The position numbers and the translations under genes were made by a program. A stretch of DNA of 64,000 nucleotides from the NCBI GenBank assembly GCA_013115145.1, contig JAAPAO010000025.1, forward strand, positions 61,687 through 125,686, read 5' to 3'. The notes beneath the pieces were generated by a model. That model worked only from the letters and a program-made list of their open reading frames with translations, had not been told where the DNA came from and searched no databases. How positions within the stretch are numbered: position 1 is the stretch's first letter; each line of letters begins with the position of its first letter. This DNA comes from Perkinsus chesapeaki ATCC PRA-425. Lineage: Eukaryota > Protista > Perkinsozoa. Of this stretch, positions 1-64,000 are shown in pieces.

Positions 1-29
1 CTTCTCAACTCGGCGTCGTAGTGGCCAAA

Positions 30-600
30 GGCACGATGTTCATGTCCTTGACTGTCAATCCATCGGAAACAATAGAAGTCACCGTCTTTCAAATCTAATG
101 TCGTGCCATCTTCGGAGGTAGTCGATTTAGAGGTTGATGACTCGACAGTCACCATGTCGCTGGCATGATACTGCTTAAGATTGAAATAGCACTCCTGGAA
201 CTTGAGCTCAGTGCCGGTCTCGATCTCTTGTAAGCGGTATAGCATTTTGTCCTTGGTAACGGCGACGACTCTGTAAGGGCCCTTCCATGACACATCTTGC
301 TTGAGGGGAGGAGGTACAAGACGAAGGACGAGTGATCCGACATCAAAGGTCTTGAAACCGGGTTGATGAGGAAGCTTGGAAGCTCTAGCTCGGATTCTAT
401 CCTTCGCTTCTTCCAATAGTGTGAAGAAGTCGAGTAAGCTTCGAGTACGGCGTTCTCGTAACTCATCATAGATGTTCTTCAAGGTAGTGGGCATTGGCGG
501 TGGCTGACCTTCCATGATACTCGGAATCCATACCTCAAGCTTAGATCGAGACCAATCTTCTAGGTCCTCCGCAGGGGCGAGTAGTCGGGGTCGACAACAG
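30..600 (-). mobile_element. Ty3/gypsy-like integrase C-terminal fragment (GPY/F region)
   Basis: A minus-strand frame not in the ORF track reads ...FKTFDVGSLVLRLVPPPLKQDVSWKGPYRVVAVTKDKMLYRLQEIETG..., with WKGPY at 273-287. This is the typical chromovirus/gypsy integrase tail. Confidence 0.75.
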
Positions 601-1008
601 TAAAAGAGTTGAAAGGCTGACAAAGTGCCCAGGTCATGACGAGGTGAGCAGTTTATAGCATACACAGCTTCCGCGATTATGTCTACTAGGAGACGTGGTT
701 GGCCTTGTTCTTGTAGTAAACGATGACGTAGTTGGCTCAGTAGAACTCCATGCCCTCTTTCGTAGACCGCGGCGATGAACTTGGACTGCCGGGGAAAGAC
801 CGTAAATGCGATTGATCTCGTCACTCAAAAACCTTCGACAGCGCGACTGGTCATGGCTGATCCAGCATCAACAGTGATGCACGCCGGGTCGCCTACGATG
901 GAGAATAACTGGGCCAGAGAATAGCTTATAGAGGTGGCTGTAGGGGACGTCGTGGTGTGACACCACTGGTGTCGTACAGTAAGAAGCCGGATACAGGATG
1001 TTTGGTGG

Positions 1009-1260
1009 ATGAGAAGACGTGATGTTAGAAGCAAACTTCTGAGCCGTGTTCAGCGACATGCGAATAGAGATTTGAAGGAAGGATCGAAAGTTTACCGTTG
1101 GCGACCTACACTTGGCAAGTTTGGAAAGCTGAATAGTGGCTGGTATCCTGCTATCTTGGTGAAACGGCTAAGTGATAGTGTCTGTAAGATCCGCCTACCT
1201 GATGGAAAAGAGGCGACTGAGAGCGTGTTGAACATTAGGCCGGCGGGAATGTGCCGGTAA
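1009..1260 (+). mobile_element. LTR-retrotransposon integrase C-terminal remnant, followed by a possible PPT/LTR start
   Basis: DLKEGSKVYRWRPTLGKFGKLNSGWYPAILVKRLSDSVCKIRLPDGKEATESVLNIRP resembles the integrase SH3-like tail. Purine-rich GGCGGGAA then TG follows at about 1241-1251. Confidence 0.55.
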
Positions 1261-1800
1261 CGGCATTCATGTTATTATCGTGCACCACAATTTCTCTCTG
1301 TGCTGACGTTATTTCTGTCCCCAATTTTGTGCTGTTTTTCCGCGCCATTTGTTTCCCACAATTATGTGCTAGATTCCTAGCGTCCAGCTAGTGGACTCGG
1401 TCCATAACTCATAAACAACGTATAAGTCTTCTAAGCTTTCTACGGTATCGACCTCATCACCTACGAACCATTTGTATCCTCAGACGGAACAAGTTTTTGA
1501 GTTATTATTGCAATAATCCGTCATATGTACTATAATGTGCAGCACACTGTGTGGCGGTGCTCCGCTATCGGCACCAACTGCAGAAAAGCCAGATGATTAA
1601 CCCATGAATGTATTAAATGTTGTGTTACAAGGATCGGCTCGCGGATGCGATGATACTGTAATGTAATGCAAACTGATATTTACCACCCAACAAATGGTTG
1701 TGTCAAACCGTAAAAGTGGCAAGTGTCAAAGCCACCCTAAGGAACCGCAGGTTGATAAAGCGACCTTACTGGCTCGGGGCCAGTGGCTGAGTTATTGACC

Positions 1801-3300
1801 TTAAGTTCCATACGAGTATGCTTGGCGAAGGACTATTATAAGAGCTATGACATAAATCATACCGAAGTAGAATATGGTAGGGGAGTCCCAAAGTAACCTA
1901 GCTTCAACGGTGAGCTCAAACAGATACCTACCACATACGACTTGCTTCATCCATATATACATGAAACTGAAACTAATAATAGACACCTTTATGAGGGCTT
2001 GCGATACATTCTTATAATGTCCCAAGACAGTCAATTTGTGAGCCACGAGTAAGAGAACAGGCGTCTGGCAACATAGTAAGATTCGGGAGACAATCGACGC
2101 CTGCGATGAGTATAGAGCAAAGAAGGGTTTGCTCATTACCGGTGCCGGCGAGCCTATGACGCACATGGGCATCGATGTCCCGTCAAGACCATAAAAGGCT
2201 GATAATAGTGCACCTTCAATAATATAAGGAATAAATGGTACGGAAAGCATGCGGAGGGTCGCCTTGGAGAAAAGCCAAGTTGGGTTATGGCCTAATTCAT
2301 CATCACCGAGGCATAAGTTTCTAACCACCACTTCGAACGACTCAATAGAACCGTAAGCATCCTTGATAAGATCATGCAACAAAGGTTCGTCGGCAGCGTC
2401 AGAGCATTTGGCATTTGATGTCTTGAATGTTCTAACCATTTGACGAAAAGAAAGAGTGGTGTCCATATAGTACGCGGAGCGCCCGGCGACAAAAAGGCTT
2501 ACGAAATACCACACCAGAATGGTGGGCATCCGTGTCGCTATGTCGATCTGATGATTGTAGAGTACCAAGCATTCTAGAATGACAATACGACCTAGCTCTC
2601 CAAACATCATGTACACACAGAACTTTACATGATCTAGATTGATTATGATGACATCTTTCATTTTGTGGGTTTCCAAGAACTTTGCCAGTTCATACACACA
2701 CCAAAGCCGTTTTAGATAATCTGGTGACCAAAATACCACCAGCTTGTCCGATACACGTAGATAGTCAGACAACCGGGATATACCTTGTAGCTTGGCAATC
2801 GGATCAGACTGTGTAATACAACACTTATCGAGGAATACTGTCACCCCTCTATTTTGGGTTAGTAGGGAGATGAGGAGAGCGACAAGAAATGTAAAAAACC
2901 CAGCGAGGATGGCTGCAATAGTGGGGAGTTTAGCTGAATGCATAGCAAGATATATGAAGCCAACCAGAACATGAGAGGAAGCTATCAATAACTTAAATGG
3001 AAAGGAGAGGTAGAACGTCATAACAATTCCAAGCCTCTTCCAAGTCCCATTCGCTGCCCATGCATGGCTAAGGAAGAAGTCGAGACGGGAAACGTCAAAA
3101 GAATTCTCGTAGGCATTGGGACAGCTTTTACTGTCGTGTAGAAGGTTTCCGCGCCAAATTATGGAAGATAAGTGACATCCTCGTAGTCTGATGTAACCGC
3201 TCTCCATATGCTCGCCGACGTTGGCAGCAGACATCATTTCGATTTCCCCTAGGGAACTGAAAACAAGCATGTTGCCGGGAACACTGGTTTCTCCGAGCAA
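1801..3300 (-). CDS. Intronless TIR-like domain multi-pass membrane protein (499 aa)
   Basis: Motifs FFLSHAW, VFLDKCCITQ and VVFWSPDYLKRLWCVYEL match TIR_2-like betaA, betaB and betaC-alphaC with the conserved Glu. Several hydrophobic segments. Paralog at 45795. Confidence 0.8.
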   Translation of the reverse strand: MLGETSVPGNMLVFSSLGEIEMMSAANVGEHMESGYIRLRGCHLSSIIWRGNLLHDSKSCPNAYENSFDVSRLDFFLSHAWAANGTWKRLGIVMTFYLSFPFKLLIASSHVLVGFIYLAMHSAKLPTIAAILAGFFTFLVALLISLLTQNRGVTVFLDKCCITQSDPIAKLQGISRLSDYLRVSDKLVVFWSPDYLKRLWCVYELAKFLETHKMKDVIIINLDHVKFCVYMMFGELGRIVILECLVLYNHQIDIATRMPTILVWYFVSLFVAGRSAYYMDTTLSFRQMVRTFKTSNAKCSDAADEPLLHDLIKDAYGSIESFEVVVRNLCLGDDELGHNPTWLFSKATLRMLSVPFIPYIIEGALLSAFYGLDGTSMPMCVIGSPAPVMSKPFFALYSSQASIVSRILLCCQTPVLLLVAHKLTVLGHYKNVSQALIKVSIISFSFMYIWMKQVVCGRYLFELTVEARLLWDSPTIFYFGMIYVIALIIVLRQAYSYGT

Positions 3301-3999
3301 TGATAGAAAGCCGCGATATTCGGATGTACCGGGACTACTTTTGCTACCTTGTGCTGACGGAATTCAACGGGTGGCGCGAACAAGTTTTTGCGGGAAATCA
3401 GTGATACTCGTCTAGACGGTTACTACGCTGAATGCAAGGCGTGCTCGCATGTGGCCTATACAATTACAGGAATAGTTTTAGTGACTCTGCAGCCTTTTGG
3501 GTCGTTGACGGGAACCAATTCAATCAGAATCTTCAGTAAGTACTGCGCTCGATGAGTCGCACGGTGGAGACAATTAGCTGTGCCCAGCACATGCTGTGGA
3601 GTTCTCACGCCATTTCCGCAATTTGTCTCGAGAGCTCGTATGCGTTTCTTGAGGGAAATACCGGTGAAATAGTACCATAACTCAAGACGTGATTATGTAT
3701 TAATTCAATCGGTCCATAAATTCTTTGATATTTTACTAATCTCCGCTAGTCCAATGTCTCTGTGCGGGCCAAACTCCGGTAGGTCATTGAAGAAATCTCA
3801 TAAAGAAGCTTCGTAGCCTGAACACCATTTCCATCCAATCCGACTGCATTCCCTTTTAGAAACTCGTTCCTGTGCCAGCCTCCGTACCGGTATGTTCATC
3901 TGCATATTAGTAATCCTCATTACTGGCTTAATCGACTTGATGTGGTGATGCAGAATCTACTTCCACGAGAACGCGATACCCGTAGGTGCTCTCTCACAC

Positions 4000-4700
4000 T
4001 AGTTAATTTTTCAGTCATACATTTTAAGGGCGGAAATTTGCTTCGAGGAAAGCGGAGCAGCACCGTTCTTCAAAGCGCTGCTCTCACGGCTGACCATACG
4101 GTTGTGTCTGTTATGTCCGAAACATTACCGGAGCCTCTTGGTGAGCTGCTCTGGCTTAACATGCATTTATCTATTGTCTTGCTTATGTTTGGAATTTTAC
4201 CTTCCTCAGTGGTTTCCAGTATCAAAGATTCTGTGAACCCTGAGCACCGCGGATCAGTCGGAGAAAAAGCCGTGAGCTTTTCTGTGGCTGGAGGCACTCC
4301 ACGAAGGTGTCGACTCTCAGCGACCAGGTACGGCCGCAAGGGGCCAATGGGCCGAGCAGTTGCCAACTGCCAGTTGGTAATAAGAGAAGACTCTCACAAT
4401 ATACCCCTGCACGCTCGTTACAAATAAATGCTCAGCTTAGCTGCACTCCGCAGCAGACGGGACACTTCTTAAGTAACGAAGCGTCTTGCGTCTCTTGTCA
4501 TTTCTGCCCACTCTACCCACAACGGAGATCCGAAGTTGTGCGCACGACAGGTGCAACGATTTACTTGCTGGCCATGGGGGCCCACGCCGTGGACCCCACA
4601 GCGAACCTGAGGATCGTCATCAAATTGACGAATGTTTATGACGCATTGTCAATACGTGATACCAGGCCGGTAATGCACTGCGGTTCGGGATGCGAATCCA
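4000..4700 (-). mobile_element. Degenerate LTR-retrotransposon integrase (HHCC zinc-binding region plus start of core)
   Basis: Frameshifted reading WAEMTRDARRFVT/KKCPVC followed by IGPLRPYLV resembles the integrase zinc finger and first core strand. Confidence 0.45.
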
Positions 4701-5138
4701 CTGAACTCAGCCTAGTAAATTGTGTCTGCTGGTATCCGCATATGACGTGATTCAGTATGGTAAAAACACATTGACTGATTAGCGATGGAGCAACTCCTGC
4801 CCAAAGTGTACCTCCAAACTCGTCCTTTGTAAGTCAGTTATGACGTTTTAGGAAGTTCTTTACTAACTTCTCGAAGTTAGTGTCTGTCTTCTTTTAACAT
4901 ACTCATTCTGGAATGTCCCACAAGATGAGCAGCAACTGACAACAATTCCAATGCCAAATAGGGCATATCATTGTTGGATTCTTGATAAGAATTTCTTATT
5001 AGAGTTGAGATATCCAATAACTAGCTGCGGCGGCTGGGTCTCCACCCTCACAAGCTGTCTCGCGCAGGCTACGAGAGATCGGCAAGTCGGCAATGGGGAA
5101 TAAGAGTTCTATTGATCAAGTAGTTGCGCTTCGCACCG

Positions 5139-5168
5139 GTATAAACTTTATTAGTATAAAGTTTATAC
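5139..5168. repeat. Perfect 13-bp inverted repeat
   Basis: GTATAAACTTTAT-TAGT-ATAAAGTTTATAC. Confidence 0.9.
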
Positions 5169-6899
5169 TATAAAGTAATGCCTTCGAGTTCAAGGCCTCA
5201 GCGCATATGACTGGGATACATGATGTATCATAAATCATTGGGCGGAGCGACAACAAAACCGACGGTCATGGAACCGAAGAGCCGAATAGGCTCAAAAAGA
5301 GCCGCTCTACGTATTACGTAGTTCGTAACCAATCCGGATTGCCTTTAGGGCCACTATGCTCAGGATCTGGAGGGAACGGCCTTTGGATATATGGCCAAGT
5401 CTATCCCGGTTATCATCCTTGAAGGATGACGATGACAGGATGAGTGTAGGTCCAGTCATGAAGCGAGTTCAGCGCCGTATAGAATTAATCAAGGAGTACG
5501 GGAATATCGCTCAGAGACCTCCCCGTGGTTATTCCTGGAAACGTGGGGAACGTGAAAGTCACTCGCGCTCCCTACGTGGGCCATGATTTATTATATTTTT
5601 TTGTGAGTAGCACGGAGGGCATGTGTCCTAACTCCAGTGGAGCTAGTTCGTATGCGACAGAGCAGGGAAGTGCACTATCTCTCTCTGTCAACCAACCCAA
5701 TCCGCCATGCTTCTTGAGTTGATGGCTCAGGCGTTGATCATTTAATTCTTCTTTCAGAGAAGAATTTCTAGTTTTTCCGAAAGAACTTTCTCAGGGCGAG
5801 AATCTCGCCGCGAGATTCATTGCATCAATGCTATTTGATCAAGTAACCTTAACAAAACTTAAGTGATTCACCTACTTTTCGGAACGAAACACACAAATAT
5901 GTATCGTCGATAAAAATCTGTGATTTTAAATCATAGATTTTGCTTATCTTACTTTTTCTTTCTGGAGAACGCTGTATAGCATGCCGCCGTGGCGCCAGTC
6001 ATGACGGAATTTGACGGTGACTTGTCATGAGTTACTCGTGGAAGATGTCGCCTCTGAAATTCAGAGGCGAGTGGTGATTCTGGGATATATTAGAATACTG
6101 TGCCTAGTATTCTGAGTATATATTCTACTTATATTCAGACTCTGAATCACTACTAGAAGTTGTATGAGAGGATGTTGATGCCACGGGAGTAGGCGCCGAT
6201 GTCGCTCCGAATCTCGAGCCATTAGTGGCACTATCACTGTGACACGGAGGTGGAGGGACCAGGGTTGGACCGCCAGACCCTGGGCGGTTCGAGTACCCTG
6301 ATTACGTCTGATACGTCGTCCACGGGAGGCTTGTCGCAAGTGAGTCTGCTAGTTGAGGCGGCACTAATAGTGCTGCTAGCTGAAGTTTCTATCCGGACGG
6401 TCCCTTGAACGTATGCTTTAAGTAGTTTAGTTGGATTACCGCCCCCAACAAGGCCAAATGGAAAGGGGGGAGAATCGGGCGCATATTCCTAGGAGGATGC
6501 CCGAAATTCGGGTACGGCGTCCCATTGGACGGGTCCCGAGTATTCCGCCGCATACGTTAGGTGTAACACCACATTAGCGTCAACGCAAGAATTATGTATT
6601 ATTAACACATCGACGCATGGTAATGCTGAGCATGGGCTAGCCAAGAGGACAGTGTGGCTAGATGGGACTCACCTTTCCAATAATTAAATCCAATGGACCT
6701 TCATTCCTACTCGAGCAGCGGCGCCGGCGCGTCCAAGTAACTAACTTAGTTATTAACTATCAATAATGCCAATCGTATTGGCAATGCCAATTCGGCATTA
6801 GAGCTAGTGGGTGGATGAGTTTTACACACTGGTGTCCAAGTAGGACAGATGACGACCGCTAACGGTGCGGGTCGCTCACTTCTCAGTATCTCGCGCGAA

Positions 6900-8100
6900 C
6901 TCCTCGAAAACCGTTCGGAAGTCGACCTCACTCAAACGGCGCTGGCGAGCCGCGGAGGTTTCTGGCCTGACGGTCAAAATAATACATAGACATTTTTATG
7001 CCAGAGTGCAGCACTGAACGAAGCTTATTCTCCTTCTCTTTGATCGATAAACAGTTTGAGGGTTTTCTCGGATGGCCGGTCTACCCTCGGAAACTGTATG
7101 CCTTCTGTTGGAACCTGTAGATGGATGAAATACAGTTCGGACTTTCCACAGTGAAAATCGAAGTCTGACTGCCGAAGGGCATACAAGTTGTTGAATCCCT
7201 CAAGAAGATTCATGCGGTTAATCATCCACCAATCGCGATCGAGTAGTTGGATACGGGTTTGTGGTTCTTACGGCGCACAAGCGTAGGCTTTCTTTGTGAG
7301 GTTCTCTGGACGTCTGTAGCAGCTCCAACCATGCCGGTAGCCGTCGCTCGTCTGCCTCTAGCATGGCGAGCAGGCATCGTCTTGCTGACGGATGTCCTGA
7401 GATATTTCGTTTACGCGTTGACGGTCGATAGCCGATCGTGCTCCGTGTTACTTTCGGAACGGCGCTGGATCGACTTCTTCCTCTGATAGCTCGCTCATTT
7501 CTGGGATGTCTGGTAAAGACTCGAGGAGACTAGTCTTGCTGATTGCGGTCGATGGAAAAGACTGGATGCTCTCTGGTGGTATGTATAATGCCGTGGCGAT
7601 AGTTTCGAGGAGCTACACAAAACGACAACTGAGAAAATGCCTTCGATAAGGAGATGAGTTTGGAGACCGGCACTACGCTCACGTAGCTCAGAGTCTGAGC
7701 TGATGCAGCGTGTTTCCCACCCGAAGGACTTCGCTCCGGGAGGGACGAACGACTGGGCGAGCGTCTTAGCTCTGACGCGTGGGACGTCGTACCACCGTGA
7801 ACCTTTCCAAGTCGTATTTGTTCATGATAGCTGTTATGTCTACGCAAGTGTGACCATCTGGAGAGTCCACAAAAGATTCGACCTGCACGAACCGTTTCAT
7901 TTTCACGCGTGCCGATGTAGCACACACCAGTTGCGCCCATTTAGCCCGAACTTCTTCGCGGAACTTCTCGCATGGTTCTATCTCAGCTCGAAGGCTGTGA
8001 CTTTTCCAAGCTACGTAAGCCGAGTAGACGGCAACGGTAGCGAATAACCTGAAAAGCAGGCCCCTAGAGTTTGGCAACCTTAAGGTGGCAGTGGCGCTCT
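6900..8100 (-). mobile_element. Probable degenerate gag-like retroelement remnant
   Basis: Fragmented helical ORFs (FREEVRAKWAQLV..., LLEGFNNLYALRQ) broken by stops and frameshifts amid other TE debris. No diagnostic motif. Confidence 0.3.
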
Positions 8101-8249
8101 TATTGCTTCGTTATGAGAGCGGCTATTTTGATGACTAGAATCACATCACGAGCATGATAAACCCTTTAGTTGTCTGGTCGATTTCGGTGATGGGCCTCGG
8201 GATGAGGGACTCTTTCAAAGACTTTAATTGCGTCACGGAGAGCACCAAA

Positions 8250-11200
8250 CCCCACAAGAGCTATCGACGAACCAGTTGCCCAGTTAGTAAGCAGGCACCT
8301 ACATTGCCCCAAGTATTATGAGAACCATAAGCACCGAATTGACCGTTGATTTATCTGTCGATAGATCTTGGCGTCTTTGCACGAACACCTGCGGAGCACA
8401 GGATAACTACTCCAAAGTGAGCACAAATTTGTGATTGACGAGCTTATTCGATACAGTCTGATGCCCAGTCTTCTTACTGCGGCAATGACAGTAATTAGAA
8501 GCAGTATAGACTGGCACGCAACTTCAGACCAATTCAACAAGTGACTTCTCCATGGCCAAAACTTGAACTGTATCACCAGACTAGCAGCTATAACAATATC
8601 GAAGAGAAGTAGCTTCAAGTGTCTAAGACAAACCCACAAGTTCGGCCATGAGGTCTCCGTGAAGTAGATACGTCCTAGAAGGCATAATTCATCTATTATT
8701 ATTCTTGAAATGGAATCTTATTAAGGCTAAGAGGCCGAGCACATGGCGCACAAGAGTTATGGTTGAATAAATCGAGCTGTTTGTGAGGTAACTGGCGAAA
8801 CGTCAAAATTTTGGCGCACCACGAAAGTACTCGCTCCGAATGAACTCAGCTGGGACCGCTAACAATACTGGGGATGCTCGAGACATTTTCACAAAGAAAC
8901 CACGGACGAGTTTGGAGCTTGGCAGTGAAAACAATTACTGCACTTTCGGTCCGCTTATAAATCTCCTAAGGCTGATAGTCGGTGAGGCTAACTTGAACAT
9001 ACATGTCATCAACAGCGATAAAGGGGACCAGGGCTAGCAGCAAGTTGCGTGTGACAAGTATGGTCGGCCAATAATAGCGATCTTGTCGGAAACGATAGAA
9101 AAGAAATCGAAACCGTTTCATGTACCTGGCATGGCTAGACCGCTTCACATACCGCTTGTTACTTCTTACGTGGGATCGGTCTCACAGAGTTCGCCCGCCC
9201 AAAGCGTGGCCCAGAACACGAGCGACACAAAGGTGGCCACATATACGACTATTCCTGGACAAAAAGGATCATTGATAATCTCAACTGGTTCCTCTTCTTC
9301 AGGAAACACCAGCGCTGTTCGGTTAATATCTCGAAGGAAGATCGCACAGCTCTGATCGTTCGATCAATACTGTACTTGCATCGAACAACGACGAAGTTGA
9401 AGACAAGCACACATGCAGAGGATCGCTACGCTTCATCACCGTCAGAAAATCATATAGCTGAGTTCTCCTACTATTTCGGAGGACTTAAAACCGCTTCTTT
9501 TCCGAGGAGTGTGGGAGAAGATGAGACAAGTGGTGTAAGTCACCGGGTGACGCAGCGCTTGCTTATCATGTGCCAGTGTGCTGCCAGTGTACATCACAAT
9601 AGTCAAAGGACTAATCAGGTGTGAATTTGGCATGGCAGGCGACACTTACACCTCCCCGAAACCGAAGCAAAAAGAATCAAGCGGATGCCGCCTAATGATG
9701 GCTTACTATCTGTGCCATTTCTTAAGCCATCCGCAAAAGTTAAAGCCAACGACATTGCAACTCAGCTTTGCAACACCCCATTCATGAACAACGGGTTGAT
9801 ATCTCGCAGCCCGCTAGGGCGACCGAGATCCTCCGAGCTCGACAGTGAGTCTGTCCTAGCCCAGAACACAGTAGCACTCCTCGAATTGTAGTCGCTATTG
9901 TACGCTACACAAAATTTCTTGTGCTACACATCATTGCCCTCAGTCGGGCAAGAGTTTACCTGCTATACCGATGGCCAGCATTTTCCAATAGTCGTTCCCT
10001 TCGCAGAGCTGTTGTGGATATTGTAGCAATGATTTAGCGTCCTGATGAGTTCGTTCACGACAAACTTAGAAGCATCGGAGTTCTAAGCCTCGATACCGGC
10101 CTTAGCACATTTGGCCGTCCCGTAGTTTTTCGATCAGGTTAATAAGCCCCATAATGCTACGACCAACATGGCTTTTCAATGACAACTGTGTCCACTGCCC
10201 ACCCGGCACTTTCTGAGGCGCCACAGATAATCTATCCTACTTGATAATGCCTCTTGCCATGTAAAGATACAGCGGGTTAATAAGATAATAATATTACAAA
10301 ATAAGGCAAATACTAATATTGCTTAATGCAATAATTATAATAAACAAGTTAACAATGTACGTCATTTCAACCCGCGTGTGAAGTTACTTCTACTCAGCAT
10401 ACAGCGGTAGTAACGAGATGACCCACCTCATTTGGATGGGAGAAGCACTGTGCAGGTGCGAGGGAAGACACCACAATTGGTATGAATAGCGTTTGAGTTA
10501 TCTGTCCTATCGAGTTGACGAGGCTCGGATATTCCCATTCGTAGCTGAGAGAAGTTCTCTTCGCTACCACGTATGTTGTTTTACTCTCTCCCGATGCTTG
10601 CTACAAGGCGGTAACGCCTGTACTGAATCGCCAGCCATATCAGAGCCATTGTTCTGAAGGTAACGGTATGATTTGGTTAGATCATCGTACAGCGATGAAA
10701 CGTGGATACCATAGAATAGAGTAATGTAGGGCAAATGGTTGTCTTCCAACCGGGACTTTCAGAGACAGTCGAGATAATTGCCGGACAACGTAATTAAGAA
10801 TATCTTCTCATGTCATTGAGTTCTATCGTGTGTGAATCTATCCAAGAAATTGCGGACGACATCCCTGACATCTAAACCGTTGTGGAAATTATCTTAACCA
10901 AGTTGGTACAGGTACGTAAATAATTTGCTAATAATACAAAGCACTATAATTTCTGATTAATAAGCCCTTGCTTTCATATGACAATGCGCAGCAGCAGTAC
11001 TTACCCATACAGGACGAGTGGTTTGGTCATACGAAATATGTATAGTTGTAACGGACTTGCTCTACTAGACCAACAATCAAATTGCGCGGCCTCGCTGAAG
11101 TCTAGCAGTATTAACCGCAGTACGGCTAGGAGCTGAAATACAGTGTTCTTCACTTGGTAATCGGTAAACATACCGAACTCCAGGATTTCTGATCGATTGT

Positions 11201-14200
11201 GCTGAGATGCCAGTCGAACAAGACAAGGCCAAAAAGACTCATCATTTGCAGGAAGGCGATTATCTGATGCGAAAGGTAAAGAAATATTTATGAATAAATC
11301 TGATTGCTCATCAACTGCTTGACAGTCTATGGATACCCCTATGGATACTCTTGCTTCACCTTCAGTTCGATCGTTCGTATTCGGTCAGTGTTTTCCGACT
11401 CATTGTTGTCGTATTACGGCAGCCGTAATATTCTTCACTCGTTTTGCCAGTATTTAATCCATTTCGCCGGGCGAATTTCGCCCCCTTGTGTTTAAATTTT
11501 ACACTTACGTTCCCTAATGACATTGTAACACCCAGGAGAGTCGTCACTTGATGCAGCATGGTACTTCTACCAGTCATGTGGTACCTTCAAGGGTAGCTAA
11601 ATTTCGTGTAAAGCTATTATCGAGCAATGTGTATGGTTCGCGATTAAATTGTATCATTAATTGTATGATATCGTATTACGATCACATATCATAGGATTAG
11701 GATATGAATCACAGTACGATTTGTTGTGCTTCACAAACTCTAGGAAAATGGTCAACTGACCTCTTCATTAAATTTATGATTTATATTCGCATATACTTCA
11801 ACGGTTGAAGTTCAACCCTTGCGATGAGTGGGCCAAATAATGGACAGGCAGGGATAGTTAATAATGAGTTGATAGCTTCTCAGTCCAGCTACGTGCTGCC
11901 GGATAAGCTCCACGAGTTAGCTTCACAGAGCGCCCTAGTTACGTTGCAAAGCAGGAGACAATCATAACGATAATCCCAGCGATGAGGGTCACACGATGAC
12001 CAGGGGAACACTCGGTACAGTCGCCGTTGAAACGATAGAACCTGACAACTCCCAGATGGGCAAATTAACCCTTACAAGAATTCTCGAAATTCTCTTTTCC
12101 TCATCTGGCATCTCGTCACATACTCAATCTACTTCATATGATAATTGACCATTATAGTTATTGAGTGGACTCTTCGGTTCGCTTAAACGCTTTAAATGCT
12201 CGCCAGCGTTCCTCGCACTATGCAGGCATCCTTGAAGAGCATTGCCCGCTTCTCTCACCATGACGGTTTACTACGCCAAATTGAGTTGAGATTTATCATT
12301 TGAGTTTGTAACAGTGTTCCCTTTAAGCGGAAAATCGTACTTTCAAGCTGGAAAAGTGTGCCTATCCATGGTTGCAGCGGAAAATTAGGAAAACCATCAA
12401 ATCGCACATGGCTCCCTAATAGGGAGTCCCTATGTATAAGGCAGCCAGGTGAAATCATCTTTATATTTGGTAACGCATGGTGGCATTGAACTGTATAGAT
12501 TCGTTGGCTTGTTGTATCATACAATTGTGAGCGAATGATATATACAACGTGTATGAAGAGTCCTCACGTCACGTCACGTGACCGCTTCCCCGGGACATAC
12601 CCATCTTCGCACATAGTGCATGCCCGCCCGACTCGATGGTCCGCACAAGCTCCTGCCGGGCCACCAGGGCATTCGAAAAAGGATGCACCTAGCGCGGAGT
12701 GTGTAACCGTACAATTCTTGATTTTACTACTATTTACATTTAAACGGTCGATACTTGTCCTCCGCGCTCGCCCACATTCCCGGTAGGATGAATGGCTGTG
12801 AGTGGTACTTCGTGCCTTACAATGTGACGAGGAGCGTTGTAGTGTAATAGGAGCTTATGAGGTTCGTCTATTTCCCATGTCATCTTCGAACTAGGAACCT
12901 TTGTTGGCCCTCGAGGAGCACACATGCATAAAGCGCGAATCCAACCACAGTGAGGGTTGAACGCCGATTCAACACTTTAATTGAACTGCGTCGTCACTAG
13001 ATTCTGCCGAAACTAGACTCCACAATTCAACCCACTTCCTGTCGATGTGTTCCTGTCTGTCCACCCTCCAGGACAGCTCATACCGGTCGGGCAGGGCTCA
13101 CACAGGCTAAGAGAAGACAACCACTAGTAGCTCAGCGCGAGGTGCGTCCTTGGTCACGGTGATCGACCGGCTACAATTGAAGATAATTTCCACTCGGATC
13201 AGCGAAATTTTCTACTCGCGTTGGTGAAATAATCCCAAAAAGTTTCTTTTCCAGGAAGAACGTGACTGGGAGCCTTTGGATGCTGTTATATTACACTGGG
13301 CCAAATGCGCAGGGTCAAACACTATATTATTCTGTTGAGCGTTGCTACAGGTTGAACAAGTCAGCGTCCGCGTGAGACTTGAAGGTCGTGGCGTATAAAT
13401 CCCATACGAACTCCAAATCGGATCACGCTTACTTAATGTCGGTGAGGCGCAAATTGAAGTAGTATGCTTTCGATGCTTCACAGTTGACATCAGATGACCC
13501 CACAGCGCAATGGCTATAGTAATTTGCCTTACCTGATATGAACCTCCAGGCTCTCTAAGTGTCAATTACCGAATCTAAGCCTAAGTTAAGCAAGTCTCAG
13601 GCGCCAAGTCTACTGAATCATCTCCAAGTATCAAGTGACGCCTTTCAATTCGCCCGACCAGTTCAGACGGAAAAGCGAAAACTTTCAATCTCGAAGATTA
13701 ACAACAATTTCCCCTTTCGCTTTTCTCGACTCAACATGTTGTTGTTGTAAATACTTTCCTATGTCGCTTCGCAGTGAAATACTACAACTATCAGATATTA
13801 ATTCGCTATTATAAATAATAGTCAAAGGTATCATTAGTAATGCTTTCAGCTCCGTGAGAATTTGCCTCAGTCAGAATGGCATAGTCAGGTTCTCTCAGTG
13901 TGAAAACAAGGTGTCACTTTCAGTGTGTAAAATCGCATCACTTGCATATCTTTCTAGATTCATTCAATACTTTTTTTGATGGGATTAGAAGACAGCGCTA
14001 TTTCCGGATACTATTAAACACTCAGAGGTTCTCGAAATGAATTGGCAACAAAATTAACACTACAGCACATTCAGGTATAATTTTTGGGAATCTCAACACT
14101 GAATGTGAAGCGCATTATGCCTAGCATAATGTAAACTAGCGAGCATACTCCCGAAACGTCTTGTGGCTTTACACGGCGTCAACGTGGTAGGACATGTGTG

Positions 14201-16450
14201 CGCTGGAGGGTACGGACAAGATCGAGGGCAGGAAAAATGCGCTGACTTTGCTGCACCACAGAAACGTTACACTCTGTGCCGTGTCGCAGGGCCGGCGACT
14301 GCCAGCTCATCACAAGAAATTTCATAAAGTTACTCAGTGATACCGAGTCGTCTTGTGCGTTACCAGCAACTCACATTGACATTGTGTTGGAGATGTTGAG
14401 CCCGGAGTTTCGGTCGTAGTACTTGCTCGACCCGGACACGATTTGCCTATCACCAGGAATAATCCTTCCAGAGGCTTTATTCCACAATTGGCGAAGGCGC
14501 CTAATTCCAGTCAATTCAGTTTCCTAATAAAACTCCCAGGTACTTTGGGATTTGCTGCACACCTCGAAATGTGTAAAATGCACATCATGGTTTTTCAATT
14601 CGCCGAGTTTTCCGATACGACCATTCTTGTTAATCAAGACCAGTCGAGATTCTAAGTTGGTGCAACGTCCTAGGTTGTAGCAAACGGTGGTTCCGCTTGA
14701 CTAGATCCCTGTGAACCCTGCGCCGGCACTGCGAGAGGTAAAATAATGTGTATAATAGTGCAATATATCGAACTGAGAGATCGCGACGGGCCCTCACAGA
14801 CACAATGGGGACACTATGATGAAGTTGGTAAGATATTAAACTGATTGATAACGTCTGAAAAACTGGAGATGATGAAGTGAGGCGCTAGTCTGCATATGCC
14901 GAGGGAACGTATCTTCCTGAGCTCCATGCACATAAAGCAGAGAGTTTATGGAGAAAACACGATACTCTTTGATCATTTCACGTACGACTGGGTGCTTGGA
15001 TACGAAGTTCACATTGTGAACTTCAACTACCCGGTTACGTTGCCGACTCTATGTTGTGAACTTCACGGTATAGAGTCAACAACGGCACCGGAAAGCTGGG
15101 TCTCTTGAAGCTCACAAAAACTCTGTCCTGGAAGATCCTGGTATCGTCCAACTCTGCATTGTGTGCATTCTGCACTCCCGATACTAGCCGAGAACGTGCC
15201 AACCGGACAGGGGGTGCCTGAAGGTGTTGATCCGCTCAATCTCGTAGGAGGGAGTCAGGAAGAAAATCAGGGATTAGGTCCAGAAGGATTGCAATTGACG
15301 TTTCTTCTATTCGTAACTGTATGTAGATCCTTAGATCGCTTACACTGTGATGCGTAACTTCCCTCTATATTCTGGAAGTACCCAGCTTGACAGGGTTGGC
15401 AATCAATGCTGCTGTTGCCTTCTGGGACAGCAAAGGGCTGTATAGTGCCTGAACGATCCAACTTGAAGCTCCTCAGATATTTGATGTTCTGCCTTTACAA
15501 GCTCTACAATGCATCTGATGTGTACAGTGATCATTTTTAAGAGTTATTCTGTCATGTGGAGCTCCCCGCTATCAGGAAACGTCAGCAATGTGAAGCAATA
15601 CTCGACTATGCTATGAGCTTACGAATACATCTACAGCTTAACACCCCCAGGTCTATCCTCAGGTCCGTTTGCAAGGGAATCAAGCATCTCTTCGTACGTC
15701 ATAGCCCTCCTCCCTTACCCATTGGGCATGCAACACATTCGTTATCCCTTAACACTGAGCCTGGTGGGCAACTTATTGCATACACTGCAGCAGTGCCCCA
15801 CCACTCTAGCAGGAACCGTCTCATATAATATCGCAACAACTAAGTATGTGAAATTTATTCGAGCTTGTTGAATGATTTTATTGATTAATTCAGCTACACC
15901 GTGTAGCAAGGTCTGCTGAGCCCATATACACGCTATAATGGGACAGCCTATTGTGACGACTCTGTTTCCTTGTTCATTAAATTAATCCTGGAATTCAGTA
16001 TCGATTCTACCATCGCATTATCCGAGCGGAGAGCAGTTCTAGAATCGCTTCTGAACTTCAAAATAGGTTTATGGAACGACCCCTGTTTTTCAGTCCGGGC
16101 TGCAGTTCAGCGGGGAAGCTCCGGGAGGCGAAATTGTGTGTACCAGTTTGGAACAAAGAGAGACCTGATGCGCTTCCAGGCATATTACAGCTTGTAATAT
16201 GCTGGACTTGTAATTTACAAGTCCAGCAAGGAACAGTGACTACATAGCAGTCATAACACGGGAAATACGGAACCAGTCACTGAGACAAAGCTCCACAGTT
16301 GCTGCTTGACTCTTTGCGCACTCGTGAGACAATAGAAGGGATTTCAACTTGCTACGTAGAATTACATTTACCGAAAATCTCAGTTTCTCAGGAAAGCGTG
16401 GTTGCGAGGTGTATGCACCCGCCACTAGGATTGACATCACTACTCAACAC
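8250..16450 (-). pseudogene. Multi-exon GCC2/GCC3 (ephrin-receptor-like Cys repeat) multi-pass membrane protein gene, interrupted by retroelement DNA
   Basis: Cys repeats CQPCQAGYFQNIEG (15.4 kb), CPVGTFSASIGSAECTQCRVGRYQDLPGQSFC (15.1-15.2 kb) and CPGRASTTTETPGSTSPTQCQC (14.4 kb). TM-region motifs RFRFLFYRFRQDRYYWPTILVTRNLLLALVPF (9.1 kb) and WPWRSHLLNWSE (8.5 kb). Confidence 0.6.
10500..13600 (-). mobile_element. Degenerate Ty3/gypsy pol (RT, RNaseH, integrase) remnant inside the receptor gene
   Basis: In order on the minus strand: SKAYY (RT), LLGSHVRF...W...LKG (RNaseH-like), FYGIHVSS...QNNG (integrase core-like). Many stops. Confidence 0.45.
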
Positions 16451-17431
16451 AATTAATAATATGTCAGGTTTTTAACCGACTTTTGCAATATAATAACAAT
16501 AAGTTTAATATTAAGTGCACAGTAATTTATCATTACAGTATACTATACAGAATAACCCTTCACTCGACCATAGGCAACCCCTTCATTTCAGCGTACTCCT
16601 CGAATGTTAGCGAACACCTGAAGCAGCAGCAGCAGCCAGTTAAAAGAAACTGCATGTTTATGAAAAATAAAATCCGGACTGTTCGTACGCGAACTAGCTA
16701 CTCTATACAATGGGAAGGTGAGCTCGTATCACGAAAAGCGAATACCGCAGACAAAATGATATTAATAATATCATATTATCAATCAGGCCACGAGCTGCAC
16801 ATCCGGGATGTGACATCCCCACTGTGAATTTCTGTTATTCGAGCGAGTCCCCTCCCATCAAAAATATAAGAAAGGATAAGCTTCTCGATGATGTATGTGA
16901 TTAGGTCTGAATTATCTGCTTTGATATAATTCCCTTACAAAGACATGAACTTTGCGTGTGTTTTTAAGCTGCAGTTTCTAAGAATGTGTCGCACCGAATT
17001 TTTGCACAATTTTTTTAATTACTCACTACCGACGAGGAGTTTGGCTCTGAAACTTGGAGGATATACTTATTTTGACTAGGGAACCTATCCTGAACGTACT
17101 CGTTAATGAGTACACCTTATTTGTTCTTAAACACGAGTTGATGAGAATTCGACGCGCAGTGTATATAAAGACCTTTGACTGTACTAGCCTTACCACACTT
17201 TATATACTTTTCACATATTTTTCATATATGAGCTTATTATCCCTCGCCGGTCCAGCGAGGTTATAGATACGTTTGTTGTGCCAGTAAGTACTGTCATACA
17301 GTAATTGCCCCCCTGTCCCGATTTTCGGCTCTAACACAACTCTGTCCGCTGAGTAGGATACGTGCTGCAAGCCAAACTGAGTGGTTCAAGCTAGTAAAGT
17401 TCACTAAGTGAACGGATGCACTACAGACCTT

Positions 17432-17863
17432 CTAAGTCCATTTTGCCAGCCTGTTCGAACGCACTTCGTAGGCTACAAATGATAATTTGTACGCTCCTTC
17501 GTCTACTACACGTTGTAGGAGACGATCCCAATCGGCAGTCGACTTGAAGTGCACGATCAAGGCTTTGATGAGGGTTGTCTTGATCACACCGCCGCCAAGA
17601 ACTTCTCCAATGGCCAACTCGTCAGAGATCTCATTGGTTGATCTTGCGAATGCTAAAATATTCTTTGCTGGCAGCCACAGCCTCTTTCCAGGCCTGTGGC
17701 TTAATGCAGGGTACATCAGCGTTGTAATGGAGGCCATTCTCAGCGACGCCAGTCGCACTATAAATACGGTCTCCGACCACGGTATTGACGGCTGTGTAAT
17801 GGTGGCCGCTTTTAAACAGCAGAATGAGTGAAGCATCGATGCACCCAGCGACTCGGCCGCCAT
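17432..17863 (-). mobile_element. Possible C-terminal (restriction-like endonuclease) fragment of a non-LTR retrotransposon
   Basis: 143-aa ORF downstream of a zinc-finger ORF on the same strand. Weak resemblance to RLE tails (KLSFVAYEV). Confidence 0.3.
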
Positions 17864-18070
17864 AATGTCATATTCAGCTAAATGTCACTGCACTTAACGA
17901 TTTTTATGCCAGAAGAGCCCTGATCGTTGATTTTCTCGCTCACGCTAGAGCTCAGTCACTACCCTCTCCGCATCCGAGGCATAAGACCTCATATACTGCT
18001 CATACTCAATGTCTTCTTGTATCTATTCGGTTGGAATAGGGCGTTCCTCCTTTGAGGGTTAACCCAAGGG

Positions 18071-18141
18071 GGGTAGAGACTAATTAGTCTATACCCTGTA
18101 ATAGACTAAGGTTAGCCTTCAGGCGGCCTGAAGGCTAACCT
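18071..18141. repeat. Two adjacent hairpins
   Basis: AGACTAATTAGTCT palindrome inside GGGTA...TACCC (18071-18096), and a perfect 15-bp stem AGGTTAGCCTTCAGG-CGG-CCTGAAGGCTAACCT (18109-18141). Confidence 0.9.
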
Positions 18142-18185
18142 CTGGCGGCCTAAATCAGACCCGCCCCATGCCCGATGTTGCCACA

Positions 18186-18611
18186 TCAGCCCCCCAACAT
18201 CTTCCCCCAGCGTCTCCTTGGACCTCCTTGGTCTATTGCTTGCTCTGTGATTAGAGACCACTCATGGACCGTGTAGCCATGGTTTATTAGCCCCTTACGG
18301 GTACCTAATATCCTCCCGCATCTCTTGAAAGGGCATTTCCATGGTGGCTCTACTTGCAGTACAAACTCTTGCCTGGGATAGGCAGCGCTGGAGACTTCCT
18401 TCTGCTCTCCTAGGGCGATGTTTTGACTGCACGTATTCGCCACCGCGTTGCAGTGTGTGGCTTTGTGCCTTGTAAAGCCTGCTTTGGATTTGCAGGTTCT
18501 GCCGCAAACTGAGCAAGTCAGCTTATTGTCGCTCAACGCAGGAGGAAAAATTCTTCCCCGTGTAGGGGATTCCTCCGGGACTTGAGAGGCCTTTTCCTTC
18601 ACAGCATTCAT
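18186..18611 (-). mobile_element. Two C2H2 zinc fingers, probably the N-terminus of an RLE-type (R2/CRE/NeSL-like) non-LTR element
   Basis: CSVCGRTCKSKAGFTRHKATH and CPFKRCGRILGTRKGLINHGYTVH, in a TE-rich context. Confidence 0.55.
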
Positions 18612-18769
18612 CGTATAACCTATATTATATGGGCAAGATGTATCTTAATATATTATAATATGAATTAGAATATTCCATTAAATAATATGTATTAAGTCCA
18701 TAAATAATTGAAGTTTCATCTCAAATACTAATAGTAATATAATTTAGATAACGTTACTATAACTTATAC

Positions 18770-20260
18770 TACTATATGTTATCATTAATCAAATAGTTAA
18801 TGCTCAAGACTCCGCACTGCAATGAAACGTGCGTGCCTGTCGGGTCTTGCATTATGTGCGCTGCCCCCTTTCTTGGCCGAGCGCAACCAATGTAATTCCC
18901 ACGCCAAAGTTTTAGCACAAATAATAATCGGGAAAATGTATGGAAATTTTCGAATTTTTTCCGACTTCCCCTACTTTGAAGATTGGTATCTTTGCACAGT
19001 GGTATGCAGTCCTTGAGGATGCTGGGCATCACGAGATGATCCACCACCTGATAAAAATCTTTATAGTGCGTAAAGATATTTTCCAGCTCACCTTTCATGA
19101 TAGCCCTCTTGACGGCCTCCTGTTGATCCCACCGCTGTTCCGGCATAACGTTCGGCAAGAAAGTCGCACTTCGCCTAGAATTCAAATTACCAAATTACAG
19201 TTAGCGAACGCATCCAGAACACGCGCTTGTTGAAAATCTATTGATTACATGGAAAAAGGCTCACAAAGCCGATCAAACAGGCATCCAGTATGTTTCATGA
19301 CCTACGTCTTCGATTCCCCCGGTAAAGTGAATGTAACAACTATCCCGTGAGTGCCATCTGGACTCCAATTATATATATCATCCTCGAGATCCTCGAAACT
19401 ATGCAAAACCTGACATGAGATATGGAAACAAATTAAATGGTAATAAAACTTACGCTGACTGTACACATCAGATTTTGCAGCTCACTTTGAGCGATTGGCC
19501 GGAAGCGCCTGTCTTCCTGTGATGATATAATAGTGTACCTTAACGCGAATACCGGGTGGTTAAAAGGAGAAACAAAAAAGCGCTCTAGATTGATGTAAAC
19601 ACATTTGTATATGCTATATATCAGTACATCAGATGTATATGGCATATACAAATATGAATGCGGCTTGTCAAATTAAACTAACTAATGAATTTATGATAAG
19701 ATCAATTACATAATCACAAGTCGTTCACACTGCAAGGTTTCGACCAAAAGAACTGGGCACTTTAACTTCTCACATCACTGCTAAAAATATTATTACTAAT
19801 TATTATACTTACTTATTCGTAATAAGTATTAAATTCTTACATACAATATACACACGCTAAAGTAAAAGGCAGCTAAAGCCATTGGAAGAAGTGATTGTCA
19901 TTCTTAGGCCCAGCCCTGCGTACCTCCCCCCCCCTCCACATCACTAGGAGCCATCACGGAAATTCCCAAGTACTCTCCAAAACCACAAATGTATCAAAAA
20001 CAGAGAAATACAGCGAAACTTAAACCTCCGGCAAGCAGGCAAAACCAAGTCAATCCTAACCTCATCATAACTTTGCTTCAGGATGCTTCTAGGTCGGTCT
20101 TTTTCCCCTTTTCCCCCAGCCACTTTCCATCCCTTAGTACTTTTTAAGTTGCCCAAGTTTAATAGGCAACAGGTATCCAATACATCCACGTAATGTCCTG
20201 TAGTCCTTTTGAGAGCTTTTAAGTGATGAACTGAAAAACACATTTTCGGGAAAACACTAA
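18770..20260 (-). CDS. Hypothetical multi-exon protein, boundaries approximate
   Basis: Exon-like stretches (EQRWDQQEAVKRAIMKGELENIFTHYKDFYQVVDHLVMPS) bounded by GT/AG, with A/T-tract introns. Confidence 0.4.
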
Positions 20261-20999
20261 GCAACGATGACAGGATAGTCGCGCAAACTTGGGCACTTCA
20301 ATTTGGATTCAAATCAAACCGAAGTGATTCGCTTGTGAAAACCGCACCCGGGCCATCAACCCATGTTTGTTTGGGACACCAATTTCTAAGGCTTGGCTGA
20401 TCGGTACCATTACCCTGCAAACTTTCCTATTCGTCAACTTTCCCAACTGTAAAGTTATAGAAATTGAACTCTAATTAAGCATGTAAATTGTGTGCAGTTG
20501 TCCCTGTATCTTGAGTGCTCGAAAATAGACTTCTTAACCCACTCGGATGCCGGTGGAGGACGCCAAGGATACCAGTCAGCTCAGTATTACCAAGCAAAGC
20601 TCAGTTTGAAGCCGATAGAATGATATTGTCTGTTTTCGCTCAATTGGAGCAGTTTTAAGTTCAACCGGCTTTGTCTATTAACCCTTCTTCGATGAGCGGT
20701 GAAATGACCTCCCCGAATCGTTATAATGAGAAGCTTTCACCACAAATTTAGGGTTTTAGGGTTCTGGCCCTATCCGGGTTTTCGGGTTTTCCCATTATTA
20801 CCCTCTACTTCGTGTGTCCCATGTTACAAAGATACCGCTTGTCATTGTGTCAGGCTGCAAGCACTCCGGCCTGAAGCAAAAAAATTTTCCCAAAATTTTC
20901 CGGAAATTTTGGTTACATATCTGGTAGATAGTCCTCGAGATTTCGGCTCATCCGTGTGGGTATATCTAATTTATAATATGATCGTAAAACGTCGAAGCA

Positions 21000-23900
21000 G
21001 TAGGCGCATAATTGCTGGCTCGATAGAAGGTCTGGCGGGGTACCTGTTAATGACGGGTACTGTAGAAAGTAAAAGACCCTCTTCTGGTGTTGGAGAAATT
21101 GGATTTAGAGTCTGAGATTGTCGGTGGAGTGATGGGGAGATTACTTTCGTAAATGCTAACTTTTACGAGTCTGTAAAATTGTTAAAGCTGGGAAATCGTC
21201 TGCGTTATTGGTTAGCAAATTCGTCACACTGACGATGGACAACGAAAATTTTGAAACTATCTAAAATGCATATTTTGCGTCTTACTGGTATGAACTGCTC
21301 CTGTAGAGCTTTGATGGGATATTGATGTCATGGAGTAAAAACAAGCTATTGATAATGCAAATGCTAATCTATGTAAAGATCTTCTACTGTAGTACAGTCA
21401 GTGTACTAACTTTACCGCACTTCATATACGTTTCACTGCCCTTATATGAGCAGTTATTCAGTGCGATATAGACTCCATAACATTCAGCTTGGTTAAACCG
21501 GTTCTAGAACCTCGCTGGTCCAGCAAGGTTAAAAATAATTTTTAATTTAGCGCGCGCCCATCTAATCGATTTAATCATTGGTAGTGAGTCGTTGTTGCTG
21601 GTGGTGGTTGTTACTGGATAATGGCACTAGACGTTAATGAAGCATTGGAGTTGGGGGATTTGGGGAATATATCAATTGATATGGGAGCTGTTAAAAAGGT
21701 AATAGAAACTCAAAGGTTAGGGCGGTTGCCGAGGACTTGCCCTACGTAGGTTAATAATTATTAAATTGTAATATATCATTCATACACCGCAACACATTCA
21801 AGCAACTCGTGTTGTTTAATTACTACTCGTTATTTGCTAGGAGCTTGGCTCTTGGGAGTAGACTTGTTTTACATAGGGACACCTGAGGCACATCGTAGTT
21901 GTTGTCAAATCCTATCAATCGTTCTATACTTGTATAGTGTTAAATCCGCTCCTATAGTTGTTGTCCATCCTAAGGTTGCTAAAAACGTGTTTGACGGTGT
22001 ATGATAATCTGAACTGATATACTGTATAATATCATTGCTAAGCTTCGACCGATAGTAATGCTTGGTTTTACTAGCGCTGGTATCTGATCTGTATTGATAT
22101 TTTATTATGATCAGATATTACAGCAAATAGTTGACCGGCAGAATGCGACAGTCGAAGCTACTGCTGGCTTTGGAGATGATATTGGTAATAGTCCACGGGG
22201 AATAGTGGTCGAATTATTATACGTTGTATTATCGTGATGGCACTCCAAAGCATGCAGGCTTGCTGATCTGTCAATCAAGAACAAACCTTTTTATAGTGGA
22301 ATACTTCTAATGGAGTTAACTGTGCTGTAGTGGTAAAATTATACGATCGTTCACATTATAGTTGTTGTGGAGGACACTATGGTTTAGAAGGGGGTATGTC
22401 AATTGTCAAGTATCGAGTGCACTGGGCAGCACTCTCCAATACCCCGTCAACAGTTGGACTATCAGTAAACGACACATGGTGCGAATTCTGCCAAAACGAC
22501 TTGCAAAAAATCCATTACGATCTACTATGTATTAATGACTATGTACAGTGTTATGTGGCAAGTGACGGCTTAGATGGGCTCAAGGCTCATCTGGAACGGC
22601 GCGAGTCCAAAGGTATTATTCAGCGGCGCCGTACTGAATGCACTACAGTATTACGGTGCTTGCCACGAGTTGCTGGCTTTGGCAACAGCACTACAGGTTC
22701 GCGGCTTTGAGATATCGGTGGTACTATTGAGGGGTGCTGTACATATTGCTGTAAATGGATTGCTTGCTATTGGAGAGTAAAAATGATACCTTTCGTATAT
22801 AGGCGCTTTGGCGTTAGAACGTATCTTAGCTTTATGCGTGCACGTTGGTATCTTTAGTGAAGTTGAAGGCACAGTTCGAAGAGCGTGGTGAAGTATCGGA
22901 GAAGTTGAGCTCGCAGCTGACGGATGTTATGGAGAAGGTTGAATCTATGGGTAGAAATGGAGGATGGGGGAATTGAACCAAGGACCTTTTTCAAGAAAGA
23001 CACGGGCCATGTCTATTGGGCTATTATGGTGCTTTATTTTAGGGGAAAGGCTGCGTGAATTGGAGGGGAGGGACTTAGAGGGTCTCCGGGAAAAGATGGA
23101 AAGGTAGCTTTTTAATTCAGTGGCGAAATTTCGGGGAAAATTTCCAAAAATATATTTGCTCTATCTCATAGGTATTCTCGTTTGTTGCACACTTGAACGT
23201 TTTTCAAGCTTAATAATTTCCTCACGAAATTTGGTCGCTTTTCCGAGGAGGATCAAATTCGGGCAAGGCCACCGATGAGCGTCCACTTGTGTGCTCTTCG
23301 GTGTATCTGGTAATGTTTTGGTAGAACGAGGGCAACACTTTAAGTTGACGCAATATTACATTGGTGAAAGCAGATAGAGCTCCGAGATGAACGGAGATAC
23401 GGATGATTGGTTGATCGATTTGTTACGAAGTCTCGGTGTGAAACGGTTGATCGATTTAGTATGTTGATAAAATATAACACTTTTTAGTCACGAAGAGTCA
23501 ATAAGAGAGCTTCGAGAGAAGACGGCGGGAGTTGACCCCGCGATAGCTAAATTGGAATTGGAGCAATCTGAGCTTATGAGCAAGTTTACAGGATTGGAGA
23601 ATAAAGTCAGCGAAAATGGCGACACGGTTAGAGCGATGAAGGTAGAGCGGAAGGTTGCGGGTTCGAATCCCGGCGATGGGCAATTTTGTCGTCTTTTGAA
23701 ACCTTGAAGATAATATTATTGTGATTTAATTGCTATGTTCATTGATAAAAGGGGAAAATTTTATGCCGAAAATTTCCGAGAATTTTTCCCCTCGAACGCG
23801 TGTTTAGTCTAACACTACTGGGTTGCCGGCGTCTCCAGATGTATGTGAAGAATTGGGCGTTCAATTCAGGTCAGTTGGGAGAGTACAATCCAGCCGACAG

Positions 23901-26640
23901 TCGAGGAGCTCAGAGAGAAGGTTAAATTGTTAACCTCTCGAGTATCTTGCACGGAGGAAGATATCGAGCATCTTCGGAAAGATATCACGCAGAAGGTGAA
24001 GAGGTCGCGGGTTCGATTCCTGGTTAATCTGATAGTGAATTGAATTTGTTTTTTGAGAATTATGCAATCTCGCAGTAATTTTGAAATTGCCGTCGGTACC
24101 AATATATTTTCTTGGAAGTATCTTTCCCTCTTTAGTACGGCGACTCTCTGTGGGTGGAAATACGTAATGCGGTGGAGAGAGTAAGCAAAAAGGAGTTTAA
24201 AGAGGTGGAACAAAGAATTGAATTAAATAGCGCAAAATGGTGAGACCGGGGATCGAACCAGGGACCTTTCGATTGCTCACTGCAGGCACGAGCGATCGAA
24301 ACAACTGTTAACGTACACAAGAGATCACATTTTAACTGCTGGTAGGGGGAATCGAACCGGGGACCTTTCGGTTAGTAAATTCAATTTAGTGGCGTGCGAG
24401 TTCCATGAGCGAAGATTGCAGCATCACGTGTTTTCGTTGTGGTTTCAAAGTCAGTGGGAAGCGATGAAGAGACGGGCGGCTATACGAAGGCTGGGCTCGG
24501 TGAGCGTCACGCGCCACGAAATTCGGGAGGGTATTTTGCTGGTTAGATATTCCATAATCATCAGAGAGCGGCGTTGTGGGGATGGCGGCAAAAGGCGGAG
24601 TTTGAGGGGTTGAGGGAGGGGGTGGAGATTCAGGTGAGGAAAAGTGGCGTAGTGGTGGAGGGGGCGATTGATAATCGCTCCGCGCAGGTTCGATTCTCTG
24701 GAGGGACGTATTGCTTTGTGCGTCAGTGTGTGTGGAAATCTTGTCGCTCACTGCGGACTTGTTGAATTGGAAAGAATATAACGCATAGATGGACGGGAAA
24801 AATTGAGAGGGAAAATTTATTTTCGGTAATTTTGTGAAAGGATTTTCCCGGTCAGGAAAATTTTTGCGGGAAATTTTCAGTATTTTTCAGATTAAAGGAG
24901 TGAAGGAGGAGATTGAGCGATCTGTTGGTGATGATATAAATAAGGTAAAGGAAGTAACGGATGAATTAATGGAAAAGAAAATTGATGCGGTCGAGTTCGA
25001 GCGGCGGACGGGAGGTACTATGAGGGGCTTGAAGATACGTAGGAGATATCTCCTATTATCCTATGATTCCACAGATGCTACCCGTGAGATAGTTGGAATG
25101 AAAGCAGATCGGTACAAAGAAAGATATTTTTGGTGCCACGATTGTGAGCGACGGGTACTTCAAACTTGATTCAGCTTTGAGATTTCCGGGGGAAAATGAA
25201 TATATCGATCAGGTGATCGATTACATGATATCTTTTAGATTCTGTTCGACCTCTGGAAACTCGATTGAATGAAATTGAAGAGTTGGTTCGGAAACTTGAA
25301 TCGGTTGAGGATCAGCCACCGTCGATGAGTTCGGTGGGAGGAAGGGAATCTAATAGGAGTGTTAATAGCAGTCCAAGGGAGGGAAGGTTGATAGAGGTAA
25401 TGTGTTGAGGAATTGCAAGATTTATCAAGATTGCAAGAATTGCATCGCGCTGATTTGGCGATGGTTTATACTGCATTCGCCATTGGCTATATATTTTCAG
25501 TTCCGTGAGAGTCTGGAGGGGGTAATAGAATCAGTGAGGGTTATAAGAGATGAAGTATTACCGAGGGAATATGCAACCAAGGAGATGGCATTACAGTGTA
25601 CTAGAGGTAATAATAAAGGAGGGCATTATTTTACTTTTCAACTCTATCGTTTATTTTTTCTGTGAGGTGAAAGAGTTGGTCAAAAATTTTTGGGAAAAGT
25701 TGGAAAAATTATGGTTCAGAATATTCAGTGTTGCGGTGAGAAGTTGGCTGAAAAGCGGACAAGAGGATAAAAATTAGGAAGTGTAAAGTAATTTCGGAAT
25801 CCTCAAAATAATCCAATTCATTACCGACTAACTCGCCAGCTTCCTGTGATTCTTTTCTTCATTTTTCATCGTATTTTTTGCTGATCGTTCAGTTTCAGAT
25901 GCATTGGAGTTGCATAAATTATGTCAACGACTGGATTCTACGAAGGCTGATCGATCAGAGATGGACGCAGCAGTACTAGAGACGCGCAATAGCTCACAAC
26001 GATTGGGTGAGTTCGGTGGGGGGTTGGGAGCGAAATCTCCAAGATGGCATTTTACTGGTGGCCCAAGCCTTCTTGGTATTATTTCTTGGTGGTATCTAGT
26101 CACTATCTATTTTGGGCTTGTGATATGCCCGATGGCACAACGAGTATCTCCCGGTCATCTTTCCGACATGCGCACTGTTATTTCCGAGGGACCTCGATCA
26201 AATATCCGGCGCGTGGCAGTTATTTCCGCCCGGCACGCATTTATCCGATTCGTTCATGTGCAATATCCGACGAGTAAAGTCATTCTAATATCCGCCCAAT
26301 TCGTGGTGCACGAATGTAACAGTGCGCATGTCGGAAAGATGAGCGGGAAATGCTGTACTACCCACACACTGGTCCAAGCTGGATGATAAGGTCGGCATGT
26401 AGTGTATGGTGGTGAATTGTGAATAGTTGGTTTATTATTCACAGAGGTTTTTGTATCCTTGGAATGTTATTAGATGCTTCAATTGGTGGTAAAGTCGAGC
26501 TGTTGGCGGCGCAGTTGAGAGAGGCAGAAGAAAAGGGGAGAAAAATGGAGCAATGGTAGTGGGGCAGGTTTAACAGGGGGAGGGCGTGGGTTCGATTCCT
26601 ATCGGAGAGAAGTAAATTGTATTTTTTCTTCCGCGAAGTT
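21000..26640 (+). CDS. Large multi-exon coiled-coil protein gene (possibly two genes), boundaries approximate
   Basis: Frame-consistent splicing gives KVESM|GERLRELEGRDLEGLREKMER and ELNSAKW|HERSKQLLTYTRDHILTA|VACEFHERRLQHHVF. Further exons SHEESIRELREKTAG and LDSTKADRSEMD. Confidence 0.6.
22951..23042 (-). other. Plus-strand intron containing an antisense degenerate tRNA
   Basis: Reverse complement has A-box-like TAGCCCAATAGACATGGC and B-box TGGTTCAATTCCC. Flanking exons join in frame. Confidence 0.7.
24240..24285 (-). other. 46-nt plus-strand intron starting with an antisense tRNA T-arm
   Basis: Reverse complement reads GAAAGGTCCCTGGTTCGATCCCCGGTCTCAC. In-frame splice. Confidence 0.75.
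24342..24389 (-). other. 48-nt plus-strand intron starting with an antisense tRNA T-arm
   Basis: Reverse complement reads GAAAGGTCCCCGGTTCGATTCCCCCTAC. In-frame splice. Confidence 0.75.
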
Positions 26641-26849
26641 GACGGGGTTTCCAGAGGGAATGTCACACCCTTTTCCCGTGTACTCTGGAACTCAATGAAT
26701 GAAGACAAATTTGAATTTCCGATGGATGACATTCACCCGATTCCTTCCTCCTGGGTGTCGATACCCGAAATGCGGAGAATAACTCACTAATTAGTAGTTC
26801 ATTCGGCTACGAATCATCGAACAACCATTCCAATCAACGTAGATGGGCG

Positions 26850-28450
26850 GCGGCAGTCCAGCTCGCCCGCCCGACCGCATTGCACTCTAAAGAATCTACG
26901 TCACAAAACCCGGTAGTCATCTCGACTTGGTCAACTACAGTAACCCTTATTATCATCCCGTTGAAGAACTTAACAATTAATATCATAATTATAACAACAT
27001 ATCGATAACTCCCTTGACAATATCCCATATCAGCAGTCATCACCGCTTTCTGAGTTATTCATTTTACGCGTCGTTTTTCAATATTTTCCTCTACCATATC
27101 TTCATTTTCGTCCGGTGTGAATGTTGTGGCTTTTCTGATGGAATGTTTTCCCTTGTTCAGTCTGTCTACAACCGAGTCGGCAGTGGCGGGCCAAAATAGC
27201 GCACTACAAAGAATGAAAGATACGCTTGTAAAGCTATCAGACTTCACTCAGGAACTCATCGATCGTTTTGTCAATCTTGGCAGTGAGGCAGGAGGTCGGA
27301 AGAATCTTTGTGTGAATGCGTGCAAATATTTTTTCAAGGTTCAACTCCGAGAAGTGGTGCTAATCTGACGTATATGGTGCGGACAGGCGGAGGGTATGAA
27401 CCGAAGGAATATACAACATTGAAGGTAATTGTAAATCGATTATCTGGGCGCGCGCTTTTTACAAGGCCGGTCAGGTTGGTGGTGAAGAAGGCGGGGTTGT
27501 GAGGATACCGGGGGTATTTGATGGTGGAGAGGAGAAGGACTCAGCGATTGATAGGTGAGATGGGTTGGTGGGGATGGAAGTGACGTTTGCCCAGTTGAAG
27601 TTGGTCGTTTGTCCAGAATCAGGGATTTGCTGGTGTTAAGCTATATATGTACATCAGGAATACACTAGATGGGAAGTTAGTCGCAGGCTCTCATTTGTGG
27701 TGAATTAGCTTTGCACGCTGACTCCCGGTTGGTAGTGGACGCATACTGTATGGAGTTTTACCGATTCCTGTGGTTGCTGGAGCTTCTCTTTTGTCAACCG
27801 TCAAACCTGTGGATCTCTCGGGACATTCTAGATACCTTGATCCAGACTTCTTCATAGTGCGACAGGTATCTTCAGCATGCCAGAAGTGTCATTGAGCGAG
27901 CAGCATCAGCATCAACTTCGAGGATGAGGAGCAGCAGCAGTGGTGGTAGGTTTCGGGTTCTTGGGTACGCTCCCGACCGCGCTTAATTGCCCATCCGAAA
28001 TAATCAAGTAGATTGAAGATCATCATCAGGTCGAGCACGGTCACGTTCTAGAGTGTATCGAACTCCACCGTCAAGGGAGCTTGTTCAGCCTAGAGGGGCA
28101 GCGGTGGGGACGCCAGTAGGGAAGGTCGTGGGTTCGATCCTCGGGAGTGTATTTTTAATTTAGGTTGGCGGACGGTATATTAGAGGAGTTGGCTTTGTAC
28201 ATACAAATTGACACATTTGACAAAGGTGTTCCTCATGCTATCAGCGACTGGCTTGAGTTTTGTGGCGCGCGGTCGGGGAGGTGGGGGGATTTGTATCTCT
28301 TTCAAAGGGACTCTTTGTAGTGAGGAATTTGGCTGTAAGATTTTTCGTATTTATCAATCTCGGTGGCGCTCAAGTTAACCTGGAAGATATCTTTTAAGTT
28401 TTCGCCTGTTATGTCCTCATCGACGTGTGTCCAGGACGATGGTCCAGTGA
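26850..28450 (+). CDS. Hypothetical multi-exon protein, boundaries approximate
   Basis: Exons such as MKDTLVKLSDFTQELIDRFVNLG, VVDAYCMEFYRFLWLLELLF and IELHRQGSLFSLEGQR|LADGILEELALYIQ (in-frame across intron 28104-28163). Confidence 0.55.
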
Positions 28451-28749
28451 GAGCAAATGGGATGAGGAACTATGTTGGAGAATCTGATGGAAAAAGTGAA
28501 AAAACGGGGAATGGCTTTTTAAGCGTGCAAATGCGCAATGGCTTTGTGTCGGTAAGACACCGGAAACCAAAATCAATGGTAGTGTGTTGTTATTACCAAA
28601 TCTACTCATTCATACTCTTTCTCCTTTCTACCGAACGGGTCAGGTTTTTTCCAGGATTGTTTGTTGGAAGCTGTTATTGGTCTGTAAGGGCTTGCCAAAT
28701 AAATACAAGATACTTCACTGACTTGATCTTTAATCTGATTTTTAAATGA

Positions 28750-31637
28750 CCGCACGCCATGAAATATATTTAGAATTTACGGTGAAGATACCTCAGGAGA
28801 GCTCGAGCGAGGATATAGACCCGACCGGTAGGTGACGTGGAAAGGGGACAAATTGCACAAAACTTGACGGGCGTTTTCGAGTGTTAGTTGGCTTGTCCTA
28901 GAAGTTCTTCGCTGAGACACGGTAAAAAATGGACGAGGGGTTTTTCCGAGAGAAAGTGTAACACTAGTACAGGCTGCCAGGGGAGTGACGGGAGTGGCGG
29001 TGGAAGAGCGTGGCGAAACGCGCGTACTCTGGTTGGATTTCATCTTAGTGGAGCAACGGGATTGTGTCGTCGAGTTTTAGGAGGAGTTTTTAAGAGGTCC
29101 CTAATAGGCGCAACTCAACCGTGAGAGCAATGCTCCCAGAGAATCAACTCTTCGGCACGGTTATCACTGATAGCATGTCAGTCCGATAGATTCAGATATG
29201 TTATGGAGATTTAGGTTGATGATTTCAAAAGATCCAACTTGAATCTTTTAACTTGTTTATTTTTTAGGTTGGATGTTGTGGCCTGCTGCTCGGTGTTTTG
29301 CTGATTATTTGTCACTGCGCCCCGAAATTGTACGCGATAAGGATGTGCTTGAACTGGGCAGCGGTAAGTCAGTCAATTTAAACACTTTGAGTTGACCAGG
29401 AAACGGTATAGAGTCTAGTGCTGTGTAGTGAAAGTGAAGTATCCTTTCACTTCACGGCACCGGTGAAACTCCAGTGTATTCGGTGAACCATGATTCTACC
29501 ATCGATTGAGAAGTGGCGAATCCTGGCAGCAACAAGCGTCCCTACCTCAGTCGATTGTCCACCAGAGCCTGTCGGAGAACTCCTAGGGCTAGTCTAGCTA
29601 ACTCTAAGAGTTAGCCGATGTGTGTGAGATTCCCACTGAGAGTCGCACACAATATATGATGATTAGGCGTACATTTTCCTCTCATCTTCGAGTAATCAGC
29701 AACCGGCAGCGCAACAAGGCTATGGTGGAAGAGCTTTCTTATATCGATACTCAAGTCTGTTAGAAGAGAATTCGGATAGTTGGAATCTATAAGCGTTCAG
29801 TTTGTATTCAAGAACAGCGCTACTCCCTTCCTGCCGGATTCGGGTTTGACTGGTATGACTATCGTAATGCCTGTCGTATGTCGTAAGTCGTGTGACTATG
29901 GCTGTCGTAATAGTACAGTTGTCGCGTACAAGCGCGGTGCATCGTCGGGTAGTAATGGACACTGTCCAATGAAGAGCATGACTTCACATTCCATCGAGGA
30001 TGGCTTATCTGCGCGGTAACAGAAGCAAAGATGCAAAATATAGATGCCACCTACAAGCTTACTGTGAGAATCGTGACTTGTGATTCACAAGTAAGATTAG
30101 CAAGATCGCAAGAATCTCTTGTCTAACACAAGTATCTTAAAGCTACTGTAAGCTTAGTGCAACTACGATTGTCTAAAGTAAACTCATAAACTTTGCTGTA
30201 TATATTTTTATTCCACAAGTCCTAATGCTAATTCGTTATCAATTCGTTAACTATAAGTTCAACGAGAGCCAAGTACAGCAACACTTACCTTAAAAGGCTT
30301 CCCCGTTCTTATGCTAGCGGTCAGTGACAGCAGAAACCAACAACCTTTTCAGGTTGGTATCCGGGACATATTTGGTCTGATAGACCAATATGACTTGGGA
30401 GTTTTAGTCTGTTACTTCTGTAACTTGCAGAATTGTTCTGGAATCTAAGATGGTAAATGACGAGTCGTCATTTACCATCTTACCGTCATTGACGGCGATT
30501 CACTAGTGGTTCACTAGCCAGATGGTTCTTCCACTTGAGATGTGAGTACTGCCTGGAAAAGTTTTTCACACATCGACATACCTCTGCGCCTGCTTCAACG
30601 GAGAGACCATAGACCCAGCCGCGCTGTTACATATGGACTTGTTCACATCTACCAATCAAACTACGGTGCTACTCCATTCAACCCAACGAGCTTCTCTACT
30701 ATCACGGAACTGCAGATTATCTAACTCAAACAACGTCGCGTAACGATTGTCTGCGGGAGACTGACTCAACTGGGCTGCTAACGCCTGTTACAGTGCCATA
30801 TTGTCTAAAGATATCATATATGTGCACAAGTGTGAGTCTTTCTACGTGTCCCGGACATGGTGTCCCTCAGTGCGTTGTGTTACGACACCGTGTATTTATT
30901 TGTTTGAAATTAGCAGGGAATTTAAATCGATTACATAGACGCGCCTAGATATATCAGCAGGCACTGGATTTGGTGGGATTGTGAGCTACCTGCTGGGTGC
31001 GAAATCTGTGATATTAACAGATCTCCCGGAAGGACTTGATCGATTGGATGAGAGCTGCCGATGTAATGGTTTGCGTGAGGTTGAGGAAATACAAGTAAGT
31101 TCAAGATTGCAAGATAAGTGTCATAACTCTGTAAGGTACGATCGTGTCCGTGGGGTGACATGCAGGCGGTTGAGAAGTTACCAAGGCAAAGATTCGACGT
31201 GATTCTTTGCTGCGAGGTGAGATCCCGGGATATCTTTTCTTGCATGAAATGCACGCTCGACGTAAAGATAGCTGCGTCTCAGGTCCTCTATAAACAAGGT
31301 GAAGAAGTTTATGAGGATCTGATGAAGACTATAAAGGCAACAGCAAAGCCTGGTGGAATTGTATTGGTGGTAAGAAGCGAATTTAATGGTGCGCGGGAAA
31401 TGTATCTGCCTTTGCTAATGATTTTAATTGGATCGAGAACTTGTAAGAAACGCGAAAAACGTTCCTGAGCTCTGATGTCGGTGTCTGGCAAGAAGTCCTG
31501 GCTAGGTTTACGAGTACCGTGGATCGATGCTGGAAGATCAGTACATGTTTGATCTTCTATTTGATGAGTATCCCGATGGTAGAATGGAAGTGTTGGAAGA
31601 AGGTGAAGATGACGACTGTGAAAGAAGATTATTGTGA
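28750..31637 (+). CDS. Methyltransf_16 (METTL21/EEF2KMT-like) SAM-dependent protein methyltransferase, 5' end uncertain
   Basis: Spliced DIDPTG|WMLWPAARCFADYLSLRPEIVRDKDVLELGS|GTGFGGIVSYLLGAKSVILTDL...FDVILCCEV...LMKTIKATAKPGGIVLV. Stop at 31635-31637. Confidence 0.85.
29364..30960. mobile_element. 1.6-kb intron expanded by inserted TE-like DNA
   Basis: About 20 times longer than neighbouring introns. Several hairpins. A minus-strand fragment GRKGVALFLNTN resembles the APE endonuclease of non-LTR elements. Confidence 0.5.
30446..30495. repeat. Perfect 18-bp palindrome plus a small hairpin
   Basis: TAAGATGGTAAATGACGA-G-TCGTCATTTACCATCTTA, then CCGTCA-T-TGACGG. Confidence 0.9.
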
Positions 31638-32220
31638 GGATGGGGCGCGCGAGAATTGTTGGTGCCTAAATTGGATCATAATTTTATTAGCTTGCCCAAA
31701 ATGTCTTCGGGAAAAAAGATTTGGACTCAACATGTAAAGATTTCAGGGTTGACTCTGAGTTTCGGGTCCTGGAGAATCCTCGTCGATAATTTTTATAACT
31801 TTTCCGAAAATTTTATCTTTTTTTGTCAGATACGTTTTTCCTGTTCCTCTCGACAGCTCAGCAGCAGCAACAACCACCAATTCGTAATGTGTTCAATTTA
31901 CCACATCATTGTGATGAATTCCTACGTCATCAAGGTTCTACTACGTTTCTCCTTCAGGGAAGATGAAAGTTTAGTTGGATCTTGCGATCTTGCTTCATCT
32001 CGCATTTCCTCAAATCATTGCTGACGAGAATATTGCTTGAACTTGTCCCAAGTCCGATTGACCTTCATAAGTGGATCTTGCAATCTTGCTCCATCTTGCA
32101 TTTACTTAACGCCGTTCAGTTCCTGTTGTTTTCTCCTAGTATATGTCAGTAGCAGCATCCGTAGCTAGTAAGAGCTTGCCTATTGAGAGTGCTGCAAGGT
32201 TGAGTGTGCTGCAGTCAAGG

Positions 32221-34774
32221 ATTAGAGGGATGATGTTGGGTGGAATCATTGGGGACTGTTTTGGGACAAGGTGACCTATTTTGTATCTTAGCTTCGATAG
32301 ATCCCCGGAAATTTTTTTTCACGGTTGGAATATCTTCCGGCTTCCCTGAGTTGAATTCTGTGATTTCCTTGTCGGATTGTCGTGGAATAGAAATTTTTCT
32401 GGCGATGCAGAAATCGCCGAAATTTTTTTCAATTTTTTTCCTCGGGGAAAAGTAAGACATGCCGCGCACGTGTATTCGAGCAGCGTGGTTCAAAGGAAAA
32501 TTTTACGACATTTTTCGGGAAGAGTGGTATGATTTCAACGTGGATTTTCGGGAAAAAACTTCTCTTCTTTTGGAGTCCTGTATTTTGAATCAGGTTCAAC
32601 GATGTTGGCGTTGGAGCGCTACCGATGATGGATGTTGCAGAATCTATGTCGTATCGTACTTTAGCGCCTGCCCTATCCAAGCTTTCGAATGGGAAATGGC
32701 TGTTCAGACTATCGTCCGATGGGTATATGGTAGGGATATCGACCCCTTGGGTATCTTGCACACTTCAAGCTTAGATGCTGGAAGCGACGAAGAATGTTCT
32801 TGATGGTGGTGACAGTAACAGTTTGAGGGAGAAGCTGGTTGGTTTGATGACCGACCCGAGCATGAACCATCTCAAATGGGGGTCTGGCATCACTTCAGTG
32901 AGCAATATCATAATCGATCAGATGATCGATTTGTGTCTCAGGTGCTCTCCGGCAATGCTCCCAAAGCCAGCGAGCTCCGCGGGAATACCGTGATGGTCAG
33001 AAGTCTGCCGGCTGCACTTTTCCCCGATGAGGAGTATGAAAATATTTTCTATCAGGTGAGAAAATTTTTTCCCTTGGAAAAATTTCCCACAAAAATTTCG
33101 CTTTTGATTACCTGCTTACCCTCCGAAATGGTCAGGGATTATGACTCGCGAAATAAGTCTAGCTTACCAGAAGTGAAATGGAAACTGATATGCACGATGA
33201 TGGTTTTCTGATGCCGAAAAGATAACGCATTTCCCGCTTAGTTGGCGGATGCTGTTCCTACTCATGAAGTGGCGAGAAAGAAGGCTAAGAGCTTGGCAGA
33301 TGCTTGCAAGGCTGCACTTAAGAGTGGAATATTCGATCCTACTATGATTAAGGATAAAGCGTAGGTGTTATGAATCTGACCTATTCGGTATCCTCCATGT
33401 TGTAACCAATCTCGCATCTTTCCATTCTAACCTATCTCGCATCTTTCCATTCTAACCTATCTCGCATCTTCCCATTCTAACCTATTTTGTACCTTCCCAT
33501 TCTAACCTATCTTCTATCTTCCCATTCTAACCTATTTTGTATCTTTTAGTACCGTCTCCGCCCTTCAACTTGCCACTCCAGCAAACTACGATGAAATTTC
33601 TATGAATCTTCAAAAGAGGCTGGCTGCTCGAGTAGGCATATTTCGTGGCGCGTGAGAAACGTATTACAATATCTTAGGTTGGTCAAAATGCCATGGCTAG
33701 CACTACTCTTCCTGTTGTCGCTTTTGCGATGAAGCAAGGTGAAGTCGGCGAGGAAGTTCACGGGAAAGACGAGTGAGTTTTTGTACATTGGAAAAGTATC
33801 GATGAGGACATTTCTGGAATTTGGACCTAGGTGTGAAAAATTTAGAAAAAACAACTTCGTCTGATCAACTGGGAGAAATCTGATGAATGTTAATTTCTGA
33901 TGTGGAGAAGCTTTATGAGGTCTCATATAACTTCTCGTACAAAGGCACAGTAGTTGACAAATAATTAATAATTTCTATGGCCCAATCCCGTTGTAGTTGA
34001 GAGAAACAATATTGAAGTTGCTTTGTTCCATCAATTGTACCTTTCTAACTTTTATGGTATTCCTTTTGTGATAGCTTGCCCTTATAGGGCTTATGCTGCT
34101 TTATTATTTCAATAATAGTTTCACGGACTTCTGCCGAGGATGGCTTGATGAGATTTACTGATTAGGACAACCGAGATGGGTGGCATATCTTTGGACCCTT
34201 CCATGTTCTCACCGAACATTCTCAACAGAAGTAACAGACTCGATCTTGCACAGGAGTTTTACGAAGAGACAGCAAATGCCAGCCCTACGTTTGGTCAAAA
34301 CGGTAAGCTGTTCGGCTTTCATTCTAAAAGTCGTTGGTTCGATCCCTGCATCGCTTATTTTTAGAAATGCATTTGATACTGAGTTGGGCTATCAGTTGTG
34401 GTGGCGACACTCGTACAAGTGGCTGCCTCGCTGGTGCCTTGGCCGGAGCGACGTAAGTTGGGAGAACTGAAATCGAGGTTCCTGGTTGTGGATCCGACTT
34501 TCCCGTCAACTTTCGCGGGAGGCCATTCAGCATAGGCTTAGTCTTCCGAACTTAATTCAATGGGTCCACTTCTACTATGCTTGCAAGGTACGGTGTGGAA
34601 CAGATTCCCAACGAGTGGATAGCGACTTGTGAGGGTTCCAAAGAAGCCATCGCAGTTGCCGACAGAGTCTTCGATGAGATATATCTAAATAATCCAATTT
34701 TGCTCGAATCGATCGTGCAATCGATTTCCGTGCCAGTTCGAGAGGTTCATGTTCCCGCGGATGGAACAGCATAA
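32221..34774 (+). CDS. ADP-ribosylglycohydrolase (ARH/DraG family), 5' end uncertain
   Basis: IRGMMLGGIIGDCFG, RGNTVMVRSLPAALF, WAISCGGDTRTSGCLAGALAGA, YGVEQIPNEW. Confidence 0.85.
33409..33547 (+). repeat. Intronic minisatellite, 25-bp unit, about 5.5 copies
   Basis: ATCTCGCATCTTTCCATTCTAACCT repeated with divergence. Confidence 0.9.
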
Positions 34775-35128
34775 AAAATGCAGTTTTTCCCGTCATTCGC
34801 CAGCGATTCTTTCGCTCAGCGCGCCGCGTAACCGGCGGCATGTTGAAAATCTTCACAGTGCGGCGCAAAGATACGGTATCTTAGATACCCTTCTCTACCA
34901 CCACTCACTTGTGTATAATGAGCATCATAGTCGCATTGTTCCTCTATTCCGTATGAATTCGGTCCGACCTATTTTGTATCTTATAATTTCGTGGCGCAGC
35001 GGTTTCTGCAGTTTGTGTGTTACTGTCACAAAAACAAGGTATATTTTCTACAGAATGATTCGTGTTGCGTTTGTCAATTCACAAAAAAGGCGGAGCGAAG
35101 TTTTCTTGACATTTTCGGATAATCGAAA

Positions 35129-38100
35129 ATGAACGAGTATGAATACATCTACACGAAGCTCAGGAAGGAATTCGGAAAGTGGGCGGAGCGAAGCGCTTCA
35201 TGTTTTACAGTTTTCGCAATGCTTTATCAGGTATTGCGCTTTTAGCGACACAGATCCAAAGATGCTGGCGTCAGTTGAGGGGAACCCGGATGCCATGAGC
35301 CAATATAGGTGAGAGTCTTGCCGTCTTACCGTGACTTGTAATTCCTCAACGGTATCCTAAGGTTGAGCATGCAGGATATATGGGTCGGATTGTTGCAGAT
35401 ACAAAAATCCATGCACATTAACATTCGACAACATTCCAGTTATGTCGGAGCATTCTGTTAATACTGACACAGTGAAGACAGGGAATAAAGGGCAGGTGAG
35501 CAGCGGGGAAGCCGACGAAAATTCCGGGAAAAATCTCCTCATCGTACAGGTTTTACGGTACAGTATGCGACAGCTGAAAACTCGGTGTGTGGACGGGCAA
35601 AAATTCCGACGAAAAAGGAGTTATAAAAAGCTGGATTTAGGGGCAGAGAAATATGAGTAATTCAATGGATAAGGAATTGGCTCGAAACCCTCCATGCTTA
35701 TCGAGATTTTTGCCAATCCACCCCGCGTTCGTAGATGTCGCGTACTGCGCCTCCTCCAGGGTAATCGAACAGTCGCCGGTTCGATTCCCAGAAGCGGTAT
35801 GTTGTGATGTTTAGTATCATTATTATTTAGGTTCACATTGAAGGAGGTTGGCCAAAAGAAGTGGACTATAGCGAAGCGCAGGACACTGCAAAGTGAGGAG
35901 GGTGTCTTCATTGGCTTTTCGAGCTTCCTGAAATGTGTTGATTATTATGGCATTCGATGAGGCCAGTTCGGACCTCACTTGGGTAAAGCTGATGGTATAT
36001 TGTCAGTCTTGGCTCGGTGAGCTATAGAAGGACAAAAAGTATTGTTAAACCCCAAGAAATGATTTTATTCTTTTTCTTCTCTTCAGAAGAACCTACGTCG
36101 AAATTTCTCCGCGCGCATACGTACTGTATTGCCTGACTGGTGAACAGCGATGTTACCCCAGTTGTGAGCAAATCAAGCCGGAAAGGCCGGCGCGCCTTGC
36201 TCTGGAATGGCATCGAATCCTCTCGAATGGAGGTTCACATTTTCCGCAAGTTCGTATCCTCGCTGCGTCAGTAATTCACCAAAAGTGAGATCTTGGAAAA
36301 TTGTGACCAACAGACGGCACGACCGAATGGTTAATTCCGTATGCGCAATAGAAGGATTTCCCAATCAAGGATTTTCCGGCCCGTTTGAAATTTCCGAATC
36401 TTTTCTAATTGATATATTCTTTTTCAGATGGAGAAAGCGTCTCGATAAAGATCCTCAGTTTGGCGCGGCGATGAAGTCTCTGTGTGGAGAGGTCGAGCAC
36501 TTCATCGCTCAGAACAGTAAGATCTCATTTCCGGAATCTTCACCAAAAATGGGTGCGCGTGCGAGTTGCACGTCCATCGTGGCGAACGAGATCTGGAAAT
36601 CGGCGTTGCTGTTCATTTTGGGGTTTTCTTCGAAGAAAAGAGAAGATTTTTGGAAAAAGAAAATTTAGGAAAAATTTTCAGGCACAATCGACATGTTCGA
36701 GGATTACTTCTCGGGCGAAGAAGTTCAACACCAAATGCAAACAATGTCGACCAGTACAGTTGCAGTGTTCCGCGATCAAAGTAACAAGAATAATATCAAA
36801 TCGATCACCTGATCGATTATGTCTCAGACGAAGAAGGCTATGGCAGAACTGTGTCGAGGATATCTTGGCATCCTGAGGGGGGCCATAAATTCATTGCCAG
36901 TTACTCGGTATTAACACGTTGTTTTAGATAGTTACGGATAGGTGGAGTTGTCAGGTTATGCAGTTCCAAAGGTTGGATGATCCTATTGGGCAATCAAGCT
37001 TCATTTGGGACGTAAGTTGGTCCAATTCAACCTCAAAAATATCTTCTTATTTTTCAAGGTTGAGAATCCTAACGTTCCTGTGGGAGAGCTCCTCCCTCCT
37101 TCCCCACTGATATGTACGCAAGTAAGTTCATTTCGAGGCGCGTGACGAATTGGCTAGCATTTCCGAATTGGAAGACCTCCACGGCTTTGAGACGTGAATT
37201 CTAAATGCATTTTGTTTACAAAAAACGGAGAAAAGATTCTCTGAAATTTTCCGGAAAATTTCAGTTTTTTTTTCAGTACCAAACAAGGAACCCCGATACC
37301 CTAGCTGGCGGGGCATATAACGGATTAGTCTTCTTCTTCGACGTTCGACAAGTAAGAGGGAATTCCAGGAAAAATGATAGAGAGATTTTTGAGCAAAAGA
37401 ATGGCCGACATCTTCATGCAGACATGGTTATCCTTCAGAGAGGTATTTTCTCTTTGACTGCTTGAGTGTGACAGATGAGAGTGAATCCGAAATCGTGGCA
37501 GAAATTTGCACCCCGATTCTTCCGAGAAAATTCATTCGTTAGCTACTTCTGTGACAACCAGAGATGAGAAGCTTGGTGGAGTGCTAGAAACGGTTTCGAT
37601 CATTCGCACTTGGGCGGGATATTTCACGACGAGCAAGATCGTCGTGTTCAGGCGACGAAGCCGGTGGGGAAATCTTCATTTGAGCATTCCCATCATGACC
37701 CGGTCTACGACTTCGTTTGGCTGCAGTCCAAGACTCACAGTAAGAATAGCGTAGTGGTTAGAGACTCGAGCTCCCTTGGAGAAGGTATCGAGTTCGATCC
37801 CTCCGTTTTGTACAGGTGAATGCGCGACAACTTCAACTGATGGAAGAGTGCTCTGGTGGGATGTTCGTAATTTGTCCGAGCCAACTGATGAAGTTATTCT
37901 TACGGACGGCAATCGAGAAAATCCAAAGCAGCTTGGTGAGCCGGGACGAACATGTTAGGGGGAAAATTAAAGTGAAGAAAATGAACTTGGAACTGATTTG
38001 CGCTTGGATCTTATCCGATTGAGGCAGTTGGTCAGTCCAGTTTTTTTGGCGGGGGTCTCTTCTCATGAGGAGGATAAAATAAATTTCTGAGGAAATTTTG

Positions 38101-39342
38101 GCTCGTCTTCCGGGATCGAGGAGAGTATTTATTGTAACCGTTCGATAAGGGAGCAGTCTAGGTTAGTCTGACATCATCGATTATTATTATTCTCAGGCGG
38201 CTGTTGCTTGGAATGGCAGCAGGAGGCGGGCCCGACTAAGTATCTTGTGGGGACAGAGCAAGGCGCATGCATGGCGCTTAATAAGAAGCCGAAGAAGCCA
38301 GTGGAAATCGGTGAGGAAATCTTGAAATTCGTTTAGATGACGCTTTAATGCTCAGGGACTTGGTTTGGGATCGAGGATAAGGGCGGACACTCGAAGCACG
38401 CCGGCCCAGTTTATGCACTCCATCGAAATCCTCAACATGTCAAATATTTCATGACAGTCGGCGATTGGAGTGTTAAAATTTGGCTCGAAGTATGACGGCG
38501 GAGCGAAGCGTTTTTTTGTTTACCTTTTTGGCAGGAGCTGAAGGCGCCTTTGATGCAGACTAAACCTTCGCCGGCTTTCCTCACCACAGGCGGATGGAGT
38601 CCTACGCGAGCCGGCCTTTTTATGGCTGGTCGTTATGATGGGTATGATTATACGAGGGAGCGGTATGAAATGGACTTGCTCAGATATGTTGATTTCTGGG
38701 ACTACTTCTATAGAATGAATGAAGTATGTTATTCACACAGAGTAAAAAATTACAATTCCGACGGAGCGAAATTGTTGTTCAATTTTTTAGGTTAGCAAGG
38801 TGCCGATTTCAGCGACGTCCTTCCAATCGCAAGGACGCCTGTTGGCGGTCGGCGATGCCGAAGGGACAGTCTCGTTGTTGCAGCTCTGCGATGAGCTCGT
38901 CAATCCTGGGCCGAACGAGAAAAATGTAGCGTGGATCTTAAAGATACGAAATAGGTCAAGTTTAGGCCATTGGAATGATATTTGAGCGCGAGATGAGAAG
39001 AGAAAAAAATCTCGAAGCGATCAAGAAAGCTCAAGCTGGAAAAGGTAAGCAAATCGCGCAGCAGCCATTCATAGTATCGTTCCGAATTTCAGCTCAAAAA
39101 GGTGATGGTGATTCTGGTGAAGGAAAAGGTAAGGCGATTGATGGCATTGATTGTGATATGTTTTATAGGGAATGACGATGGCGCTCCACAGAGTATTGAA
39201 CATGAAGCGTGAGCCTTTCTAATGGTGTTGTTTGGTCTTTACAGTTGCCAGGTATCTTGAAAGGGAAAAGGCATGGCTTGAAGAAGTTGGAATTCCAGCT
39301 GATGAGAATGGCTTGACTATCAAGCCGAACAGTGAAGAGTGA
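35129..39342 (+). CDS. DNAI2: Axonemal outer-arm dynein intermediate chain 2 (IC69/ODA6/DNAI2), WD40 repeats, many introns
   Basis: [98 protein letters not shown]. Confidence 0.93.
37740..37815 (+). other. 76-nt DNAI2 intron that is essentially a degenerate tRNA
   Basis: A-box TAGCGTAGTGGTTAG and B-box GAGTTCGATCCC. Splicing restores the conserved [17 protein letters not shown]. Confidence 0.8.
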
Positions 39343-39789
39343 TCCATGATGAAAATTGAAAGTGTTAATAAAGATGTGTTTAGTTTAAGTACAAGTTGAT
39401 GTTATCTGATCGAAAGGATTGCGGAACTGTCGTCCTAGTTTTTCGGCTAGTAAAGTCCGAGTCGAACTGTCCGACGGAGATACCGAACTCTATAGAAGTC
39501 TGACGTGCACCTTGGTAACCCCGACGGCACTTGAGACTTAAAAGTTGCTTATTTAACCTACTAACAGCCTTTCTGTTTCTTTTCATTATTATACATACCG
39601 AACAGCCCCTTTAAGGAAGTGTAAACATATACGTACATTAAAGGTGTATATGATGGTGCATTCACTCAACGAAACGCAACAAGTATTACATTACTAGCTA
39701 AACGGTAGAAGCAAATCATGCTACATTACAGTTTACTAATAAAAATACATTTGCAACGGTACTCAATTATAATGCTTTTAGCGCCTGAT

Positions 39790-42700
39790 ACGACGAGCAC
39801 GTTTAGGAGGAGGTGAGGATTCCTCAGGAGGAGCAACGGTCCCCTTGGCCTCCTTTGGTGTCAGTAGTGTACATTCATCTGAAGGGATTGGTAACAATAA
39901 TGATCAAAAGCAGACTTACTCGATGGGCGACCTTCTAAGATATCGGAGAACTGAACCATGAATAAATGGTTATCTCTGTCATGGAAATGGGATATTCCTC
40001 GATCCCAAACGTCAACCATAGCAACCGAAAACTCATCATTAACGATCTGAGAAAACCCCTACATAAAAACCAGATGTTAGGACAGAACTCACTTGGTGCC
40101 AGTAACCGGGCGGTATAATGACCATCTGAGAAGAGGCTGCTGAATAGTGAAAAATTAGAGCAAGCTACATCGCCTGGATGAAGTGTCATGAGCTTGAAGG
40201 TTGCCGGCAATCCTTTCATCGTTTTCCAATTAGTAAAGTATCTATCACGAATGGAGTGATGGAATGCGAGAGTTGGTAGATGTGGCCCTACGTGGTGTCA
40301 AGCACCATGTCCTGGCCATTAGTGAGGGGTATACCCCGCCTGGAAGAGCCAGTTTGTGCCTTATCTGATAAAACAAGAGAATTATCACCGACCAAGTCAA
40401 ATATGAAATCAAGTCTTATATCGGCTGTGTGGTCTAGTGGTATGATTCGCGCTTCGGGTGCGCGAGGTCCCGGGTTCGATTCTCGGCTCAGCCCATTTTC
40501 TCCAGAAAATACCGTCTTACTGATAAATGTTTCCATCTTCGAACGCTCATCATTACTGAACGTTATCACCGTTTTCTTCCCCTCAATGCAGTACCTAACG
40601 ACGTCCTCCAGCTCAGAAATCCATCCACACTACTACAGTGTCGCAAACCCGTTGTCTTCCCTATCAATGTGAATTACTGAGTAACTTCCGGCCTCTCCGA
40701 CCAAAAGACTCGGGCCTTGCCCTGACTCATGTAACGGGCATATTTCAAATGGGTAAATATTTGCTACTGTTTCAACCTAAACGTTCCCGTCCATCCAGAC
40801 CTCGGCAACCCAATATTACAGTATCGCGCTCATACGCGCACTGGCCATATACGACAGTTTTCTTATGTGATGGAGCGGCGCCCAAAACCTGTTGCGCGAT
40901 TCCCTGAACGCCGCTTGTATCCTATTACATCCTTTATAGGGCCTTGGGCTACCCTCTTTCCACCACCTCCGCCCAGCTCAACGTAACTGACCGAGATCAC
41001 TTCGACGAAGACCGACGCTTCGACTGCCTACCCCGGCATCTCTCGCTCTTGTACCTCATCAAGTGTGAGGATCTGAGCCATATCACATCTTCCGTCATTG
41101 TGTGGCGTGTTCCTACCACCGAACCCAGCGGTCCGCCGCCAACGCCCTTGCTCGTCACAGTCGACAACGATGCCGATGAACCAGATTCTAATCGTGCCCT
41201 CAAAGTATCTGTGTGCAGCTCGAGTATGTGAGGGAAATGAGAAGTGAAGTGATCGAAATGACATAACCAATTAGGCCTAAAGTTTGCACTCCTACTGGCA
41301 CCCCTTGGTACAGCGGGAATTTCAAAATTCCATCGATCTGAGAATAGTTTATTACCAATCCTTCGATAATTTTCGAGTGCTGCTAAGCTCCCTTTACCCG
41401 GTTTACCTATAGGGACAAGCTTCGAATATCTCAATGTTAGATGGTCCAATACGGCCCTGTTGTATTCTTTAGGCACCGGTCGATGCATTATAACCAATTC
41501 GTGTAACTGATAAGGCACCCATATGGCTTGATGAGATGGAATAGACTCACATCTGGAATGCATCGAAATAAGCAACAATTTTCATACATCGTACGTTTGC
41601 CTTTCCCTCGAGGAACCAGCAAGTCCTAAACTCGCCAAAGCGTCCATAAAAAGCCTACCGGTCCTACCTCACCTCGACAGTGACCACCGGAAGCAGCCGA
41701 CACTTCTCGGAGAATTCTTTCTCAGATAATGTCTCACGAGGATCTTCGTCGTCCCATCTAACCTAGGCAGGTTCGATCCCTGCCCCCTCCATATTTAATC
41801 GTTACTCTATAAGTTTTGGTCTTGGGTCGCCAAGAGCATACCGTCCCAGTATAATATCTACATGCTCGCCTATTAAACGAGCCCTTATTCCCCAACCTAC
41901 TGGTTCCCGGCGTCCTCGAACATCATCTCAAAGCGCTTACCGATCGCTTCCTCATGAAAGATGCCAGCTGGGCGGGCTTTAATGAAAGGCTGCAGAGCTG
42001 GTTGATCCAATGCAGGGGTATACATCCAAGAGTAAACTTAAAGGCAACAGGTTGGAAAATATTAGATCTAGTACATGTCGAGGAGAAACGAATAGATGGG
42101 GTCTAATTAGGGTCAACCAGGAGTTGCCGATTTCATCGGATGTGTGTGCATGCCGATATGTACTGTATGCTACATCTTCTATCCAATAAACAACAACTTT
42201 CACTTTAATACATTCCCGAATCGGGGAGCTACGTCCAAAAGTATTTCCAGTAATCGACGGTTATGTCAGTGCCCGTAGCAGCTCACTTGTAAAGGATCTT
42301 ATCTTAGGAAACCAACTGTGGATGTGGAATATAAGGAAATTGTTATCCGGACCAACGATCAGTTAATACTCAAACAGTGACATCACCGGGAAAACCGTAC
42401 GCATGCACATAGCTAATACCGCTTCAATTTTTTCGAGCGGTGGAATTCTCGAGAAGCGACCATCCTATGGTTTGCAAAGCTTGATGAGTAAAGCTGTAGC
42501 AGGTGGGTGATGGTTCGCCCTGTTCAATAATGACCCTAGATACTCTGAGTTAAGATGCTTCTATTGTAGAACCCCTTCTATTTCAGTTGAGTTGGTCTCC
42601 CGAGAAGGATGCATAGTTACCACAGTTTTTTTGACGCATTTTACCAGCCTGTGAGGGGAAAATTCAGTTGAGGAGAATCTCATAAGGATACTGTGGGGGT

Positions 42701-43100
42701 CGCTAATCCATGCCCACTTAAAGCCCCCAGAGGCCATGCCCATGAGGCAAACGTCTAATGGATCCAGGTCTCTGCTAGCCACTCCTCACAGAGCACCGTA
42801 GGGTTACCGCATGAGGTTGGAAAGTGAATTGCGTAGCTTAACTTGCTAACAATGTTGATCTAGTTGCAGCATAGACGATGGTCAATGTTACTAGGAATGA
42901 TCTCAGCACTTTCGCCTCGCCAAATCATGGATCGAGTCTGGCCAGTGTTGGAATCAATGTAAGTGGCCAGCTACATATGTTGACGATTGAGGAAATTCGG
43001 GTTGTTGTTGTTTACATGGCGATTGGCTGGAGATACTTTAGTGGTGAGCTGAATTGAACAGTGGGTGCCTCTGCTAAGCAACTAACAATTCGATTTTAAT
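39790..43100 (-). CDS. Multi-exon gene with a Tudor-like domain and a divergent USP (peptidase C19)-like C-terminus, ending in an NLS-like PPPKRARRIRR
   Basis: Spliced YTGTVCSWRPKTKTYR|VRWDDEDPRETL (Tudor-like). VIHIDR, HPG...DGHYTA and IVNDEF...HLFMVQF resemble USP His-box elements. Confidence 0.5.
40423..40494 (+). tRNA. trnP: tRNA-Pro(CGG)
   Basis: Full cloverleaf. Anticodon arm CGCGC-TTCGGGT-GCGCG, T-loop TTCGATT, one T-T mismatch in the acceptor stem. Confidence 0.93.
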
Positions 43101-43358
43101 TGGTCGTTACAAACTACTGAGATGTGTTCAATAAAGAACATTAGCTCCTGTAATCACGATTTTCCAATTTCTTACTCACTGAAGAGCTCTCGTTATTACC
43201 GAGTTGTCTTTTCCAAGACCGCCAATTTTTATTCCCTCGGCAATTTTAGGGCGCGCGAGATATTTTTAGGCGACGCCGAGGGTGCATCAGCGCGAAGTGT
43301 CCTTTCCGGGATGAACTGTCAGGCTGAAAACCAGCAGTGAACTGCAACATCGATCTTT

Positions 43359-44441
43359 GTGCGCGAAACGGAGCTAGTTCTGGCTTTAGTTTTTTATAAC
43401 ATATCTGTCGTTATGCGTCACATCGCTGTCTTATTCACCGTTATTGGAACAGCCCAAAGTGACATTCGCGAACGTCAAATAATATATGGAAACGTTGGTG
43501 GTGCCCAATACTTTTTCATGGCAACAGATCGAAAGCCGATGGCCTCTGACCCAGCCGCTGCTGACCAAGCCGGCATACTTTATTCTGATACGCAGGACGG
43601 AGATGTTCACGTGTACCACATGAATTTCCTTCTGGTCGACCCAGCAATTAAAAAAGATGAACCAGTTAGAATAGCATCAGTTTTGAGAGTAGCTGATGGC
43701 ATAACGGAAGAATACAAAGCCACGATACCCAACCCTGGGGCTTGCTTCCAGATTCGTTCACAATCACAGTCGTCATTGGAGTTGCAAAGCCGACTTACTG
43801 AGGATGGCGAGAAGTATTACGAAATCGGCAAAACAGTGAAGCAAAGGGCTCCGGAAAATATACAAAAAGAGGTCGACGAGTTATGTAAGAGAGGACTGTC
43901 ACTTCTCAAGCCACAACATGAAACATCAATCGCTGATGGAACATACTTAGGCGACCGAAGCGATTTGACAGTCGGGCTCAACATCAGCACAGAGGGTGCA
44001 ACCGTCACAGGTGACACTAAGCGGCCTAGCAAGGAGAAGCTGCTCGATATATCATACACTAAACTCTGTAACGGGGTTATCACTGCTACTCACACTTTCC
44101 TCACTGAAGACACTACTAGAGAATTGGTATATTACTCGATTCTGGAGCCAACCCACACCACGAGAGGGAAGGCGTTAAATATCGCTGGACTCCAAAAGAA
44201 GGACTCTTTTGGCAAGCCCGGTGTACGCAAGAATCCTAAAGTTCGAACCCGTCCAATGTGCCGGCGAGGGACTGATGTGGATGAAAGTGTTGTCTTCACC
44301 AAAAGCAACCTTAGTAAATGGGATACTCAAGTTTCGAAAAGTTATCACGTCGTACGCATGCGCGATAGGGACGTAGCGCGGAGCGTGAGAAGACCGGATG
44401 ATGGCAGGCGACAAGGGAGGCTGTATCCCTCCCCAAAATAA
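43359..44441 (+). CDS. Intronless predicted secreted protein (likely start Met at 43413), paralog of 51583
   Basis: Hydrophobic N-terminus MRHIAVLFTVIGTAQS. Shares SVLRV..ITEEY.ATIP...C..IR, Q.EV..LC.RG...LKP and LCN..IT with the 51583 ORF. Confidence 0.75.
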   Translation: MRETELVLALVFYNISVVMRHIAVLFTVIGTAQSDIRERQIIYGNVGGAQYFFMATDRKPMASDPAAADQAGILYSDTQDGDVHVYHMNFLLVDPAIKKDEPVRIASVLRVADGITEEYKATIPNPGACFQIRSQSQSSLELQSRLTEDGEKYYEIGKTVKQRAPENIQKEVDELCKRGLSLLKPQHETSIADGTYLGDRSDLTVGLNISTEGATVTGDTKRPSKEKLLDISYTKLCNGVITATHTFLTEDTTRELVYYSILEPTHTTRGKALNIAGLQKKDSFGKPGVRKNPKVRTRPMCRRGTDVDESVVFTKSNLSKWDTQVSKSYHVVRMRDRDVARSVRRPDDGRRQGRLYPSPK

Positions 44442-45794
44442 TCAATGAGCAAGCCTCTGTGTAAGAAGTGAGTTACAAGAAAATCGGTTTACTTGGTGAG
44501 GTCGTAAAGTGGGGAACTTATAGCGTAACATATTCACCCTCCAAATACGAAGCACATGGCACAAAATTGAGAACAGTTTTCCACTTCCAGGTTTTCCAGC
44601 AAAGTCGCATGGGATAATATTTTCCGCAATACCCAGTGGGTGTAGACAATTAAGAAGATATCTTTGTTTCAGGGCGAGCCCGGTCCATTGGTTGCCAACT
44701 ACCAGCCACTAAGAATGAGGCATGTGCAATGTATATCCATGTTGTTGTTTGATGTTATTAGACTTTGTGGTGTTATGAGTCATACTAGACTAACATACTT
44801 CCGTTTCAACTGTTAAACCCCAATCTCACTGTCTAACATAAACCGTTACATTTCTCAGTGCTTTTCAAAAAACAACTGGAAGCCGCCCTGAAGAACAACG
44901 CGCTCACTCCTGGCATCTATGAATATCTGCGAAACACGCGTTACGTTAATCGATCCGAGTTATGCTACCTAACGGTAGCGTATTCCTGCCCCCGAGCTGC
45001 AGTCGATACTCGGACAGCAATACATATCCTATGTTTATCTTCGAGGCTGCAATAGCGTGGATGGATGATAGACTTTGCCACCAGAAGGCTTTTCCAGGCT
45101 TTAAGTAGCTCACAGGGTCGTCCTTATCAGTTATCCTCTGGGGAGAGAGTTGGTGGTCAGACGTTCGTAAACGTGGCAGGCGCCACCTGGCTTCAATCGC
45201 TCCAGGCGCAGACTGTTGTACAGCAGCGAGTTTGGCAATTATTCTACCGGAACCCCTCCGAGCTACTTGAGTTGAGGCTGAAATGCATTACGCGAAGCAC
45301 GCATCTACGCATAGCACGGAGAACATAATTTCGCCATCTGGTTGGTAATCTGATTGGTAAGGGCTTCGGTATGCGGTATCTAGACGGTTCATGGGCCCTC
45401 TCAAATATGTTTACTATACATACACTGGTCAGTGATGGCAGTGAGAAATAGTCCAAGTTGGACTAGTTCGCACTACCCGTATCGAGCCGATGCCGCGGTA
45501 GGTTGTACTCTCGGCATCTGTAAGCTTCTCATCCCTACTCCAGTTGATGATAATTCCACCCTGAGCCATGCGTGCCACGTGCGGCACAGGCTGCTGCTGT
45601 GGAGCGTCACAACAAGCTCCATACCGAAAGGATATTTTGCGAGCGTAGATACCCATCTGTTGCATCCCATCTAGGATTGCGAGTCCAGTTCGAGGTACAC
45701 AGGACATATGGCTGGGCTAGCATGGCTCCGATCGCGCTATCTGGGGAGAGCACTTGTTATGGATATCCTTTGACAGTTCGAGCCTTCGGTTTGA

Positions 45795-47279
45795 ATGACT
45801 TCAACAATGACTGTGTCTGCCCACACCGATGTTGACACTGACACAAACTTACCGCAGCTTCTGCGATGCCGATATTCTCAAGTCCTTCCTGGCTTACGAG
45901 GCTGTCGTTTATCTTCAATTCTCTGGCACAATTCCCTTCTAAATGACAGCGAAGGCAGCCTCAACGCCTACGACAAATCCTTTCACGTATCTAGGCTTGA
46001 TTATTTTCTCAGTCACAGTTGGTCAGCAAGTGGTGTTTGGAAACGACTTGGAGTTGTCATGACGTTCTATCTGTCGTTTCCTATCAAGTTTTTGAGAGTC
46101 TTATCTATTATGATAACATTTATGGTATATTTCGTGGCATTCTCTTGTTTTTCTTCTCTTACCGTTGTTCTTATCGGCTATATGATATTGCCTGGCGCGC
46201 TGGTTGCATCGATACTCCTTGCCGACAAGAATGAGACAGTATTCCTCGATAAGTGTTGCATCTTGCAGACCGATCGTAATGCCAAGCTACAAGGTATATC
46301 CCGCTTGTCTGACTATCTACGTGCATCGGACAAGCTGGTCGTATTTTGGTCACCAGATTATCTGAAACGGCTTTGGTGTGTGTATGAACTGGCAAAGTTC
46401 TTGGAAACCCACGAGATGAAAGATGTCATTATCATCAATCTAGAGCATGTGAAGTTCTGCGTATGGATGATGCTTGGGGAGGGTGTCGGTATAATAATTT
46501 TAGAAGTTTTGAGAATTTACCTCCTTGAAAATAAGATGGACACCCTCTTGCCCCATGTTCTGCTGTGGTACTTCGTGAGCCTTTTCGTCGGTGGGCGTTC
46601 TGCTTACTATATGGATACTACTCTAACTTTTCGTCATATCGCAAGAACATTCAAGACATCAAACGCCAAATGTTCTGACGCTGCTGATGAGCCTCTGTTG
46701 CATGATATCATCGAGGATGCTTACGGTTCTATTGAGTCATTCGAGGTGGTGGTTAGAAACTTATGCCTCGGTGATGATAAATTGGGTGATAATCCAACTT
46801 GGCTTTTTTCAAAGGCGACTTTTCAGATGCTCTGTCTACCCTTTATTCCCTATGTTATTGGAGAAGCTCTTTTGTCACTCTTCCGTGCCTTAGGCCGGTC
46901 AACGGTGCCTGCCTACCTTATAGGTGCACCCGCGTCGGTAGTGAGCACACCCCTCAATGTTGTATGCTCGGTGCATGCAGCGGTAGTACCCCGAGTCCTG
47001 TTCTCCTGCCAAGCTCCTATGTTGTTACTTGTGGGTTATAAATGGAGCATCTGGGGATATCATAAGAATATACCGCAGACTCTGGTGAAGCTCTCTATGA
47101 TATTATTTTCGGTCCTGTATATTTGGCTTGGGCAAGTATTACAAGGGAGACGCATCTTCGATCTCTCAATAGTTTCGTTTGATATGGTCAAACTATTGGA
47201 TGCCCCTAGTATGTTATGTTTCGGTATACTCTCCGTGACAATACTCTTGGCGCTTATACAGCGGGGGTACCAATACTGA
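45795..47279 (+). CDS. Intronless TIR-like domain multi-pass membrane protein (494 aa)
   Basis: YFLSHSW, VFLDKCCILQ, VVFWSPDYLKRLWCVYEL. Highly similar to 1801-3300. Confidence 0.82.
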   Translation: MTSTMTVSAHTDVDTDTNLPQLLRCRYSQVLPGLRGCRLSSILWHNSLLNDSEGSLNAYDKSFHVSRLDYFLSHSWSASGVWKRLGVVMTFYLSFPIKFLRVLSIMITFMVYFVAFSCFSSLTVVLIGYMILPGALVASILLADKNETVFLDKCCILQTDRNAKLQGISRLSDYLRASDKLVVFWSPDYLKRLWCVYELAKFLETHEMKDVIIINLEHVKFCVWMMLGEGVGIIILEVLRIYLLENKMDTLLPHVLLWYFVSLFVGGRSAYYMDTTLTFRHIARTFKTSNAKCSDAADEPLLHDIIEDAYGSIESFEVVVRNLCLGDDKLGDNPTWLFSKATFQMLCLPFIPYVIGEALLSLFRALGRSTVPAYLIGAPASVVSTPLNVVCSVHAAVVPRVLFSCQAPMLLLVGYKWSIWGYHKNIPQTLVKLSMILFSVLYIWLGQVLQGRRIFDLSIVSFDMVKLLDAPSMLCFGILSVTILLALIQRGYQY

Positions 47280-48997
47280 GACCAACTCTTTTTGTCAGTT
47301 TTTATGTTGCTTTCTTTGTGGATTGCGCAAGTTCGTCTAGTACGAATTACCGCTCTTGTGTACGGAACGAGTCAATGCTAGATAGTCGGTTCGCTCTGTT
47401 CAATCATTCTAATCTTGCCTCCTTATTTTTGCTCTTTCGCCTCTGTATCATTGAGTGCCTCAGTGAAGCACTTACCGTGATAGGTTCATATATTCTGGTG
47501 ATTGAGATTCGATCAAGTCACTAGTCTAAACTACAGTTTTATCTAAAATGAATTGTGGTAACGGTATAGGTGATGCTGAGTTGGATTATGATGAACCAAC
47601 TGTATGTTTCACCAGATCAACTTCATTGTGAGCGTGATGGTATAACTCCCTACCCTCAGACCTCTACTGAGAACAATACTATCGAGATGATATGCCAAAG
47701 CTGTACCGAAGTTACTTCGGAGCAAATTGGCATATGGCTCAGATCTGTCGGATACTTTAAATGTTCAATCTGTTAAGCTCGTGATAGCTATTGGAAATAT
47801 CTAGTGGTGTGACAGCCTATTTAGTTACGATCTTTTATTTTGAAACTGAGCTTTCATTGATGTTGAGTGTCAACATACATGGTTTGGCATACACGTAATG
47901 CCAAGACCAGTGTAGTACAATACACGGATCATATCCGATTCAAGGATCGTAGAGGGGCGAGCAACGGACACGAGCGACAAGCATCTCGACCGAGGAGTGG
48001 AGCAAGAGACAATATGATGGATGTACAGAGAGATGCAAAAAATCGACCAACCCCTGAGATCTGTTGACTGAGAATTCTTAAGCAATGGAGGCACCATTTC
48101 TAAGCTGAATGAACTTTTCCATTATTGCTGTATTAATCAATTTGATGGCTGAATTGGGCTTCGAGTTACGGCTGGGCGAAGGAATGATTACATAGAGGAA
48201 TAAACTACCTGATTCAGATTGCCCGTGGAATAAGGAGCCGCCTGAGCGATATGTAACATTATTTCATCGTTGGCTTGATAGCGCAATTGTTGTCCTGCAC
48301 ACGGCATACAGTTGCGCAAACATCGATATGGCTATGAACTGGACTGCTCGCAGTATATGCATATTGCATGCATCCCTACACACGTTGGTCATCAGAGAGT
48401 GTTATGCAAACTTCAAGTAGAGCCCTTCTACAACTCATGTCTGCAAGGTCGCATAGGAGCACCAGGCTGTCTCGACTACGCTGTTTGAGGATCGTTCTCA
48501 TAACAGTTGAACTATACCGTTCTACAGCTTGTTGAGATTAAACTCTAACCCGCCGACTTAACTCCTAGCATTTCATATCTCGATTGAGGGTTGGCCCAAT
48601 CTGGTCGATTCCTTTATCCTCATAAGGCCTTCCTCTATCGCAGCTGTCAACTTGAACCGTACGGACCGCTCGGAGTGGTCCGCTACAGGCGGCTCTGGCT
48701 AGCAGCCCATCGAAAGCCACAAAACCCACATCACTCCCGCGGGAAGGGAAGCCATGCTCAACCACTCACTACAAGTTTCATGTAACTTGAAGCTATAGTT
48801 GAGAAGCGCTTGGAGGCAGAGTAGGCGCAACCTGTGGCCCAGGTTACCTGGCACCACGATCGCGCTATTGGAAGCCGGTGTGCGCTCCAACTAGGCCAAG
48901 TTAGCTCGACCAGCTGGGCTGCTCACCGATCCCACCGTAGTTTTCCCTTATTCACATGTAACTGTTACATTATAGCATTGATGCTTTAAGTACAAAT

Positions 48998-50360
48998 ATG
49001 AGACAATGGCCGATTGTTCTGGCATGTAATGCTGGGACAGTAGATCAACCCTTCGCTACGAATCCCGCAGCGGGATTCCCGCTTGAAGCTCAGAATACTT
49101 GCCCAGTTGTCGCAGACATTAGCGTGATAGCTACCGGCCCGGCATTTTTCACCGAGGTGGGAACAATGAATGATTTCACCTCCGCGGATGCTGTGGACGT
49201 AGGTGCCACCTTGAGTCGGCTCTTCCGACATCGAGGTCCTCCAGCACTTGTTGGTTTACGAGGTTGTCATCTCTCTTCCGTAGCATATCAAGGTTCTCTT
49301 TTGCGTGACAGCGAAGGCAGCCCCAATGCCTACGACAAGTCCTTTCACGTATCTAGGCTTGATTATTTTCTTACTTACACTTGATCAGGAAGTGGTGTTT
49401 GGAAACGACTTGGAATTGTCATGACCTTCTATCTCTCCATTCCCTCGCAGCTATCAGTCATCTTGTCTAGTATAGCGGCTATCATAATGTATCTCATCGC
49501 GGGGAAACGCACGTTTCTCACCCTTACCGTTATTCTGATGTGTTACATTATAATCCCTTGCGGCCTGGTTGCAGCTGTACTCATTGCCAACAAGGATGAA
49601 AGAGTATTCCTCGATAAGTGTTGTATCTTGCAGACCGATCGTAATGCCAAGCTACAAGGTATATCCCGCTTATCCGACTACCTACGTGCATCGAACAAGC
49701 TGGTCGTATTTTGGTCACCAGATTATCTGAAACGGCTTTGGTGTGTGTATGAACTGGCAAAGTTCTTGGAAACCCACGAAATGAAAGATGTCATTATCAT
49801 CAATCTAGAGCATGTTAAGTGCTGCGTATGGATGATGCTTGGTGAGGGTGTCGGTATAATAATTTTAGAAGTTTTGACAATTTACCGACTTGAAAATAAG
49901 ATGGACACCCTCTTTTTCATCGGTGGGCGTTCTGCTTACTATATGGATACCACTCTAACTTTTCGTCATATGGCAAGAACATTCAAGACATGCCGCCGAT
50001 GAGCATTTGTTGTTATTGGAGAAGCTGTTTTCTCACTCTTCCGTGCCTTGGACGGTTCAACGGTGCCTGCCTACGTTATAGGTGTACCCGCGTCGGTAGT
50101 GAGCACACCCCTCAATATTGTATACTCTGTGCATGCAGAACTAGTACCCCGAGTCCTGCTATGCTGTCAGCCCCTCATGTCGTTGCTTGTGGGTTATAAA
50201 CTCGGTATTTGAGGATACCATAAGAATATACCACAGACCTTGGTGAAGCTTTTCTTATTCGTATTTTGCTTCGTGTTGTATATTTGGTTAAAAAGGTATC
50301 GAGTGCCAGAGCCATTTTCATACCTATCGCACTATCGGCTGAACTGTCCAATAACCCCAT
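48998..50360 (+). pseudogene. TIR-TM pseudogene copy
   Basis: Long near-identical DNA blocks with 45795-47279. TGG to TGA at the SHSW Trp (49381-49383), in-frame deletion near 49910 and a frameshifting deletion near 49990. Confidence 0.85.
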
Positions 50361-61500: not shown

Positions 61501-63869
61501 ACCCTTCCCGGGTGTGTGTTAGGCCCTTACTTGAGAGCTTCACTGAGGAGATCTTCCGCATTCGGGCCATCTTTCCATCCAGCAGCCAGCGCAATGCTAC
61601 GAGATTCGACCTTACCGAATAATGCAATAACTCAATATGATGCCAGCGGAATAAAACCATACTGTAGTACAGTATGGTTTTGTTTCGTACAGTAACTGCA
61701 CGACCTTGGAAGTATAATACAGGAGGAATATGCTGGTTCCAGTTCGAGTATCGGAGCAAGGGCTGGATACTGACTAGCATCCCCTCTGAAATTTTCCTAG
61801 GAATTCAATAGAGCTAGGTAAACGCAAAGCATGAAGAACTTGGGGCACAACAAAGTCTGAAACATTCTGGATATGAATCATATCATTAAGGATTATGATA
61901 GCTGGCACATGTGACATGGGTAGTATGATGCGCACTTCCACATGTAGCCTGTTATACGAGTCACAGACGTCATGGCGCATCTGACAGGAGCGCTTCATGG
62001 ACGGAATCCACTGCTATGAGCATGTAGTCGTTTTATGACAGAATTCTCGAAAGCCTTCCGTGTTAGCCCATGCTAATCAATCTACTAGCACGCTAAAAAT
62101 TAACAATGTTTACCAGTCACTTCACTGTCCGCTACATTGTAATCGTAAAAAAACTTAATCTCAGCAGCAGTAAAGATGAACCGGCAGCAACACCCAGAAA
62201 AACCCGTCGGGCCCGTCCAAGGTTGAACGGTATTCGTCTGTCCACTGGACAGACGGACTCTTTCAGTGACAGTCTGTGGCTATTTGAAGTACTCTACTTG
62301 CAAGTTCCCGACCGAAATCCGCATAGGGACCCTATGCGACTGTGGATCCTAACAGACTATGATAGGGCACGGGAGTTCAACTGGGTTGGGCGGAAATTCC
62401 ACCGTGGGATGAATACTCCACTGTGGAGTACTCCGGTGTGACAATGACCTTGATTCCTCGAGAACTTGAGTCGGAAGTTACGGTGCGCCTCGGCAGCCGT
62501 GGGCCCGATCCAGGTAGCAGAGACTCACACGGCGTGTGGCGTAGCCACAGGCTATTGCGGTCCTGCACTGCAAATCGTAAAGGGAGGGTAATTCTGCTAT
62601 TTGGGAGGCGGATAAATTGTCTCCAGAATAAGCTGGGACCTTCGAGTCGAGGGGAGGCCGCTGCGGAGAGAAAAGCGCCAGATCAGGCTCTGCCCCTCGT
62701 CTGACTCAGGCCTAGGTTGAGCACAATCATCATATGACCGTAGGCCAAAACAAATACTTCACACTAGTCTTTCGCATTCCGCCTTGGACTTATAATTGGA
62801 GACGAATAGGAATTTGGAAGATTTTCAAGACGTCCGCGATGAGCCTTTGCCTTCGAGCTAACCTCTTTCTTGCTCCACTGAGGGCCAGACATTGCTCCAT
62901 CACTAACGGCTGTCTGCAGGCTTTCCGTCATGATAAAAAAACTGTGCAAACCCGAAGCCGCAATGCTGCCTCAACTCGACCTCTTCGTATTCAATAACGT
63001 CATCACTCGGCATGTACTCGTGTTTATTTCTTATTCTTTTTCTGCTTCTTGGCATCCGCAGCGACCGCCTTAGCTTCGGCCTCTCTTTGCATGCGAGCCG
63101 CTACTTCATCGTGGAGACCCCTGCCCAGAGAAAAAGAAAATCAATAGATCGGGACCTCGAAGATAAGAACAATCGCTACTGAGCTAGATTGGACCTGTTT
63201 CTGGAAAGGAAAATAAGGATGGTGGCGAAATACTAACTACGTTGAAATGGAAAGCAGCAATAAAACCAGGACGAGTGGAAGCCTGCTTATCCTACTTATG
63301 CTCCTCCATCCATTGTTCGTATCGTGAGCATGCCTCCTCGAACTCCGCAAGTAACCTCTTATCGACCTCAGGATACTCCACAAGATGCCTCACACTGGTG
63401 AAGTAACCTGTCAATGTACAGTTCACTAGAAGAACGGATGAAAGCCAACCTAGTACTCGGCTTTGGTGCCATAGGGTTCGGGGTTTCCACCGCTTCGACC
63501 TGAGAATAATAAATGCAGGTCTCCAATCAACAGCATCTCAATGCCACACTCAGCAGTGTATAACAGGCTTAAAGACTTTGAATTAAAGCTCGTCATCAAC
63601 TGCAATGGCGAGGTAACTCAGTTTTCGAATGTCTATGGGTTTACCCTACCTGTCTGTGAGCACACTGGGGTACTGTAATTTCCGGCACCGGTAGCGTCCG
63701 AATGCTGCTGGTGCAGTCCGTGTTTATTAGATAATGGCTTGTGCCTGTTGATGCAGCGGTATTCAAAAGTGTGGCTCAGACCGCTGGAGGTTGATGGTTA
63801 TGCAACCTTACATCCCTCCATAGGAGCCTGCATCTCAACACTTTCCTTCTCGACTCTCGTGCTCGCCAT
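58561..63869 (-). CDS. Multi-exon ciliary-type protein with a C-terminal ASH/Ig-like domain resembling the SPAG17/PF6 C-terminus (may be more than one gene)
   Basis: VSPVRLAFGSVRQHGIYRMVVKVRNLDADVTR|LKLRV...YRPGPLPPGLAMYVGVEIIARE...LPVVA. Charged helical exons upstream. ATG at 63869. Confidence 0.55.
59501..59578 (-). other. 78-nt intron that is essentially a degenerate tRNA
   Basis: GTCCGCGGATCAGTTGGTTAG...GAAGTCGTTGGTTCGATTCCCAGTAACGGTTTTACAG. Flanking frames are open. Confidence 0.7.
60035..60107 (+). tRNA. trnR: tRNA-Arg(TCG)
   Basis: GGTCTCG...TTGGTCTTCGAAACCAA...GTGGGTTCGAGTCCCACCGAGATCG cloverleaf. Confidence 0.95.
60813..60892 (-). tRNA. trnL: tRNA-Leu(AAG)
   Basis: GACAGTTTGGCCGAGTGGTCTAAGGCGCTGGCTTAAGGCGCCAGTCCGAAAGGGCGTGGGTTCGAACCCCACAGCTGTCA, with a long variable arm. 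Confidence 0.95.
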
Positions 63870-64000
63870 GGCCTCTGCAGCTTCAGCTGACGGTAGAATT
63901 TCCTGAGGTCAAGCACCCTTAAACACCTTTAGTTTTACGTCATCAACCAACTCTCTCTCACGAAGGCGGATGGGGCAGCGCAGTGCACCCAAGCGAGCGG

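Follow-up and report, generated by a model that had tools for sequence, protein, structure and literature searches.

Host gene and splice junction

The 64-kb window, by which we mean the whole stretch of Perkinsus chesapeaki DNA that was analysed, has a eukaryotic character with abundant short GT–AG introns. On its forward strand it carries a gene for an ARH3-like ADP-ribosylglycohydrolase (ARH), of which the following features are relevant here.

32200–34774, + strand: host gene, ARH3-like ADP-ribosylglycohydrolase, at least ten exons (RNA joints, Pfam, solved relatives)
34166–34302, + strand: exon 8, ending in ...SPTFGQN and the first base of a Glu codon (RNA joints 33772>34166 and 34301/2>34364/5)
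34303–34364, + strand: spliceosomal intron of 62 nt, equal to tRNA-relic positions 19–73 plus oligo-T and AG (RNA joints, Rfam, orthologous introns)
34365–34452, + strand: exon 9 (EMHLILSWAISCGGDT...), carrying helix 2 of the ARH fold and its GGDT motif (RNA joints, translation)

RNA contigs from two runs of the same organism were aligned over 28850–34840 and gave nine GT..AG joints in the ARH gene, corresponding to nine introns, and the reading frame is open across all exons after joining. The P. marinus orthologue (P0009) matches Pfam family PF03747 with 35.1 bits, against a cut-off of 26.2, and the GGDT motif is present; the best solved relatives are ARH3 proteins (E = 1.7e-10), and in exon 8 the protein encoded in the window is 77–89% identical to the orthologues. 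Two RNA contigs from run X1 jump from 34302 to 34365, skipping 62 bases with GT..AG ends, and the intron at 34303–34364 is therefore real. The translation across this joint reads ...SPTFGQN|EMHLILSWAISCGGDT, and the joint is also seen in a second, divergent allele or paralogue represented in the RNA run. The splicing of 34303–34364 with an in-frame FGQN junction, as originally predicted from the genomic sequence, is thus confirmed by both the RNA joint and the joined translation.

tRNA-like sequence at the junction

The end of exon 8 and the following intron together appear to be a decayed, nearly full-length tRNA gene in the sense orientation, with the following parts.

34285–34302, + strand: tRNA positions 1–18, in the coding exon (Rfam register, pairing counts)
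34292–34303, + strand: A box, from T8 to G19, TGGTCAAAACGG matching TRGYNNANNNGG (12 of 12 columns invariant in four lineages)
34292–34307, + strand: A box plus donor GTAAG, the 16-nt block TGGTCAAAACGGTAAG (four-way MAFFT alignment)
34333–34349, + strand: T-arm relic with four of five stem pairs, containing the exact B box GGTTCGATCCC at 34336–34346
34358–34364, + strand: T5 run, resembling a Pol III terminator and doubling as the polypyrimidine tract, then the acceptor AG (sequence)

The Rfam tRNA model matches 34288–34353 with 20.3 bits (E = 5 in 22 kb), below the cut-off of 29 bits, and this is the sole Rfam tRNA match within 20–42 kb that is not a tRNA. Its register places G18 at 34302, G19 at 34303 and U20 at 34304, so that the exon ends at G18 and the intron begins at G19. 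The B box at 34336–34346 matches GGTTCGANNCC exactly (with one mismatch in P. olseni) and lies 33 nt from G19, the first base of the donor, a spacing equal to that in the real tRNA-Pro of the window. On the 3' side, the T arm is followed by seven bases, an A, the T5 run (34358–34362) and AG, and each of the four orthologues has a T run. The elements of a Pol III type-2 promoter, namely an A box, a B box, tRNA-like spacing and a downstream oligo-T, are therefore all found together, and the predicted arrangement of tRNA-spaced boxes, the A box being exonic and the B box intronic, agrees with the 33-nt distance, the exact B box and the Rfam register. Over the whole window, exact matches to GGTTCGANNCC number 12, compared with 0.35 expected, and in five cases (0.29 expected) a B box is preceded by an A-box-like motif at 30–37 nt; these five pairs comprise two real tRNAs and three relics, one of which is the ARH relic.

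With respect to tRNA type, a P. marinus copy aligned to the tRNA-Pro of the window gives z = 6.9 against shuffled sequences, the two sharing TGGTC (positions 8–12) and a variable-loop/T-arm string. The relic may be Pro-like, as suggested by TGGTC at positions 8–12 and by the AGGTCCCGGGTTCGA of the copies in P. marinus and P. olseni. The original prediction had pointed to a Glu-like CT-TTC-A loop; this loop is present in the window copy but only there, the anticodon loop being different in every copy.

A functional tRNA at this position is ruled out by the score of 20.3 bits (below 29), by the lack of maintained stems and by ARAGORN, which made no call at the ARH junction and found only four real tRNAs in the window, all elsewhere.

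Conservation among Perkinsus orthologues

Orthologous loci were identified in P. olseni (GCA_013115135.1; approximately 78% exon identity) and P. marinus ATCC 50983 (approximately 73%); P. olseni and two P. marinus copies share the junction and its relic. The four lineages compared here are thus the window, P. olseni and the two P. marinus copies, which are partly related and hence not independent. In the sister species the B box is kept within a short GT–AG intron at the orthologous position, and there is no indel between the donor and the B box in any of the four lineages, the spacing being 33 nt. A 45-residue query from exon 8 matched Perkinsus proteins only, among them two ORF calls of prokaryotic style in which the orthologous introns are read through. 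The arrangement is older than the split of the three Perkinsus species.

The conservation is distributed very unevenly over the relic. All 12 columns of the A box and all five of the donor GTAAG are invariant in the four lineages, as are eight of the 11 columns of the B box, whereas only eight of 28 are invariant over tRNA positions 24–51 and two of 11 in the bases following the B box. In a four-way MAFFT alignment of 2.2 kb, covering exons and introns, the 16 nt of TGGTCAAAACGGTAAG (34292–34307) form the longest invariant run of the ARH locus, the runner-up being 11 nt. Across ARH, the third base is unchanged in 35 of 170 codons with a conserved amino acid (21%), whereas the three A-box codons GGT, CAA and AAC are all invariant, which given the two-fold and four-fold rates has a P of about 0.01, a statistic based on three codons in four partly related sequences. 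The stems behave differently from the boxes: in the four orthologues the pairs kept are 1–3 of four in the acceptor stem, 2–3 of four in the D stem, 0–4 of five in the anticodon stem and 3–5 of five in the T stem, and pairing in the acceptor, D and anticodon stems is poor and differs in each copy. What is conserved is thus the pair of Pol III promoter boxes, held at a constant distance from each other, together with the donor, and not the cloverleaf; because the cloverleaf is not kept, selection is likely to act on the boxes as DNA and not on the tRNA fold. The unmaintained stems of the four orthologues also rule out a conserved RNA fold.

These observations bear on whether the exonic A box belongs to the relic at all. 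The intron alone could be the tRNA relic, representing its 3' two-thirds, while the A box in the exon would be coincidental and conserved as a splicing signal or by codon preference. G18, G19, U20 and A21 are indeed imposed by a G|GTAAG donor, the 5' strand of the acceptor stem is unrecognisable, and some coincidences are to be expected in a genome that has many relic introns. However, TGGTC and A14 stand at the exact tRNA distance, for which we estimate a chance of roughly 7e-4 per site, and in the orthologues their isotype signature (Pro/Glu type) agrees with that of the T-arm side. Moreover, the relics at 23627 and 26556, described below, also have an A box within an ORF at the 33-nt spacing, and no exon-side synonymous conservation was seen at the other donors and exon ends of ARH. 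We consider a coincidental A box very improbable.

Donor positions in other relics

The original prediction held that the D-loop register G18|G19-U20 recurs as a 5' splice site at 28104, 26556 and 23627. The corresponding features, together with two further relics, are as follows.

23616–23670, + strand: third relic, G19 at 23627, B box at 23660, A box TGGCGACACGG; better donor candidate at 23642
24633–24697, + strand: counter-example, full-length relic, A box 24645–24656, B box 24687, GTGAG 21 nt before G19
26545–26599, + strand: second relic, with G19 at 26556 and the B box at 26589; T20-A21-G22 form the TAG that ends the ORF
28104–28163, + strand: claimed fourth case, GT 27 nt from a one-mismatch B box (28131); alternative donor GTAGG at 28116
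37740–37815, + strand: counter-example, whole-relic intron with donor GTAAG at tRNA positions 1–5

Donors beyond the ARH gene are predictions. No RNA contigs were found to cover 22.8–28.8 kb. Enumerating the frame-compatible GT/AG pairs of each relic was too permissive and was replaced by a donor consensus and a comparison of two species. All 13 RNA-verified donors in the window are GTRRG-like and none has a pyrimidine at +3; among the D-loop donors, only that of ARH (GTAAG) fits this verified consensus.

At 28104, the distance to the B box is 27 nt in both the window and P. olseni, which is off the 33-nt register, and P. olseni reads GTTGC at the proposed donor. The GTAGG at 28116, 12 nt downstream and in the same phase, is conserved in both species, and 28104 is therefore probably not the donor. 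At 23627, the 33-nt register and the tRNA-like exonic A box stand, the A box lying within the ORF under either candidate donor. The proposed GT, however, is non-consensus (GTTAG in the window and GTCAG in P. olseni), and at the anticodon position, 15 nt downstream, there is a better in-frame donor, AAG|GTAGA (GTAAT in P. olseni); the intervening 15 bases carry one synonymous and two conservative changes relative to P. olseni. Here too the D-loop is probably not the donor.

The relic at 26556 is in register, with a spacing of 33 nt in the window (34 nt in P. olseni), but no frame-compatible acceptor was found for it. In both species a TGA comes directly after the conserved AG at 26637–38, and the conserved exon that follows, near 27340, requires phase 1 and not the phase 2 given by 26556. 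Since the ORF closes at T20-A21-G22 (stop codon TAG or TAA), the exon or the coding sequence ends at G18/G19 in both species. On this sequence comparison, 26556 would be either the end of the coding sequence or some other structure, and it is retained as a candidate donor only. The P. olseni annotation joins parts of this region; this annotation is unreliable, because it also fuses the neighbouring methyltransferase with ARH. A search for further species of the coiled-coil gene, with the ORF as the query, gave no candidates.

Full-length sense relics were also surveyed over approximately 117 kb of Perkinsus DNA. Four of them (24633, 37740 and two in P. marinus genes) have a consensus GTRRG donor 17–31 nt upstream of G19, so that the whole relic is intronic; one, the verified case of ARH, has its donor at G19, and the remainder are ambiguous. 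The D-loop donor therefore does not hold as a recurring rule, given these four upstream donors and the better alternatives at 28104 and 23627, and the claim for G18|G19-U20 survives for the ARH intron, where it is supported by the RNA joint, but not as a general register. The D-loop is instead one of several usable GT sites, the others lying at position 1, in the anticodon loop and in the variable region. The relic in DNAI2 has an intronic A box that is poorly conserved between the window and P. olseni (six of 11 positions), which argues against a general maintenance of A boxes.

Origin of the junction

The origin that follows most directly from the original prediction is the insertion of a tRNA gene copy into the coding sequence, with the D-loop serving as the donor and oligo-T plus AG as the acceptor, six frame-neutral codons being added to the exon; this would be a repeatable route of intron gain. 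The two ends of the intron fall on landmarks of the tRNA gene, namely G19 and the close of the T run, the 18 exonic bases are a multiple of three, and other relics likewise end at a T run and AG. The Perkinsus ARH is also approximately nine residues longer than a generic ARH (P0011) right before the junction, although the extra length is then nine residues and not six.

The alignment to the ARH family argues against this origin. The Asn encoded by tRNA positions 15–17 aligns with a conserved D/N, located 13 residues before GGD, that ARH3 shares with the ARHs of bacteria and archaea. The preceding residue, a Gln, is where the Pfam match begins; at most about four of the six codons can therefore be extra. 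From the Gln-Asn that precedes the junction up to and including GGDT, the alignment to solved ARH3 structures is free of gaps, whereas the region upstream of the junction cannot be aligned to solved ARHs or to Pfam, just its last two residues being placed. Metazoan ARH3 has a comparably long loop just upstream of the conserved Asn. Homologue searches with the P. marinus ARH returned Perkinsus proteins and one distant ARH only, and an orthologue without the intron was not found, all of the orthologues reached having it. Recurrence of the D-loop donor was not borne out, as described above, and there is no young or multi-copy family. As judged from these alignments, an insertion of exactly six tRNA-derived codons is not supported, while some extra length is possible, and we regard insertion into the coding sequence as unlikely.

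Alternatively, the donor may have migrated. The whole tRNA copy would first have been intronic, with a donor at position 1 or slightly upstream of it, the arrangement seen most often here, and this donor would then have shifted by 18 bases downstream to the stronger GGTAAG of the D-loop in a frame-preserving manner, exonising positions 1–18. The four full-length relics with a consensus donor 17–31 nt upstream of G19 would represent the earlier state, and the D-loop of ARH is the only one to match the GTRRG consensus of the 13 verified donors. However, no trace of an upstream GT is found at the expected place in any of the four orthologues, the family-conserved Asn objects to this origin as well, and all four lineages show the derived state with no intermediate seen. 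A shift of the donor is thus distinctly unlikely.

Proposed explanation and function

The explanation that we favour, with a probability of about 0.6, is that the ARH junction contains an ancient tRNA gene copy, now decayed, in which the D-loop provides the donor and the boxes have been kept as a DNA element across the junction. The spliceosome cuts between G18 and G19, the GGUAAG of the former D-loop and D stem acting as the 5' splice site, and makes the second cut after the former Pol III terminator (T5) and AG. With a D-loop donor and a T5/AG acceptor, both splice signals therefore come from tRNA-gene features; the D-loop GGUAAG would have been co-opted for the 5' splice site and the T run of the terminator for the polypyrimidine tract. 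The A box, which lies over the codons for Gly-Gln-Asn, and the B box would be kept as a DNA element, and on the pattern of conservation the most plausible role is that of a candidate docking site for TFIIIC and possibly Pol III. If docking holds, 34292–34307 would serve as codons, A box and 5' splice site at once.

Several observations count against this explanation. The tRNA match of the window copy taken singly is below the Rfam threshold, the exonic 5' strand of the acceptor stem (tRNA positions 1–7) pairs at only 1–3 of four aligned positions, and the synonymous-site argument is that of three codons in four partly related sequences, with P about 0.01. Against docking in particular, the exon-side conservation could serve splicing instead of Pol III factors, and against a general maintenance of A boxes stands the intronic A box of DNAI2 (6/11). 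A stronger form, in which a complete Pol III type-2 promoter spanning the junction is selected as part of a genome-wide system and putatively bound TFIIIC or Pol III affects transcription, splicing or chromatin, is a tentative idea that we hold to be more doubtful than probable.

In conclusion, one verified D-loop donor case, that of ARH, shows tRNA-gene features giving both the donor (D-loop GGUA) and the acceptor (terminator T run and AG) of a spliceosomal intron, and offers a concrete route linking tRNA gene copies with spliceosomal introns. The block in which codons, A box and donor overlap is the most conserved DNA of the ARH locus.

Comparison with known systems

In a literature search, no account of spliceosomal introns derived from tRNA genes came to light, whether for Perkinsus or for other organisms. 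What appears to be new is the relic straddling the junction with an exonic A box that is conserved above the B box (12/12 versus 8/11). The window contains no near-identical copies of the relic, just 11–16 nt of the T arm being shared with other places, and an active SINE or introner family is ruled out by this lack of copies; the flanks of the junction are conserved coding sequence, and a target-site duplication would not be expected to have outlasted divergence of this extent.

In introners and introner-like elements, such as the fungal ILEs (PMC3609843, PMC4457414), the intron boundaries likewise match the boundaries or features of a discrete element. Unlike introners, the Perkinsus relics have no near-identical family and come from different tRNA types, and the ARH element is old and common to three species. 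The splice sites derived from Pol III retroposons, as in the exonisation of Alu and tRNA-derived SINEs, are similar in that the spliceosome reads a Pol III-type sequence as a splice site within a Pol II gene, but this exonisation adds an exon inside an existing intron (PMC2394776). In ARH, in contrast, the element itself constitutes the intron and has neither a retroposon body nor a tail, and its promoter boxes appear to be under purifying selection.

The extra-TFIIIC (ETC) or B-box-only sites of yeasts and mammals are mostly intergenic and contain the B box only. The ARH site resembles them in having conserved Pol III boxes without a functional tRNA, which suggests putative factor docking rather than an RNA product, and TFIIIC has been tied to three-dimensional genome contacts (bioRxiv 10.64898/2026.04.27.721182). 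The ARH site differs from the ETC sites in having both an A box and a B box, placed across an exon–intron junction. The idea of a candidate factor-docking site may thus be extended from the B box to a full A-plus-B promoter, at a sharply defined site.

Conserved and recurrent motifs at the ARH locus and elsewhere in the window

The octamer AATCGATY occurs 19 times in the window where 6.4 occurrences are expected, an approximately three-fold enrichment, and is frequently found within short introns as an inverted pair with around 4–5 nt between its members. The sites include the following.

AATCGATY sites in the window, among others
27434-27441
32912-32931
34707-34726
36799-36818

In the intron at 32898-32941 of ARH, the ARH3-like ADP-ribosylglycohydrolase gene, the inverted pair is invariant in all four Perkinsus lineages. 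In the coiled-coil gene, an intronic block of the form AATCGAT...GGGCGCGCGCTTTT, at around 27434-27470, is kept between the window and P. olseni, whereas its flanks have diverged. The last ARH exon contains a near-perfect 22-nt palindrome, GAATCGATCG.GC.ATCGATT.C (34705-34727), which codes for ESI(A/V)(R/Q)SI; its DNA is nearly invariant across the four lineages, and of all invariant runs at the locus it contains the second longest.

An 18-nt string, GACCTATTTTGTATCTTA, was also observed in exact or near form at three positions.

Copies of the 18-nt string
32273-32290, intron start
33530-33547, intron end
34966-34983, downstream of ARH

The recurrence of this string accounts for the 'loose end' that an RNA contig shows at 32290.

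Gene models and RNA contigs

The deposited P. olseni model (10001-14484 of the P. olseni DNA, L004; protein P0001) fuses the upstream methyltransferase gene to ARH and ends before the final exon of ARH; in the window, the RNA contigs resolve the two genes as separate exon chains. A second contig from RNA run X1 shows differences at 18 listed positions over exons 9–10 (34402-34747), mainly at third codon positions, with the exon 8/9 joint unchanged; this contig is a divergent allele or a paralogue within the sequenced culture.

tRNA-like relic and intact tRNA genes

At 24645-24697, within an intron and just 3' of a GTGAG donor, lies a well preserved tRNA-like relic of full length; its anticodon stem is good and its loop, GAT, is Ile-like. 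ARAGORN made no tRNA call on this relic. Since the B box is absent from the corresponding place in the orthologous P. olseni intron, either the relic is younger or a loss has occurred.

Two tRNA genes of the window were compared with P. marinus DNA (L005).

tRNA genes compared
40423-40494, tRNA-Pro, 100% identity
58201-58274, tRNA-Trp, 97% identity

The genes flanking them share only around 70% identity with P. marinus, in which the gene order passes from ARH straight to the counterpart of the 56–58 kb region of the window, a jump in synteny.
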